From a virus (Duplodnaviria; Caudoviricetes), in IMG/VR virus record IMGVR_UViG_3300042453_000310, positions 1 through 60,443 of that record: a stretch of DNA of 60,443 nt; one strand, 5' to 3'. The translations under genes and the position numbers were made by a program. Below the pieces are notes generated by a model. It was not told the origin of the DNA. It searched no databases and saw only the letters and a list, made by a program, of their open reading frames with translations. This document shows, one piece after another, positions 1 to 60,443 of this stretch. Each line of letters opens with the position of its first letter. Within the stretch, counting starts at the first letter, position 1.

Positions 1-186
1 TCTAACATCGCCGATGTTGATAGTCACTTCGTCACTAAAGACAAGATCAGCCATCCCATTCTCACGAACGCGGTAAAACGGAACATAGTCACCGTCTTTG
101 AGCAGCTTGGCTGCCGTCTCTTTGGGTATTGCGCCAGTTGAAGCCAAGAACTTAATCAAGCCTGCGTTGTATGCGTTATACGTACT
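1..186. repeat. Terminal overlap, copy 1 (circular assembly overlap)
   Basis: Matches 60258-60443 except at positions 25, 58, 76 and 178. Confidence 0.97.
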
Positions 187-3100
187 GCGCACAACTTCCA
201 AAGCGTCTCTCAGTTTGGGGTTGGCGTTAACGTCAGCCATTGCAGCTTTAAGTTCTGCCTCTGTTACGCCTAGTGCACCTAAGTCAAGTTTAGACAAACC
301 CTTGTTGGCCGCACGTTGGGCAATCATGTACGTAGTGGCAAGATCAACACGGCCTCTAGCGTTGCCGCCCGGGATGCGCCCTATGGCATCAAAGACATCC
401 TTGGCGCTATTAGCTCCTGTAGACCTGATGCCGTGGAAGCCCTTGTCGTCTGTGTACAACGCCATCGGCCCTTCCATCAGCGTGGCGCTAACCACAGCCA
501 TCTTCTGGTCAGACTTGGTCACGCTGTACATAGCCTGTACAAAGTTCTTGGTGTCACCCATTTCCTTGGCGCCAGCCTTAAGCGCTTCACGCAAACCAGC
601 GCGCATATCCACCAAGTTCATCTCGGTCTCAAGCGCAATGTTCCTACCAAGGCGCTCACTAAAAGACTTGGGCTGTGCAATGATCTGTTTAGACAGGTCA
701 GTCAGCGCGTTGTCTTGTCCGTACTGTGCCTTGCGAGAGAACAGCAAGCCTTCGGACTGGCCGACAGGTTCCATATTGACGCCAATAATTTCAGGCGTGT
801 TGTCAATAAAAGCCCGTTCAATGTATCTACCGCGCTCGTTGTTCTGCTCAATCGCATCAATACCGGCAGCTTTAAGTATTTCTGTAAGTTTTTTTACCCC
901 AAGCTGTCTACGCATGTCGTAGAACAAACCATTAGCTTCGTATTCACCATCTTTCTTGGCTCTGTCCTGCAGTCTTTTGTCGCCGTACTTTTTCATCAAC
1001 GCGTCTAGTTTAGGGCGCTCGCCAAATGTAAACGTTGAATTAACGGAATAGACCCGCTCGCGAGGCACGTCATCCAAGGTGCGGTATATGTTGCCTATGG
1101 CAGGGCGTTTTGTAAGTGGTTTAATCTTGGACAGATCAAGCGACTTTAATATCTCTAATTCTTTTTCTCGTTTGGCAAGATGTTTTTCCAAGTTGGGAAT
1201 TCGAGTTGCACTGCTAGGTTTTTTTGCCTCAGAGATTACAGCCCTATCAAGCGCTGTTTGTGCGGTTTCAATTTCCCTTTCAACAAACAGTATTTTATTG
1301 TCAATGTGTTTTGCAGCGCCTTTATTCTTTGTTGGGTCAAGCGACTCCCCGTTATTTAAGGCACTGTTTACGTAAGCTGACAACAACCCAGATTCTAGTT
1401 TTGACTGCAGCATTGCTGTTGTCAACTCATCGTGTAGTGTATTTGTAAACTTATTGTCAAGGCTGCGGTAGTCTTGGTACGTTTTGTTTCCATACCCAGT
1501 TTCGTTTGCGGCTTTGCCAAAAGGCACTGCTTGCCTGTAATACTCGGCGTATTCTTTTTGCGGTGTAGTGTATGGCCCTTCGCCCAAAGACTCTTCTGCC
1601 AAGAACCTTAAATCAAAAGCACCTTCTCCTGAGCCAGCGTAACCAGTATCAAACGCTTTAAACTTTGCATCTGAGCCGTGCCATGTGCCCCGAATTTCAA
1701 GTTGTGCAGCACCATACGCAAGGTTTACCAACTCCCCAGCTTTGAGGTTTTTAGGATTGATACCAAACGCAGACAGTGCTCGTTTCAAAGTATCCACAAC
1801 CATGCGCAACCAGTTTGCAATAGGCGAACCTTTGGAACCGAGGGCTGCAGGTTTAACGCCTGCTTTGATTGCTTCCTCAACAGCGTATGCTAATAGCTCG
1901 TCGTCAAACTGTTCTTTGGATGTTTGTGCAGATTTAACACGAGCAAGCGCCGCTTTAGCAATCCTAGCTTCTACAGAGTTGTCGTTTAGCTTTGACCAGT
2001 TTTGAACAGCTTTTACTAGGTTCTTGTACTGCCCAGCATTGAACAAGTTTTTAAAGCCGAGGTGAACACCGACTTCGTGCAGCAATATTCCTAAGCCGTC
2101 GCCCTTGTCTATATTGTTGGCAAACATAAACGCTTTGCCAGTTCTTGGATCAACAAAAGCTTTAGCGTCTGTTGGAATGTCGCTGGCTTCTGGTGCTTTG
2201 GCTCGTTTTATGTTGTACTCGTACTGCAGATCCGAAAAGCTGTTGCTGTCTAAAAACTCTTCAACACTGTTAAATATCTCAATGCGGCCTTTGGTAAGCC
2301 CCGCCCCGCCCAACGCAGTGTCAATTTCTTTTTGCAACCCATCAACACTCAGCCCGTTTTTAGCCGCGCCGCGAGAAAATTCATAGCGAGGGTCGTACGT
2401 AGTATCAATGTCTTCGTCTGTAACGTTTGAAAATTCTGTGCCAGACAACTGGGTAAAATCTTCAGATGAGTACGGGACAATTTGTGCTTTCAATAGGCGG
2501 TTGATGTCATCGCCAACGCGATCCAACATAAATTGTGCAGACTCTATATCTTCCTTCAGCTTATCTCTGCGGTCTGCCAGCGTTGGGTTGCCCGATAGCA
2601 CTTCGCCAATTTCTGCAAGCTCGTCTTGGCTTCTGTTTATAAACTTGGTTAGACGTACTCGGTTATCTTCCATCGCATCAAGAATCTGGTTCTGTTGCTC
2701 GTACTCTTTGGCTTTAAACTCAGCGTCTAGCGTTGCTTTGTCCTTGGCTGCAGCAATACGCTCAGCAAACGCGTTGGCATCGGCCACTGCTTTCTCGGAC
2801 GTAATTGGTGCAGGTGTGCGGCTTTCAACAATCGGCTGTTTACTAATACCAACGTTTGCTTTTGACTGCTCTGTGCCACCGCGCAGTTTGCCCGGAGCTT
2901 GTGACTGTATGCGTGTAGCTTGGGAGACCTTAGCCATACTAGGCGGACGAACCTCATTGACGGCTTCTAGCTGTTCGTTGATAAGACGTTGTAAGTCGAT
3001 GATCTTATCGGTACGGTTTTGTTTAGCCTTTGTAGTTTTAGGCTCTGCGCTTGCTTGCAGTGCGTCCATTTGCTTTTGCAAATCTGCAAGGCGTTTAGTA

Positions 3101-6100
3101 CGACTGTCATACAGCTTGGCACGTTCTTCTTCAGCGGTAAACTCTTCGTCAAGCGTGCCAGACGCTTTCTTTGCGCGTGGGACTAATCGGTACTCGCCGG
3201 TTTCTTCGTCTTTCTCACGAACCAGCGTACCAACATTTTGCCCAGTCAAAACATTTGTACGGGTAATCCCTAAGCGATTTGATTTGCGTGCTTGCAATAC
3301 TTCGCGTTCTTTGAGGAACTCATTAAAACGCTTGCGGCGCTCTCTTTGAGACGACTGCATTTCTGCCAGCCGTTTTTGCATGTTCTTTAAGGTTTCAAGT
3401 GTTGCTTTGCCCTCTGACCAAGACAGCTTCTTAGCCTTGATGTCCTTGCGCAACTTGACAATAGCTTCTTCGCTCTTGTTGACGGCTTCTTGCTTTTTGG
3501 AAATGGTTTTCTCAAGCTTGGCAATACGATCGTCAATCAGCTTTGTAACTTCTGCGTAGACTTCTGGGTCGCTGGACGTAGCGCGCTCTGCTTCTGACAA
3601 CGCTTTTTGTTTGGTAATTTTTGACTTCTCGTAGTCAACAATAGAATTTTGCAGTGTCTCGACACGTTTGTTGCCAGCTTCAATTTGTTTCTTAAAGTCC
3701 TCGATCTGGGCAAACAACGCCTTAGCTTCTTTGAGGTTCTTGCGTGGGCCGCGGTAAGACGCCGCCTTTTCGGTTGCCTCGTCTAGTTTAATTTGCACGA
3801 GTTCTACGCGAACCTGCATTTCCAACACACCCTCTTCCATTCCTTGGATGCGTGCGTCTAACTCTGCAAAGTCTTTTGTGGCAGTTTTAATCAACTCCAA
3901 CATCTCACGACGCTTGCTAAAGTCAATACGCTGACCGGACAAAGCCTGCAACCTAGCGGTGCTTGCTTGGAAATCTTCTAACTGCGCTTTATTTCTAGTC
4001 TCTATTGTTTCACGTTCAGCAGAACTCAAAGGCTCGATAGGTACGTTAGCCATCTGCGCACCAAAACCACGAGACTCTGCGGCATCTTTAATAGCCTGCT
4101 CAACGCTTTTGGCAAGTTGTGATTCAACGTAACTAGCGTTCTCAGCCTTTTCAATCTCGCTGTCAAGTAAAGCTAGGTCGTTGTCTAGCGCACGTACGGC
4201 ATCGGCACCCAGCTCTTTGGCGGCACCAATTTCTTGTTTAATAGCTACAATTTCTGGATGCGTAGACAAGTTAACATCCAAGTCAACAGCCGCCAGTTCC
4301 AGTTGCAAGCCTAAGTCCAAAAGCGTTTTGCCAGCTTTGTTTAACTTACGCGTTTCTTCTCGTGCATCTAACTGCAAACGTAAATCGTTGTTCAAAAACG
4401 TGATAAAAGCCGATGATGGAATGTAGGGGTTAACCCTTTGTGTCTCCATCAAAAGTTCTAACTCGGCAATTTCTTTTTGCAAACGAGCCACGGTGCGTGG
4501 TTGCGTAACCCGTGCTTTGGATAACTGCTTCTGTAAATCTTGCAGTTGTTGCCTAGACTCGTACAGCAACGGATTGCGTTGACGCTCAAGCGCAGTAATA
4601 ACTTTCTGTTGCGCTGCTTCAATGCCGGGTAGTTTTTCGGCAAGACTGCCAAGTTTGTTTCGTGCTTGGCGCAACTCTTCTTTGGCTTTAAGCGTCTCTT
4701 GTGCGGCGTCAACCGCACGGTCGTCCATCTCTTTAAAGTTGGCAATGTTGTTGGCAATTAGGCGGCTAGTCTCTTCTGATCTATCAGCCAACTGATCTAC
4801 TTGCGATCTGACCCGCATGTACTCTAAACGCAAAGGCTCAAGCTCATCAGACAGACGTTTTAAAATACCTTCCATACGCACTTCAACATCCGCAACAATG
4901 TTTTTGGCGGCGCGGTCTTCAGAAATTTGTGACTTTTCCAACGCGGCTTTGCGTGCTTTTAACGCTTCAACTTGCTTACGAATATTGCCGATCTTTGCCT
5001 CATGTTCTTTGACTTGCAACTCCATACGGGCCACAGTCTCACGAGTAAGACCCATCTCTTGCCGAGCAGTCTTCAAGTAGTCGCTGGCCAGATAGCGATT
5101 CAGTTCAGCAAACGACTCAAAGATCGTACCTTTCTGTGTGGGGGCGAACCGCTCGGCTGCACTGCCTTGGATGGGGCCACGGTCTTCGGGAGCCACGTAC
5201 TGGACTTTGCCGTTGACGATGCGTGTAGCGGCTTGCGGAGCCACTTGCTGCGGCATGAACTCAGCGCCCAACTCTTGCTGAACGGCTGTTTGTGTAGGCT
5301 TAGTTGCTGTGCCAAACGCTGTCTCGCGTGTAGGCGTCTCTGTTTCAGAACGTTTGCCTTCTTCCAATGTACGCAGTGCGGCCTGCACATCGCGGGTCAT
5401 CTCAGGGCTTAGGTTGCCTGTGGTTGCTCGGTTGAGCCACTCCCCAATCAGGTTGCGGCGGTCTTCGTTGGATGTCACAGCGCCGTAGTTATCGGCAATC
5501 TGATCCAGTATCGACATGGTTTGCGTGTCGTAACGCTGGCGCTGTGCGTAGGCTCGATCCATCTGGTCGAGCAACATGTCTTGGGTGGTTGTAGTTGGTA
5601 TTGTTTCTGCGGGGCCAAACGCGCTGTACTTCGTACCCGCACGCCAGCGTGTGCTGATTGCGTCAAGCTCGGGGGTAATGTCGTTGCCGTAGCGTGCTGA
5701 AGAGTCTAGCAACGCACCCAGTTCTTTTTCAATCTCGGTAATGGTCTCGGGTTTAAGCTGGCCACGAACCAAAGAAATTTCTTTAAGCAAGCCGTCTATA
5801 ACGTCTTGCTTGGCTTCTTTATCCCCGCTTTTAAACTTGCCATAAGCGGCTTCTCGTTCCGCCGCTGCATCACGCAGAGCACGTTCTTGCCTTGGCAATC
5901 TACCAAGTTGTGGGCGAATACCCTGCCCACCAATTTTTAATTCGTCTGGAATAGTTACATTTTCCAGCATCCAATCGGGCGCGTACTGAAGAATTTCTTT
6001 TGCAGCGTCAAAATTATTTTTTGCAGTGTTTACAAGATATTTTGGATCCAAAGGGTTTTTAGAAACCGATGCCCATGTTACAAGTCTGTAGATGGAATCT

Positions 6101-8307
6101 CTGAGCATCTTGCTTCCGCTCAAGAAATTTAACTCACCTTTGTCATTGTTTGCCAACGCTTCAATAGCTTTTTGTTCCGCACGATTTAGTGGCTCTGTTC
6201 CAGCAACGGTTGTTGCAGTTCCAGTGCTTTTTATTTTGGCTTTACGGTCTTCCAAGTCACGGATCTGCTCTAACAGCGTAGACACACGCTCACGGTTAGA
6301 CCTACGTTCAATAGCAGTAGGAGCGCCATACGAACGGGCAACGTCTAGTTCTTTTTGTAGTCCAGCAATCTGTGCGTCAATATCTACACGGGTTCCAGCC
6401 ACAGGCATGTTTACCCGTTGCTGTTCACCACCAAACAATTCGCCTTGGGCTACTGTTTCTGGCAGGGGCTTAATCTGCTCAATGTCTGTAGCGAGGCGGC
6501 CTTCCTGTTGCATCTCATACGCTTGGCGCATCTGGCGCTGGTCTTCCAGAGCCGCTGCTTCTTCTTCTTCAAGCACTCGCTGAGTCTTCTGTGTTCTCTC
6601 TGTAACTGCCGCGCCAGTGGCTCTTTCTGCGGCTTCAATCTTGTTAATTTCTAGTTGTAAAGCATCGTAAATATTGCTTTGGCGTTTCTTTGCTAGACCC
6701 GGTATAGGCGTGCGGTTTTGCAGTGCTTGTTTAGCTAATACCGGATTAGCAACCAAATACTTTACATAGTCTTTATTAGCGTCTTCAATTTCTTTTTCGT
6801 TTGCAAACGCTTGCGTGTTTGCCAAATCCATTTGTTTTGCAACATACCCCTCCAGTGCTTGCCTTTGCGCTTGGCCGGGCACAGCAATCTGTTGCTCGTA
6901 GTAGCCTTCAAGATCAGGCGTACCTTTTGGTGTAGGAGCAGAAGAAACAGTGCCGGTCTGCTCCAACATGTAGTCGTATGGAGACATCCCAGCAACGCGA
7001 GCCTTTTCAGTTTCCTGCTCACGCAGGGGCTTGGTGCGGCGGTACTCAGGGACAAGCTCTTTTAACTGGTCTTGTAAATCTTTAAGAGCGTCTTGTGCTT
7101 CTTTGTACTCGGCTTTTTCAATAAGCGAGGGGTTGGCACCGGGCTTTTTGATCGCTGCCCTTTGTGTATTGAACTGCGCTAGCAAATCGTCATACTGTTT
7201 GCCAATATCAATTGCGTACTTTGGTGTCTGTTTTTCTGCCTCTAGCTCTTGTGCTTTAGCTTCTTCTTCGGCTTTCTGCTGGGCAGCAGTCAGTTGCTCT
7301 TGTTGCAAACGCAACGCACGCTTTTGCTGATCGGCTTCTTTCTCTTTCTCTGCGACTTCTGTTCTTGCACCAGAGCGCTCAGACAAACGACCAACACCAC
7401 CCAGCGGAGCCAACAGACCCACTTGATACGCTGTTTCGCCGTATTCTTTCATGGCACTGGGGTCTGTCAAAGACAGGCCAGCTTGGTAACGCTCCAGCAT
7501 CTGCTGGGCAATCTCGGTTGGGATTTCAGCCAAGGCACCAGTGGCCAGACCTTTAGACAACGTAACGGCTAGGCGTTCTTCAGCTAACTTGGCAACCTGT
7601 GCCGCGCTACGTCCGAGCAGTGCCTCGGCAGGGATACCTGTCAGCTTGCTAATAATCCTGCCGCCAAGGGGGATAAACGTACCAGCTACGTCCAGTGCGG
7701 CCGAGGGAATGGCTGTGCCCACAGCCTTGCGCATATCGATATTGATAGGCTCTCCGGCACGTTCTTGTTCAGCCGCTTGGCGCTCAACGTTCTGACCCAA
7801 GGCTTGTGCAGTACCGGAGGTGAGTGCACCCAACGCACCGCCAACCAATCTACCCTTTGCGCCAAACGCACTGCCCAGCGTAGAACCCAAACGACCGCTG
7901 GCGGCAAGGGCTGCAATGTTTGCGCCTTGCTCTGCAATGGCTCCGGGTACTTGACTGACTGCTTCGCCTGCGGCAGACAGAAGGCCACGTTCTTCGTATG
8001 CTTTTTTGACTTTCTCTAAGTCTGCGCCTTCTTCGTAGCGAGAACCGATGTCTCGGCTACGAGCTAAACCGGCTTTAGCCGCCTCTTCTTTGTCACCCAA
8101 CAGCGATGCGCCAGCAGTGCGGCCAGACGATATTAAAGACTCAAGACCCTTGCTGGCTTGTGCAAGGATGCCTTTTTTGCGTGCAGGGGCTTCTTCGGCA
8201 AAGGCTTCTGGGTATCTTTCTTTAGCCAAAGCCATGGCTTCGTCATACCCCATGCTGTTGGGAACTTTAAAGGAAGTGCCGTCTGGAAGGGGTAGGTATT
8301 TAGCCAT
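1..8307 (-). CDS. N-terminal 2769 codons of a giant (~3412 aa) polyvalent virion/ejection protein: long coiled-coil region, HExxxH metallopeptidase and ADP-ribosyltransferase-like domains; continues across the circular junction
   Basis: ATG at 8307 (MAKYLPLPDG...). The frame is open to the window edge: the track lists no stop-terminated minus-strand ORF in this frame. It is in frame with the 58326-60416 ORF through the terminal overlap. Motifs: LLHEVGVHLG (2062-2079) followed by ELLAYAVEE, and WHGSDAKFKAFDTGYAGSGEG...LGEGPYTT...AEYY (~1535-1685). Confidence 0.9.
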   Translation of the reverse strand, partial: MAKYLPLPDGTSFKVPNSMGYDEAMALAKERYPEAFAEEAPARKKGILAQASKGLESLISSGRTAGASLLGDKEEAAKAGLARSRDIGSRYEEGADLEKVKKAYEERGLLSAAGEAVSQVPGAIAEQGANIAALAASGRLGSTLGSAFGAKGRLVGGALGALTSGTAQALGQNVERQAAEQERAGEPINIDMRKAVGTAIPSAALDVAGTFIPLGGRIISKLTGIPAEALLGRSAAQVAKLAEERLAVTLSKGLATGALAEIPTEIAQQMLERYQAGLSLTDPSAMKEYGETAYQVGLLAPLGGVGRLSERSGARTEVAEKEKEADQQKRALRLQQEQLTAAQQKAEEEAKAQELEAEKQTPKYAIDIGKQYDDLLAQFNTQRAAIKKPGANPSLIEKAEYKEAQDALKDLQDQLKELVPEYRRTKPLREQETEKARVAGMSPYDYMLEQTGTVSSAPTPKGTPDLEGYYEQQIAVPGQAQRQALEGYVAKQMDLANTQAFANEKEIEDANKDYVKYLVANPVLAKQALQNRTPIPGLAKKRQSNIYDALQLEINKIEAAERATGAAVTERTQKTQRVLEEEEAAALEDQRQMRQAYEMQQEGRLATDIEQIKPLPETVAQGELFGGEQQRVNMPVAGTRVDIDAQIAGLQKELDVARSYGAPTAIERRSNRERVSTLLEQIRDLEDRKAKIKSTGTATTVAGTEPLNRAEQKAIEALANNDKGELNFLSGSKMLRDSIYRLVTWASVSKNPLDPKYLVNTAKNNFDAAKEILQYAPDWMLENVTIPDELKIGGQGIRPQLGRLPRQERALRDAAAEREAAYGKFKSGDKEAKQDVIDGLLKEISLVRGQLKPETITEIEKELGALLDSSARYGNDITPELDAISTRWRAGTKYSAFGPAETIPTTTTQDMLLDQMDRAYAQRQRYDTQTMSILDQIADNYGAVTSNEDRRNLIGEWLNRATTGNLSPEMTRDVQAALRTLEEGKRSETETPTRETAFGTATKPTQTAVQQELGAEFMPQQVAPQAATRIVNGKVQYVAPEDRGPIQGSAAERFAPTQKGTIFESFAELNRYLASDYLKTARQEMGLTRETVARMELQVKEHEAKIGNIRKQVEALKARKAALEKSQISEDRAAKNIVADVEVRMEGILKRLSDELEPLRLEYMRVRSQVDQLADRSEETSRLIANNIANFKEMDDRAVDAAQETLKAKEELRQARNKLGSLAEKLPGIEAAQQKVITALERQRNPLLYESRQQLQDLQKQLSKARVTQPRTVARLQKEIAELELLMETQRVNPYIPSSAFITFLNNDLRLQLDAREETRKLNKAGKTLLDLGLQLELAAVDLDVNLSTHPEIVAIKQEIGAAKELGADAVRALDNDLALLDSEIEKAENASYVESQLAKSVEQAIKDAAESRGFGAQMANVPIEPLSSAERETIETRNKAQLEDFQASTARLQALSGQRIDFSKRREMLELIKTATKDFAELDARIQGMEEGVLEMQVRVELVQIKLDEATEKAASYRGPRKNLKEAKALFAQIEDFKKQIEAGNKRVETLQNSIVDYEKSKITKQKALSEAERATSSDPEVYAEVTKLIDDRIAKLEKTISKKQEAVNKSEEAIVKLRKDIKAKKLSWSEGKATLETLKNMQKRLAEMQSSQRERRKRFNEFLKEREVLQARKSNRLGITRTNVLTGQNVGTLVREKDEETGEYRLVPRAKKASGTLDEEFTAEEERAKLYDSRTKRLADLQKQMDALQASAEPKTTKAKQNRTDKIIDLQRLINEQLEAVNEVRPPSMAKVSQATRIQSQAPGKLRGGTEQSKANVGISKQPIVESRTPAPITSEKAVADANAFAERIAAAKDKATLDAEFKAKEYEQQNQILDAMEDNRVRLTKFINRSQDELAEIGEVLSGNPTLADRRDKLKEDIESAQFMLDRVGDDINRLLKAQIVPYSSEDFTQLSGTEFSNVTDEDIDTTYDPRYEFSRGAAKNGLSVDGLQKEIDTALGGAGLTKGRIEIFNSVEEFLDSNSFSDLQYEYNIKRAKAPEASDIPTDAKAFVDPRTGKAFMFANNIDKGDGLGILLHEVGVHLGFKNLFNAGQYKNLVKAVQNWSKLNDNSVEARIAKAALARVKSAQTSKEQFDDELLAYAVEEAIKAGVKPAALGSKGSPIANWLRMVVDTLKRALSAFGINPKNLKAGELVNLAYGAAQLEIRGTWHGSDAKFKAFDTGYAGSGEGAFDLRFLAEESLGEGPYTTPQKEYAEYYRQAVPFGKAANETGYGNKTYQDYRSLDNKFTNTLHDELTTAMLQSKLESGLLSAYVNSALNNGESLDPTKNKGAAKHIDNKILFVEREIETAQTALDRAVISEAKKPSSATRIPNLEKHLAKREKELEILKSLDLSKIKPLTKRPAIGNIYRTLDDVPRERVYSVNSTFTFGERPKLDALMKKYGDKRLQDRAKKDGEYEANGLFYDMRRQLGVKKLTEILKAAGIDAIEQNNERGRYIERAFIDNTPEIIGVNMEPVGQSEGLLFSRKAQYGQDNALTDLSKQIIAQPKSFSERLGRNIALETEMNLVDMRAGLREALKAGAKEMGDTKNFVQAMYSVTKSDQKMAVVSATLMEGPMALYTDDKGFHGIRSTGANSAKDVFDAIGRIPGGNARGRVDLATTYMIAQRAANKGLSKLDLGALGVTEAELKAAMADVNANPKLRDALEVVRSTYNAYNAGLIKFLASTGAIPKETAAKLLKDGDYVPFYRVRENGMADLVFSDEVTINIGDVR

Positions 8308-8373
8308 AAAAATTAAATTGTAGACCGCACATTTGTAGCGCTCTGGCGGGTCAAACCAGAGTGCCGTTTAGCT

Positions 8374-8401
8374 ATTGTCGCGCAAATTCATGCGCTGTCA
8401 A
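8374..8401 (-). promoter_or_regulatory. Sigma70-like promoter upstream of the giant gene
   Basis: TTGACA-16 nt (GCGCATGAATTTGCGC, itself palindromic)-GACAAT, followed by hairpin GCACTCTGG-TTTGACCCG-CCAGAGCGC. Confidence 0.5.
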
Positions 8402-8402
8402 C

Positions 8403-10538
8403 TTATTCGTCACCGGCGTTTCGCACAGGGCCTGTGGCTTCATTTTCAAAGCCCAAATTCAGTGCATACGCACTTAAGAATGGGTTGGTCATCAGCGCGG
8501 AACGAAGTCTGTCTTTGTAGATTTTGTCTTTAGCCGCTTGTGATGTTGCTGTTGAGTAGTCCACGTCTTTGGCCAAGTCTGCCATGACTTGTTTCTGCAC
8601 CTTGGTGAACTCTGCCATTTTCTTGTCGTCACCAGCAAAACGCTTAGCGATCATTGCATTTCGTGCAAGGCCGGGAGCCGCTGCGATACGAGACTGTTCA
8701 AGGTTAACGGCACCGCCAAACATTGTCTTGGCTTCATCACGCCCGATGTCAAACTCTTTCATAGCAAAGTCAGTTAAAGAGCGCAATCCTGCGTTTGCCG
8801 CCTTATCAACATCACGCTTGGCTTCACGCAATTCTTTGGTGTCCATGCTCTTCTGGTTAAAGCGCACATCTTCCAAGCGTCCGTATGCATCGTCCAACTT
8901 GTCACGGGCGTCCGTAATCTTTTCCATGCTCTTGCGGTAAGCGGCAGTGCCGGCCATAGCGCCTTGACCGATGTTGGCAAAAGCGTTGGGGGACGTGCCA
9001 GCCATCATAGCTAAGCCAGCTTCAAGTAGTGCCAACCCGCCAGACTGACCTTCTTCTTTTGCAATGCGCTCTTCTTTGCCTTTGAGTTTGGTTTCACGGT
9101 CTTTGCCATACTCGCCACGAGCAGCAATATCGTCTTGCAGTTGTTTGTAATAGTTTTGCGCTTGCAACGTTTCGGAACCCGCAAGGCTGCCCATCTGACT
9201 GCGTATTGAATCGAGCTTAGCTTGGCGCTCGTCAGGCTTGCCTGCAAACAACGCGTACATGTCTTTAATGCTCTGAGCACTACTGCCTGTGCCGCCACCT
9301 TGACCGCCTGCACCACCTTGACCACCTGCACCACCAGTATCGGCAGGTTCTTTGGCTTCGGGAAGCTTAGACATTGTGTTTGGGTTGACCTTCAGACCTA
9401 AGCGCTGAGCCTCGGCATTTGACTGCTGGTCGGGGCTGTATGTTGGAATAAACTTGGCCGCGGCTTTTTTGGTCTGCTCTGGCGTAGCTTTTGGATTGGC
9501 TTTAAGCCAATCTTCGTACTCTTTGCTGGTTAGCATCCCTTCGCTATCCAAATACGCTGTAAGAGCACCACCACCAAGCATACCGCCAGCAGTACCCAAA
9601 GGGCCTAAGAAAGAACCCAAGCCAGTTGTAAGCATTGGAATACCCGCTTTAGCTGCTGTACCAAACGCTTGTTTTGCTTTACCAAAAGAAGACACGTTAG
9701 GGTCGTCATAGAAAGCGCCTTGCTGATACGCTTCATACCCAGCAGGGAGCGCGCCCAATACGCCCGCTGTTTTCACGGCCCCACCTACTGGCAGTTTGCT
9801 CGTCTTTGTAGTGCCTATATCAGACAACGTATCGCCAATTTTTCTAAGTGTGGGGCCATATTTCTGACCTGCTTCAAACGCCTTACTTGGTGCGGCTGGC
9901 GGTGCCGCCGTAGGCGTTGCTGCTTTTGGCGTTGCTGCTGGTTTTTGTGGGCCAGCAGTGTCTTTTTTAAACTCGTTTAATACTTTTTCTTTTTCTGAAA
10001 AATCAAGCGATGTGAAAGCTTTTTCGTCAATGTTTTTGGTTTTTAAAAACGCTTTAAAAGATGCGCTGTTAAATACACCACCAGCATAGCCCGGCACACC
10101 GCCACCAGACATACGAACCACGGGCTCGCTTTGCTGGGCAAAGTTAAACATGCCGCCCATACCGCCAGTGGCCATACCTTCTTCGTCATCTTCGTAGCCT
10201 GCAATACCGCCATCAGCCATACGCTGAATGTTGGGGGTGGGGATACGCGCAATACCTTGATCTTCTGGCAAACCGCCAGCGGCCATACCAGTCACGTTAC
10301 CCATAGCATCCACAGGTGCTGCTTCTTGCGCAATGCCGGCAATAGCGGCATCTGCCACCTTGGGTTGCGGAGCAGCCATGCGTGCTTGCGCGGCAGTACG
10401 CAGTTGTTTGCGTTGATTGCTCTCAGCTACAGCCAAAGACAGAATATAGGGATTACCCTTATTCATCATTGCGTACTGTTGAAGGGCGCGGTCAGCCATG
10501 CCGCGCAGGGTTGTAGTGATTTGGTTTACGTTAATCAT
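8403..10538 (-). CDS. Putative internal virion (ejection) protein, Ala/Gly/Lys-rich
   Basis: 711-aa ORF between tail genes and the giant protein; Gly-rich hydrophobic segments; MAAGG, MADGG, MATGG and MSGGG motifs. Confidence 0.7.
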   Translation of the reverse strand: MINVNQITTTLRGMADRALQQYAMMNKGNPYILSLAVAESNQRKQLRTAAQARMAAPQPKVADAAIAGIAQEAAPVDAMGNVTGMAAGGLPEDQGIARIPTPNIQRMADGGIAGYEDDEEGMATGGMGGMFNFAQQSEPVVRMSGGGVPGYAGGVFNSASFKAFLKTKNIDEKAFTSLDFSEKEKVLNEFKKDTAGPQKPAATPKAATPTAAPPAAPSKAFEAGQKYGPTLRKIGDTLSDIGTTKTSKLPVGGAVKTAGVLGALPAGYEAYQQGAFYDDPNVSSFGKAKQAFGTAAKAGIPMLTTGLGSFLGPLGTAGGMLGGGALTAYLDSEGMLTSKEYEDWLKANPKATPEQTKKAAAKFIPTYSPDQQSNAEAQRLGLKVNPNTMSKLPEAKEPADTGGAGGQGGAGGQGGGTGSSAQSIKDMYALFAGKPDERQAKLDSIRSQMGSLAGSETLQAQNYYKQLQDDIAARGEYGKDRETKLKGKEERIAKEEGQSGGLALLEAGLAMMAGTSPNAFANIGQGAMAGTAAYRKSMEKITDARDKLDDAYGRLEDVRFNQKSMDTKELREAKRDVDKAANAGLRSLTDFAMKEFDIGRDEAKTMFGGAVNLEQSRIAAAPGLARNAMIAKRFAGDDKKMAEFTKVQKQVMADLAKDVDYSTATSQAAKDKIYKDRLRSALMTNPFLSAYALNLGFENEATGPVRNAGDE

Positions 10539-10543
10539 GTTCT

Positions 10544-11599
10544 TTAGCCCATGTTGTAGATAGCTAAATCCGCCAAACCTGCGGGCTTGTCTCTATATTC
10601 GACATCCTCAACAGAGCCGCCTCCGGCAAACATGCCTAGTTTACTTGCTCCAATTGCAGCCGTACCTAAACCAGCCGCTTGAGACAACATTGATGGGGGT
10701 TGCTGATACATAGTCTGCGACTGCTGAGTCAAAGGTAAACCACGGATCATGTCAGACATGAAGCCCATCTGCTTGTATGGGTAGTTCTGAGAGTTCAGGT
10801 AGTCTTGGTATTGATTGTTCAATACGTTCTGTGTTTGCTGTTGCTGCTGGCCACCAAATTGGTTCTGCATACCCAAGATACCCATGTTTTGCTGGTACTG
10901 CGTATTGCCAATGTTGGCCAAGTTACTAGCGGCTTGATTGGCTGTTTGCAAGCCCTGTAGTCCCAGACCTGCACCAAACTGTTGCTGCTGAGCGTTTAGT
11001 TGGTTCTGCGTGTTGTACTGCCCCATTGCTTGGTTGTAAGCGGTATTCAACCCTTGCGCTTGAATGTCGCCCTTTTGACGAGCCAAGTTACCTGCGGCTT
11101 GCCCACGCATGAGGTAGTCGCCACTGCCACCAAACGCGCCTGAACGAGCAGCCTGCGCACCCTGTGCTTGACGGGCAATATCAGATTGACGCTGAGCATC
11201 CGCTTGTTGACGGGCAACGATGTTATCCATGTAAGGATTCATCATGCTGTTACCAGTCACATTGCCCTGCGCGTCTCGGGTAGTGGCAGCGCTAAACGCT
11301 TGGTTAAAGTCCGCTGGGTTAAATGTGTACTGCGTATTAAGTGCGCCTAACCCCGCCATACCCGCCATAGCTGTAGCATCACCCAACTGAGGAGCCGCTT
11401 TCATTAAGCCTGCGTTTTCATACGCTTGTTTCTGCAAAGGTGTGAACTGCGCTACACGATCGCCCATGTACTGCTGGAAGGGGTTGATGTCAGGATCGGT
11501 GTAAAGCTGTGCTTTACCTAACAGTTCTTCGGCGTAAGGGCGGATCGGTTCCGCAAAGCCTGTTTGGTATTCTGTTACTGCGGATGGTGCTGTAGCCAT
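10544..11599 (-). CDS. Putative internal virion / DNA-transfer (pilot) protein, Gln-rich
   Basis: 351 aa, Q/A/G-rich, GAFGGS motif, C-terminal glycine-zipper segment, located in the ejection-gene block. Confidence 0.7.
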   Translation of the reverse strand: MATAPSAVTEYQTGFAEPIRPYAEELLGKAQLYTDPDINPFQQYMGDRVAQFTPLQKQAYENAGLMKAAPQLGDATAMAGMAGLGALNTQYTFNPADFNQAFSAATTRDAQGNVTGNSMMNPYMDNIVARQQADAQRQSDIARQAQGAQAARSGAFGGSGDYLMRGQAAGNLARQKGDIQAQGLNTAYNQAMGQYNTQNQLNAQQQQFGAGLGLQGLQTANQAASNLANIGNTQYQQNMGILGMQNQFGGQQQQQTQNVLNNQYQDYLNSQNYPYKQMGFMSDMIRGLPLTQQSQTMYQQPPSMLSQAAGLGTAAIGASKLGMFAGGGSVEDVEYRDKPAGLADLAIYNMG

Positions 11600-11609
11600 G
11601 ATCTATTCC

Positions 11610-13946
11610 TTAAGCGGGAAGATATTTATCAGAGCGGCTGTTGGCCGCTACTTTGTTTTTGCCTGTGGTCTTACCTCGCGCACGTTGTACACGATCCATC
11701 ATGGCGTAAAGCTTCTTAGCGCCTGCATCAGTAGAGCCGTTGCCTAGTTCAGACACGATACGTGCAGGGATTACAAACTCACCATCGGCAAGGCGTGCGG
11801 GTTGTCGCTTGCGCCCAATCGTTGCAGGGATGCTGTCAGACACGCCATCTCCGGGGCCTTTGAGTAAACGGCCACCATCAGAGTAAGAACCAAGAGAGCC
11901 TAAACCACCGCCAATGGCGTAACCAACCATACCACCACTAGCCATTTTGCCGTACTGCACCCATCGTTTTGATGGCACATCCCATGACCACGGGCCGTTG
12001 TTGTCTTCGGATGGCGCTTTTGTAGGGTCTGTTAAATCAAAGCTAACTCCACCAACAACGGCGGTATCACCAGCAACGGTTTCTTTTGTATCTGTTTTCT
12101 TAACGGCAGGTTTTAAACCCACAGTCTTTTTACCCAACGCGTACTCAGCGTACGGCACAGCCATTTGAGAAGTTAGAGATTTAGCAGGATACTTACCGCC
12201 GCCTTTACCCATGAGGTAGTCGTAAGCGGCCAGTGAGTCCCCGGTCTGCTTGTTGTACAGTTGGTTAAACTCGTTAATATCTTTTGGTGCTTTTGATGTG
12301 TAGCCCAAGCTGCCGCCACCGGCGGTGTATCTGCTTTTGAGTTCCTCAATGCCCGTGAACCCGCCTGTTGGACGACCGGGGATGTTAGGTGTAACTGTGC
12401 GTGAGCCATCGGGGTTTGTGATGATGTCACCGGGAGTGGCAATGGATACGGTATTACCACGATAGTCTACACCCGTAGCAGGGCCAGAGCCATAGTAACC
12501 ATCAGGATTTACGCCTGTGGGTGGTGGAGGTTTAACCGCCGTACTTGCTCGTGCGGCATCATACCGACGCGCAACATCGTTCAAAGACAATCCTGTTTCC
12601 CGAGCAATATCCTCAATCTGTTGCGCACGATCTCCTACAAATTTTCCAGCATCGTACTGTTTGAGGAAGTCAACATCTTTTGCAAGATCGGTGCCTCCAG
12701 CTTTACCGTACTCATACGTATCAAACTGCTTGGCAACACCAAAAGCTCTTTTTAAAGCGTTAAGACCCGCTTCGCCAGTTTGCGCATCAAAAGCGTAGTT
12801 TGGGTTTTGTGCTTGTTCAGCAGCAAACAACTCGTTAGCGTCAATACCACTTTTTGTAAAAGCATCATAGTACTTTTGCGCACCGGAGCCTGCTGCGGTT
12901 TGAGTTGGGTCAAGGTAACCCGAAGACACTTGAGTAATGGCTCGACTTACAGCAGTGGGGTCTGCGTTAAATTGTTTAGTAGCGGCTGCAATATCTACAT
13001 TGGGGTTATCAGTTAAGTACTTATTAATTTCTTCGTTTGAGTACTGCGTATAACCGCCATCAGCCAAAGCCACGATACCGCCTGTTGCCATAGGAGTTGT
13101 TTGTTGCTGCGGGGGTTGGTTTAAAGACCCTACGCCAAGTTCATACGGATTTGGGTTCTGTTGTCTAAATAAATCGCGCTGGCCTTGGAAGGTTTTGTTT
13201 CCAAACTCACTGGCTTTGACGGGTGTCATAGCGCGTACACCATACAACGGGTCAGGCTTGCCTGTGTCTGGGTTAATGTTGAAATCAAACTGACGGATAT
13301 AACCAGTGTCTTTTGGGTCTGGCATCTTAGTCGTTGGCTGCATTGCCAACAAGGGGGCGGCGGCCATGCCTATATTGCCAAGGTTTTGTTTGGCAAAAGC
13401 CCCCATAGCTGCTGGGTTTGCGGTAGCTGAATTAAATCCAGCAGACAATACGTCAGCTCTAGGTGCAGCGGCAATAGCTTGCGTAGCTCCAAACCCACTC
13501 TCAGGAGAGCCAATAGGCCCTTGAATACCTTCTGCCGCAGCACCAATAGCTGTTTCGCCAGCACCCATCATACTAGCGCCAAGACCTGCTCCACCATACG
13601 CACCCAATCCGGCCATGAGGCCGCGAGACAAACTGCCAGTAGCTAAAGCAGTGATACCGCCCGTAGCAATACCTGCCGACATTGCGCTAGACAAACCGCC
13701 AAAAGTTAGACCCATACCAGCAGGGCCAAGGAATGCGCCAAGGGCAATAGGGGCAACAGCTTTAAACAAATCAGACAACATGCCCGCTTCGGGTAAACCC
13801 GTAGTAGGGTTCATGGTCAGCGTTGTGCCGTTAGCTTGGGCAAACTTTTGTAGATTTCGGACTTCGTCCGGCGTCATGTGTACAAGTAAAGAGTCTTCAC
13901 CGCGGCCATTGGCGGCTACCTGTTCGGCAAACTTATGTAGGCTCAT
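11610..13946 (-). CDS. Putative internal virion protein
   Basis: 778 aa; N-terminal GRGEDSLLVHMTPDEV...NPTTGLPE, glycine-zipper region, C-terminal GPGDGVSDSIPA...LADGEFVIPA domain of the kind seen in phage ejection and tape-measure proteins. Confidence 0.72.
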   Translation of the reverse strand: MSLHKFAEQVAANGRGEDSLLVHMTPDEVRNLQKFAQANGTTLTMNPTTGLPEAGMLSDLFKAVAPIALGAFLGPAGMGLTFGGLSSAMSAGIATGGITALATGSLSRGLMAGLGAYGGAGLGASMMGAGETAIGAAAEGIQGPIGSPESGFGATQAIAAAPRADVLSAGFNSATANPAAMGAFAKQNLGNIGMAAAPLLAMQPTTKMPDPKDTGYIRQFDFNINPDTGKPDPLYGVRAMTPVKASEFGNKTFQGQRDLFRQQNPNPYELGVGSLNQPPQQQTTPMATGGIVALADGGYTQYSNEEINKYLTDNPNVDIAAATKQFNADPTAVSRAITQVSSGYLDPTQTAAGSGAQKYYDAFTKSGIDANELFAAEQAQNPNYAFDAQTGEAGLNALKRAFGVAKQFDTYEYGKAGGTDLAKDVDFLKQYDAGKFVGDRAQQIEDIARETGLSLNDVARRYDAARASTAVKPPPPTGVNPDGYYGSGPATGVDYRGNTVSIATPGDIITNPDGSRTVTPNIPGRPTGGFTGIEELKSRYTAGGGSLGYTSKAPKDINEFNQLYNKQTGDSLAAYDYLMGKGGGKYPAKSLTSQMAVPYAEYALGKKTVGLKPAVKKTDTKETVAGDTAVVGGVSFDLTDPTKAPSEDNNGPWSWDVPSKRWVQYGKMASGGMVGYAIGGGLGSLGSYSDGGRLLKGPGDGVSDSIPATIGRKRQPARLADGEFVIPARIVSELGNGSTDAGAKKLYAMMDRVQRARGKTTGKNKVAANSRSDKYLPA

Positions 13947-13980
13947 TTTTGCCTCTCAAAATGGGGGTTGATTGAGTTTA

Positions 13981-14622
13981 TCATGTTGAGAGCGCAGACA
14001 CAAACGAAAGTGTGGCTACAACGGATTGAGTAGCTGGCTTAGTGGGTGTACCGGAAGCGGCAAGGTGTTGAATAGTCACATCGGTAGTAGGTACAGACCA
14101 GTAAATCTCAATGTAGTCATTCGCTGCCATGTTTAAAAAATAGTTCCAGCCAACAATTGAGTGACCGTCCGTACCAGCGTGTCTGTTTGGAATAGATACA
14201 AACCCCGTTGACCCTGTAATATCCGCACCATTTTGTTTTAACCAAATGTAAACATCTTGAAAAGCAGTGTCTGTGTTTTGGAACTGCGCACTAAACTGCA
14301 AGTTGTATATGCCAGCGTTGGCTACAGTAATCTCTGAGTTTGCAATACTTACCTCGTTAGCAAAATCGGTGGTGTTGAATGTCATCAACGTGGCGGTGTT
14401 GGCTACAGCCGTCTGGTCTTGGTCGCTTGAAAATGCGCCATACGGAAACGCTACATACTTACCACCAGTCGGGCCAAATAACTCACCAAACGCATTTTGC
14501 AGTTGATTAAAATACAGGCGTAAGACGTTTGTAAATTGATCTTGATACCGGCGTTCGTACTTATCCGTACCCAACGGTAAGTTGGGTGGCGCGGGGGTAA
14601 TAATCCTGTTTTTGGATGTCAT
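13981..14622 (-). CDS. Tail-associated structural protein
   Basis: 213 aa, start overlaps the previous stop; beta-rich C-terminal domain (GIYNLQFSAQF, DYIEIYW) of C1q/BclA type. Confidence 0.6.
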   Translation of the reverse strand: MTSKNRIITPAPPNLPLGTDKYERRYQDQFTNVLRLYFNQLQNAFGELFGPTGGKYVAFPYGAFSSDQDQTAVANTATLMTFNTTDFANEVSIANSEITVANAGIYNLQFSAQFQNTDTAFQDVYIWLKQNGADITGSTGFVSIPNRHAGTDGHSIVGWNYFLNMAANDYIEIYWSVPTTDVTIQHLAASGTPTKPATQSVVATLSFVSALST

Positions 14623-16730
14623 CAGCGTCTGCCGTCAGGTCTGATATCTATACGCGGAGCGCCCAGTTGCCAGCAAGTGTTGATTTGGTTTGAGCTAATT
14701 TTAAATATCATCTGGCGACCGCGCATACGGGTAAAGATCATGCCGGTGAACTGTTCTGTAATAACGTATGTACTACTCTTAGCTACAGGTTGTGAAGCTG
14801 TACTTGTAACCCCAGAGCCAGAATTAGCCAAACCGTACAACGTCATAGCCACTGAAGGCACAGCGCCAGCAGGGGTGTTCTCAGCGTTCTCAAAAGTCAA
14901 GTCAGGTAAGACGCGCCACACAAAACCAAAGTTATGGCCGTCACCAATATCAAACTCAGACGAGCTAATGTAAGCGTCAATTGCAACAGCGGTGCCGGTC
15001 GTATCATCGTTCAGCCCCGTTTCGTGGTTAATCAAGTTGCCTGTTAACGTAGCCGTAGTGTAGTTTGCCGCAATAGGAACAGACTGCAAACCAGAGTCAA
15101 GCCAAGCAGTTCGAGACATGGTGCCGTAGTACCATATTTTTTCCATATAGTTATAGATGACATACCTGTCGATAGCCGACGCGCTGGCTGAGCAATAGAA
15201 CCACCAGACCTCATTAAAGCCCTCGTTTGTCCCTGCAAATACTTGCAGTGATTGCTCTTGGTTAAGGTCACCAAACACAAAACGACGCAAGTCACAATTC
15301 AAAGTGTTTACACGGCCATCATAGGAATAGAACTTGTCCACGCCCATCCAGTACACGATACCTGAAGCAATCACAGCCGAGTTAGGACTCATGATTGAGA
15401 TGTTGTCACCAAGCAACTGCGGTACCCACACGTACGGGGGGCCAAGATACTGGAGTGAATATATAGCCGAGTCGGTAAACATCACAATCTCTTGACGAGT
15501 CTGAACCGTAGCAACAATCTCAGAGCCGTGAGATATACGTATAAACCCTGCTTGGTTTGTAGGGTCAGGTGTCCAGTTATAAATATCGTCTTGCGCTGAC
15601 CAGCGAATCAGCATGGGGTCAAGCGTAGCTGAGCCGTAATCGTTACAGCCAAACGCAATTACAAAGCGTGATGTGTCAGACACGGTCATGTTGTTTTGAA
15701 TTGTAGGCACATCCACAATCAGAGACACATACACCCCCGTGCCTGTACTTGAAGTGTTGACCGCTGCACCCGCAGAATCAAGTAATTTAAACGTCAACCC
15801 GTTTACTTCAAACACATAATATGTAGTTGTAGCAGATATACCCGTAGGGAGTGACGTAGTAGCAGCAAACTGAAGCGCAGCGCCTTCTGTAAACAAAACA
15901 GTTGAAGTCACCACAGTTGGTGAAGCATTGGTAAATGTAACTGTACCGCCCAGAGAATTAAGTAGTACGCCACGGGCTGTTAATGTAGGTGCTTCCCAAT
16001 AGTAAATACCTCCTGTACGGGGGCCAAAAACTAAATCTTCGCCGTAATTGATTTGGTTCCACAAACGCAGTGATGATGTAGATGTCCCACCGATGCCCCA
16101 TGTTGTACCCGTCTCACCCCAAGAACCAGCGCCCCAACCAACCAAAGGGATTTGAAACGCTGGGCCAACACTGATTTCGTATGCTGCTACAACAGAAGCA
16201 CCACCACCGGGAGAAACGTCTGAACCGTTGGCCGTGGCTGTAGCGGTAAACGTGTAAGTGTTAGAAGTTAAAACAGTAACTTGATAATTGGCATTCAACA
16301 CTGTTGCGGTGATGTTCCCGCCTAAACCTACAGCGCCACTGAAAGTTACAAAATCCCCAGTAACACAACCATGCGCTGTGTCCGTAACGGTGATTGTGGC
16401 TGAGCCATTCGTAGCCGCAAAAGGGTTATTGTTAATTGTGGAAGTTGCCCGGATAGGCGTGATGTCGTAATATGCACTGCCATTTTCTAAGTAAAACTTA
16501 AGATTTGTGCCAACACCCACAATGTTTCTGCCATCAAGCAACACCCAATTCCACAGGGAACGGCATGCGCCTTGGAACGTAGCGGCAGAGAAAGGTTGCC
16601 AGCCGCCAATAACTTCTGGATTGCCTTGACGAAATCGCACCTTGTCGGCTTCGTACCAACCGCCTTCTGTGGTGTAGCGGGTGTTTTCTTTATTTACCCC
16701 CGGCTTAAACAGTATTTTTTGTAATGGCAT
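14622..16730 (-). CDS. Tail nozzle / head stabilisation protein (P22 gp10 / tail tubular B-like)
   Basis: 702 aa, beta-propeller-like repeats (LIRWSAQDD, NEVWWFY, YVIYNY), C-terminal RIDIRPDGRR; Thr-rich inserted domains. Confidence 0.7.
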   Translation of the reverse strand: MPLQKILFKPGVNKENTRYTTEGGWYEADKVRFRQGNPEVIGGWQPFSAATFQGACRSLWNWVLLDGRNIVGVGTNLKFYLENGSAYYDITPIRATSTINNNPFAATNGSATITVTDTAHGCVTGDFVTFSGAVGLGGNITATVLNANYQVTVLTSNTYTFTATATANGSDVSPGGGASVVAAYEISVGPAFQIPLVGWGAGSWGETGTTWGIGGTSTSSLRLWNQINYGEDLVFGPRTGGIYYWEAPTLTARGVLLNSLGGTVTFTNASPTVVTSTVLFTEGAALQFAATTSLPTGISATTTYYVFEVNGLTFKLLDSAGAAVNTSSTGTGVYVSLIVDVPTIQNNMTVSDTSRFVIAFGCNDYGSATLDPMLIRWSAQDDIYNWTPDPTNQAGFIRISHGSEIVATVQTRQEIVMFTDSAIYSLQYLGPPYVWVPQLLGDNISIMSPNSAVIASGIVYWMGVDKFYSYDGRVNTLNCDLRRFVFGDLNQEQSLQVFAGTNEGFNEVWWFYCSASASAIDRYVIYNYMEKIWYYGTMSRTAWLDSGLQSVPIAANYTTATLTGNLINHETGLNDDTTGTAVAIDAYISSSEFDIGDGHNFGFVWRVLPDLTFENAENTPAGAVPSVAMTLYGLANSGSGVTSTASQPVAKSSTYVITEQFTGMIFTRMRGRQMIFKISSNQINTCWQLGAPRIDIRPDGRR

Positions 16731-16739
16731 GGGCTACCT

Positions 16740-17177
16740 TTATTTACTGGCAACGCCTTTGGTCTTCTCAAAAGAACGCATACCGGCAATGCCCAAGATG
16801 CCTGATAATATCACCCAAAGCTGGTCTGCGTCTAGTACCGGAGGGGGATCCATGCCGACAGGAACCCAGCCCATAGCCTGCAAGTATTTCCACGCCCACT
16901 GAAACAACGGGTAGAGCAGGAACTGATAGCCCATAGCCGCCACACCAATCCAACCGATGGCTGGCCTCCAGCCTGAAACAAACACATTAGATGACGCAGC
17001 TTCAATCTTGTTGACCTCAATCTGCGCTAGGTCTGTGGCTTGGTCAATGCGCTTCTCTTCCAGATCGAGCTTACGTTGCTCAATCTCCATTTCCATCTTT
17101 TCTTTGTCGGTGGTAATCAGGTCGCCTGCAACCTTACCAACAGCTTCAATAATTGATCCAACGGCAAGCAAGCTCAT
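16740..17177 (-). CDS. Holin (3-TM, GTA-holin type)
   Basis: FVSGWRPAIGW and LGIAGMRSFEK motifs, hydrophobic helices, next to the endolysin; ATG at 17177 overlaps the endolysin stop. Confidence 0.8.
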   Translation of the reverse strand: MSLLAVGSIIEAVGKVAGDLITTDKEKMEMEIEQRKLDLEEKRIDQATDLAQIEVNKIEAASSNVFVSGWRPAIGWIGVAAMGYQFLLYPLFQWAWKYLQAMGWVPVGMDPPPVLDADQLWVILSGILGIAGMRSFEKTKGVASK

Positions 17178-17689
17178 TTCAAACCTTTCAATGTACGGTT
17201 CAGCCAACCCTTCAGGAACTTAACCTGCACGGGGTTCTTGTTGCAGATCTCTACGTACCGCGCAATCTTGGCTAAAGCGTACTGCTCTTTAAACCTTTGG
17301 CCGTCAGGTATCTGGTTAAGTTTCTCAACGGTCTTAGCCCCAATACCGCCGTCTGGCGTAGCACCAACAACCAACTGGGCCAGCTTGACCGCCATGCCCA
17401 TGCCTGCGTTTACACCAAAATTAAAGATGGTGTTGGCTACGTCTTGATTGCTGATCTCATTGCCACGCATCTTGTCCCAAAACTCCACACGGTAGAACTC
17501 ACGCACCATAGGCGTCAAAGAGCCGCCCATTTCCTTTTTGTCCACTAGCGCCCAGCCGGGCCACTGCGGATTCTTGTTACGGGCAATGCCAGCGTAGGTC
17601 ATGCCACCCGTGTCGCCGGGGACTTCATGGAGAACGTAGCCACCCTCGTCCTGCATCATCTGCTCAAAGGCTGGTTCAAACTGGGCCAT
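17174..17689 (-). CDS. Endolysin, glycoside hydrolase family 108 with peptidoglycan-binding C-terminus
   Basis: EGGY...D.GG.T..GI motif, DGGIGAKT, FLKGWLNR. Confidence 0.9.
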   Translation of the reverse strand: MAQFEPAFEQMMQDEGGYVLHEVPGDTGGMTYAGIARNKNPQWPGWALVDKKEMGGSLTPMVREFYRVEFWDKMRGNEISNQDVANTIFNFGVNAGMGMAVKLAQLVVGATPDGGIGAKTVEKLNQIPDGQRFKEQYALAKIARYVEICNKNPVQVKFLKGWLNRTLKGLK

Positions 17690-17699
17690 TTATAGTCCT

Positions 17700-18311
17700 T
17701 TACTGTTTGCTTTTACTAAGCATGTTACTGGCAATCTGTAGCATCCCCATTGCCTTGGTTAAATCTTTGGGTTCTTTATCCCAACCCACCGTAATCTGAC
17801 CAACAAACCTACCCTGCTCTGGGGGGACGCTAACACGGCATCCAAACTTCACACCTTTGTCGATGTACCAAAGGCCAATTTCACTCTGCGGTACGTTGTA
17901 TTCACTGCAAGGAATCTCATTTGCCATTAAAGCTACAACATCGCGGTTGTTGGCTGAACTCTGTGTAAACAGCCCCACATCCAATCCTTCGTGCGTTCTT
18001 TCCCTGCCTTCGCGGGTATAGGCGCGGTACAAAATCCTTGTACCAAACAGTGGGTTAACTTTAAAGATAGCAACTACCGTGGCATTGGTGTTTTTAAACA
18101 GGTGCGCTGCAACATCTTCTGCCCTGTCTTCTGCAATAGCGGGTAGCTTCTTGTTTTCTTTATACGCTTCAAATAGGAACGCTTGGTTCTGCCAAATGAA
18201 ATAACCAGAAAAAGCAAACACCGCCATGAGTACCAAGGCAAACAACTTGAACGGGCTATCCACATAGGACAACACCTTACTTAAAACGTCTGCTGGCTTT
18301 TCTTCACTCAC
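17700..18311 (-). CDS. Single-TM membrane protein with a GAF-like C-terminal domain (possible T4 T-like holin)
   Basis: 203 aa, N-terminal TM helix, C-terminal GCRVSVPP...GQITVGW, inside the lysis cluster. Confidence 0.55.
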   Translation of the reverse strand: MSEEKPADVLSKVLSYVDSPFKLFALVLMAVFAFSGYFIWQNQAFLFEAYKENKKLPAIAEDRAEDVAAHLFKNTNATVVAIFKVNPLFGTRILYRAYTREGRERTHEGLDVGLFTQSSANNRDVVALMANEIPCSEYNVPQSEIGLWYIDKGVKFGCRVSVPPEQGRFVGQITVGWDKEPKDLTKAMGMLQIASNMLSKSKQ

Positions 18312-18457
18312 AATCCCATCCTTCCAAGTAGCGCATTCACAATGCGGTCTGAAATAAAGTTTGGCAACACTGTAATCACATCCAAAAACAAGTTAGCCGC
18401 CCACCACGCACCGACAATCTTGAACGCCATGTCTGCTTGCTTCTGGTACTCATTCAC
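18308..18457 (-). CDS. Small hydrophobic protein (49 aa, not in ORF track)
   Basis: GTG start overlapping the upstream stop; MNEYQKQADMAFKIVGAWWAANLFLDVITVLPNFISDRIVNALLGRMGL; its stop overlaps the next start. Confidence 0.65.
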   Translation of the reverse strand: MNEYQKQADMAFKIVGAWWAANLFLDVITVLPNFISDRIVNALLGRMGL

Positions 18458-18945
18458 CGACCACACCTATTTTGAGCGCAATGGTCTAGCACTTCAAAAA
18501 TACCATAAGCAGAAAGCAAAAGGGCTAAAACTAGCCCTCCAATTAGCAACCCCAGTTCTAGGTCTTCTTGGTCTGCTTTCTTTTTACGTTCAGCCGCTTC
18601 TCTTTCACGCCTAGCGTTGTGCGCATCTTCTATATCACTTGCGGCGGCTCTGGCTTTAATCCTAGCCCACACGTCCATTTTATTTGCTTGGAAGAACAGT
18701 AACTCCACGCTTTTTTCAAAATCACGGGCTTGCTCCAAAGCCAACTCAATCTGCAAAGCCGTGCCCATAGAAGAGCCGCCCTTTTTCTTTGACTCTGCAA
18801 CCGCTTTGGTAGCATCAGACTTAGCGTTAAAGTATTTACCGAGCAGTGGGCCAAGCGAAGCTACGTCATCAACCGTCTTGGACGCTTGCTTAATGAGTTT
18901 GACAGCCGACTGTATGCCAGCTAGAGCCGTTAATGGATCAATCAC
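18454..18945 (-). CDS. Hypothetical coiled-coil protein with C-terminal TM helix
   Basis: 163-aa ORF starting MIDPLTALA, tightly coupled to its neighbours. Confidence 0.75.
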   Translation of the reverse strand: MIDPLTALAGIQSAVKLIKQASKTVDDVASLGPLLGKYFNAKSDATKAVAESKKKGGSSMGTALQIELALEQARDFEKSVELLFFQANKMDVWARIKARAAASDIEDAHNARREREAAERKKKADQEDLELGLLIGGLVLALLLSAYGIFEVLDHCAQNRCGR

Positions 18946-19034
18946 GGAAAGGCCCAGAGAACAATATAACTGCCCGCTATGATGAAGCAGACTAAACAGG
19001 CTGCGGCAATGAATGCTTCAGCCCAGTCCCACAT
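18942..19034 (-). CDS. Small TM protein (30 aa, not in ORF track)
   Basis: MWDWAEAFIAAACLVCFIIAGSYIVLWAFP; fills the gap exactly and its stop overlaps the next GTG. Confidence 0.55.
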   Translation of the reverse strand: MWDWAEAFIAAACLVCFIIAGSYIVLWAFP

Positions 19035-19036
19035 GG

Positions 19037-19270
19037 CTACAACGCTTGAATTTGGGCTGACAAGGCGTTTAGTTGCACAAGCAGCTCTTCTTTAGTAGGT
19101 GTTGTTACAGTAGGCTCAACTACTACAGGCGCAGTAAATACGCCATCAGCATAAGTCCAATTTGGCCCTGCATCTGGACACTCCACTAGCGTTTGATTGG
19201 GTGCAAGTTCTGGTTGTCCAACAACAACATTAACTACTAAACCATTTTCAATAATTGCATATCTGTTCAT
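19037..19270 (-). CDS. Small tail-fibre-associated protein
   Basis: MNRYAIIENGLVVNVVV...WTYADGVFTAP; GAGG RBS; follows the Gly-rich fibre gene. Confidence 0.7.
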   Translation of the reverse strand: MNRYAIIENGLVVNVVVGQPELAPNQTLVECPDAGPNWTYADGVFTAPVVVEPTVTTPTKEELLVQLNALSAQIQAL

Positions 19271-19277
19271 AACAACC

Positions 19278-20276
19278 TCAGAATGTGTAAATAATGGCGT
19301 AACCATCACCACCAACAGCGCCAGCGCCAGAGGCTTGACCATTGAAAGAAGCCCCACCACCGCCACCACCTGCCGCACGAGCGCCAACAGCACCTGATCC
19401 ACCAGTTCCAGCAGCACTAGAACCGCCACCACCACCGCCAGAGCCAGAATTATTGCTCTTGACAGTGCCAGCAGTACCTGAAGTGTTGATTGCTCCACCA
19501 GCTCCACCACCTCCTGATGAATATGACATTGCGTCGCCACCAGCACCGCCAGCACTTGCCGTGTTGGCAGTATCTAATCCTCCACCACCACCGCCACCAG
19601 CGCCTCCATATATGGAACTACCGCCCGCTATTGAGCCGATGCCATCTGGAGAAGAACCCCCGCCAGCACCACCACCCCATTCAGCATTGCCTACTGAAGC
19701 TCCACCATTTGCAGCACCACCACCGCCCACACTGTTATTGAGGCCAACAGTAGTACCGCCAAAAGCACTTGCGCTTTGCGGAGCGCCACCACTTGAGTTA
19801 TTAGCACCAGTGCCTCCTGAACCGCCAGTGCCGCCACCACCACCACCACCAACATAATTAGATACACTGTTTTGACCGCCAGGGCCTGCACCGCCTCCAT
19901 AGCTAGTTAGAAAAGCACCAAAAGTTGTATTACCTCCAGCACTACCATTATTACCATTTGTGTCATTTGCTGTTATTGCCGCACCAGCACCACCACCTGC
20001 TCCAATGCTTACAGCTACTGTAGGCGTAAGGTCAGAAGCCATGAACATGAGCCTTGATCGTGCGCCACCACCGCCACCACCACCGCCTTGACGTACAGAG
20101 CCACTACCACCTCTGCGACCAGAACCACCACCGCCACCCGCACCCCATAGTTCTACAATAACAAAATTAGCATTTGGCGGCTTGACCCATCGACCTGATG
20201 ATGAAAATGTTTTTACGTCAGCGGCACGATTAGTTACAGCATAGTTAAATGCGCCGGGTTGATTGGACTGTGCCAT
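19278..20276 (-). CDS. Glycine-rich tail fibre/spike domain protein
   Basis: TFSSSGRWVKP...VELWGAGGGGG...GAVGGDGYAIIY architecture; ATG at 20276. Confidence 0.8.
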   Translation of the reverse strand: MAQSNQPGAFNYAVTNRAADVKTFSSSGRWVKPPNANFVIVELWGAGGGGGSGRRGGSGSVRQGGGGGGGGARSRLMFMASDLTPTVAVSIGAGGGAGAAITANDTNGNNGSAGGNTTFGAFLTSYGGGAGPGGQNSVSNYVGGGGGGGTGGSGGTGANNSSGGAPQSASAFGGTTVGLNNSVGGGGAANGGASVGNAEWGGGAGGGSSPDGIGSIAGGSSIYGGAGGGGGGGLDTANTASAGGAGGDAMSYSSGGGGAGGAINTSGTAGTVKSNNSGSGGGGGGSSAAGTGGSGAVGARAAGGGGGGASFNGQASGAGAVGGDGYAIIYTF

Positions 20277-20277
20277 T

Positions 20278-20760
20278 TTAGTAATTTCCACCAAATGCAG
20301 AAACAGCGATAGCAATGTTTGTACCGCCAGCCGCTACTGTTGTGCCCGCATAAATTCTGTATGTTGCAGGGATATTCAAACCCACATTAGGAATAGTCAA
20401 TGGGTAAGTTGTTAAAGCAGACGTTCCCAAAGCAGTAACAGCAGTTGCGGGGATAGCAACTTCACCCAAGAAGATATTGTTTGTGGCCGTGGTATTGACT
20501 GAAGCATTGTTGATCCAAAAACGAACCACCGTTGCTGATGATGTGCCAGAAGCCGTAGCCCCATTGGTTGAAGCCAAACGACACATAACTTGATCAATGC
20601 GAGAGCCATCAGCCCCAGCAGTAAAGACCAGTGCTAAAGCAGTCCCTGCGGCTTCTGTGCCATCAAAGGCTTTTGTGTTTGTCATTGCTGTGCTAAGAAC
20701 AGCATTTAATGCCCCTACGTTAGGGGTCTGTGTGAATACGGGTGTTGATGTAACTGCCAT
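20278..20760 (-). CDS. Virion structural protein (tail-associated)
   Basis: 160 aa, Ala/Thr-rich beta protein, GGAGG RBS. Confidence 0.7.
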   Translation of the reverse strand: MAVTSTPVFTQTPNVGALNAVLSTAMTNTKAFDGTEAAGTALALVFTAGADGSRIDQVMCRLASTNGATASGTSSATVVRFWINNASVNTTATNNIFLGEVAIPATAVTALGTSALTTYPLTIPNVGLNIPATYRIYAGTTVAAGGTNIAIAVSAFGGNY

Positions 20761-20762
20761 GA

Positions 20763-21413
20763 TTAAAATCCTCCAAAATTTGTTGCCGCGTATGTGTTTA
20801 AAGCACCTACACCCGAAGATGAAATGGTGATTGAACCTGCCCCATTTGAAATGGTAATGCCCGAACCAGCCGTTAATGTTGTTTTAGCAAGCGTATTGCC
20901 TGCTGTGTTTCCAATTAACAACTGTCCATCTGTATAAGATGTCTGACCAGTGCCGCCGTTTGCTACGGGCAACGTCCCAGTTAAGGCACTCAATATGCTA
21001 GAAGCTACCTTGACGTAGTCGGTGCCGTTGTAATATACAAAACATTTTTCACCCACAGCGACAGAAACACCTGTTTGACCGGATGCTTTGAACGTTACCG
21101 CGCTGGTAGCGCCTGCGTGATCTACCATGTATAGTTTGCTGTAACTTGGGCCTGTAATAACTTTGGCAACCGTTTGCGTGCCGGTGATACGAATCACCAT
21201 GTACTGTGCGGTCGTAGAAGTTATCCCGTTTCCTGACGAGCTACCCAAAGTGTTAGCCAAAGTAATAGCGCCATCGCCTGCAAAAGACAGTGTGCCTGCA
21301 ATGGCAATATCAAGGTAATCTGTAATACCGTAGTTAACCGTATCGCCCCACGTACCAGAAAGCGTTCCCTGTGTTGGGGTGACTAAGCCCAAAAGAGTCG
21401 TTGTTCCTGCCAT
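20763..21413 (-). CDS. Tail fibre proximal/adaptor protein
   Basis: 216 aa; N-terminal LGL..P..G..SGTWG..N motif and LPVANGGTG fibre repeat. Confidence 0.72.
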   Translation of the reverse strand: MAGTTTLLGLVTPTQGTLSGTWGDTVNYGITDYLDIAIAGTLSFAGDGAITLANTLGSSSGNGITSTTAQYMVIRITGTQTVAKVITGPSYSKLYMVDHAGATSAVTFKASGQTGVSVAVGEKCFVYYNGTDYVKVASSILSALTGTLPVANGGTGQTSYTDGQLLIGNTAGNTLAKTTLTAGSGITISNGAGSITISSSGVGALNTYAATNFGGF

Positions 21414-21423
21414 TTAAATGCTC

Positions 21424-21519
21424 CTAAGTTGTTGAAACAGGAGTCCAAGCCGCTGTTTGCGTATTACTGATAATCTGCCAGTTTGCGGTCTGTGTGTTAC
21501 TGATAATCTGCCAGTTCAT
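21424..21519 (-). CDS. 31-aa mini-protein containing a tandem NWQIISNTQTA repeat
   Basis: AAGGAG RBS then ATG; MNWQIISNTQTANWQIISNTQTAAWTPVSTT; the two repeat copies differ only at synonymous sites. Confidence 0.65.
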   Translation of the reverse strand: MNWQIISNTQTANWQIISNTQTAAWTPVSTT

Positions 21520-21528
21520 GTTGACTCC

Positions 21529-21948
21529 TTAATTGGAACTACGAATCAACGCCGCTGTCGCTGTGTTTGCAGGCATAGTGATTGTAAATGTGCCGGTGGA
21601 TGTTTTGTCCGACCCAAAATCCAGCACAGCTATGGATTTGTTGCCTTGTGTAAAGTTGTAGATCAACGCACAACGAGCCGTAATAGCCCCAGTCCAACTG
21701 ATGTTAGGGAAGCCCACATAGGCTGTGTATCCAGAAGTGTTGACTGTGATTGGTGTTAACTGTGCCCCACCCGCAGAGTAAGTGCCTGTATTGGCTACTT
21801 CGTTCGTAGCTGAATATACCGTTGTGTCTTCGTTCAAATCAGCAGAGGCTGTGTACAGGGCAATTTTTATGACATCCGTAGTCAGGTCATGAATACCTTG
21901 ATAAAGCTCTGCCTTAAAGCTAGTGGTTTGGGTCTGAATAATTGACAT
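21529..21948 (-). CDS. Virion structural protein
   Basis: 139 aa; SFKAEL..G.HD...IKIALYT...ALIYN...AVLDFG motif typical of phage structural modules. Confidence 0.75.
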   Translation of the reverse strand: MSIIQTQTTSFKAELYQGIHDLTTDVIKIALYTASADLNEDTTVYSATNEVANTGTYSAGGAQLTPITVNTSGYTAYVGFPNISWTGAITARCALIYNFTQGNKSIAVLDFGSDKTSTGTFTITMPANTATAALIRSSN

Positions 21949-21949
21949 A

Positions 21950-22864
21950 TCAAGTTACCTTCTGACGGAACTGACCAGAACGATATGCGTCTTGACGCTC
22001 CATACCATCACCCAAACGTTTAGCCAACGCTAATGCTTCCATGAACTTCTGGTTGTACAACTGCATCATGTCTTGCTCACCCTTCATGTAGGTGTAAGCC
22101 TCAACCAAAGACGCGTACAACAACACCGTATCAAAGTTATCACCTAGCCATGTAGTACCAGTAGAATTAGTCACAGTGGCAACCGGAATAGAAAACGAAG
22201 AACCTGTGCCGCCAATTGTGGAAGCTGCTGCAGACATAACGTCTCCAACTGTGTACTGAACTCCGCCGTTGGTAATAGTCACAACCGTCACCGCCCCGCC
22301 AGCCACAGTAATTGTTGCTAACGCTCCGCTACCCGTACCACCAGTCAAGGGCACATTAAAATAAGTACCTGCCGTATATGCGCTACCGCCGGTAATAGCA
22401 CCAAGCGTAGCTATGGGGCTTTGCACAATGGACACTGGGTAGAAATAGTAGTGGAGTTCAGACCCGTAAGCCGCGTCGGGTGTTGGGCCGAGAATAAACG
22501 TTAACTCTGTTGCGTCGTCAGAACGTGGGCCAAACAAAGCATAGTACTTAGGTATCCCCGTGTCTGTGGGCTGTGGGTACGCTTGCCGAATAAAGTTAAC
22601 ATCTTTGTTTAACAAGTACTCGTACTCACCACTGGCGTTAATGACAGCCAACGAATACACTGCCAAAAAATCCGTAGGGCACTGTAAGTATTTATTGCTC
22701 GTAGTCATTGACCCCGTCACGTTCTTACGAATAGACGGAAACTGCACCGAGTTATAAATACGTTGCTCAGCTTGCTCAACAAACACGGGAATACTAGCCA
22801 CGAAATCTGCTTCCGTGTTCTCCGTGTACGCTTGAAGCGCGTTGCTGAGTTCAGTGTAATTCAT
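21950..22864 (-). CDS. Head-tail adaptor protein with Thr/Gly-rich insertion
   Basis: MNYTEL..., EQAEQRIY, GIPKYYA, GPTPD, LLYASLVEAY adaptor-type motifs. Confidence 0.72.
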   Translation of the reverse strand: MNYTELSNALQAYTENTEADFVASIPVFVEQAEQRIYNSVQFPSIRKNVTGSMTTSNKYLQCPTDFLAVYSLAVINASGEYEYLLNKDVNFIRQAYPQPTDTGIPKYYALFGPRSDDATELTFILGPTPDAAYGSELHYYFYPVSIVQSPIATLGAITGGSAYTAGTYFNVPLTGGTGSGALATITVAGGAVTVVTITNGGVQYTVGDVMSAAASTIGGTGSSFSIPVATVTNSTGTTWLGDNFDTVLLYASLVEAYTYMKGEQDMMQLYNQKFMEALALAKRLGDGMERQDAYRSGQFRQKVT

Positions 22865-22867
22865 GCT

Positions 22868-23113
22868 TTACGCCATTGGCCCACGGGCCATAGTTCCCTT
22901 GGTTGCCGCGCCATTGCCGCGGGTGACGATACCGGATGTCTTGGTGGCTTCGCTACCAGTAGATTTGTTGATGTTGCCAATAGTCATATTAACGGTATCA
23001 ACTTTACTGCGGTTTGGGGGAGTGCCGGGGTTCTCGGATATGCCTACGGGCTTACCACTCATGGTGTGGGGCTTAGCGTATGCAGAAGCAGGTAGATTGT
23101 TAATCTTGGCCAT
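22868..23113 (-). CDS. Small basic virion-associated protein
   Basis: 81 aa; C-terminal RGNGAATKG...RGPMA. Confidence 0.7.
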   Translation of the reverse strand: MAKINNLPASAYAKPHTMSGKPVGISENPGTPPNRSKVDTVNMTIGNINKSTGSEATKTSGIVTRGNGAATKGTMARGPMA

Positions 23114-23114
23114 G

Positions 23115-23291
23115 TTATTTCCCCTGATTTGCGGCGCGAGACAAGTTACGTCCCAAACGCATGCGGTCTTCAGATGTGGGGCCGCCAGCCTTAAGCTTTG
23201 TCATTGGCTTACCGGGGTGCATGTTTTTCTCGTGCTTGCCGACAGCAGACTTAATCATCTTCTTGTCTTGGGCTAAATCTTTCTTGTCCAT
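23115..23291 (-). CDS. Small basic protein (58 aa, not in ORF track)
   Basis: AGGAG RBS; MDKKDLAQDKKMIKSAVGKHEKNMHPGKPMTKLKAGGPTSEDRMRLGRNLSRAANQGK; fills the gap exactly. Confidence 0.75.
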   Translation of the reverse strand: MDKKDLAQDKKMIKSAVGKHEKNMHPGKPMTKLKAGGPTSEDRMRLGRNLSRAANQGK

Positions 23292-23300
23292 ATTAGACTC

Positions 23301-23690
23301 CTATGTAACGGTTACTGTAACTGTACCAACAAACGTCGTTGCCACCAAGTAATTTGGCGTCAAAGCGACATCAAAATTACTCGACCCACCAACGGGGTTC
23401 CACCCCCACTGAACATCCCGCGAACCACCAGTCAGACTGCCAGTAGCGTTTGTGCCTGCTGTAACGTACGTTGTGTCCTTGCGCGGGTTACGCACTGCTT
23501 GCGGGTCATCCACTGGGTACATACCCAACTGCAACTGCGGCTGGTCGGGATCAAAACAAGTAGAACACACAAGCAGATTATAAATCTTTGTCTTCTGTAT
23601 CTCTTTACGAAGCGCTGTCAATTTAAACTGTTGGCCGCACCTATCGCACATGGCGATACTGTTTTTACCAGAAGCAAACCGATTGCCCAT
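23301..23690 (-). CDS. Zn-ribbon virion-associated protein
   Basis: CDRCG...VCSTCFDPDQPQL motif. Confidence 0.75.
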   Translation of the reverse strand: MGNRFASGKNSIAMCDRCGQQFKLTALRKEIQKTKIYNLLVCSTCFDPDQPQLQLGMYPVDDPQAVRNPRKDTTYVTAGTNATGSLTGGSRDVQWGWNPVGGSSNFDVALTPNYLVATTFVGTVTVTVT

Positions 23691-24266
23691 TTACGCAACC
23701 TCCATTCGGTTGCCCTTGCGAGAATTTTCAGCCCCGGGGATAACTTGCAAATTAGTCGGAACATGAAGCCCCGAAACAGTTTTGCCACGCAGTGGAACAG
23801 TGTGGTCTACGTGCCACGGAAAACCAAAAAGGTCTGTGCGAAGCTGTGCAAGTTCGTACGCCTGCTCTATGAGCCAGTAATCGTCCTCAACCAACCACGA
23901 AGGTGTGCGCTGTACTTTTGCCAACTGTCGCTGACGTGTCCAAGCTAGCACCCGACCGGAATTGCGCCGTGCCCATGCCGCTTTTTCTGCGTTTCGGGCT
24001 TCTCTGTTCTTTGCCATCGTATTTTTTACGGTGGCCTTAACTTTTTCGGGGTTGCACGCCACATATTTTTTTTGAGCAATCCGTTTTCTTTCAAGCAGGG
24101 CAGGTCGGTTTGCTTCCTTGTATGCAGCAAGTTTTATGTGTGCGCATGTTATGCACTGCCGATTACTTACAAGACGCTCCGCAACGTGCCCATGTTTACA
24201 CGCAATACCCGTAAAGTAACGCGTTAATCCGTCGGTTTTGGCTTGTAAAAGAGAAACGATTTGCAT
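23691..24266 (-). CDS. HNH homing endonuclease-like protein (free-standing)
   Basis: N-terminal YFTG..CKHGH..ER.....C..C zinc motif; C-terminal HVDHTVPL...GLHVPTNLQVI...N..K.N. Confidence 0.85.
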   Translation of the reverse strand: MQIVSLLQAKTDGLTRYFTGIACKHGHVAERLVSNRQCITCAHIKLAAYKEANRPALLERKRIAQKKYVACNPEKVKATVKNTMAKNREARNAEKAAWARRNSGRVLAWTRQRQLAKVQRTPSWLVEDDYWLIEQAYELAQLRTDLFGFPWHVDHTVPLRGKTVSGLHVPTNLQVIPGAENSRKGNRMEVA

Positions 24267-25195
24267 CAGGTTCCGCTTCCAATAAACATCTGACGGGGCA
24301 CAAATCGGACACTAGCTTTTTCCCTGTCCTCGTCGGCGGCTAATTGCCACGCCGTATCATACTGCTCTTTCAAGATGGGCAAACGATCAGCACCGCCTTC
24401 AATCTTCAGAGCCAAGTAATAGGCTAAGCCTGCCACCATACAGGGCAGGAAGCGGAAAGGTACATCCATCGTGCGTACACCCCCGCCAGCATCATCAATA
24501 CGGCGCATGCGCCAGTAAACAAACTGATACGTTGCACTGTTGTCTGGGGTCGGCCAGAGGGTTACAGAGGGCAAATTCTGCGTGTACACAGCCACACCAG
24601 TTAAGTGTGCTGCTGCAGTTGTGCCGTTCTGCCCACGGAAGCAGTTGTTAAGCACGTTGCCAGAGATGTAGCCGTACTGAATAGTCTCGTTTTCAATCAA
24701 CAAGAACCCCGTAGCTGGAAGCCCGACTACTGAAGTTAGTGTGATTGTGGTGGCCGTAGCTGTAATCCCGCCGTTAAGCGTAGTGCCAATAGAAGAAGTT
24801 TGACCATCCAAACGCTGATACCACACCTGAATCGGTCGGGCTTGTTGCAGTTTGTTGGGGATTGTGGCATAGGTAGAAACACTGATACGCGTGATGGTTA
24901 AGTCAGCCTGTGTGGATGCGCTTCCCGCGCCCGTGCGAATCACATGCTCAAGTAGATCCACCGTATCTACGGGTAGTGCGTAGTTGTTTAGACCCGGAGT
25001 TAGGTTAATTGTCCCCTGCTCAAACGTCCACATGTTGACACCACGGTTTGCCCAATCAGCAAACATCAAGTTCAATGACCGACGGGCTGTACGTAAATCG
25101 TAGCCCGTACGCAACTCCGAACCAGCGCGTTCAAACGCTTCCTCAACCAACTCAGTAAGGTCAAGGTTAAACGCTGTGGTTCCTGAAGTGGTCAT
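24266..25195 (-). CDS. Head-tail connector / tail tubular A-like protein with inserted beta domain
   Basis: EEAFERAG, ARRSLNL..DWANRG, LWPTPD, VPFRFLPC..AGLAYYLA motifs. Confidence 0.72.
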   Translation of the reverse strand: MTTSGTTAFNLDLTELVEEAFERAGSELRTGYDLRTARRSLNLMFADWANRGVNMWTFEQGTINLTPGLNNYALPVDTVDLLEHVIRTGAGSASTQADLTITRISVSTYATIPNKLQQARPIQVWYQRLDGQTSSIGTTLNGGITATATTITLTSVVGLPATGFLLIENETIQYGYISGNVLNNCFRGQNGTTAAAHLTGVAVYTQNLPSVTLWPTPDNSATYQFVYWRMRRIDDAGGGVRTMDVPFRFLPCMVAGLAYYLALKIEGGADRLPILKEQYDTAWQLAADEDREKASVRFVPRQMFIGSGT

Positions 25196-25425
25196 CTAAA
25201 TCCTGCCGTTTTCTTTGCAATCGTTTTGGGTTGAGCTACGAATTGTTTGCCGGCGGCTTTTCCGGCTCGCTTGGCTTTGGTCGTCGCAGCGTACTCACTA
25301 GCACTGAGACTTTTAATCGCAGCGCTTGGAAGGTATCTTTCACCAGTGTCAGAAGATTTTTTACCACTTTTGGTTCTCCATTTTTGGTCGCCCCAATCCT
25401 TCAATGATTTTTGAGGCGCTTTCAA
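25192..25425 (-). CDS. Small basic protein (DUF5872-like, C-terminal half)
   Basis: QKSLKDWGDQKWRTKSG...GERYLP...KQFV motif; family name is from recall. Confidence 0.7.
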   Translation of the reverse strand: MKAPQKSLKDWGDQKWRTKSGKKSSDTGERYLPSAAIKSLSASEYAATTKAKRAGKAAGKQFVAQPKTIAKKTAGFR

Positions 25426-25697
25426 TCTCGGTAACCCCCGCCTGCCGCCTTGTACTTCTTGGCAACAAGCTGCGCTTTACGCGCTGACCACTGACCTGCA
25501 CCAGTACCTTGCGTAGCTGCTGACATCACCTGAGACACAATCTTCTTGCGAAGACTTGGCTTTGTGTAATTGCCAGCCGCATTCACCTTCCCACCCTCTT
25601 TGTACTGGGTAAAGTCAGTGTCGTCCCGCCGAGCTTTCTTCTTGCCCTTGGGCATCTTAGAGGGGGAGATGTCCCCCATACCGCGACTGGCCATCAT
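25422..25697 (-). CDS. Small basic protein (DUF5872-like, N-terminal half)
   Basis: NYTKPSLRKKI...GQWSARKAQL...YKAAGGGY motif. Confidence 0.7.
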   Translation of the reverse strand: MMASRGMGDISPSKMPKGKKKARRDDTDFTQYKEGGKVNAAGNYTKPSLRKKIVSQVMSAATQGTGAGQWSARKAQLVAKKYKAAGGGYRD

Positions 25698-25699
25698 AT

Positions 25700-26140
25700 C
25701 TATGCCCTCGTTTTACCGCGAATAGCAATACCGTCAGCACGTTTGGAAGCAGAAGAAACCCTGCCGCCTTTTTTCATGTCAACCATATTGTCTTTGATTT
25801 TGCCCGGAGTGTCACTGCCATAAGCAGCGCGATCACGTTCTTTATACTCGGCAGAATCTTTGGCTTCTTGCAAACGGCGCTGGCGCTCGGACTCACGTTT
25901 AGCAGTCAAAGCATCCGACTCAGCCTGCTGTCGTTTAGCGCTGGGGGAACCTGCAAGGGATCGAATAACGCGCCCAGCTACATCTTTGCCACGTTGGGTA
26001 AGAGAGTCGCCCGCATCAGCTTCTGCTTTCGCTTCTTTTAGACGCGCTCGCTTGGCCAAATCCAATTCTTGCTTGTCGCCACGCGACAGATTATCGTATT
26101 TCTTCAAATACGTTTCGTCGTCTGCCAGTCTTGTAGCCAT
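25700..26140 (-). CDS. Small basic virion-associated protein
   Basis: 146 aa; C-terminal MKKGG...RADGIAIRGKTRA; AAGGA RBS. Confidence 0.7.
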   Translation of the reverse strand: MATRLADDETYLKKYDNLSRGDKQELDLAKRARLKEAKAEADAGDSLTQRGKDVAGRVIRSLAGSPSAKRQQAESDALTAKRESERQRRLQEAKDSAEYKERDRAAYGSDTPGKIKDNMVDMKKGGRVSSASKRADGIAIRGKTRA

Positions 26141-26149
26141 GGTATGTCC

Positions 26150-26551
26150 TTAGCAGGTCTTGCCGCCCATTTTCATGGCGATCATCTTGCCTTTGGTTTT
26201 GCCTTTTTCAGCAATACCGTCTTTGCTAGGGGCGGCTGTTTTAACTTTGCCCATTGCCATACCGCCTTTTTTCATGCCTTTGCCGTCACCGATAAAAGCG
26301 GGCTTACCGTCTTTCATGGGCATACCGCCACCAGCCATTTTGGTTGCGCCTTTTTTCTTAGCCATCATTGCCATGAAGCCAGCATTCATTTTGGAAGCCA
26401 TAGTATCACCACCTTTTGAAAATTTGCGGTTTTTGTCCGCAGTTGTAAAATCCTTACCCACAGACTGCGGGACTCCTACTTTCTTAGCAAACGATGGCGA
26501 ATTTGCAATCGCTGCCATGAAATTGTGTTGCTTTTTGCTGGTGCTAGGCAT
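26150..26551 (-). CDS. Met/Lys/Gly-rich small virion-associated protein
   Basis: MPSTSKKQHNFMAAIA...; four [MF][AKS]xGG motifs; ATG at 26551. Confidence 0.7.
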   Translation of the reverse strand: MPSTSKKQHNFMAAIANSPSFAKKVGVPQSVGKDFTTADKNRKFSKGGDTMASKMNAGFMAMMAKKKGATKMAGGGMPMKDGKPAFIGDGKGMKKGGMAMGKVKTAAPSKDGIAEKGKTKGKMIAMKMGGKTC

Positions 26552-26552
26552 G

Positions 26553-26741
26553 TCAAACCTTAATGATCCAGCCTTTGCCAAATATAAAACCGACAACCAC
26601 TAAGCCAATCCAAATCAGCGCCTTCTCTACAATGGTCTTACCAACCATCTTATAGAACTCGCCAGACATCTCTTCGATAGCCATCTTTGCCGCTTTACGG
26701 GCAATGGCTTCTTCACGCTCTGTCAATTCAATTTCATTCAT
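26553..26741 (-). CDS. Small membrane protein
   Basis: 62 aa with C-terminal TM helix. Confidence 0.7.
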   Translation of the reverse strand: MNEIELTEREEAIARKAAKMAIEEMSGEFYKMVGKTIVEKALIWIGLVVVGFIFGKGWIIKV

Positions 26742-26742
26742 A

Positions 26743-26997
26743 TCAGCATTTCCAAGCCTTGAGGCTTTTGTTGATCCGTGAATTTGGGTCTTTGGCCGTC
26801 TTCTCGCTGGTTAGCTTCTTCTTCATGCCTTCCATACGGGCGCAGAAAGAGTCGCGGCGTTTGCCGCCCTCTGGTTGAGGTGCTTTCAACCCCGGTTTGC
26901 CCGGATTGGCTTTGTTGTAGGAAGCCCGACCCTTGGCGTTCAAGCCGCCCTTGTCCGATTTGCCTTCTTTCCTCTGCCATGCTGGTGACTTTGCCAT
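26743..26997 (-). CDS. Small basic protein (DUF6321-like)
   Basis: AWQRKEGK..GGLNAKGRASY...RRDSFCARM...SLKAWKC; family name is from recall. Confidence 0.75.
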   Translation of the reverse strand: MAKSPAWQRKEGKSDKGGLNAKGRASYNKANPGKPGLKAPQPEGGKRRDSFCARMEGMKKKLTSEKTAKDPNSRINKSLKAWKC

Positions 26998-26998
26998 T

Positions 26999-28576
26999 TT
27001 ATATCCTAAACCCAAAACCAAAAGCAATGGTATTACCACCACCCCCAACTGCTACATCACTAAAATCCCATCCTAGATTATTACCTGCATTTACGTTTGT
27101 TGACGCGGTGGCATCAAAAATTGCGCCGCCCGTAGCGTTGCTGTCTTGAATCGTTAAATACTCAACAGTGTTTGTTCCACTAGCATCAGAGATGGTGGCC
27201 CGTGTTCCGGGCGTTGTTGCTGACAGAAACTTCTGGTTTGTACCTGATGTGCCAAATGCTCCAACAGTGCTTGTTGTACCTGACTTGAGTTTCAACGTGC
27301 CGTTGGTCATTGTGAGCGTACTTGTCACAGACAAAGCATCTTGACATTCCCATGCCCCGCCAATACCGTTAATTGTGACGTTTGCCGGAAAACTAAAGCC
27401 GTTTGACGTAATTGTTTTTGTACCAGATGTTGCAGAAAAAGCAACTGTGCCTGTGCCTGCGCCTAGTAAAGTCGTGCCACCCCAATTCCAGTTGCCAAAA
27501 ACCAAAATTGAGTTTTGAATGGAAACCGTACCAGTAAACCCTGTAAAGTTTACATTTTTATAAGCACCGCTAGTTGTTGACAAGTTAACTTGATCCGAAC
27601 CAGCCGTGACATCTACACTGATCGAGTTGGCTTCACCCGCAGCACCAAAAATTACACCCCGTGTGCCCGTTGTGGCATTGGTCGTAAGTTGAATTAGCGG
27701 GTTGGTTCCTGTGACTGTCAGGTTGGTGGCTGTTGATGTTGTAAACAACGTAGCGGCAGTGTTCAGCAAAACAAACTTACCAGTCGATCCAAACGCAAAT
27801 GTTCTGACGTTGCTGTTGCTTGAGCTAACAGAGCCAAACGTGGCTGTATAGCCGTTCAAGTCAAGTGTGCCGTTGGTCAATGTGCAAGCACGTGTAGAAC
27901 CAGAAGTCAATGCGGCTTGAAGCTGCCAAGTACCGCCTACTCCGTTAAAGGTGAATGGGCGGTCAAAGGTTACGCCAGCAGTGTCAATTGTTTTTGTGCC
28001 TGATGTAGCGGCAAACGTAAGAGCGTTTGCAGTAGCGGTTGCCGACATCCCCGTAGACGCTTTAAAATTTCCATAAATAGTCGCTGGGGTTGTCCCAAGC
28101 GCTCCAGCATACCCTGTTGGATTTGTGCCATCGGTAAAATCTAAATTTCTATATGCTGGTGCAGTACCCAAACTCAAAGTTCCCGTGCCAGCAGTAATCC
28201 TAAACGAAATACTGTTAGCTTCCGTAACTGTTCCTGGTTGAAGTGTCCTCGCCGTTGCACTTGAGTCAGTGCAAATAATCAAAGGCGTACCAGTGACCGT
28301 CATGGTCGTAGCGCCAGTGAAGATCGTGCCCGTGCTGTTCAATGAGATCGTATTTGTGCCAAAAGCAAGCGTGCCCGTAAACCCCGTCATGGTCAAAGTT
28401 TGAATTGTTGGGCTGATGTCAAGCGTGACTGTGCCAGCGCCAGAGTTGGCGTCAAACGTTGCAGTGTCACCAGAACCCGGCACAGACGCGCCAGAAGCCC
28501 CGCCAGAGGTCGCAGACCAGTTGGTTGTGCTGTTCCAGTCACCTGTGCCGCCTGTTACCCAAAATCGTGCAGCCAT
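26999..28576 (-). CDS. Thr/Gly-rich beta-helical fibre or adhesin-like virion protein
   Basis: 525 aa; FWV.GGTG.WNSTTNWSATSGG start; two internal repeats of FAATSGTKTI...NGVGG.W..Q.AL...TNGTL. Confidence 0.75.
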   Translation of the reverse strand: MAARFWVTGGTGDWNSTTNWSATSGGASGASVPGSGDTATFDANSGAGTVTLDISPTIQTLTMTGFTGTLAFGTNTISLNSTGTIFTGATTMTVTGTPLIICTDSSATARTLQPGTVTEANSISFRITAGTGTLSLGTAPAYRNLDFTDGTNPTGYAGALGTTPATIYGNFKASTGMSATATANALTFAATSGTKTIDTAGVTFDRPFTFNGVGGTWQLQAALTSGSTRACTLTNGTLDLNGYTATFGSVSSSNSNVRTFAFGSTGKFVLLNTAATLFTTSTATNLTVTGTNPLIQLTTNATTGTRGVIFGAAGEANSISVDVTAGSDQVNLSTTSGAYKNVNFTGFTGTVSIQNSILVFGNWNWGGTTLLGAGTGTVAFSATSGTKTITSNGFSFPANVTINGIGGAWECQDALSVTSTLTMTNGTLKLKSGTTSTVGAFGTSGTNQKFLSATTPGTRATISDASGTNTVEYLTIQDSNATGGAIFDATASTNVNAGNNLGWDFSDVAVGGGGNTIAFGFGFRI

Positions 28577-28578
28577 AT

Positions 28579-28749
28579 TTATTCCTCAACAGGCTCATCA
28601 ACCACAGGTGGGGGATTCTTGACAAAATCATCCCACTTGTCGTAACGGGCTTGCTTCATGGCCTCAATCTCAGCATCCGTCAGGCCGTGGTCATCCGCCA
28701 AATGCAAGGCATCTGTAAACCCGTTAATGGTGAAATCAATTCTTATCAT
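28579..28749 (-). CDS. Small acidic protein (possible fibre chaperone)
   Basis: MIRIDFTING...EIEAMKQARYDKW; fills the gap between coupled genes. Confidence 0.65.
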   Translation of the reverse strand: MIRIDFTINGFTDALHLADDHGLTDAEIEAMKQARYDKWDDFVKNPPPVVDEPVEE

Positions 28750-28750
28750 G

Positions 28751-29008
28751 TTAGTAAATACGCAACAAATTAGTAGCTGTAGTACCTGTAGACCAGACGC
28801 GGATAACTTGCACTGGGATGACTTGTCCCGGTTGTAGGCCAATAAAAGTTGTATCGTCGCCTTGTGCAGTTGTTACTTTGACATTGCCTGTTCCACCCAC
28901 GTAAATAACAGAGGGCGTATCTAAATAAAGTGTATCACTTGCCGAAAAAGTAGTAGCCCCGCCCGGGAACATTGGGAATGTTGGGCTGTAATTAGTTTGT
29001 CGTCCCAT
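28751..29008 (-). CDS. Small capsid decoration / spike-base-like protein
   Basis: IYVGGTGNVKV...IPVQVIRVWSTGTTA motif; AAGGAG RBS. Confidence 0.65.
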   Translation of the reverse strand: MGRQTNYSPTFPMFPGGATTFSASDTLYLDTPSVIYVGGTGNVKVTTAQGDDTTFIGLQPGQVIPVQVIRVWSTGTTATNLLRIY

Positions 29009-29022
29009 AATCAATCTCCTTT

Positions 29023-29044
29023 AAAAAAAGGGCCGAAGCCCCTT
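29023..29044 (-). terminator. Rho-independent terminator
   Basis: GGGGC-TTCG-GCCCT followed by a T-run. Confidence 0.75.
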
Positions 29045-29051
29045 GGGTTGA

Positions 29052-29537
29052 TTAAGCAGTAGCTGGGTTAGCAACACCATCAGAGCCTTTAACAACATAC
29101 GTCACAGTCAATACGCCAGCACCAGAGGTAGCAGTGACGTTGGCCTGCGTAAACGTGATGTTTGCATCTGTCGTACCTACGTTGTTACACAATACTGCGC
29201 CAGCGGCGTTGTTATTGCCAAGTAAAATATTTACGATGCCCGTGTTTGTAAACACGCTTCCGTTTGCTGCTGTGTTAATGGCTGTGCCATTTACTTGCAA
29301 AACGTATGTGGGAGTTGTTGTTGCATAAGCAACTGTAGTATTAAACGCAGCGCTCAGAATCTGTGAGCCTGCGGGAATTGTAAAAGCCGCTGTAGCCGCC
29401 GTAATATCCGTGTACAGAATAGCTTTGGATTGCGAAACAATAGTCGCGCCCAAGTTACGGATTGTGCCAGCAGTGGTGCCGGTTGTATTTTTAACAGTGC
29501 CAAGCAGCCAAGGGCCGAGGTGAGTAGCAAATCCCAT
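29052..29537 (-). CDS. Capsid decoration/minor capsid protein
   Basis: 161 aa directly downstream of the MCP; MGFATHLGP, IPAGSQI, GVLTVTY. Confidence 0.65.
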   Translation of the reverse strand: MGFATHLGPWLLGTVKNTTGTTAGTIRNLGATIVSQSKAILYTDITAATAAFTIPAGSQILSAAFNTTVAYATTTPTYVLQVNGTAINTAANGSVFTNTGIVNILLGNNNAAGAVLCNNVGTTDANITFTQANVTATSGAGVLTVTYVVKGSDGVANPATA

Positions 29538-29544
29538 GATATTT

Positions 29545-29620
29545 CCTTACATACAAGTTAGGCGCATCAATCTGTATGTCGTCAGCCGGGACTGTTTGAT
29601 GCACCGGAAAGCCCGGATTA
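29545..29620 (-). ncRNA. Structured RNA downstream of the Mu-gpT-like capsid gene (candidate Mu-gpT-DE motif), double pseudoknot
   Basis: Three interleaved helices: CCGGG/CCCGG, GGTGCATCAA/TTGATGCGCC and ACATACA/TGTATGT. Genomic context matches that described for the Mu-gpT-DE motif. Confidence 0.65.
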
Positions 29621-29635
29621 AAGACAATATACACC

Positions 29636-29665
29636 AAAAGAAAAAGGGGCACAAGGCCCCTTTTC
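29636..29665 (-). terminator. Rho-independent terminator after the major capsid gene
   Basis: GAAAAGGGGC-CTTGT-GCCCCTTTTTC-TTTT, preceded by an AATATTTC-TTCG-GAAATATT hairpin. Confidence 0.8.
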
Positions 29666-29684
29666 AAATATTTCCGAAGAAATA

Positions 29685-30596
29685 TTAGGACGAACCGGGT
29701 GAACCGAAGACACCCAGTGGATCAGAGAAGCCAAAGCTGTAACGCTCACGGGCTTTGTAACGCACGTTACCGGTGTCGAAGTCTCCATCCATTGACGTAG
29801 ACAAGGCCATACGTTCAAAGTGCTTCAAGCCGTTAGGAACGTCTGTGCATAAGAACCAAGCGTTTGTGTCGGTCAAATAGTGGTTAATTGTGTAACCTTC
29901 AGGGATTGAACCGTTGTTCTTCAACGCGTTGATGTCGTTGTCTGTTGTACCAACACGCAGGCTGGTTTCAAGCAAACGAGTAGCAACGAATTGAAGTGCT
30001 GGAGGCACGACCAATTTCCTAGGCTTAGCGGCGATCAACAGGCCACGCTCATCAGTCCAAGCGGCGATCTGAATCACAGCGTTTTCCAACGATGTTTCAT
30101 TCAAGTCAGCATTGGTTGAAGGACGGTTGCTGTTAGTGCCACCAGACACCAATGGGTGCGCTGTAGAGAACAGAGCAACACCATCACCACCGGGGAAAGA
30201 TGCACTAAAACCGTTGTTTAAGACGGATGCAGCTTTAACCTGCTTGGTGTAAGCCATAGCACGAGCCAAGCCCTTGGTGTAGCGAGCAGACAAGCTGTCG
30301 TACAAGTTATCTTCAACCGCTTCTTCAGTGATTGAGAAACCCAAGGCAATGGTTTCGTGGTTGTAGCGAGCCGTGAACGCTTCTTGCGCATTGTCATAAG
30401 CAATGGCAGAACCTTCGTTCTTGACAGGAGCCGCAGAGAAGCCAGACAATTTTGTCTCTTCTTCAAAGCTACGCTCAGATTTCTCTGTTTCGTAGATTTC
30501 TTTGTGCTCTTCGCCGTAGGTAGCGTACTGCAAGCCAAACAAGGCGTTGAGGCCCGGGAGCAGTTCTTTAAGTAGTTGTGCGCGTGAAATAGCCAT
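29685..30596 (-). CDS. Major capsid protein (Mu gpT-like family)
   Basis: 303 aa; MAISRAQLLKEL.PGLNALFG, GDGVALFSTAHP, KLVVPPAL, YKARERYSFG; follows scaffold, strong AAGGAG RBS, followed by a terminator. Confidence 0.88.
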   Translation of the reverse strand: MAISRAQLLKELLPGLNALFGLQYATYGEEHKEIYETEKSERSFEEETKLSGFSAAPVKNEGSAIAYDNAQEAFTARYNHETIALGFSITEEAVEDNLYDSLSARYTKGLARAMAYTKQVKAASVLNNGFSASFPGGDGVALFSTAHPLVSGGTNSNRPSTNADLNETSLENAVIQIAAWTDERGLLIAAKPRKLVVPPALQFVATRLLETSLRVGTTDNDINALKNNGSIPEGYTINHYLTDTNAWFLCTDVPNGLKHFERMALSTSMDGDFDTGNVRYKARERYSFGFSDPLGVFGSPGSS

Positions 30597-30607
30597 GATT
30601 TAGCTCC

Positions 30608-31438
30608 TTATGCTGTTGCAGTTGCTGCGTAATACTCGTGCTGGCCAAAATTCAATTTAACCAGAATCTCTGGGAACTGATTAAAGACCAACGTTGAGCT
30701 TGCACCAAAAGCGGTGATGGGGGCTTGATTCAAAATCACAGTCGTCGCACCAGCCGCCGCTGCTGTATCTACAAAGGAGCCTGAAGCAATGTAATTGCCG
30801 TTAGAGTCCAATGAGCCTACATCAGTACCAACAGGCAACGCAAAAGGAATTGCGCTACAAGTAATGGTGGCGGTTGAAATGCTTGTGAATGTGGCAGTAC
30901 CAAGAGAGACTTCAGTATCTGGATTCAAACCCAACACACGCAAAGGCAGAGCATCTGTCGTTGCAGGCGTATCGCTTGGAGCTAGAACTGCGTTCTTTGA
31001 ATTACCAGTTGCAGTGTTACCAGTGTTGTTAATCATCGCCACGTTTTGGCCGACCATTGCACGAGCACCAGAAGCAACAGCAGTAGTAGCCGAGCAAACA
31101 ACAGCAGAAAACACAGTGTCAGGATCGTCACAAACGATACCAACGATGTCGCCCGCAGCAGTACTTGCTGGGTAATACTGAGAAAACGTCTTCTGTTTGG
31201 TCAACGGGTTAGTAAACGAGCATCCCAAAAAGACGCCGACTACCGTACCCAATGTACCAGTACTTACAGAAATACGTTCTAAGTTACCGCGAACTAAGGC
31301 CACAAGATCACCATAGAAGATGTTTGTAGCGTAGTTGTTGATGATTGCGTATTCACGAGTAGAACCCGCAAATACCTGACCTCCGATCAAGTTGATCGGT
31401 TTTAGCCCGTAAGGGGCGTCAATTACCGGATAAGCCAT
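30608..31438 (-). CDS. Capsid cement/decoration protein with inserted domain
   Basis: APYGLKP, IFYGDLV, GVFLGC, DDPD motifs; directly upstream of the MCP. Confidence 0.7.
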   Translation of the reverse strand: MAYPVIDAPYGLKPINLIGGQVFAGSTREYAIINNYATNIFYGDLVALVRGNLERISVSTGTLGTVVGVFLGCSFTNPLTKQKTFSQYYPASTAAGDIVGIVCDDPDTVFSAVVCSATTAVASGARAMVGQNVAMINNTGNTATGNSKNAVLAPSDTPATTDALPLRVLGLNPDTEVSLGTATFTSISTATITCSAIPFALPVGTDVGSLDSNGNYIASGSFVDTAAAAGATTVILNQAPITAFGASSTLVFNQFPEILVKLNFGQHEYYAATATA

Positions 31439-31453
31439 AAAGACTCCTATAAA

Positions 31454-31912
31454 TTATTTAGAACCAGAACCAAATCCTGTTCCGCGACTTGTTGTTGACT
31501 TGCGATCAGCAAACAAGGGCATCCGAGGGTCATTATTTCGCATGAAATGATTGTCAACTGAATCCATCTGGTTTTGAGCTTGCTTGTTGTAATACTCAGC
31601 ACGAGCTTCAACGCGTTCCTTGGGAGCTTTGCAAAGCATCAGCCCACCAATTTCCACATTGCCGTTTGCGTTGTTGCCAAACAAGGCCAATTCTGGATGA
31701 TCCACTGCTTTCACCGGCTCATAGCCATCGCGCATCTGTAAGGACACGTTGTTGGCTAGTGGCTGACCTAGCACATGAGTCGCTACCCAGCGAAACGTGT
31801 AATCTGGATCAGGTGTCGGATCGGGCAAGTTGCTCGGCGGCACATATACCGTACGAGCAGATTTATCGCGTGACTTAGTGTCACGATTTGAGCGGTCAAT
31901 TGTTTCAGCCAT
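31454..31912 (-). CDS. Conserved head-module hypothetical protein
   Basis: 152 aa; PPSNLPDP..D..FRW, GYEPV, GGLMLCK motifs. Confidence 0.75.
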   Translation of the reverse strand: MAETIDRSNRDTKSRDKSARTVYVPPSNLPDPTPDPDYTFRWVATHVLGQPLANNVSLQMRDGYEPVKAVDHPELALFGNNANGNVEIGGLMLCKAPKERVEARAEYYNKQAQNQMDSVDNHFMRNNDPRMPLFADRKSTTSRGTGFGSGSK

Positions 31913-31913
31913 T

Positions 31914-32864
31914 TCAGTTCTCCAACTTTGCTACTTGAACAGCGTATTGCTGTGGGGTTAAACCAAATTTTTTCGCTAACGCTACTTGCGTTTGAGTTAG
32001 CCTAATTTTTCCTGCACTCGTAGAACGAGATACAGAGGCAACCACTGTCGTAGGTCGTTTTTGAACCTCACCAGACCTTGGCTTGTCATTTGCTTGCCCG
32101 AATAAATCCGGAAAAGTTGACTTCATGCGACCATCAATTTGGTCGAAATATTCAGCAGAGCGGGGATCCACTCCGTTTGTGACTAGTTTTTGATGCAGCC
32201 CTAGTGCGTAGCTGGTGTATTCCTCAAACCCTTGCTGTCCGAACCACTGGTTTTTTGCCTGCCAGCGCAGGGTTTTTTCGTCCGGTTCAGCCTTTGTGGG
32301 TTGGGCTTGTTGCGTTTGTACCTCAAAATTTTCTTCCTGTAAAGGGGTAGGACGATAATTTTTTACTTGTTCTGCACGAATCTTTGCATCCATCACAGCT
32401 TCTTGGGCTTCAATGATAGCGTCTGTGTCAAACGATTCTTGCGCTGCTTTGAGTTTGCTGCGGGCTTCTTTTAACTCAGACTCAGCTTTGCCTTTGGCTC
32501 CCTCAATGACAGCTTCCTGCCCTGTGTAGACGTTTTGTTTGAGGCGTTTGTTCTCCTCAATTAACTGCTGTGCAAGACGCTCAAGTTCTTGCTTTTCACG
32601 CATTGTTGCTTCTTTGACACGGCGCTCGTCGTGACGGGCGTGCGTTAGCTCTTTAATGCGTCCCTTGACTTTGTCAGAATAGGACTCGATTTCTTCATCG
32701 GTTGGATCAAGCACTTCACGGTCTAGGGGCTTGCGGCCCCTGTCACGTTCAGGCGTGTCGTCTTCAATTTCAATCTCTATCTCGTCTTCACCTTCTATTT
32801 CAAACTCAACGTTTGATGTCTTTTTATCCTCGACTTCGTCGGGGAACTTGTACGGTTCAGCCAT
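31914..32864 (-). CDS. Capsid scaffolding protein
   Basis: Acidic N-terminus, coiled coil, W...N.WF motif, C-terminal LT..QVALAKKFGLT..QYA. Confidence 0.75.
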   Translation of the reverse strand: MAEPYKFPDEVEDKKTSNVEFEIEGEDEIEIEIEDDTPERDRGRKPLDREVLDPTDEEIESYSDKVKGRIKELTHARHDERRVKEATMREKQELERLAQQLIEENKRLKQNVYTGQEAVIEGAKGKAESELKEARSKLKAAQESFDTDAIIEAQEAVMDAKIRAEQVKNYRPTPLQEENFEVQTQQAQPTKAEPDEKTLRWQAKNQWFGQQGFEEYTSYALGLHQKLVTNGVDPRSAEYFDQIDGRMKSTFPDLFGQANDKPRSGEVQKRPTTVVASVSRSTSAGKIRLTQTQVALAKKFGLTPQQYAVQVAKLEN

Positions 32865-32874
32865 ATTCTTCCTT

Positions 32875-33306
32875 TCAAGCGCGGGTTAAGCCGCGGGGGT
32901 CTTGCACAACAGCATCAACTTGGTCGTCGTTGATGAGACGAAACTCCTTGCCAAAAATCTTAAATCTTGTGCCGGAGTAAGTACGTACTAACACAAAGTC
33001 GCCCTCTTTACACCATGCTCCGTTAGGAAACTTGGCGGTGTCGTTGTACGCGTCGGGGCCGACTTTTAAAACAAACAACACAGTGGTTGCTGTTTCTTCA
33101 AGACGCATACCCTCAATAGGCCGGACTAAGTCCAGACTTGTACCGTCGATACGTTCAGAGATGTCAGGCACGGCGCAAAGAATCTTCCAACCTGTGGGGA
33201 TTGGGAGTTGCGTGGCCTTTAGCTCATCAGTAGCTTCAGGAGCATCCAGAGGCTGGATGGGTTCAGGCAGTGCAAGAGCACCGGGGGAGAGATCAAGATC
33301 ACTCAT
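32875..33306 (-). CDS. groES: GroES/Cpn10-like co-chaperonin
   Basis: PTGWKIL, LKVGPDAY, WCKEGDFVL...YSGTRF...EFRLINDDQV.AVV. Confidence 0.85.
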   Translation of the reverse strand: MSDLDLSPGALALPEPIQPLDAPEATDELKATQLPIPTGWKILCAVPDISERIDGTSLDLVRPIEGMRLEETATTVLFVLKVGPDAYNDTAKFPNGAWCKEGDFVLVRTYSGTRFKIFGKEFRLINDDQVDAVVQDPRGLTRA

Positions 33307-33493
33307 CGGATTGTTCAACTTTCTGTGCAAGGTCAAGTAAATAACGCTCTGCGAGGGCTAGACCCTGAATAATCCCGCAGAGTTTTTGGTACTCTTCAAA
33401 AGTACGGCACGAACCACCAGCCAAGTCATCAGCGTAGTTGTTCATGTCAGTGCGTATTTTTTCACGTAATACGCGTACGAAGTCTTGGATCAT
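33299..33493 (-). CDS. Small head-module protein
   Basis: 64 aa; LAGG....EEY...CG.I.GL; coupled to the portal gene. Confidence 0.75.
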   Translation of the reverse strand: MIQDFVRVLREKIRTDMNNYADDLAGGSCRTFEEYQKLCGIIQGLALAERYLLDLAQKVEQSDE

Positions 33494-35985
33494 TTTCTAG
33501 AACCTTGGTTTCTACTGTTTGAGAGCGCAGCAGTACGCGCTTGTAAATCCATCTGGGCTTTACTCTTTGCGATGTCGGCGCCCATTTGGAGGCCGGCACG
33601 TTCTTGTTCAAACTGTTGCTTGAATTCGCTCTCTTTTATTTGCGCACCTGTGCGAAGAGCCTCTAGTTCCAGTTTGCCGCTGACTTCTTGCTCTTTCAGA
33701 GCCTGTGCGTCGGCCTTGGCAGCAGCGTCCATCATGATCTTTTGTTTCTTTAACTCAAGTTCCTGACCTTTGAGTTGGAGTTCCTGCATCTGCAACTGCA
33801 TGACGGGGTCTTGCATCTGTTGTTGTGCCTGCTGTTGTGCAGCCTTGGCTTGGTTTTGCATCATCACCTGTTGCGCTGCTTGAGCCATCATGCCCGACAA
33901 GGCAATCTCGATCTGCGGTGGCAACTTCTCGTCTTCGGGAGGCAGGGGCATGCCCAACTGCTGCTCGATCTGCTGGCGCATTTGGTAACCAACGTGCTCT
34001 GCAATGTGCGCCGTAATTGCGCCCATGATCTTGGGAGCCTGTGGGTTCTGGCCAATAAACTGTTGCATCATTGGGTCTTGGAGTAGCATCATGTGCACTT
34101 GGATATGTGACTGATGGTCTTGGTGTAAGAACGCTTTAATCGGCTTGCCCTTGAGTGCGTTTTGATTCTCCTGCACAGGGTCTGTCGGTTTCTGGTCGTC
34201 TTCAATTGGCACAAGTTTTTCAGCGTTCTTGATGCCTAAGACATTGAGCATCCCCCTGTGCAATTCTGGCAAGTTGTAAATATCCGGAGCCATCTGCGCC
34301 ATCTGGATCACAGCTTGGTACTGGATAACGCGCTGAGACATGGTGGCCGCATTGGGGTCTGACACGGGGATGATGTCCACCAAGTCGTAGTCAGCTTTCT
34401 TAGCTTTACGTGTGCCGTACTCAGGCGTGTACTTGTAGTCTGGGTCTGTGTAGTCGCGAATGATGTTCTTCAAGAGCTTGAACTCTTGCTTCAGCGCAAA
34501 GTGCACACGGGCCTGAACAGCCGTCATCACCTTAAGCTGGCGCTCTAACAGCGCAAGTGTGGTTCCCACAGGAGCCTGCGCAGACATGTCAGACACCTTC
34601 ATGTCAGCAGTCGCGGCAAAACGCCTGCCTTCATCAACGATGGTCTGCATCAAGTTAAACAGCGTAGCGCTTGGCTCCTTGTACGGCAGAGGCAAGATGT
34701 TGTCACGAATTGTGCCCGAGCCAACGTCTACATCACGGAACTCTCCGGGTGCGATTGGTGTGTCATCTCCTTTGATGCGCAGACCCCGTGTCTTAAGTCC
34801 GCCGGGCAGATTGCTGAGTGTTCCTGCATCGACAAGCTGGCGCATGAGGGATGTAGCGGATTTAGCAAAGCCTCCGATAAGGTGGAAAAGCCCGAAGCCG
34901 TAAGCTCCAAAACCCGGAATATATTGGTAGTGCACAAAGTGCTGGCGCTTGAGTCTGAGGTCATCTTCTTCCTTCCAGTTGCGGCGGATTGACAGAATGT
35001 CGTTAGAGCCTTTAATCAACGTAACAACGTACGGCAACATGATGCCGGTCTCTTCGTCTGCGTCGTCTTTGTCTTCGTAACCTTCAAGGTTCAAGTCAAC
35101 GTGGCACTCGTATAGTGTGTAGCGGTCGTCGTTTAAGTCACTAAAGCCAGTCTCTTTGTCCTTGGCTTTCTGAATGTCTGTCAAATCTTTGGGTGAGTCA
35201 GGCAACTCAATGTCAACGTAGAAGCCCACTTGTTGGAGCTTGACGATCTCGTTCTTGGTCTTGCGCATGACGTGCGTGATGCGGTAGCAAGTATCCAAAT
35301 CCGTTGTACCGTACGGCAGATACATATCTTCCGCAGGAATAAACATCGACACCTGACGTCCCAAATTGGGATCGTAGTACACCTTCTTAAACGCTGAGCC
35401 TGTGGCCGGTAGTGACCAGAGCATGCGCTCGTGTTCAGCGCGGTACTCCGTCATGACTTCCGTCAACTCGTAGTTCATGTCCTCTTCGATGTTAGCCGCA
35501 ATCTCTTTCATCTCTGGCGTTTCTTTACCGATGAGTTTGCTGCGCACTGGCCCTTGGGCTGGGAACGTCTCAGTGATTGTCTCAGCTTGAAAGCGCACAA
35601 CAGCTTCTGTAATCATGGGGTGGAACACACCACATGCACCGTTCCAAGGTTCTGTGCGTTCTTCTATCTGCAGACCCAACAGCTTCAGACCATCAACGTA
35701 CGTCTTCTCCCAATCCTTGCGGCCATTTTTGTCATTGTCAATGTCAGACACCAAGTCACCAGCCAGCGACTGCAGGACACCGTCTTTTATGTACTCGGCC
35801 AAGTTATCGTCAAAACCTTCTTCATCGTCGTCTTCTCCGGGCGTGAGAGTAATCTCTATCCCGTCCATGCCGATGGTGACTTCTTCGGGATCAACAATCT
35901 CAATCTCAAGAGGAGACTCCTGTTCACCCAGCGCGTCAATGCCCATAGGTTGTTGGTACAGCGCTTTGTCGATGTTCGTTGCCAT
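33490..35985 (-). CDS. Portal protein
   Basis: 831 aa directly after TerL; GSAFKKVYYD, YGFGLFHL; Q-rich C-terminal coiled-coil barrel as in P22-type portals. Confidence 0.88.
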   Translation of the reverse strand: MATNIDKALYQQPMGIDALGEQESPLEIEIVDPEEVTIGMDGIEITLTPGEDDDEEGFDDNLAEYIKDGVLQSLAGDLVSDIDNDKNGRKDWEKTYVDGLKLLGLQIEERTEPWNGACGVFHPMITEAVVRFQAETITETFPAQGPVRSKLIGKETPEMKEIAANIEEDMNYELTEVMTEYRAEHERMLWSLPATGSAFKKVYYDPNLGRQVSMFIPAEDMYLPYGTTDLDTCYRITHVMRKTKNEIVKLQQVGFYVDIELPDSPKDLTDIQKAKDKETGFSDLNDDRYTLYECHVDLNLEGYEDKDDADEETGIMLPYVVTLIKGSNDILSIRRNWKEEDDLRLKRQHFVHYQYIPGFGAYGFGLFHLIGGFAKSATSLMRQLVDAGTLSNLPGGLKTRGLRIKGDDTPIAPGEFRDVDVGSGTIRDNILPLPYKEPSATLFNLMQTIVDEGRRFAATADMKVSDMSAQAPVGTTLALLERQLKVMTAVQARVHFALKQEFKLLKNIIRDYTDPDYKYTPEYGTRKAKKADYDLVDIIPVSDPNAATMSQRVIQYQAVIQMAQMAPDIYNLPELHRGMLNVLGIKNAEKLVPIEDDQKPTDPVQENQNALKGKPIKAFLHQDHQSHIQVHMMLLQDPMMQQFIGQNPQAPKIMGAITAHIAEHVGYQMRQQIEQQLGMPLPPEDEKLPPQIEIALSGMMAQAAQQVMMQNQAKAAQQQAQQQMQDPVMQLQMQELQLKGQELELKKQKIMMDAAAKADAQALKEQEVSGKLELEALRTGAQIKESEFKQQFEQERAGLQMGADIAKSKAQMDLQARTAALSNSRNQGSRK

Positions 35986-35993
35986 GTGTAGTC

Positions 35994-37535
35994 CTAGTAG
36001 TATTCGTGTTTCCTGCGGTGAAAGATCGCAAGATCGTCTTTCTCGTCCGTGTCTAAACTGATAAAGCCGCCTTGCCTAAAGCGTAGCAGCGCCTGTGTTG
36101 TCGTGTCCACGTAGTCGTCGTGCTCCCCAACTGGAAACGCGGCCATCTCTTCAATCACTTCCCGTGCCCAGCGTGTGTCGGGTGCCCAGACTTTACCTGA
36201 ACTGAACAAATCCGCAACCGCGTTGACGCGCACCATCTTGTCGTTGCCGCGTGATGGGCTGAACTCCTGCACAGGTATGCCCAACGCCCTGAGTTCCTGA
36301 ATCAACGGCCCCCCAGATGCCTTTTTCTCCACAATGAACGCGTCGGGTTCCCACTCTTTGTACTGCTTAAGCGCCACCACCTTAAGTTCAGGGAAAGCCA
36401 TGCGATCTTTAAACGCATCCAGTAGGATAAGTTGGGGCGAGTCATTTTCTTCCTCGTTGTAGAAGATGCCCCACGTTGTGCAGGCGGAATAGTCGGATGT
36501 GTTCTTAGTTTCAAACGCCGTATCCCAAGACTGAATTATGTACTCGCACTTGGGCGGGTCATCCGGCTCCCAAATACGCCACATCTTACGGCTGACGATG
36601 GCAGAGTTCTCAGATGTGGGCTGCTGCATGTACTGCGCATTCCAATACCGCGGGTCAATACTGGCTTTTGTTGATTTCAGCGCTTCAAGCGACCACTGCT
36701 CTGGCCACAGGGACTTCTCGTCTTCGTCCCCGTCGTTCAAAATGGCCGGCAACTCCACAATCTCCCATGGCACAGCCTCTGGGTTCTTGGTTTGGTAATC
36801 AATCAGGCGCCCAGTCAGGTCTAGGAGCGACCAACGGGTCATCACAATGATAATCCCCCCGCCCGGCATCAGACGCTGCAGTGGGCCCGTCTGGAACCAA
36901 GACCAAGCTGTATCAAATGCGAGTCGAGAGTTGGACTTTACGTCCTGCTCCGAGTGAGGATCGTCAATAACGAACAGATCAGCACCACGACCAGCAAGAG
37001 CGCCCCCGACACCAGCAGCATAGTACTGACCGCCAGCGCTTGTAGACCACTTACCGGCAGCTTTCTGGTCATCTGCCACCATAGTTTGGGGGAAAACTTC
37101 TCTGTATTCATCAGAATCGATCAAGTTACGTATGCGCCGTCCAAAGTCCTCTGACAGACCCGCAGTGTGCGTGCCCATGATGATCTTCTTCTCAGGATAC
37201 TTACCTAGAAAGTACGCAGGAAACAGGTAAGATGAGAACTCAGACTTACCCATACGTGGCGCGATGTTGATAATCACGCGCTTCTTGCGACCTTCAACCA
37301 CATCTGTAAAGATTTTGGCAAGTTTTTTATGGTGTGGGCCAATCTTAAAGCCGGGGTACACGGCAGTAGCGAACCCCAGCATGTTTGTTTTAGCCGCCTG
37401 TAGTCTAGCGCGGGACTCCCGAAGCTCTAAGTCTTCAAAGAGCTCCATCTTTTCTTTGACGCTCATGCGCGGCAAAGCTTTGGCCATAGCTTCTAGCTCA
37501 ATCTTGCTCAGCGTCGTGAAGTTCTCAGGCTTCAT
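35994..37535 (-). CDS. terL: Terminase large subunit
   Basis: Walker A IAPRMGKS, Walker B FVIDDP, MTRW coupling motif, nuclease SWDTA...DYSA, HDDYVD. Confidence 0.95.
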   Translation of the reverse strand: MKPENFTTLSKIELEAMAKALPRMSVKEKMELFEDLELRESRARLQAAKTNMLGFATAVYPGFKIGPHHKKLAKIFTDVVEGRKKRVIINIAPRMGKSEFSSYLFPAYFLGKYPEKKIIMGTHTAGLSEDFGRRIRNLIDSDEYREVFPQTMVADDQKAAGKWSTSAGGQYYAAGVGGALAGRGADLFVIDDPHSEQDVKSNSRLAFDTAWSWFQTGPLQRLMPGGGIIIVMTRWSLLDLTGRLIDYQTKNPEAVPWEIVELPAILNDGDEDEKSLWPEQWSLEALKSTKASIDPRYWNAQYMQQPTSENSAIVSRKMWRIWEPDDPPKCEYIIQSWDTAFETKNTSDYSACTTWGIFYNEEENDSPQLILLDAFKDRMAFPELKVVALKQYKEWEPDAFIVEKKASGGPLIQELRALGIPVQEFSPSRGNDKMVRVNAVADLFSSGKVWAPDTRWAREVIEEMAAFPVGEHDDYVDTTTQALLRFRQGGFISLDTDEKDDLAIFHRRKHEYY

Positions 37536-38103
37536 CTTTATCTTCTGTAACGTCAATCACATCAATCACACCCATGAACCTGTTGAGCTTCTCTTTAATT
37601 CGTGTCTCTAGCTCAACATCAGACATCTGAGTCTTCTTGACCTCAATGCGTTCCGTGAACAAGGCCACTTCCGTGACCTTGCCCAACATGTCTAGCGCCT
37701 TGAGTCTGATGCGGGCGTCTGGATGTTCGACTTCATCTAAGATTTTAGCCACAGCAAAACCCCGTAGCTCCTTGGCCTGCTCAACAAACGCCCAATCGTA
37801 GGCTGTAAGCATCCCGACTAAATGCTGCACTGCAGCAGGAGCCTTAATGTTAGCAAGCGCTTGCTGTGTGTTCTGGGGTGGCTGGCCGGTGACTAGGCTT
37901 GCAAACGATTGACGTGCGGCTTGCGCGTCTGCCTTGGATTCTGCCTCATCGTCGTCTAGCTCTAACTCTTTTAGCCAGTTGGCTGTTTGTACTTGCGCGT
38001 CAATGATGTCTGCTGGCGCTGCTTCAGCAAAAGGCAACGGCGTAGCCTCAGTCATGTCGACCACGTTTGGTTCAAACTCGCCGTTAATCAAATGTTCTAG
38101 CAT
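37525..38103 (-). CDS. Terminase small subunit (putative); start at 38103 or 38184
   Basis: Directly upstream of and overlapping terL; RLKALDMLGK..EV.LFTE motif. Confidence 0.7.
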   Translation of the reverse strand: MLEHLINGEFEPNVVDMTEATPLPFAEAAPADIIDAQVQTANWLKELELDDDEAESKADAQAARQSFASLVTGQPPQNTQQALANIKAPAAVQHLVGMLTAYDWAFVEQAKELRGFAVAKILDEVEHPDARIRLKALDMLGKVTEVALFTERIEVKKTQMSDVELETRIKEKLNRFMGVIDVIDVTEDKDEA

Positions 38104-38130
38104 TGCGTAGGGGTAGTACTGGCGTCGTAC

Positions 38131-38159
38131 TTGTTGCCTCGTTGGTGTTAGTGTACACT
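38131..38159 (+). promoter_or_regulatory. Sigma70-like promoter for a small RNA
   Basis: TTGTTG-17 nt-TACACT. Confidence 0.55.
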
Positions 38160-38166
38160 TCTTTTC

Positions 38167-38248
38167 GGTGATGGCGCAAGTCATTGCTTCTCCTTGATGG
38201 TTTCCAGTTGCCATCTTTGCCCCGGCTCGCAAGGTCGGGGCTTTTTTT
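38167..38248 (+). ncRNA. Candidate small RNA with anti-Shine-Dalgarno segment
   Basis: Hairpin GTGATGGC-GCAA-GTCATTGC, unpaired TTCTCCTT, hairpin GATGG...CCATC, then terminator GCCCCGGC...GTCGGGGC-T7; lies just downstream of a promoter. Confidence 0.6.
38219..38248 (+). terminator. Rho-independent terminator
   Basis: GC-rich stem followed by TTTTTTT. Confidence 0.8.
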
Positions 38249-38257
38249 ATTTGGTAT

Positions 38258-38273
38258 TGTCCAACGTTTGACA
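38258..38273. promoter_or_regulatory. Operator-like palindrome TGTCCA-ACGT-TTGACA
   Basis: Same family as 46058-46073 and 53273-53288. Confidence 0.55.
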
Positions 38274-38575
38274 TTGATCCTTGGAAATTTTTTAAAATTT
38301 TTGGGGGGTGGGGTGTTTGGTTTTTAGATCGTAATTTTTGAAAATTGGAATTGCGGGTGTGGAACAGTGTTTATATAGGACTGTGACGGTGACCTCAAAT
38401 AGGGTTGGTGGGGGATGGGTGGGGTCAACGCCACGCCAAAAACGCCCCCTCAGAGAGCCGATACAGCCCCAAAATGACCCCCATACGTAACATAGAGGTA
38501 TCGGTTGGGACAAGCCTAGCCGATGTGGGGAACTTGTTCCCCGCTTTAACCAATAGTCAATTCAAGGAGAATCAA

Positions 38576-39022
38576 ATGACTAAAGCAAACGCAATCACAG
38601 TAACGTATCAACAGTTCGCTAGAGGTGTAGGTGCAACTGATCGCATCACACTAGAGGCGAGCCTTGCATGGCACAAAGAGTATCTGACTCTCGATGCAGG
38701 TAAGCAAAGCGAGTGGCGATCTGACTGGGTGCTGAACTATGTGATCGGTCGCCTAGATTGCACACAGAAGGAAGCCGAGATTATTTGTAGCAAGACTCGC
38801 ACAAAACGCACAGCCAGTCAGGAGAAGGCTGTCAATACTGGTGGTGCAAAGTTCCGTGACCACATCAGTAGGACTGGTCGCACATCGGGCAAGAAGACTG
38901 TGGTCAAGTTCACATCTGAGCAGGTGAAGGCTTGTGACAATGCCTTGGCATCTTTCCCTGCTGACACACTCAAGAAGCAAGTCGAGTTGTTGCGTGCTTA
39001 CTTGGCAACATTGCCATTGTAA
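38576..39022 (+). CDS. First early gene, hypothetical basic protein (148 aa)
   Basis: TCAAGGAGAA RBS then ATG at 38576 (MTKANAIT...). Confidence 0.75.
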   Translation: MTKANAITVTYQQFARGVGATDRITLEASLAWHKEYLTLDAGKQSEWRSDWVLNYVIGRLDCTQKEAEIICSKTRTKRTASQEKAVNTGGAKFRDHISRTGRTSGKKTVVKFTSEQVKACDNALASFPADTLKKQVELLRAYLATLPL

Positions 39023-39058
39023 ATAATCTTGGGGAACTTGTTCCCCGATTATCCAGAT

Positions 39059-39093
39059 CACCGCAAGGGCGAGTCTCTTGCGGTGTTTCTTTT
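39059..39093 (+). terminator. Rho-independent terminator / hairpin
   Basis: CACCGCAAGGG-CGAGT-CTCTTGCGGTG followed by TTTCTTTT. Confidence 0.65.
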
Positions 39094-39128
39094 CCTGTCC
39101 AATCAATAATCTCAAGGAGTCAATAATC

Positions 39129-39377
39129 ATGTACCAACTATTCAATCAGTACAGAGTCAAAGAAGTAGGCGTAGTACAAATGGGCGCAAGTAAGTATCAC
39201 CTGCAATACCATTACCCCAATGGGGGCAGCAACTACGTTGTCTATGTCTTTAGCAAGAACCTAGCTGAACGAGGGCGTGTATTCAGCACAGATGACGCCT
39301 TCTTTGACTGGCTTGAGACACAACCTAAGCAGTTAAACCTACCATTTGGGGAACAAGTTCCCCGATCTGCACTATAG
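39129..39377 (+). CDS. Hypothetical early protein (82 aa)
   Basis: AAGGAG RBS, ATG at 39129 (MYQLFNQY...); ends with QLNLPF, resembling a sliding-clamp-binding motif. Confidence 0.7.
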   Translation: MYQLFNQYRVKEVGVVQMGASKYHLQYHYPNGGSNYVVYVFSKNLAERGRVFSTDDAFFDWLETQPKQLNLPFGEQVPRSAL

Positions 39378-39411
39378 TGCGAGATTATTGAGGCAAAAAA
39401 CAAGACCCAGC

Positions 39412-39710
39412 CAAATGTCCGACACTACAACCCGTGAACTAAGTTCCGTGTAACCCCGCAAGCCGCATCCACGCTAGCGTTCCGCAAAAACTGTCCTATC
39501 TATCTATCTATTTAATATATATTTATATATATAGATGTATGTATTAGGGGGTGCTCATTCTTTTTCTTTGAGACACTTTCTTTTTTTGTTTGGCTATAGC
39601 CGTTCAGAAATAAGATAGATACATCGCACACTTTTCGTGCTAAGCTAGTACTGGTGCGGCTTCACAACCTACACGCATCTTAGTCACAGCCCTGTAGTGT
39701 TGGACATTTG
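39412..39710. repeat. ~300-bp imperfect inverted repeat around an AT-rich core (candidate replication origin)
   Basis: CAAATGTCCGACACTACA pairs with TGTAGTGTTGGACATTTG (17/18); inner matched blocks include GTGAACTAAG/CTTAGTCAC, CGTGTA/TACACG, AAGCCGCA/TGCGGCTT and TATCTATCT/AGATAGATA. Confidence 0.8.
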
Positions 39711-39741
39711 TCCGACCCTCACTTTTGGAGTAAATAATCTC

Positions 39742-40449
39742 ATGTACGAAACCTACCTCAAACTCTCAGCCAACGACCTACACAACCGCCTAACCGAGCG
39801 CAAGCTACACCCAGCCGAGATCGAAAGAATAAAAATGGAAGTCTCTGCGTTGAAAGAAACGCTACGTGTCTCACGCATCACACGCACCCAACGCAAAGCC
39901 GAATGGGACAAGGTATTAGCACCCCTGCGCTACGAGATCAACAACGCCCGTGTGGGCATGAGATACGGCGGGGAACTTGTTCCCCAGAATGAACGCAAGC
40001 TAGCGTTCAGCGAGTACATACGCATCATGGAGAAGCTGGTAGCCATGCTAGACGCCCCATACAAGGCTCTTGACCACACACCCATACAGATAGCCCGTGA
40101 CAAGGGGCTACCCAACGATGGCGAGCATTGGACTGACTGGATACCCGCACGGGTCAAGGACAAAATCTCTTTGCTGTTCGATGCCGTGCCTGTTGTACCT
40201 AGGGGCAAACGCAAGACACCCTTCCAACGCACGATGCTGCCCCACCAACATGAAACAGCCAAGGTGAGATTATTGACCAAGACAAGGAAGGAGATGGAAA
40301 CCCTCGAACGCCAAGCCACCATCAAACCAACAGACGCACGCACAGCCAAACTAGCGCAGATGCGCAAAGCCCTCAAGATTATTGACACGCTTGATAAGAA
40401 CGAAGCTGTGCCTGCCACATGGACAAAACTCAGCTTAGGGGAGGACTGA
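39742..40449 (+). CDS. Hypothetical early protein (235 aa)
   Basis: GGAG RBS, ATG at 39742; PNDGEHWTDWIP motif. Confidence 0.75.
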   Translation: MYETYLKLSANDLHNRLTERKLHPAEIERIKMEVSALKETLRVSRITRTQRKAEWDKVLAPLRYEINNARVGMRYGGELVPQNERKLAFSEYIRIMEKLVAMLDAPYKALDHTPIQIARDKGLPNDGEHWTDWIPARVKDKISLLFDAVPVVPRGKRKTPFQRTMLPHQHETAKVRLLTKTRKEMETLERQATIKPTDARTAKLAQMRKALKIIDTLDKNEAVPATWTKLSLGED

Positions 40450-40562
40450 CTACTATCATCAACTATCAACATCTTTCGGGGAACAAGTTCCCCAAGCGTT
40501 CGGCGTGTGGGCTACGCCGAGCACCATCCCGTTAGTGCCTTGTATTTTTAAGGAGAAAGCAA

Positions 40563-40856
40563 ATGACATATGAAGAACAAGCTCGTGCGTGGATACAAAA
40601 CGCACCAGAGGCGGACATCCGTATTGGGCGGTTCACGCTCAAGTTCTACTTCACAGCCAGCAGAGATTGGACTTGGTGTTGGGACTTTAAGCGCTGGCTT
40701 ACGCCAGACGAGTACAGAGGTTCGCCTGAGCATAACTACTTAGACAGAATACTTGACGGCTTAGACGTTAGTTATAACGAGATTGAGTTCATCGACTGCC
40801 TGCAAGAAGCAATGCAAGCCAAACCATTTAACCAAGGAGAAAACTATGAAATCTAA
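40563..40856 (+). CDS. Hypothetical protein
   Basis: AAGGAGAA RBS, 97 aa. Confidence 0.7.
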   Translation: MTYEEQARAWIQNAPEADIRIGRFTLKFYFTASRDWTWCWDFKRWLTPDEYRGSPEHNYLDRILDGLDVSYNEIEFIDCLQEAMQAKPFNQGENYEI

Positions 40857-41070
40857 ACACGTAACGAACGTAGAGCTTATCAACGGGCTGATGACGCACT
40901 CACAGCAGGGCGTACTAATGCAAGCGTTCATCATCGAGGCTATTGCTAAGTACGCAGAACAAACCAAAGTGTCACCGCCTTGGTCAAAGGACAACACATT
41001 CATAAGCGAGGAATCGTGGCGTGCGTGTGCTGATGAGGTAGTAGAAGCAATCAACAACAGGAGTAAGTAA
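40846..41070 (+). CDS. Hypothetical protein
   Basis: CAAGGAGAA RBS; MKSKHVTNVE...QAFIIEAIAKY. Confidence 0.7.
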   Translation: MKSKHVTNVELINGLMTHSQQGVLMQAFIIEAIAKYAEQTKVSPPWSKDNTFISEESWRACADEVVEAINNRSK

Positions 41071-41258
41071 TGAAATCATGTAGGAACTGCGCACTCTCAA
41101 CGCACACAAGCAATTGGAACGTAGGGCTTGCTTGTTTCAAAGGGCAGTTAGTTCAGCGTGTGTCTATGAGCACAGAGGAGAACCAAGCGATGGATGCACA
41201 TCTACGGACAGTAGCCGATCGTTGCGAAGATTATCAACCAGAAGGAGAAACAGTATGA
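41070..41258 (+). CDS. Small Cys-rich (Zn-binding) protein
   Basis: CRNC...C...C; TAATG coupling with the upstream gene. Confidence 0.65.
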   Translation: MKSCRNCALSTHTSNWNVGLACFKGQLVQRVSMSTEENQAMDAHLRTVADRCEDYQPEGETV

Positions 41259-41506
41259 GTACAGCTAAGTTAATTTGTATCGAGGGGTATTGGAACGATG
41301 ACAACAAACCATTCGAGCATCGTTGTTTAGTCATGCCGCAAGGGTTATCCGACTCTATGCGTGACGCTGTGCTCGACAGCCTGATAGACAGACACAACCT
41401 GTTCTATATCTTCGAGGCAGGTGAGCGCATCTTAGGTAAGCATCGTGACTTCACGATCAATTTCTTTAACCCAATAGATGAAGTGGAGGTTCCTGCGGTC
41501 TGTTGA
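41255..41506 (+). CDS. Hypothetical protein
   Basis: AAGGAGAA RBS; MSTAKLICIEGYWNDD. Confidence 0.7.
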   Translation: MSTAKLICIEGYWNDDNKPFEHRCLVMPQGLSDSMRDAVLDSLIDRHNLFYIFEAGERILGKHRDFTINFFNPIDEVEVPAVC

Positions 41507-41567
41507 GATCGTGTGTTAGTACAACGGGGAACTTGTTCCCCATTTTTTATACATCAAGGAGAAACGT

Positions 41568-43658
41568 ATGTTTCAAATAACTAGATTCGTGATGGAAGAT
41601 TTTGTTGACTCACTAGATCAGGTGATCTACATCGTGTCACTCAACAAGCGGTATATGGTGTACAACGCATCCCGTAGGCGTCTTGTCTGGTCGGATGTGC
41701 TGCACATGGATGCGGGTATTGCACCTCTCGATCTGATCACAGTAGAGAACCTATGTGCGTGGACTCGTACCTCACGCTATCGTGTCAAGGGTGAGGGTGC
41801 TTTTGCACCTCGTGCTATGACTTACAAAGAGGCTGTTGTCGAGAGCCGTGATCGCTACGATATGCATCAGATGATGCGCAGGTTGTTGACACCCACGAGC
41901 ACTGCGGATTTGCCACGGTTTGCTCGTAACCTGTTGTCTACTCGTGTCGACACAATCGTCGAGTCTTATGCCAAGAAGCATGACCCGAATGTAAACCAGT
42001 CACCGCCTGTGCCTTGCGCTAGGTTCAAGGGTTCTTGGTACTACGATCACAGCAACGACTACTTCAAGATTGCTCGCAAGCATTACTTAGACTTCGGCAG
42101 GCTCGTTGCTCGTGCCAAGGCAGGCGATGAGTCCATCACCAACGATGAGCTTCGCTCTAAGTTCTTCGAGTTGTCTGGTCGTTACAGCGAGGCCGAAAGC
42201 CATATCGATAGTGCGTTCACTGTGATTGATGCGATGGGTGACATGAACATTACGCACTGCGACTGCGGTCACTATGAGGACAGCGACAACACACACAGCG
42301 TGCGTAACGATACATGGTGCGACTCGTGCTACGACGATAACGCTGTGTATGTCGAGGATCAAGACGAGTACTGGCCTCGTGACGATGCGTACTACAGCGA
42401 GAGTGATGACTTGTACTACTCGTATGAGCGTACCGATGACGATGACGATGACGACGACGATGACGACAGCGATCAGCCAATCATGTCGTACTCTACCAAT
42501 GTGCTTCGTGTTCTTGACTACCCCTCTGGCATCACGTCTTCTCACTTCGGTGAGTTCACGATGGGCATCGAGCTTGAGATGACGTCTGGCGATCACGATA
42601 CCAACGAGTCTGCTGAGTCTGTGCGTAGCCGTTTAGGTAACGCCTACTGCATCATCAAGAGTGACGGCTCGCTTCCACACAATGGCTTCGAAGTCGTGAC
42701 TTCACCGCAAGGTCTTGCGCTTCACATCGACAAGTTCAAGAACTGGATTATCGACCCAGCCTATCGTGCATGGAACACAGGCAAGTGCGGTATGCATGTA
42801 CACATTGACTCTCGTGCCTTCACGCAGTTGACGCTCGGTAAGTTCTTGATGTTCATCAATAGCTCTGGCAACGTTGACTTCATTCGCAAGATTGCAGGTC
42901 GTCACCCATCTGTCGATGACCAAGCCCGTAGCTACTGTGCAGCAGAGCATCAGTCTATCCTTACCAACCCCAAGAAGGCGGTCAAGGGTAAGTCTGGTGA
43001 GCGCTATCGCATGGTCAATATGTGCAACCTTGGTGGTCGTGAGGCACAGCGTCTTGGTCTTAGCATGGACAACAGCTACAACGGCAAGTACAACACTGTC
43101 GAGCTTCGCATCTTCCGTGCTTCGCTCAAGAAGGAACGTCTGCTTGCACAGATCGAGTTCACTCATGCGTCTGTCATGTTCTGTCGTGTCGCATCGTGGC
43201 GTGATCTCAACGGCACATCGTTCGTCAAGTGGCTCAAGACTGTGGCGGGTCAGTACCCTGCGCTGACTAAGTGGTATGGCGTACGCAATGTACACACATC
43301 CACACCGACAGTCATAGCGCCAGCGATGGACACTTGCACTGACGCTGTGCCTCCTGCGCCTTGGCAACCTGCGGATACGGAGGATAGGCATGACAGAGAC
43401 TACCCAGTGCACATACCCTACGACAACGAGGCCGAGACGTTGAGAACGTGGGTCAATCGTCACAGTCTGTACTTCCGCTTCGCTACATACGCAGGCTCTG
43501 AGTATGTGTACTTCCCATACGGGGGCGACTTAGAAACCATCAGCAGTAGCGATGTTGTCTATATGCGTATCGGTCAACTGTGGGTTCTTATGAACGAGGA
43601 GTTTGCTGCTTCGCTTGCGCAGTCTTCATACAGAGTGTCTGAAGTACAGCCTGTTTAA
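41568..43658 (+). CDS. Putative amidoligase (COOH-NH2 ligase, Amidoligase_2-like) with N-terminal extension, Cys-rich metal-binding segment and poly-Asp linker
   Basis: MGIELEM, KSDGSL..GFEVVTSP, CGMHVHI, RYRMVN and TVELRIFR motifs of the glutamine-synthetase-fold ligases. Confidence 0.85.
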   Translation: MFQITRFVMEDFVDSLDQVIYIVSLNKRYMVYNASRRRLVWSDVLHMDAGIAPLDLITVENLCAWTRTSRYRVKGEGAFAPRAMTYKEAVVESRDRYDMHQMMRRLLTPTSTADLPRFARNLLSTRVDTIVESYAKKHDPNVNQSPPVPCARFKGSWYYDHSNDYFKIARKHYLDFGRLVARAKAGDESITNDELRSKFFELSGRYSEAESHIDSAFTVIDAMGDMNITHCDCGHYEDSDNTHSVRNDTWCDSCYDDNAVYVEDQDEYWPRDDAYYSESDDLYYSYERTDDDDDDDDDDDSDQPIMSYSTNVLRVLDYPSGITSSHFGEFTMGIELEMTSGDHDTNESAESVRSRLGNAYCIIKSDGSLPHNGFEVVTSPQGLALHIDKFKNWIIDPAYRAWNTGKCGMHVHIDSRAFTQLTLGKFLMFINSSGNVDFIRKIAGRHPSVDDQARSYCAAEHQSILTNPKKAVKGKSGERYRMVNMCNLGGREAQRLGLSMDNSYNGKYNTVELRIFRASLKKERLLAQIEFTHASVMFCRVASWRDLNGTSFVKWLKTVAGQYPALTKWYGVRNVHTSTPTVIAPAMDTCTDAVPPAPWQPADTEDRHDRDYPVHIPYDNEAETLRTWVNRHSLYFRFATYAGSEYVYFPYGGDLETISSSDVVYMRIGQLWVLMNEEFAASLAQSSYRVSEVQPV

Positions 43659-43717
43659 TTCATCAACAACCAAACGGGGAGCTTGCTCCCCATTCTTTTA
43701 CATCAAGGAAATTTATT

Positions 43718-44824
43718 ATGTGTCTTATTATTACTGGTCAGTCTGCCAAAGTTCGTTCAACCTTGCTCAATACACACGGGCTACTGAGCGACATCTTTAC
43801 AGCCAATCCTGACGGCATTGGCTTTATGTATGGTTCAGCCAAGGGACTCAAGGTCACCAAGACTTTACCCAAGAACATTGGCGATGCTACTGCATTCATT
43901 CAGCGCCTACCGCAAGACGATCGTGAGATTGCCATTCACTTCCGCTGGACTACACACGGCAAGACCGACATGCTCAACTGCCATCCCTATGATGTGATTC
44001 CTGGCTTCATCGCCATGATGCACAACGGCGTACTGCATACAGGCAATGCTGCTGACAAGACCAAGTCAGATACATGGCACTTCATCAAGGACTACTTGCA
44101 TACCGCTGTGTCGTCTGCACCTGACCTTGTGTATGACACGGGCTTCGTGTCTATGATGGAGGAGTTCATCGGCAACAATCGCTTCGTGTTCATGAATGGC
44201 GAGGGTCGTATGCAACACGTCAACTTCGAGCAGGGTATCGAGCACGACGATATGTGGTTTAGCAATACCTATGCTTGGACTCCATCACGCCTGATCCCTA
44301 GCTACAAGAGTGCGACACTCAAGTCATACAAGTACGCCAGCGCCTATGGTAGCTACATGGATGACGAGTACGACGAGATGTATGACTACAACGCAAGCTT
44401 TGGCATCTATCCCCGCAGTGTCAGCGCACACAGCGCCAACTATGACGAGACAGCGTTTGACTTTCCCGATGACGAAGATGGTTTCATTCGCCCTGAGCTT
44501 GATGATCTTGCTACTGCGCTTACTGAGGCAGACGTAGAGACGATGGAGATATGGCTTGACCAGATGCCTGCTTACACGTTGACTACTGTACTGCACCTGC
44601 TCGCACCCGAGCCACTTAGTTACACACATCGTGATGACTTGTGCTTTGCCGAGCAGGGTATCTACGATATGTTTATAGAGGGCGATGCGTCTGGTCTTAT
44701 CAGCACGGCGACCAAGTCGTCTGGTGCAGTCAGCCTAATTGCCGAGGTCATGTGTTACTACCTGCAATGGGATGTACGCAAGCCTGTATCGTTCAAGTCA
44801 ACATTGCCTGCACTGTTGACCTGA
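43718..44824 (+). CDS. Class II (Ntn) glutamine amidotransferase
   Basis: Cys2 nucleophile (MCLII), NPDGIG, HFRWTTHG, NCHPY, HNGVL, SDT. Confidence 0.9.
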   Translation: MCLIITGQSAKVRSTLLNTHGLLSDIFTANPDGIGFMYGSAKGLKVTKTLPKNIGDATAFIQRLPQDDREIAIHFRWTTHGKTDMLNCHPYDVIPGFIAMMHNGVLHTGNAADKTKSDTWHFIKDYLHTAVSSAPDLVYDTGFVSMMEEFIGNNRFVFMNGEGRMQHVNFEQGIEHDDMWFSNTYAWTPSRLIPSYKSATLKSYKYASAYGSYMDDEYDEMYDYNASFGIYPRSVSAHSANYDETAFDFPDDEDGFIRPELDDLATALTEADVETMEIWLDQMPAYTLTTVLHLLAPEPLSYTHRDDLCFAEQGIYDMFIEGDASGLISTATKSSGAVSLIAEVMCYYLQWDVRKPVSFKSTLPALLT

Positions 44825-44830
44825 TGTGTA

Positions 44831-44856
44831 GCGGGGGTAACACCCCCGCATTTTTA
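44831..44856 (+). terminator. Hairpin / terminator after the GATase gene
   Basis: GCGGGGGT-AAC-ACCCCCGC followed by ATTTTT. Confidence 0.55.
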
Positions 44857-44874
44857 AACCAAAGGAGAGAGAAG

Positions 44875-45177
44875 ATGAAGTACAGAGTACAAGTAGTTAT
44901 GTCCTACTGGCAGACAGTAGAGGTCGAAGCCGACAGCAGTGCCGATGCTGCAAGCAAGGCGTTCGATGAGTTTGACATTACCAAAGCCCGTGTCGGGGAA
45001 GGTCAGACATACGACACCGAGTTGATTGACAAAGTGCAATACGTAGTTAGAAACCACAACCACACAGTACTTGGTGTGTTTGACAACGAGCATGACGCTG
45101 AGAAAGATGCCAAAGAGTATCGAGATCAAACAGGCAATCCTGCCTATGTAGACAAGGAGCACGAAGATGACGCCTAA
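44875..45177 (+). CDS. Hypothetical protein (DpnD/PcfM-like N-terminus)
   Basis: AAGGAG RBS; MKYRVQV...TVEVEADS..DA..KA. Confidence 0.65.
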   Translation: MKYRVQVVMSYWQTVEVEADSSADAASKAFDEFDITKARVGEGQTYDTELIDKVQYVVRNHNHTVLGVFDNEHDAEKDAKEYRDQTGNPAYVDKEHEDDA

Positions 45178-45964
45178 CATAATGAAGGTGGTCAAAGAGG
45201 ACGTTTATACCGAAGGCGATCCAATGGACTACACATGGGTTGATCTTGGGAATTTTGATTCCATGATAGACGCTAAATTCGATAAGGTTATGGATGCTAT
45301 ACCTGATTTGTTTACCTCTGACCCCGCTGATCTGATGCTACCCTTTGAGCAGATGGGCATAGTTCGGCAACCAACCACGGCTGTTCATCCGCTCGGCATA
45401 ACTATTGAGCGCAATGTCGGTGAATTGATTGTTCGCTTGCGTGGCAGGAGCGGCGACGCAGGGGCGATACGCAGTACAGGAAAAGAGCAGTTTGTTTCCA
45501 TGCCCCCAAACGAGACAGCCGAAAGCTATATACAAGCCTTGAGAGACAGAGGGATGGCGCCTTCCGACGAAGGGCTTACTCCCGAGCGTTATGTGTTTCA
45601 AATATGGAGTTCAATGGTCAGCCATCTTTATGCCGAGTACATGCGTAAGGCTATGGATATGCACGAGAGAACCCGTGTGTACAAACCCATCGCATCGCCA
45701 TCCAACAGTAAGCGTATCCGCAAAGGCAAGCACCCCTTGTTCGAGTGGAAAGTTATCGACGTGACTGCTAGACCTGAAGACCACGACATCGTGGCGACAG
45801 GCAATGGGCGTAACAGCCCACGACAACACAAGAGACGCGGACATTTCAGGCAGTACAAGGATGGACGCAGAACTTGGATACCCGAAGCCCTAGTGGGCAA
45901 GATTGAGTTTGGCTATATTTATCACAGCTACACAGTTACACAAACAAAGGAGAAACAACAATGA
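45167..45964 (+). CDS. Hypothetical protein with SPRxHxRRGHxR basic motif
   Basis: 265 aa, AAGGAG RBS; C-terminal SPRQHKRRGHFR...WI...VG motif common in phage early proteins. Confidence 0.75.
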   Translation: MTPNIMKVVKEDVYTEGDPMDYTWVDLGNFDSMIDAKFDKVMDAIPDLFTSDPADLMLPFEQMGIVRQPTTAVHPLGITIERNVGELIVRLRGRSGDAGAIRSTGKEQFVSMPPNETAESYIQALRDRGMAPSDEGLTPERYVFQIWSSMVSHLYAEYMRKAMDMHERTRVYKPIASPSNSKRIRKGKHPLFEWKVIDVTARPEDHDIVATGNGRNSPRQHKRRGHFRQYKDGRRTWIPEALVGKIEFGYIYHSYTVTQTKEKQQ

Positions 45965-46053
45965 TGACACGCTGGGAGAAATTCGAAAGAGTAGTACTTT
46001 TGTTATCGGTGATTGTACTAATACTGGATCTTTTATACTGGAGACCCTATTGA
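45961..46053 (+). CDS. Small TM protein (30 aa, not in ORF track)
   Basis: AAGGAGAA RBS; MMTRWEKFERVVLLLSVIVLILDLLYWRPY. Confidence 0.65.
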   Translation: MMTRWEKFERVVLLLSVIVLILDLLYWRPY

Positions 46054-46079
46054 CTTCTGTCTACTCTTGGACAAATAAT
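46050..46079 (+). promoter_or_regulatory. Sigma70-like promoter with operator palindrome in the spacer
   Basis: TTGACT-18 nt-AATAAT; TGTCTA-CTCT-TGGACA at 46058-46073. Confidence 0.6.
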
Positions 46080-46099
46080 ATTCACTCAAGGAGAAAATA

Positions 46100-46318
46100 T
46101 TGAACCACCCACCCTACAACACGGGTAAAGTCAAGATCGGCCTGACCTATACCCCACCACCCCCTGAATGTACGCCTGAGTCCGAATGGATACAAGGCGT
46201 ACTGCTTGGCGACAAGCAGGGTATGTCCGAGCTTACGCTCGCAACAGTACAGTCCATTGGGCTTATTGCTTTCATCGTTATCGTCATGCTTATAACAGGA
46301 GGAACCTCAAATGCCTGA
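46100..46318 (+). CDS. Small membrane protein
   Basis: TCAAGGAGAA RBS, TTG start; PYNTGKVKIG motif; C-terminal TM helix. Confidence 0.7.
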   Translation: MNHPPYNTGKVKIGLTYTPPPPECTPESEWIQGVLLGDKQGMSELTLATVQSIGLIAFIVIVMLITGGTSNA

Positions 46319-46973
46319 CATTCAAACTGCCCTTAAAAACGCACTAACCCGCACCTTACAGGAGTGGGATGACGACGGGGAACAAGTTCCCCCTCCTCCT
46401 ACTGTCAACACTACTATCAACAACTCTTTATCTACACCTTCTCAAGGAATTCCCATGGCCAAGAAAACTTTCAACGTCACCAACAATGTGTCACGCGTGA
46501 CCTTCGACTACATCAAGAACAACCCCGGCTCCACACGCAAGGAGATCATTCAAGACCTTGAGCACGAAGGGTTTGGGGGCGGCTCAGTCTCTAGCCTTAT
46601 TGCGCAGATGCGCCGTAACAAAATGGTTCACGAAACCAACGGCCTGCACTACGCAGACATTGACGAGTACCGCCCGATCAAAACACTTAAAGCTATGAAC
46701 AAAGATAAAGACGCCACACCCAAGCGCAAGTACGAAAAGAAAGCCGTGACAGGCATCGGTGCGTTGCTACGCGAGAAGCTGGAGGCTGAGCCTAGCCAAG
46801 CTGCATTGGATGCCTCCGCTGCTTTTTCCATGGGCGGGACTGTTGAAACAGACAGACGCGCATTTCTCACAAAGCTTGTGCGTAATAAAACACCGCAGGA
46901 TATTTTGTCAGATATGACTGTGTATCAGGCGCACGAGTTGTATGTACACTTGAAGCAAATGTTTGGAGGTTGA
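46311..46973 (+). CDS. Winged-helix-like DNA-binding protein
   Basis: TFDYIKNNPGSTRKEI...SVSSLIAQM..NKMV wHTH pattern. Confidence 0.65.
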   Translation: MPDIQTALKNALTRTLQEWDDDGEQVPPPPTVNTTINNSLSTPSQGIPMAKKTFNVTNNVSRVTFDYIKNNPGSTRKEIIQDLEHEGFGGGSVSSLIAQMRRNKMVHETNGLHYADIDEYRPIKTLKAMNKDKDATPKRKYEKKAVTGIGALLREKLEAEPSQAALDASAAFSMGGTVETDRRAFLTKLVRNKTPQDILSDMTVYQAHELYVHLKQMFGG

Positions 46974-46974
46974 T

Positions 46975-47301
46975 ATGAAACCCATAGAACTTGAAGTAGA
47001 CGAGCACCCGCACTCGGGTGAGGTTAACGAACAAGGCGACTTTGTCTTCTACCTGTACGCGTCAAACGAATGCGGGCAAGAGTTTGAAGAGGCGATTGAG
47101 ACTTTGATACATCTTTGGCCTTTGCAAACAGAAGTGTCTATAAAGATCAATGTAAAACTTAAAGATGTTTACAACGACACGTACGAAATGTTCAACGCTG
47201 GAGGAAAGATTCAGCAAAAAGACACGCCACGTTTTGAAGCCCTGCGCAAAGATTGCCAATGGATAATTGACCAAATTAACGAACTGGAGATGAACACATG
47301 A
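46975..47301 (+). CDS. Hypothetical acidic protein
   Basis: GGAGG RBS, ATG at 46975. Confidence 0.65.
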   Translation: MKPIELEVDEHPHSGEVNEQGDFVFYLYASNECGQEFEEAIETLIHLWPLQTEVSIKINVKLKDVYNDTYEMFNAGGKIQQKDTPRFEALRKDCQWIIDQINELEMNT

Positions 47302-47489
47302 GCAACACAATTTTCAACAAAGAAGACTTCGACAACGTCTTTGGCAAGCCCGAAATGTATATAAGGCCAGACCCTCTCGTGCGCAACGCTGTGCTTGAAG
47401 AGGTAGCGCTGGAGTTCGATGCCATGCGCATTGCTTTTGGTGACACAGCCCACAGCTTTGCCACGTATGTGAGGGACATGAAGACATGA
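47298..47489 (+). CDS. Hypothetical protein
   Basis: ATGA coupling; RNAVLEEVA...FGDTA.SFA motif. Confidence 0.7.
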   Translation: MSNTIFNKEDFDNVFGKPEMYIRPDPLVRNAVLEEVALEFDAMRIAFGDTAHSFATYVRDMKT

Positions 47490-47677
47490 GTGGGTTTGTT
47501 AAGCGGCAATTATTTATTGGCGGCGTACAGCATGTGCACAAGTACAAAGAGTGCGCTCGGTGCAATGAATCGAAGCCACCAGAGGGCGGGATTCAACTGA
47601 GCGATACCAAATGGCACTGCGCACGATGCTGGGCCAACGGAGTAATAAGTAGGAACTTAAAAAATGCCAAGACCTAA
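47486..47677 (+). CDS. Small Zn-ribbon protein
   Basis: CARC...WHCARC. Confidence 0.7.
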   Translation: MSGFVKRQLFIGGVQHVHKYKECARCNESKPPEGGIQLSDTKWHCARCWANGVISRNLKNAKT

Positions 47678-47885
47678 ACCACCCGAGCCCATAACTTTTA
47701 GAAACATCCGTATGTCTGACAGGCAGTGGATCATATTCAACCAACTTGGCGGGGCTGAATGGTTGCGTGGGTTTCTTGAAAAGAAAGCACCAATGCCCAA
47801 GCAGTACTACGACAACGAACTAGCGCGCATACACAATCCTGCTGATGCTGCTTTTATAAACAGAAAGAGAGAGATCAATGACTAA
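47664..47885 (+). CDS. Ribbon-helix-helix-like DNA-binding protein
   Basis: MPRPKP...RNIRMSDRQW..F..LGGAEWLR. Confidence 0.65.
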   Translation: MPRPKPPEPITFRNIRMSDRQWIIFNQLGGAEWLRGFLEKKAPMPKQYYDNELARIHNPADAAFINRKREIND

Positions 47886-47893
47886 GGTACAAC

Positions 47894-48205
47894 ATGGCAG
47901 AGACACCTGAATGGAAAGTAAAGAAGGCGGTACGGCTGTTGCTTGACAAGCTAGGCGTGTACCACTTCATGCCCCCTGCTAACGGCTTTGGCCGTGCAGG
48001 GATACCTGACATCGTTGGCTGTATGGACGGGCACTTCATCGCCATCGAGTGCAAGGCTGGCAAGGGGCAGACCACTGCACTGCAAGACAGGGAACTTAAC
48101 ATGATTCTCAATGCAGGCGGTACTGTGTTCATTGCCCGTGAGCACAACATACCAGACCTAGAACTACTACTGAAGGAGAAACAAAATGAGTTACGTGGAC
48201 TTTGA
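47894..48205 (+). CDS. VRR-NUC (PD-(D/E)XK) nuclease / resolvase
   Basis: TPE.KVK, GIPDIV, AIECKAG, TALQ, AGG motifs. Confidence 0.88.
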   Translation: MAETPEWKVKKAVRLLLDKLGVYHFMPPANGFGRAGIPDIVGCMDGHFIAIECKAGKGQTTALQDRELNMILNAGGTVFIAREHNIPDLELLLKEKQNELRGL

Positions 48206-48482
48206 CGGCTCAATGTCTGAGGCAGAACTGCACCGCAGGGTAACAGCTATGTCTGACGAAGAGCAAGCCCACTTCAAGCTACTGATTCACAAGTTGGTGA
48301 TGTGCTACGGCGAGGGCAAGGCGCAGGGCATTGTCATCATTGGACGCGCTGAAGATGCGCTGGCAGGAGTCGTTACCCTAAACTGTGACGAGATGGAGGC
48401 GTCGCAACTTATGTTGGCGGCAAACGATTTTTTCGGCTTTCTCAACGTCCTAGGCGCACCACCCAAGGAGAACTTTAATTGA
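48186..48482 (+). CDS. Hypothetical protein
   Basis: AAGGAGAA RBS, 98 aa, coupled to polA. Confidence 0.7.
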   Translation: MSYVDFDGSMSEAELHRRVTAMSDEEQAHFKLLIHKLVMCYGEGKAQGIVIIGRAEDALAGVVTLNCDEMEASQLMLAANDFFGFLNVLGAPPKENFN

Positions 48483-50449
48483 GCAAGCCATACGACAGAA
48501 TAATAACCATCGATTTCGAAACCTACTGGGACACCAAGGAAGGTTACACACTCAGCAAGATGACAACAGAGGAGTACATACGCCATGATAAATTTAGAGC
48601 GTTCGGAGCTTGCGTCCATGTATACGGAAGCGATGAGCCAACTAGATGGGTTAGCGCAGAGGGACTACGTGAGTACTTCAATGGTGTCGATTGGGGACGA
48701 ACCGCAGTGCTTGCGCATAACGCACAGTTCGATGTATCCATTATGGAGTGGGTCTACGCTGTACATCCAGCCTTCATCTTCGACACCTTATCAATGGCGC
48801 GAGCTTTACGTGGCGTGGAAGTTGGTAACAGTCTCGCCCGACTCGCAAAGGATTTTGGACTTGCAGAAAAAGGCACCGCCGTTCATTCAACTAACGGAGT
48901 TCACGAGTTGGACGCCACGCTCGAGCGAGACCTCGCTGAGTACTGCAAACATGATGTGTTTCTGTGCGAGGAAATATTCAAACGGTTGGTGGATGCCTAT
49001 CCATCCAAGGAGTTAAGACTCATAGACATGACGCTGAAGATGTACACACGCCCTGTGTTGCAGCTTGACCCCAACATGCTGACGGACGCCATACTAGACG
49101 AAAAGGAAAAACGTGAAGCCCTATTACAAAAGCTCGGCGTGGAAGAAACTGCGCTGGCATCGAACCCGCAGTTTGCTGCACTACTTGAGAAACTCAATGT
49201 GGTTCCGCCAACCAAGACAAGCAAGACAACTGGGAAGCAAACACTTGCCCTCGCTAAGAACGATGCCCTATTTCAAACGCTACTCAACAGTGAACGTGAA
49301 GACGTTGCCCTACTTTGTGAAGCGCGTCTTCGGGTTAAATCAACCACTGAGAGAACACGAGCACAAAGGTTCTTGGACATCAGCCAACGCGGTGCATTAC
49401 CCGTACCTCTCTCCTACTACGGGGCGCAGACTGGCCGGTGGACAGCAAGCAAGGGTTCGGCCATCAACATGCAGAACCTCAAGCGAGGATCGTTCTTACG
49501 CAAAGCGATAATGGCTCCCGAAGGGCATCAACTCGTCGTCGGTGATCTCTCGCAGATTGAACCGCGAGTCCTTGCGTGGCTATCGGATTACACAGACATG
49601 CTCGGTATCTTCAGCGCTGGCGGTGACCCCTACGCCGCGTTCGGTGCGCAGATGTTTAACATTCCGGGGCTTACCAAAGAGTCTCATCCAGACCTACGCC
49701 AATCGGCTAAGTCAGCTCTACTTGGGTGCGGCTATGGATTGGGTTGGGCTTCATTCGCTTCGCAACTCACAACAGGTTTCTTGGGTGCGCCACCTGTACG
49801 CTACGAGGCGGAGTTCACACGGCAGTTGGGGGTCAGCAAGAAGCAGGCTATTGCGTTCTTGAACTGGCACGACACCGAGGCCAAGCTGCGGGACATCCCG
49901 CATACTTGTAGCCTCTACGAGTTAGCAATGCACGCTGTCGCATCCAAGCGCATCATTGATATGTACCGAGCCACCGCGTACCCTGTAGTTGAGTTCTGGC
50001 AGATGTGTGAGAGACAGATTGAGTCGGCTTTGTACTATGGCGAAGACTACACATACAAGTGCTTGACGTTTCGCAAGGGTCGTATAGAATTACCCAATGG
50101 AATGAGCTTGCACTACCCCGCTCTGAGACGAGAGAAGGATGAGAAGGGTAGAGACCAGTGGGTTTACGGCGCCGATGCAACCAAGTTGTATGCAGGCAAG
50201 GTAACAAACAATGTCACGCAAGCGCTGGCGCGTATTGTGATGACTGACGGAATGCTACGGGTATCCAAAAGATACTTCATAGCTGGCACAGTGCACGACG
50301 AATTGATCGCTGTTGTACCTGATGCCGAGGTGGAAGATGCTAAGACTTGGGTCTTGGCGCAGATGACTATGGAGCCAAGCTATATGCAAGGCATACCATT
50401 GTCCGCTGACGGTGGCGCGCACCGTAGGTATGGGTTAGCAAAAAACTAG
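48479..50449 (+). CDS. polA: DNA polymerase family A with 3'-5' exonuclease
   Basis: Exo motifs DFET, HNAQFD, YCKHD; polymerase motifs DLSQIEPR, RQSAKSALLGCGYG, VHDE; TTG start. Confidence 0.95.
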   Translation: MSKPYDRIITIDFETYWDTKEGYTLSKMTTEEYIRHDKFRAFGACVHVYGSDEPTRWVSAEGLREYFNGVDWGRTAVLAHNAQFDVSIMEWVYAVHPAFIFDTLSMARALRGVEVGNSLARLAKDFGLAEKGTAVHSTNGVHELDATLERDLAEYCKHDVFLCEEIFKRLVDAYPSKELRLIDMTLKMYTRPVLQLDPNMLTDAILDEKEKREALLQKLGVEETALASNPQFAALLEKLNVVPPTKTSKTTGKQTLALAKNDALFQTLLNSEREDVALLCEARLRVKSTTERTRAQRFLDISQRGALPVPLSYYGAQTGRWTASKGSAINMQNLKRGSFLRKAIMAPEGHQLVVGDLSQIEPRVLAWLSDYTDMLGIFSAGGDPYAAFGAQMFNIPGLTKESHPDLRQSAKSALLGCGYGLGWASFASQLTTGFLGAPPVRYEAEFTRQLGVSKKQAIAFLNWHDTEAKLRDIPHTCSLYELAMHAVASKRIIDMYRATAYPVVEFWQMCERQIESALYYGEDYTYKCLTFRKGRIELPNGMSLHYPALRREKDEKGRDQWVYGADATKLYAGKVTNNVTQALARIVMTDGMLRVSKRYFIAGTVHDELIAVVPDAEVEDAKTWVLAQMTMEPSYMQGIPLSADGGAHRRYGLAKN

Positions 50450-50460
50450 GAGAAGCACTA

Positions 50461-50760
50461 TTGAGGTTACCAACAAAAATAAGAGTAGGTAGGCGGTGGT
50501 ACAGCGTGGAAGTCATTGAGGCTATGATCGATAAGAGTTATGTGGGGCGTGTGCATTATGACGCGCAACACATTCGTATCGGTACACGCGACCACTCAGG
50601 CAAACCGTTTACAAAGCACGAAGTCGGCGACACATTCTGGCATGAGCTTACGCATGCAATCCTGCATGACATGGACAGCCCTTTGTATCGTGACGAGCGT
50701 TTTGTATCCGCGTTTGCAACACGGCTTAACAAAGCCATTAACACAGCGAAGTTCGAATGA
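50461..50760 (+). CDS. Small zincin-like metallopeptidase (HExxH)
   Basis: TFWHELTHAIL...DERFV. Confidence 0.75.
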   Translation: MRLPTKIRVGRRWYSVEVIEAMIDKSYVGRVHYDAQHIRIGTRDHSGKPFTKHEVGDTFWHELTHAILHDMDSPLYRDERFVSAFATRLNKAINTAKFE

Positions 50761-51422
50761 AAAAACCAGCATGGTCACACAGCAGCCTCAAAGATTTTGA
50801 GGGTTGCCAACGCAGGTATCACGAGGTCAAGGTCTTGAAGAAGTACCCCTTCCAAGAGACTGAGGCCACGCGTTACGGCAATCAGGTGCATGAAGCTATT
50901 GAACACTACATCAGGGATCAAAAGCCTATACCGCCTGAGTACGAGCAGTTCCAGCCTGTGGTGGACGCCATGCTTGCCAAGCCCGGACGAAAGCTAGCAG
51001 AGTACGAGATGGCGCTACGCGCTGACCTTACGCCTACTAACTGGAAAGCACCTGATGTTTGGGTGCGGGGCATCGCGGACATTCTGATCGTTGACGATGA
51101 GAACCTTACGGCATGGGTGGGAGACTGGAAGACCGGCAACAACAAGTACCCCGACAGGGATCAGCTTGTGTTGATGTCGCTCATGGTGTTCCAGCACTTC
51201 CCGCACATACGTAAGGTTAACTCAGCGTTGCTGTTCATTGTGAAAAATGATATGGTCAAGATGCAGATGACACGCGATCAGTCTGAAGCCTTCTGGTGGA
51301 AGTATCGTGAGCGTACTGCGCGTCTTGAAGCATGCTTCGAGAACGAGGTATGGAACCCCAATCAAACCCCACTTTGCGGATGGTGTCAGGTCACCGGATG
51401 CGAGTTCAACCCTAAGCATTAG
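50757..51422 (+). CDS. PD-(D/E)XK exonuclease (Cas4/RecB-like)
   Basis: WSHSSL..F..C, G..VH, RGIAD, DWKTG, QL, C-terminal CGWC...C. Confidence 0.88.
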   Translation: MKKPAWSHSSLKDFEGCQRRYHEVKVLKKYPFQETEATRYGNQVHEAIEHYIRDQKPIPPEYEQFQPVVDAMLAKPGRKLAEYEMALRADLTPTNWKAPDVWVRGIADILIVDDENLTAWVGDWKTGNNKYPDRDQLVLMSLMVFQHFPHIRKVNSALLFIVKNDMVKMQMTRDQSEAFWWKYRERTARLEACFENEVWNPNQTPLCGWCQVTGCEFNPKH

Positions 51423-51430
51423 GAACAGTC

Positions 51431-51664
51431 ATGGCCACAAGAAACTATTCGTCAGAGTACGCTAACTACCAAGGCAAGCCCGATCAGATCAAGAAGCGAG
51501 CAGAGCGCGTTAAGGCTCGCCGCATGATGGAGAAGACGGGGGCAGCCACCAAGGGTGACGGCAAAGATGTGGATCACATCAAGCCCATGCGCTCAGGTGG
51601 TACATCAGCCAAAGGTAACCTGCGTATGCGTAGCAAATCTGCCAACAGAGCAGACAATAAATAA
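51431..51664 (+). CDS. Small HNH-fold protein
   Basis: DGKDVDHIKP...GG....NLR......NR. Confidence 0.8.
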   Translation: MATRNYSSEYANYQGKPDQIKKRAERVKARRMMEKTGAATKGDGKDVDHIKPMRSGGTSAKGNLRMRSKSANRADNK

Positions 51665-51678
51665 TCCTCGGAGAAGCA

Positions 51679-53238
51679 ATGGAAATTGTAGAAGACAGAG
51701 CACTTATCTTACGAACAAGGAACCCGCACAAATACTCAATCATCCCTAAGAGCAAAGCCATGCTTCGTGCAGACGGAGGCTACGACGTTGCTGTGTACTG
51801 GGGTCTTGATGAAGCGCGGGTTTTGCGTAACCTAGGTGTTAAGGATGTGCCATCGCCGATCATTAGGCGCTACGACTGGCCGGGGCGTTACACGCCTATG
51901 GCTCATCAGATAGAGACGTCAGCGTTCTTGACGATGTACAGGAGAGCCTTTGTGTTCTCTGAACCCGGCACTGGCAAGACGCTATCTGCTCTATGGGCGG
52001 CTGACTACTTGATGAAGCTTAAGAAGGTGCGTAGGGTTCTGATCCTGTGCCCCTTGTCCATCATGCACAGCGCATGGATGGGCGACATCAACAACAGCAT
52101 CATTCATCGCTCTGCCGTTATCGCGCACCATGCGCAGGCTAGTCGGCGCATCGAGATGATTCAGCGAGATTACGAGATTGTCATTACCAACTATGAAGGT
52201 CTTAATCTGATCGCTGATGAGGTGCGTAACGATGGCCGCTTTGACCTTGTGATTGTGGACGAAGCCAACGCATACAAGACACCAACGACACGCAGATGGA
52301 AGGCACTTAACTCGATCCTTACGCCAACCACATACCTGTGGATGATGACCGGAACGCCGGCATCTCAGTCGCCAGTGGACGCGTATGGCTTGGCTAAGCT
52401 AGTTAACCCTGATGGCGTGCCTAAGTTCTTTACTGCGTGGCGAGACAAGGTGATGAACAAGATCACGCTGTTCAAGTGGGCGCCAAAGGCTGATGCTAAA
52501 GAGAAGGTACACGAGGCTCTACAGCCAGCGATACGCTACACCAAAGCACAATGCCTTGACTTACCCCCTGTCATTACCATGACTCGTGAGGTAGCTCTGA
52601 CACCACAGCAAGCCAAGTACTACAACATGCTCAAAGAACGCATGCTTGTGCTAGCCGCAGGCGAGACCATCACGGCAGTCAATGCCGCCGCTGGTGTGAG
52701 TAAGCTGTTGCAGATCAGTTGTGGTGCGGCCTACACAGACGACAAGGAAGTTGTTGAGTTTGACTCAGCGCCTCGGTTGGCTGTACTGGAGGAGATACTA
52801 GACGAGACCGATCGCAAGGTCATCATCTTTGCTTTGTTCCGTAGCACCATTGACACCATTAGCACGTACCTCACCAAGAAGGGCATTGTCAACGAGTGCA
52901 TCCACGGGGATGTAACGCCTAGCAAACGTGGGCAAACAATCAATCGCTTCCAGACTGAAGCCGACCCTAGAGTGTTGGTCATGCAGCCTGCGGCATCGGC
53001 CCACGGCATCACGCTGACTGCCGCTGATACTGTGGTGTTCTATGGCCCACTCATGAGCGTAGAGCAGTACATCCAGTGCTGTGCCCGTGCTGACCGCAAG
53101 GGGCAGGACTCAGATAAAGTTACTGTGATCCACATTCAGGGTAGCGCTATCGAGAGGAAGATGTTTGATGCGTTGGCAGGGAAAGTTAGCGATAACTTAC
53201 TTCTTACCGACATGTTCGAGACTGAAATTAAATCATGA
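51679..53238 (+). CDS. SNF2-family (SF2) helicase
   Basis: EPGTGKT, VIVDEA, MTGTP, HGITLT, QCCARADRKGQ. Confidence 0.92.
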   Translation: MEIVEDRALILRTRNPHKYSIIPKSKAMLRADGGYDVAVYWGLDEARVLRNLGVKDVPSPIIRRYDWPGRYTPMAHQIETSAFLTMYRRAFVFSEPGTGKTLSALWAADYLMKLKKVRRVLILCPLSIMHSAWMGDINNSIIHRSAVIAHHAQASRRIEMIQRDYEIVITNYEGLNLIADEVRNDGRFDLVIVDEANAYKTPTTRRWKALNSILTPTTYLWMMTGTPASQSPVDAYGLAKLVNPDGVPKFFTAWRDKVMNKITLFKWAPKADAKEKVHEALQPAIRYTKAQCLDLPPVITMTREVALTPQQAKYYNMLKERMLVLAAGETITAVNAAAGVSKLLQISCGAAYTDDKEVVEFDSAPRLAVLEEILDETDRKVIIFALFRSTIDTISTYLTKKGIVNECIHGDVTPSKRGQTINRFQTEADPRVLVMQPAASAHGITLTAADTVVFYGPLMSVEQYIQCCARADRKGQDSDKVTVIHIQGSAIERKMFDALAGKVSDNLLLTDMFETEIKS

Positions 53239-53245
53239 AAGGGGG

Positions 53246-53288
53246 TTGCAACCAATTGAAATATGTGTAAACTGTCCAACCTTAGACA
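53246..53288 (+). promoter_or_regulatory. Sigma70-like promoter with overlapping operator palindrome
   Basis: TTGCAA-16 nt-TAAACT with a TG extension; TGTCCA-ACCT-TAGACA at 53273-53288. Confidence 0.6.
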
Positions 53289-53309
53289 ATAATTAAACAG
53301 GAGAAGCAA

Positions 53310-53711
53310 GTGTCAGAAGACTCAGTACCGCTAGACAAACTAGCAAAAATCTACCGCAAACTGCGTAGCAAGATTGCCGACCTAACCCAAGAGTACGACA
53401 CCGAAGTCGAGCTACTCAAGGCGCAACAGGACGAGATCAAGAACGCAATGAAAGACCAGATGAAGACGCTTGGCGTCACATCTGTACGAACTCCAGAAGG
53501 CACAGTGGTGCTGTCTGTGAAAACGCGCTACTCCACCCAAGACTGGGACGAATTTAAAAAGTTTGTCTTGGCTCACGAAGCCATTGAGCTTTTGGAGAAG
53601 CGCATCGCACAGACCAACATGAAGCAGTTCTTGGACGAAAACCCCGGGGTCGTACCGCCCGGACTCAACTCAGCCTCTGAGTACGATATCTCTGTACGTA
53701 AACCAACTTAA
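53310..53711 (+). CDS. Coiled-coil replication-module protein (Gam/gp157-like architecture)
   Basis: AGGAG RBS, GTG start; N-terminal coiled coil, SVRT..GTV, DW..F, LLEKRI, PPGL. Confidence 0.7.
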   Translation: MSEDSVPLDKLAKIYRKLRSKIADLTQEYDTEVELLKAQQDEIKNAMKDQMKTLGVTSVRTPEGTVVLSVKTRYSTQDWDEFKKFVLAHEAIELLEKRIAQTNMKQFLDENPGVVPPGLNSASEYDISVRKPT

Positions 53712-53722
53712 ATGGAAATCAA

Positions 53723-54706
53723 ATGAGCAACATTGCAATGTTCAACCCCTCAAACGTGCCGTCATTCGCTAAGAACGCGGCTCTATCTGCAACTACTTTG
53801 GCCTTAGCCGGTGGCGTACCCACTGGCGGCGGCATGAAACGCGTCTCTATCAAGGGTGGCGTGTTCCGCTTGCTTTCTGGCGGCAAAGAAGTGGCCGCTA
53901 TTGACGAGCGCTTCTTAGATGTGATCGTGGTTAAAGCTGCCCCCAAGATCAGCCGTATCTTCTACGCAGGATCGTACGACAAGGATGCGGCGGCGGCTCC
54001 CCCTGACTGCACCTCTGGCGATGGCGACAAGCCTGATGCAGGCGTGCGGAACCCACAGGCTTCTACCTGTGCCGCTTGCCCACAAAACATCGCGGGGTCA
54101 GGCAATGGCAACAGCCGTGCTTGCCGTTACCAACAGCGCTTGGCTGTGGTGCTGGCTAACAACCCTGAAGGCGATGTGTTGCAGGTCACCCTGCCAGCTA
54201 CGTCCATCTTCGGCAAGGAAGAAGGCGACAAGCGCCCACTGCAAGCCTACGCCCGTGCTATGGCGGCTCAGACTCCTCCTGTTAACTTGGACTCCATCGT
54301 GACCCGCATGAAGTTTGACACCAAGGCTGAGTCACCCAAGTTGATCTTCGCCCCTGTGCGTTGGTTGACTGATGACGAGTACGAGATTGTGCAGTCGCAA
54401 TCTCAGTCTAAGGATGCTGAGAAGGCTGTATCTTCTACCCCTGCCGCTGTGGATGGCGTTACTGCCCCTGCACCATTGGCTATTGAAGGCAAGCGCCCTG
54501 CGGCTAAGCCTATGGGTGATATGCTGGACGAAGACGAGGCCGAAGCTATGGCTGAAGTCAAAGCCACCAAACCCAAGAAAGCCAAGGCTGTTGAGGTGGA
54601 GGCTGAAGAGGAGCCAGAAGTTCGCAAAGCCCCTGCCAAGGTGGAAGCCGCCCCAGCTAAGAAGAACAAGCTGGCCGACATCGTTGCTGACTGGGACGAT
54701 GAGTAA
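53723..54706 (+). CDS. Putative single-stranded DNA-binding / recombination protein
   Basis: RVSIKGGVF, PDCTS, CAACP.N..GS, ACR motifs; acidic C-terminal tail ADWDDE. Confidence 0.65.
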   Translation: MSNIAMFNPSNVPSFAKNAALSATTLALAGGVPTGGGMKRVSIKGGVFRLLSGGKEVAAIDERFLDVIVVKAAPKISRIFYAGSYDKDAAAAPPDCTSGDGDKPDAGVRNPQASTCAACPQNIAGSGNGNSRACRYQQRLAVVLANNPEGDVLQVTLPATSIFGKEEGDKRPLQAYARAMAAQTPPVNLDSIVTRMKFDTKAESPKLIFAPVRWLTDDEYEIVQSQSQSKDAEKAVSSTPAAVDGVTAPAPLAIEGKRPAAKPMGDMLDEDEAEAMAEVKATKPKKAKAVEVEAEEEPEVRKAPAKVEAAPAKKNKLADIVADWDDE

Positions 54707-54835
54707 TTAAAGGTTTCGCTAGGCCGCAGTCGGCGGTCGCATTGCGTGTGCCGGGGTTTTTAAAAGTTACCTCGTTAGATACACACACACAAGCACACGA
54801 CTGCGTTTCCCGTTCTGCGTGTCCTAGCGCCTTAA
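54707..54835 (+). ncRNA. Candidate multistem structured RNA in intergenic region
   Basis: CGCTAGG/CCTAGCG, CGCAGTC/GACTGCG, GTGTGC/GCACAC and CGGGGT/ACCTCG nested helices; strand uncertain. Confidence 0.5.
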
Positions 54836-54845
54836 CAAAACCACT

Positions 54846-55139
54846 ATGGCTTACTCTCAAAAAATCATTGACGAAGTAGCAAAGACTCCCAAGTCTCTGG
54901 GCAACCAGCTTGGGCGTTGGGCGATCCACCATGACTTTCCGGTCACGAAGATTGCCTATGCTCTCGGCGTCTCTCGACAGACTGTCTACAACTGGTTTAC
55001 AGGCACGGAAGTGTTTGTGGCCTACCGCAGTCGCGTCGAATTCTTAACTCACATAATGAAGACCTCGCATTCAGCAGACGAGGCATGGAGAAAAATATGT
55101 ACGGAATACAACCTCGATCCCTCACCACGCAAGAGCTGA
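54846..55139 (+). CDS. Helix-turn-helix (XRE/Cro-like) regulator
   Basis: TKIAYALGVSRQTVYNWFTG. Confidence 0.85.
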   Translation: MAYSQKIIDEVAKTPKSLGNQLGRWAIHHDFPVTKIAYALGVSRQTVYNWFTGTEVFVAYRSRVEFLTHIMKTSHSADEAWRKICTEYNLDPSPRKS

Positions 55140-55282
55140 TCCGCTTTAGCGCAGAACTCATGGAGTTGGACACAGGCTTGCCCAAGGAGTGGCAACTGGA
55201 AGTGCTACGCCGTTTGACTGTGATGGCGCCCCCTGATGAATCCCAACTTAAAGATTCAAAGCAGCTAGACCTGTTCCTGTAA
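55097..55282 (+). CDS. Hypothetical protein
   Basis: GGAG RBS; MYGIQPRSLTTQELIR...; ends with QLDLF, a canonical sliding-clamp-binding motif. Confidence 0.65.
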   Translation: MYGIQPRSLTTQELIRFSAELMELDTGLPKEWQLEVLRRLTVMAPPDESQLKDSKQLDLFL

Positions 55283-55299
55283 CCCGATCAAGGACTCTA

Positions 55300-58194
55300 A
55301 TGACTCCGCTTGAGTTTTTAGCGGTTGTTCTGCCGCCGCCAGAATTTGGTCGGTACTGTGTAGCAGAACTTACTAGGACGAAAGAGCATGTGTTTGTTGA
55401 CGCGCTCGATCAGACCACAGCGCCAATTAAAGGTTGGCACGACAGCAAGCTAGATGTTTACTTTGCCTTGGCTACTTTTGGCAAGGAAGACAACCGACAA
55501 GCTGTAAACGCAAGGTATGTGAAGTCCCTGTTTATCGACATGGATGGCTATGCATCGAAGAAAGATGCCGCCCTTGCGCTCAATGCGTTCTTGGAAAAGA
55601 CTGGCCTTGATGCTTTGGGCACGCCCTATGTAGTCGGCTCTGGTGGTGGGTTGCACTGCTACTGGCCACTACTTACTGCCGTTCCTATCGACTCATGGAA
55701 GCCGGTGGCTGAGAACTTCAAACGCCTGTGCAAGCAGGAGAACATGGCGATCGACATGACCGTGACGGCAGATGCCGCCCGAGTCTTGCGTGTGCCTGAC
55801 ACAACCAACTTTAAGAAGAAGTACGCAACGCCGCGCCCTGTGCGCATACTGACTGAAGGCGATGTGTTCAGCTTCGAGGGTCTGGCGACTCTCATCCGAG
55901 AGAAACTGACAGGCGCAGTATATGAGCCTGTGGCTACACCAGCACTTGACTTGCCCGGACAGCGGCCAACCAAGGCAACGCCATCGGCTACGACAGTGAA
56001 GCTGTATGAGAACAGCATCACCAAGTTCAAACCGATATGGCTTGCTACGCAAAATGGCCGTGGCTGTGGTCAGTTAGCGCACTACGTGGAGCATGCAACC
56101 GAGGACGGCATGGAGCCGATCTGGAGGGGCTTGCTGTCATGGACGAAGGTTTGTGAAGACGGCAACAAGGCGGCTGTCTGGCTAAGCCAGATGCACCCCT
56201 ACGAGCCTGAGCGCATGAACCAGAAGCTGCAAAGCATCAAGGGCCCATACCCCTGCGTCAAGATGGACTCAGAGAACCCCGGAGTGTGCCAATCATGCGC
56301 GCATTGGGGCAAGATAACCAACCCCCTGATCTTGGGACGCGAGTTGTCTGTTGAGGTGGAAGAGAAAGAGATCGAGGTAAGGCTACCAAGCGACAGCACA
56401 GTCACTGCGAAAGAAGTCATCAAGGTCATGCGCCCAACACCGCCACGGGGTTACGCCTACGGCACAAACGGCGGTGTGTTCATGGAGCGCACAGTAGAAG
56501 ACGATGAGGGCGTTAAGTCCAAGAAGCAAGTGATGCTGTTGCCTTACGAGTTGTTTGTTGTGGACATCCTCAACAGCAACAACGACCACACTGTACACAT
56601 GATTGCGCTTAGACCCGAAGGGGCGCTGAATGTAACCATGCCGCAGAAGGCGGTGGTCAGCAAAGACGAAACGGTGAAAGCACTGGCAAGCCAAAACATA
56701 GTGGCGGCTTTTGGTGCCAACAATGACAAAAACTTATTTGAATATGTGAGGGCATGCGTGGAAGAATCTAGCACTAACAAAACACCAATCAAAGTTCCAG
56801 ACAGCTATGGTTGGCAACCTGACAACTCGTATGTATTTGCGGGTCGTATTTTTACTAAGGGTAAACCCCCTGTCAAAGTCCCAATGCCGGGCTTGGAGAA
56901 CATTACCAAGAACACCGAGCCTCGTGGCACTATGGAGCAGTGGCGCATCTTCATAGAGATGATGATTGCCAAGAAGATGTGGGATCACCTAGCCGTTTTG
57001 CTAGCCGGTGCTGGCGCACCTTTCATGCGCTTCACAGGCATCTACGGCATGACGTACCACTGCGCTAGTACCGAGTCTGGTACGGGTAAGACGCTTGCTC
57101 TGGAGGCTGCGGCATCGGTCTGGGGACACCCCACCCACTACCGCACAGGCAAGAGCACATCTCCTGTGGCTATGCAACAACGCCTTGGACTACTCAACAG
57201 CCACCCGCTGATTACTGACGAGATCACGTCCAAGAACCGAGACGACTTCGAGTGGTTGCCTGAGTTCCTGTTGGATATGACCGAGGGTCGGGGCAAGGAG
57301 CGTATGGAGTCTGGCTCCAACAAAGAGCGCTTAAACTTGTCCACATGGATGACCAACGCCCTGATGTCATCTAACACCCACATCGTGGACTATTTGACTG
57401 GTGGGCGTGCCCACTCATCTGAGGGTGAACTGCGCCGCTTGCTTGAGTTTGTGCTTGAAGACGAGTTGTCTTGGGAGCCACACGAGATTGAGATCATCAA
57501 GTCCTTGCAATCTAACTACGCTGTGGCCGGTTACGCACTGTCTCAGTACCTTGCTGACAATGTGGATCAGTTCCCTAAGATGGTGGGCGAAGCCGTTGCC
57601 GGTATGTACACTGAGTTCAAGGCAACCAACGATGAACGCTTCTGGATGGCAGGGGTTGGATGCTCTGTATGCGCCCTCAAAGCGTTTAAAGAGCTTGGCG
57701 TGGTGGACATACCCTACCGCCCTATTCTGAACTCCTACAAGAAAGCTGTGGACTACATGCGAGCTAGCATGAAGAGCAGTGTGCGCACCGCTGTGGATGT
57801 ACTGAACTCCTACACCCGTGACAACTACGGCAGTTTTGTGGTGATTAAGCCTAGCAAGGGCGGCCTCATGGCTGAACTGGGTAGCGGCAAGGATATCGAC
57901 CTGACGATCACGCGCAACAAGGTGTTTGGTCGGGTGGAGCATGAGCCGATCCCCAACCACATCGACTACTTCATCGAGGAGCAACTGCTCAAGGCGTACT
58001 GCGCCACCATGAGCTTCGGGTATTCGTCATTTAAGCGCCAGCTTGAACAACTGTACAACGTAGAGTATCTTAAGAAAGATATGATGGCCAAGACCAAGGG
58101 GCCGCAGATGCGGGTCACAGTTATGAAAATCAGACGCGAGATTATTGATGCCGATGAAGTACTACTCACTGCGCCTTCCGTGGGAGAAAGTTGA
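55300..58194 (+). CDS. Primase-helicase (RepB/AEP-like primase + DUF927 + P-loop helicase)
   Basis: FIDMD, SGGGLHCYW, DAARVLRVP primase motifs; Cys cluster PC...C..C; Walker A ESGTGKT, DEIT, GRGKER. Confidence 0.88.
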   Translation: MTPLEFLAVVLPPPEFGRYCVAELTRTKEHVFVDALDQTTAPIKGWHDSKLDVYFALATFGKEDNRQAVNARYVKSLFIDMDGYASKKDAALALNAFLEKTGLDALGTPYVVGSGGGLHCYWPLLTAVPIDSWKPVAENFKRLCKQENMAIDMTVTADAARVLRVPDTTNFKKKYATPRPVRILTEGDVFSFEGLATLIREKLTGAVYEPVATPALDLPGQRPTKATPSATTVKLYENSITKFKPIWLATQNGRGCGQLAHYVEHATEDGMEPIWRGLLSWTKVCEDGNKAAVWLSQMHPYEPERMNQKLQSIKGPYPCVKMDSENPGVCQSCAHWGKITNPLILGRELSVEVEEKEIEVRLPSDSTVTAKEVIKVMRPTPPRGYAYGTNGGVFMERTVEDDEGVKSKKQVMLLPYELFVVDILNSNNDHTVHMIALRPEGALNVTMPQKAVVSKDETVKALASQNIVAAFGANNDKNLFEYVRACVEESSTNKTPIKVPDSYGWQPDNSYVFAGRIFTKGKPPVKVPMPGLENITKNTEPRGTMEQWRIFIEMMIAKKMWDHLAVLLAGAGAPFMRFTGIYGMTYHCASTESGTGKTLALEAAASVWGHPTHYRTGKSTSPVAMQQRLGLLNSHPLITDEITSKNRDDFEWLPEFLLDMTEGRGKERMESGSNKERLNLSTWMTNALMSSNTHIVDYLTGGRAHSSEGELRRLLEFVLEDELSWEPHEIEIIKSLQSNYAVAGYALSQYLADNVDQFPKMVGEAVAGMYTEFKATNDERFWMAGVGCSVCALKAFKELGVVDIPYRPILNSYKKAVDYMRASMKSSVRTAVDVLNSYTRDNYGSFVVIKPSKGGLMAELGSGKDIDLTITRNKVFGRVEHEPIPNHIDYFIEEQLLKAYCATMSFGYSSFKRQLEQLYNVEYLKKDMMAKTKGPQMRVTVMKIRREIIDADEVLLTAPSVGES

Positions 58195-58357
58195 GAAGGG
58201 GCAGGGGTTTTTTATACCCTGCCTCGACACCGAAGCCATGAAAGAGTGGGGCTTAAAGAAAGCCTTCTCCTTGCGGATACTAGATGCCCACGCTAGCGTG
58301 GGCATCCTCGACGGCAAGCTCGGGGTTATGTTTTACCGGAAGCCTCAATTCGTTTAA
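58151..58357 (+). CDS. Small hypothetical protein
   Basis: LPWEKVEKGQGFFIPCLD...GVMFYR; last plus-strand gene, overlapping the 3' end of the giant gene. Confidence 0.65.
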   Translation, partial: PMKYYSLRLPWEKVEKGQGFFIPCLDTEAMKEWGLKKAFSLRILDAHASVGILDGKLGVMFYRKPQFV

Positions 58358-60443
58358 TAGCCGCCTCAAACTTCTCAGAGATAGCCTGCCGAGCATCGTT
58401 GATTCGGTCGATACGCTTGCGTTTTTCTTCCCCTGACAGACCCGCCATACCTGTAACACGCTCTTCGTCTGCACGCAGTCGGCCCATCTGTGTGCGGTAC
58501 TGGTTAGCTATGCCTGCCGACACAATCTCTGTGCGGTTGTCAGCCAAGAACTCTTTAGCGTCTGCTGCACGGCCTTGCTTGAGCATGCTGTCGTAAGTGT
58601 CTTTAGCTTGCTTAGACTCCTTGGCTATGCGGTACACCACATCAGCATCAGCACCGCCATACTTCTTCTGGAACGAGCTGCCAATAAACGGCATGTCTGT
58701 GATGCGTTTCTCTGGGGCTTCGCCTTGCGTTTCCTTGCGGAACAAGCCATTGGCTGCAGCCGCAATAATCAGCGGTAGCTGACCAAAGTAGCCGTTAGAG
58801 ATGTGCTCAATCTGTATAGGCGACAGCATTGGCAACATTTTGCTCATAGATTTGGCGACTTCGGTCGTGCTTACATTGAAGCGCTCGGCAGTAGTCTTGT
58901 CCTGCATGCGTTGAGACTCGATGTCGCTACCTGTGTAAAAGTTCTTGTTGCTGTAAACCTCAAACGCAGGCTTAATAATCTGCGGCATAAACTTGGACGA
59001 GTAGCCGGGGATCGACATCAAGAACATATCGCGCAGTGCGTCAAACTGTTGCTTGCCATCCGTCTCCGCTTTCATAGCGTCTACTGCGGCAACAGCCAAC
59101 GAGAAGAACCAGCCAGCCTCATAGGGGATAGGCAGCTTAAACGGCTCTTCAACGCCCGGCACAGGGATAAAGAAATTGCTGTACTTGTCCTTTGGCTTGG
59201 CACGTTTGAAGGCTTCGTCGTCTTCCATAGCCATGGCGTAAACCACGCCAACGCCCACCAACAACATGGCGTTGTTGAAAAACTTCTGCTTGATCTTTTG
59301 CTGTTCTTCAAACGGCATTTGACCTGTAGCGGCTTTGTACAGCACGTTCAAGCCTTGGATCTGCGCATTAAAGAACGGGATCAAACGGCTGGCGTACTGC
59401 ACAGTAGGTGACAGACCACGCTTGTAGAAGTTCATCGACTCCATAGTCATCAAGTCGGCCTCGACTTCAGACAATCCGTTCTTGATTGCGTTTTGGAACA
59501 CCAACGCACGGGTAGCAGCATCGGCACGCATCGCGGCTCTGTCCATCGTAGCAAACAACTGGTTAACAGCGCCTTGTTGGTTACCCGCCAACTGCAATGC
59601 CATCTTAGCAATGTCGTCTGGGTCTCCTGTAAAGATGCCGCTTTGGACTAGGCCACGCTTGATGAGCTCTTCGCCTGCCTTGCTTGTACCGCGAGTCATA
59701 CGTACAAACTCAGTGGCAGCTTTAACAACCGCTGTTAGAGGGTTGTAGTTCAGACCGCCTGTAAACGATGCGGCCATTGGGTCACGAATTAACTGACGCG
59801 CAATATAGATTGGCATGCGGGTCACACCAGAACGCAGGAGATCGCCCGCAAGCCCGCCAATCTTCAAAAACGCAGGGAGCGTCAAGTGAGCGCCTTCCAA
59901 GCTCTTTACAATCAACTCAGCAGGGATACCACCCATGATGGTGTCGTCGGTTTTAACGCGTACCCAGCGGTCGCCCGTGTCTTTAGGATCGGCAGGGTCT
60001 GGCTCTTGGTTAAAGCGGACAATGTCTGCACCCGTCGGGCCTTTCCCTTTGTGGATTGGCATGGCGTTGGTTATCTTGCCTTCCTTGTCCACGGGGCCTT
60101 TGCCCGCACCAATTGATTGGAACGCGTAGCCCACATTGCGGGCTGCAAGGTTTGTCAGCGCTTTGTCTGTAATGAGCAGTGTGTTGCGTGGGAGCGACTC
60201 AGTCAGGGGAAGGATGCGAGTCTCGCCACCTTTGAGTTCCGCCAAGTACGGCTGGTATCTAACATCGCCGATGTTGATAGTGACTTCGTCACTAAAGACA
60301 AGATCAGCCATCCCGTTCTCACGAACGCGGTAGAACGGAACATAGTCACCGTCTTTGAGCAGCTTGGCTGCCGTCTCTTTGGGTATTGCGCCAGTTGAAG
60401 CCAAGAACTTAATCAAGCCTGCGTTGTATGCGTTGTACGTACT
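58326..60443 (-). CDS. C-terminal part of the giant polyvalent protein (LPD38-like domain)
   Basis: Open to the window edge and in frame with 1-8307; YVPFYR, IPFFNAQIQGL, FFIPVPG..FKLPIPYEAG, N.NFYTG..IE motifs. Confidence 0.88.
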   Translation of the reverse strand, partial: STYNAYNAGLIKFLASTGAIPKETAAKLLKDGDYVPFYRVRENGMADLVFSDEVTINIGDVRYQPYLAELKGGETRILPLTESLPRNTLLITDKALTNLAARNVGYAFQSIGAGKGPVDKEGKITNAMPIHKGKGPTGADIVRFNQEPDPADPKDTGDRWVRVKTDDTIMGGIPAELIVKSLEGAHLTLPAFLKIGGLAGDLLRSGVTRMPIYIARQLIRDPMAASFTGGLNYNPLTAVVKAATEFVRMTRGTSKAGEELIKRGLVQSGIFTGDPDDIAKMALQLAGNQQGAVNQLFATMDRAAMRADAATRALVFQNAIKNGLSEVEADLMTMESMNFYKRGLSPTVQYASRLIPFFNAQIQGLNVLYKAATGQMPFEEQQKIKQKFFNNAMLLVGVGVVYAMAMEDDEAFKRAKPKDKYSNFFIPVPGVEEPFKLPIPYEAGWFFSLAVAAVDAMKAETDGKQQFDALRDMFLMSIPGYSSKFMPQIIKPAFEVYSNKNFYTGSDIESQRMQDKTTAERFNVSTTEVAKSMSKMLPMLSPIQIEHISNGYFGQLPLIIAAAANGLFRKETQGEAPEKRITDMPFIGSSFQKKYGGADADVVYRIAKESKQAKDTYDSMLKQGRAADAKEFLADNRTEIVSAGIANQYRTQMGRLRADEERVTGMAGLSGEEKRKRIDRINDARQAISEKFEAAIKRIEASGKT
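60258..60443. repeat. Terminal overlap, copy 2
   Basis: 182/186 identical to 1-186. Confidence 0.97.

Follow-up and report, generated by a model that had tools for sequence, protein, structure and literature searches.

A candidate small RNA gene at the early/late boundary of a tailed-phage genome, with an unpaired stretch complementary to the phage's own ribosome-binding sites

The question raised by positions 38131-38248 of a tailed-phage genome (Caudoviricetes; IMG/VR record IMGVR_UViG_3300042453_000310; 60,443 nucleotides, the whole stretch analysed, herein the window) is which strand these bases serve, and which genes their product would address. On the plus strand they read as a promoter, hairpins, and a terminator; on the minus strand they form a Shine-Dalgarno (SD) sequence and an ATG. 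Phage gene timing has been explained almost entirely by transcription, that is, by promoters, sigma factors, and antiterminators. The few phage small RNAs (sRNAs) described so far each address one target or are directed at host RNAs (PMC12197685).

An initial annotation of the window had proposed that one phage sRNA pairs with the ribosome-binding sites (RBSs) of early and replication genes as a global early-to-late translational switch, an interpretation that the analysis supports in part. We put at roughly one half the probability that the locus encodes a conserved, independently transcribed phage sRNA of ~83 nt that pairs with the RBSs of the phage's own rightward genes and blocks the 30S subunit. 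If true, the lytic programme would have a post-transcriptional layer, which addresses a class of phage genes through a common RBS dialect.

Anatomy of the element

The predicted small-RNA gene, which is independent of any open reading frame (ORF) and lies on the plus strand where the packaging genes give way to the early genes, was confirmed as far as sequence can do so (Table 1). In silico, the unit has its own promoter and its own terminator, needs no ORF, and carries a conserved plus-strand structure. The coordinates proposed earlier, including those of the promoter (TTGTTG-17-TACACT), were reproduced. The GCAA-capped hairpin, the linker, the second hairpin, and the terminator are all present, with two corrections to the earlier description: the first hairpin is longer (9 bp), and the unpaired stretch is UCUCCUU (38189-38195). 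The minimum free energy (MFE) of the RNA is -35.1 kcal/mol (z -3.23), and the MFE structure makes up 52% of the ensemble; the reverse strand folds at -23.6 kcal/mol (z -2.00). The terminator stem has nine pairs, seven of them G-C, in an orientation that serves plus-strand transcripts only; on the minus strand, no U-run follows the hairpin.

Table 1. Features of the locus and predicted pairing sites in the window (ddG in kcal/mol)
Feature	Position	Strand	Remarks
Predicted sRNA, ~83 nt	38166-38248	+	Predicted ends: 5' from the -10 position, 3' from the terminator
Candidate sigma-70-type promoter	38131-38159	+	-35 TTGTTG 38131-38136, 17-nt spacer, -10 TACACT 38154-38159
Hairpin A, 9 bp	38167-38188	+	GGUGAUGGC-GCAA-GUCAUUGCU, 4 G.U pairs
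Seed UCUCCUU	38189-38195	+	Complement of AAGGAGA; unpaired in MFE structure
Hairpin B	38196-38215	+	GAUGGU / GCCAUC
Intrinsic terminator	38219-38248	+	Stem-loop 38219-38241, then U7 38242-38248
Invariant 10-bp palindrome	38150-38159		AGTGTACACT; encloses -10 TACACT
Hairpin C	38116-38130	not assigned	GUAC-N7-GUAC; abuts -35; compensatory variants
Invariant inverted repeat	38258-38274	+	TGTCCAACGTTTGACA; holds TTGACA -35 of presumed rightward (early) promoter, just past sRNA terminator
Gene upstream of terL (terS by position)	37525-38103	-	Conserved start ATG 38103
TerL	35994-37556		Next after terS
Short minus-strand frame	38104-38184	-	SD AAGGAG 38194-38189, ATG 38184; here a 27-codon terS extension
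Predicted target, amidoligase RBS	41552-41563	+	12-nt complement; ddG -10.0
Predicted target, SNF2 helicase RBS and start codon (Pfam SNF2)	51670-51681	+	12-nt complement; ddG -12.0
Predicted target, RBS of gene at 53310	53299-53309	+	11-nt complement; ddG -11.6
Predicted target, RBS of gene at 50461	50448-50457	+	10 nt; ddG -11.3
Predicted target, RBS of first rightward gene (38576)	38562-38571	+	10 nt; ddG -5.8
Predicted target, RBS of gene at 46100	46086-46095	+	10 nt; ddG -6.4
Predicted target, RBS of gene at 43718 (GATase in initial annotation)	43701-43709	+	9 nt; ddG -4.5
Predicted target, RBS of gene at 40846	40833-40841	+	9 nt; ddG -9.9
Predicted target, RBS of gene at 48479	48464-48472	+	9 nt; ddG -9.4; additional to initial annotation

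The candidate promoter matches the consensus at 7 of 12 positions, and a scan at 9 of 12 lists none between 37000 and 39500. As it is weak by consensus, the case for it rests on conservation: a TTG lies 17 nt upstream of a TA(C/T)A(C/A)T hexamer in 66 of 69 unique variants (18 nt in one, none in two), and the letters of the spacer vary while its 17-nt length is kept. Arranged back to back with it is a leftward TTG-18-TACACT, present in 63 of the 69. With conservation nearly as high as that of the sRNA promoter, the -35 of this leftward promoter could partly account for the conserved GCAA loop. As a repeated operator, the palindrome over the -10 was rejected, with GTGTACAC found twice exactly in the window and 29 times with one mismatch, against 28 expected. 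Hairpin C, on the upstream side, occurs as GUGC/GCAC, GUAC/GUAC, GCGC/GCGC, and GCAC/GUGC. Downstream, 14 of the 15 columns of the inverted repeat are invariant, and the layout also occurs in distant relatives.

The unit is directly upstream of the rightward genes and points in the same direction, so it might be the terminated leader of a rightward operon, with a terminator overridden by an antiterminator and an RNA that is a by-product, not a regulator; the arrangement to compare is PR'-6S RNA-tR' of lambda, with Q. A palindrome overlapping the -10 speaks for this reading, as do contigs from RNA libraries. Three metatranscriptomes with 5-7% of sampled words provided unstranded Logan contigs from relatives, aligned at 85% likeness, which cover terL, terS, 38056-38223, 38056-38195, and 38186-38374, their strand and ends not being readable. 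Contigs bridging 38056-38223 or 38186-38374, the latter running across the terminator, are not expected from an 83-nt RNA alone, and may be DNA carry-over. The stretch from 38520 to 39024 is without contig cover, which has no evidential weight. However, the terminator is followed by a distinct TTGACA promoter, which has an invariant operator to itself, and a terminated leader needs neither an invariant unpaired CU-rich stretch nor two covarying hairpins. We consider this reading highly unlikely.

Strand of the conserved fold

A covariance model (R1) matches the window at 38166-38249 with 104.5 bits. In the alignment of 77 distinct relatives to it (A4), which is fitted to the model and contains some rows found through a DNA pattern that itself includes the seed, 96.3% of the pair cells pair, and changes on both sides were observed at 13 of the 24 pairs. 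None of 500 shuffled alignments reached any of the measures, and slid controls paired in at most 56.3%. G.U cells (390) far exceed A.C cells (7), which means that the fold exists only on the plus strand. The first helix (hairpin A) pairs in 95.1% of its cells on the plus strand, compared with 59.0% if read as the minus strand, and has 249 G.U cells and a single A.C cell. Changes on both sides affect four of the six pairs of hairpin B (for example, GAUGG/CCAUC to GAGG/CCUC) and six of the nine pairs of the terminator stem, and six of the seven columns of the U-tract are invariant. The plus-strand fold was the more stable one in all 83 unique variants (mean -36.0 vs -26.4 kcal/mol). The seed is invariant in 52 of 52 unique sequences found via protein and in 77 of 77 aligned relatives, and its complement in 79 of 79 sequences holding the region. 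Alignment of the region upstream of terS, the check called for by the initial annotation, thus found promoter, linker, and terminator conserved and the stems covarying; a separate small-RNA gene on the plus strand is borne out by the conserved promoter spacing, three helices, exposed CU-rich seed, terminator, and compensatory changes.

The same annotation had cautioned that the element may simply be the start of terS. As the gene upstream of terL has no match in Pfam, PHROG, or PDB, it is named small terminase by position only; its ATG at 38103 has no SD of its own. The 3' arm of hairpin A is the complement of the minus-strand ATG at 38184, which follows a strong SD and, in this window, is in frame with terS. 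If this were all, there would be no sRNA, and the bases would be the RBS, start codon, and structured 5' leader of terS. Among 81 sequences, however, only 23 have the equivalent frame fused to terS; in 36 it ends 9 nt short of the terS ATG, 12 have it out of frame, 8 have no start codon, and 2 reach the contig end. The eight sequences without any start codon after the minus-strand SD still keep the seed complement. Nor do TerS homologues consistently start at the 38184 ATG: among the best 150 representatives of distant TerS listed, many of those that are full-length begin their alignment at residue 1, as counted from the ATG at 38103. On these frame counts, and with helices that pair on the plus strand only and a U-tract that follows the terminator hairpin on that strand alone, the caveat was rejected, and a locus without an sRNA appears very improbable. 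An sRNA here would explain the apparently spurious N-terminal extension of the first late gene, and would mark the early/late boundary for annotators.

Of the 79 informative sequences, 71 carry SD plus ATG on the minus strand; with terS itself lacking an SD, the leader ORF may matter too. The plus-strand RNA might then be a cis-antisense RNA to the leader of the leftward late transcript upstream of terS. It would mask the SD and, in most cases, the ATG, so as to block translation of the leader ORF and, through coupling, of terS, or to trigger cleavage, in a manner resembling the action of sar of P22 on ant. The sRNA is indeed fully complementary to the strand with AAGGAG-N5-ATG; the short frame ends just before the terS ATG in the 36 sequences above and overlaps it in 12; and some contigs of relatives from the RNA libraries span both terS and the element, which would imply overlap. 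We nonetheless regard a cis-antisense role as unlikely. The eight sequences without a start codon and the variable frame relation to terS count against it, and the leader frame shows no third-position excess (14 variable columns, split 6/3/5). If TTG-18-TACACT is the leftward promoter, the late mRNA would start inside 38104-38150 and have no overlap with the sRNA. A single cis target would moreover explain neither the several CUCCU motifs of distant relatives nor the bias toward RBSs of the early arm, to which we now turn.

Complementarity to ribosome-binding sites

The eight plus-arm RBS matches listed by the initial annotation are all exact, and a ninth precedes the TTG at 48479 (Table 1). 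Matches of at least 9 nt to the 18-nt target number 13 in the plus sense (nine directly before starts and four not at RBSs) and two in the minus sense, one at 58264-58273 and the other being the complement of the element itself. For TCTCCTT/AAGGAGA the count is 16, where 5.5 would be expected and none of 100 shuffles reached 16; 12 of these are AAGGAGA on the plus strand, all lying between 38564 and 48471. The strand bias recurs in three related genomes. Across the four genomes, matches of at least 9 nt to each one's own 18-nt target number 13, 11, 14, and 19 on the sRNA strand and 1, 1, 3, and 0 on the opposite strand (the element's own complement excluded). AAGGAGAA-N2-9-ATG occurs 6/0, 8/0, 0/12, and 6/0 times by strand, the third record having its sRNA on the minus strand.

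Cofolding of the full sRNA with RBS windows gave a ddG of -7.34 kcal/mol for 27 genes of the early, rightward arm and -3.13 kcal/mol for 33 late genes (one-sided MWU p=3.9e-7), with late scores that may be weakened by longest-ORF starts used for some genes. A ddG of -9 kcal/mol or lower was found for 12 of the 27 early genes and for none of the 33 late genes. None of 34 seed permutations did as well as the real seed. Complementarity to early RBSs is thus clearly better than to late ones, and the late RBSs that had been named earlier as lacking the AGGAGAA extension (capsid, cement, and portal) do lack it. A 16S-type tail also pairs better with early RBSs (-7.0 vs -5.6 kcal/mol, p=0.008), so that part of the early/late contrast is plain SD strength. 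A-rich spacers are in any case common.

A seed so close to the universal anti-SD core could be directed at the host, with the RNA acting in trans mainly on host mRNAs (shut-off or metabolic rewiring) and the match to early phage RBSs a by-product of strong RBSs looking alike. Sub-threshold Rfam matches lend this some weight; RNAs of the best-matching family, RF02278, are predicted to cover many RBSs, and overexpression of one of them, ncS27, slows growth (PMC5688073). But the seed fits AAGGAGA-type early RBSs better than a 16S-like CCUCCUU seed, with which only 2 early genes reach -9 kcal/mol instead of 12, and late phage RBSs escape (0 of 33). This looks like tuning within the phage genome, and we find a mainly host-directed RNA quite unlikely.

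Covariation between the sRNA and its predicted targets is weak. In the RBSs of the amidoligase and GATase genes, a change of A to C at -3 parallels one of U to G in the sRNA; both genes are in one cassette. The RBS of the first early gene shows no clear association with sRNA type among the 27 of 139 rows in which a regular expression located the gene: U-type loci have ATC in 1, CTC in 8, and TTC in 12, so that the complementary base is present in 1 of 21, and G-type loci have CTC in 4, TTC in 1, and ACC in 1.

To return to an sRNA acting in trans on the phage's own genes, the open stretch that mirrors early-gene RBSs probably damps their translation. Transcription by a host-type RNA polymerase would begin ~7 nt past TACACT, where hairpin A has its base, and would end with the intrinsic terminator. 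Of the three hairpins that would form, the first two would flank the unpaired UCUCCUU. This CU-rich seed, together with bases from either of the adjoining arms, would pair with the (C)AAGGAGAA RBSs of rightward early and replication mRNAs, and the pairing would block 30S binding in the manner of the CU-rich double-hairpin sRNAs of Betaproteobacteria. Timing might be set by the palindrome over the -10 together with the back-to-back leftward promoter. Transcription of the sRNA, repression in trans, and timing are what we infer from these patterns.

A further step, which we hold tentatively and consider somewhat doubtful, is that the sRNA is a genome-wide translational timer. Genes of the rightward arm would have evolved an RBS dialect of their own, (C)AAGGAGAA(GCAA), pairing with the sRNA over 9-12 nt and with 16S rRNA over only ~6 nt, so that accumulating sRNA would outcompete the ribosome simultaneously on a dozen mRNAs of early and replication genes, while late genes with UAAGGA-type sites would escape. 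In this reading, the sRNA promoter and the back-to-back leftward promoter in front of terS have the palindromic -10 in common, by which sRNA synthesis and the firing of the late operon would be mechanically linked at a single DNA site.

Known RNAs and distant relatives

A scan of Rfam at E up to 10 gave sub-threshold matches only, with no C4 match listed. The three best are to plus-strand sRNAs that contain CU-rich stretches, and each of these matches ends at 38248 or slightly beyond. Toxic sRNAs, which the name of the best match recalls, were reportedly first described by Kimelman in 2012. That match, RF02278 (Betaproteobacteria_toxic_sRNA; Burkholderia ncS03, ncS05, ncS27, and ncS62, with the related NmsR of Neisseria), spans the full model (1-64) at 38187-38248 with 27.4 bits and an E of 0.0007 on 201 bases; as the gathering score is 50, membership was rejected. 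It is nonetheless the closest known system. Both are short RNAs that combine a hairpin and a U-rich linker with an intrinsic terminator. The phage sRNA also has the double hairpin with CU-rich unpaired sequence complementary to RBSs that PMC5688073 describes, its UCUCCUU being unpaired between hairpins, with a hairpin and a terminator after it. It differs in its extra 5' hairpin, in a middle-hairpin loop that is not CU-rich in this window, and in being encoded beside packaging genes, once per phage genome, whereas RF02278 RNAs are encoded on the bacterial chromosome, in several copies in Burkholderiales. A further difference is that the targets predicted best for it belong to the phage itself.

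The plus-strand matches to anti-hemB (RF02837; 23.5 bits vs 49.5, ending at 38248) and mmgR/suhB (RF00519; 20.2 bits vs 41, ending at 38256) are likewise below threshold and not memberships; both are driven by the CU-rich stretch and the terminator. Hfq-dependent sRNAs typically carry U-rich sequence ahead of the terminator hairpin and end in a 3' U-tail of at least 6. The phage sRNA has both, with a UUU(U) linker and a U7 tail (UUUU and UUU are the commonest linkers among the aligned relatives), features that resemble the Hfq-binding end of enterobacterial sRNAs.

Among phage RNAs, sar of P22 and c4 of P1/P7 are small RNAs that block translation by pairing around an RBS (PMC12197685). Like sar, the phage sRNA gene sits opposite an SD and a start codon, but here the opposite-strand start codon is dispensable (absent in 8 of 81). 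Each of sar and c4 has one dedicated target (ant, or icd-ant), in contrast to a dozen complementary RBSs elsewhere in the present genome. No paper describing this phage RNA was among those listed by literature searches.

With 37000-39500 as the query, blastn found no match among GenBank phages. Bacterial genomes, one per species, yielded 64 stretches in a pattern scan; a single one of these (L225, a 4.9-kb contig in a MAG) matches the covariance model, so no host can be named. The family is large, as homologues of the neighbouring protein number 4049 at 90% clustering, with 433 loci in IMG/VR. Phages whose TerS is only 34-46% identical have the same layout at the same place and on the same strand. 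In these distant relatives, between one and three CUCC(U) motifs are left unpaired or sit within loops, and z ranges from -3.9 to -5.4; one of them (L196) has CUCCUUUUGCAUGUCUCCUU unpaired plus a CUCCU loop.

The predicted sRNA unit and its fold

The window very likely carries a real, conserved sRNA gene on its + strand (we put the probability at about 0.85), predicted as an 83-nt RNA between the packaging and early genes. Every element that the initial annotation had proposed for this unit, namely the promoter spacing, the GCAA hairpin, an unpaired linker, a second hairpin and a terminator, is present on the + strand.

Features around the arm boundary. The last column gives invariant columns among 52 unique sequences found via the protein alone.
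Feature	Position	Strand or arm	Details	Invariant columns
Portal	33490-35985	leftward arm, near its end		
TerL	35994-37556	leftward arm	Terminase_6C/6N, phrog_38	
Unnamed gene (terS by position)	37525-38103	last of leftward arm		
Promoter candidate	TTGTTG 38131-38136; TACACT 38154-38159	+	17-nt spacer	26/29 (promoter block)
First hairpin	38167-38188	+	9 bp, GCAA cap	
Seed UCUCCUU	38189-38195	+	unpaired	7/7
Second hairpin	38196-38215	+	followed by UUU	3/20
Terminator stem-loop	38219-38241	+	U7 after stem	5/23
U-tract				6/7
Inverted repeat TGTCCAACGTTTGACA	38258-38300 region		invariant; contains perfect TTGACA	
Rightward arm	first gene at 38576			

The predicted RNA has a folding energy of -35.1 kcal/mol (z -3.23), with the minimum free energy structure making up 52% of the ensemble; its reverse complement gives -23.6 kcal/mol, z -2.00 and 5%. 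A DNA pattern scan for further variants led to 79 unique versions of the unit, and a covariance model, R1, was built from 22 of them (set A3). R1 matches 77 of 84 sources at E <= 0.01, the misses being one locus (L122) and six distant loci. In the 77-sequence R1 alignment, standard pairs fill 96.3% of 1785 cells versus a shuffled mean of 85.6%, both-sided changes occur at 13 of 24 pairs, none of 500 shuffles reaches any of five pairing measures, and slid controls are at most 56.3% paired, although these pairing figures lean towards R1, to which the alignment was fitted. The strand asymmetry is independent of that fitting. G.U cells number 390 versus 7 A.C cells, helix 1 is paired at 95.1% on the + strand and at just 59.0% in the minus-strand reading, and the + fold is more stable than the minus fold in all 83 unique variants. 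Variation in the stems takes the form of compensated changes.

The terS leader on the opposite strand

Read as minus strand, this stretch gives AAGGAG-N5-ATG (38184) in the frame of the terS-position gene, and the initial annotation had cautioned that the element might simply be the terS start. The terS-position protein has 433 relatives in IMG/VR, and the frame was tallied in 80 fetched loci plus the window. The 38184-ATG frame halts 9 nt before the downstream ATG (38103 equivalent) in 36 of 81 cases, overlaps the terS start out of frame in 12, and is fused to terS in just 23, the window among them; eight sequences have no start codon 3-12 nt from the minus-strand Shine-Dalgarno (SD) sequence, and two lose the region at a contig end. 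These counts argue against that caveat, and TerS homologues do not consistently start at the 38184-equivalent ATG. AAGGAGAAGCA, by comparison, is kept in 79/79 sequences that hold the region, and the ATG loss in the eight sequences preserves pairing on the + strand (U-A to U.G, G-C to G.U). Across 45 gap-free sequences, the 69-nt leader frame has 14 variable columns, distributed 6/3/5 by codon position, compared with 25 of 60 in the first 20 codons of terS, 12 of them at third positions. Among the best 150 of 555 distant representatives, many full-length ones begin their alignment at residue 1 of the protein read from 38103. The ATG at 38103 is therefore the conserved terS start, and the 27-codon extension an accident of this genome.

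The ATG at 38103 lacks an SD sequence (minus strand, 38092-38115). Among 52 unique relatives, the stretch just ahead of it (CC-TACGCA-ATG) hardly varies. Translation of terS, the first late gene, may involve coupling to the variable leader open reading frame, or something else. A live alternative to action on the early genes is cis-antisense, by which the sRNA would act on the terS leader, given a late mRNA that runs across the sRNA gene. However, distant relatives can have several CUCCU motifs in one RNA, which are sensible for an anti-SD RNA, but not for an opposite-strand leader.

Promoters and distant relatives

A consensus promoter scan at a 9-of-12 threshold found none at the unit, so the sRNA promoter is weak on its face. 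Nonetheless, of 69 unique variants, 66 have a TA(C/T)A(C/A)T hexamer preceded by TTG at a spacing of exactly 17 nt, one has a spacing of 18 nt and two have no such TTG; in 64 of them R1 begins 6 nt beyond the hexamer, and the spacer letters vary between subgroups. Positions 38150-38159 form an invariant 10-bp palindrome, AGTGTACACT, not repeated elsewhere in the genome, in which the -10-like TACACT can be read on either strand. Because the -10 sits within it, the minus strand also reads TTG-18-TACACT, as do 63 of 69 unique variants (TTG-17 in one), and the complement of the GCAA loop serves there as the -35. The late operon may have this as a leftward promoter, back to back with that of the sRNA, and the two may exclude each other. 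Directly after the sRNA terminator, the TGTCCAACGTTTGACA repeat with its TTGACA is likely to be a rightward early promoter with an operator; ~19 nt downstream of TTGACA stands TAAAAT, or TATAAT in many relatives. The order of terminator and TTGACA repeat also holds in relatives whose TerS is just 43% identical.

A small hairpin, GUAC-N7-GUAC (38116-38130), lies directly against the -35 of the sRNA. Compensatory changes yield the variants GUGC/GCAC, GCGC/GCGC and GCAC/GUGC, and as every pair is Watson-Crick, they fit either strand. Some divergent relatives lack this hairpin, and their terS start sits 10 nt from the -35.

Eight distant phages have a TerS that shares 34-46% identity with P0129, itself a distant representative; with filters off, R1 locates the unit at the equivalent position and on the matching strand in six of the eight (E 0.006-0.02). 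Among the distant phages, L196 has TTGCGC-16-TACAAT, a GCAA-capped hairpin, unpaired CUCCUUUUGCAUGUCUCCUU, a CUCCU-looped hairpin, a terminator with a U-run and the TTGACA inverted repeat; L200 and L201 retain a -10-like hexamer, one hairpin and the terminator. Fold z scores range from -3.9 to -5.4 in six diverse members. Of 64 stretches that a pattern scan picked up in representative genomes of bacteria and archaea, R1 hits one, L225. This short contig, 4.9 kb long and assigned to a Phycisphaerales MAG, is more likely phage DNA binned in error than a pointer to the host.

Predicted targets and known RNAs

The eight ribosome-binding site (RBS) complements listed in the initial annotation are all exact, and there is one more at 48464. 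When the whole sRNA was cofolded with the -25..+6 window of each start, the mean gain (ddG) was -7.34 kcal/mol for 27 rightward genes versus -3.13 for 33 leftward genes (one-sided Mann-Whitney p=3.9e-7), with 12 versus 0 genes at <= -9; complementarity to early RBSs is therefore better than to late ones. None of 34 seed permutations matches the real seed on the early set (best -7.05), and a canonical CCUCCUU seed gives -6.49, with just two genes at <= -9. Early RBSs take the form (C)AAGGAGAA, and late ones U/A-AAGGA with other continuations. Plain SD strength accounts for part of the contrast: with a generic 16S tail, early RBSs give -7.0 and late ones -5.6 kcal/mol (p=0.008). The excess of sRNA over 16S pairing still differs between the arms (p=0.0065).

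The bias recurs in three related complete or near-complete records: matches of at least 9 nt to each genome's own target number 13 (window), 11, 14 and 19 on the sRNA strand, and 1 (window), 1, 3 and 0 on the opposite strand, the element's own complement excluded. AAGGAGAA-N2-9-ATG is confined to one strand by record (6/0, 8/0, 0/12, 6/0; 0/0 in a fifth), and a reversed-pattern control gives 0. We regard anti-RBS activity directed at the rightward genes of the phage itself as the best single mechanism, with roughly even odds for the statement as a whole; the global early-to-late switch by one sRNA, as originally proposed, is a plausible hypothesis.

Covariation between sRNA and targets is weak. 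In one related genome, G003, the sRNA has G rather than U after UUGA, and the amidoligase and GATase RBSs have C in place of A at the pairing position; among the TCAAGGAG-type RBSs examined, 4/4 carry C in G003 and 2/4 are complementary in the window. A nearly identical cassette, comprising a GGGGA(A/G)CTTG(T/C)TCCCC hairpin, a T-run and ACATCAAGGA(G/A)A, precedes the amidoligase gene (41521-41567) and the next large gene (43671-43717), and looks like a terminator-plus-RBS module, duplicated or kept alike. Because amidoligase and GATase share this cassette, the parallel A-to-C change may be a single event. Across loci, the RBS of the first rightward gene showed no association with sRNA type.

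In an Rfam scan, all + strand hits fell below threshold (anti-hemB 23.5 of 49.5 bits, mmgR 20.2 of 41). The sRNAs of RF02278 form a double hairpin and leave CU-rich stretches unpaired that are the reverse complement of RBSs; overexpression of ncS27 slows growth (PMC5688073, PMC4603805). The phage element is predicted to work like these sRNAs, but is not a member of RF02278 (27.4 of 50 bits). Of the phage sRNAs sar, c4, DicF, IsrK, AgvB, AsxR, PreS and VpdS, which a 2025 review lists, none is described there as a multi-target anti-SD RNA against the phage's own early genes (PMC12197685).

A second, 10-nt seed copy, CTTCTCCTTG, follows a small hairpin at 58264-58273 (+ strand), in the space that separates the last rightward gene from the stop of the giant leftward one. 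It may be due to chance, since three related genomes have no match of at least 9 nt at the equivalent place. In the record (60,443 bp, IMG/VR virus, completeness ~95%), a very long minus-strand open frame (1-8307 and 58326-60443) runs off both ends.
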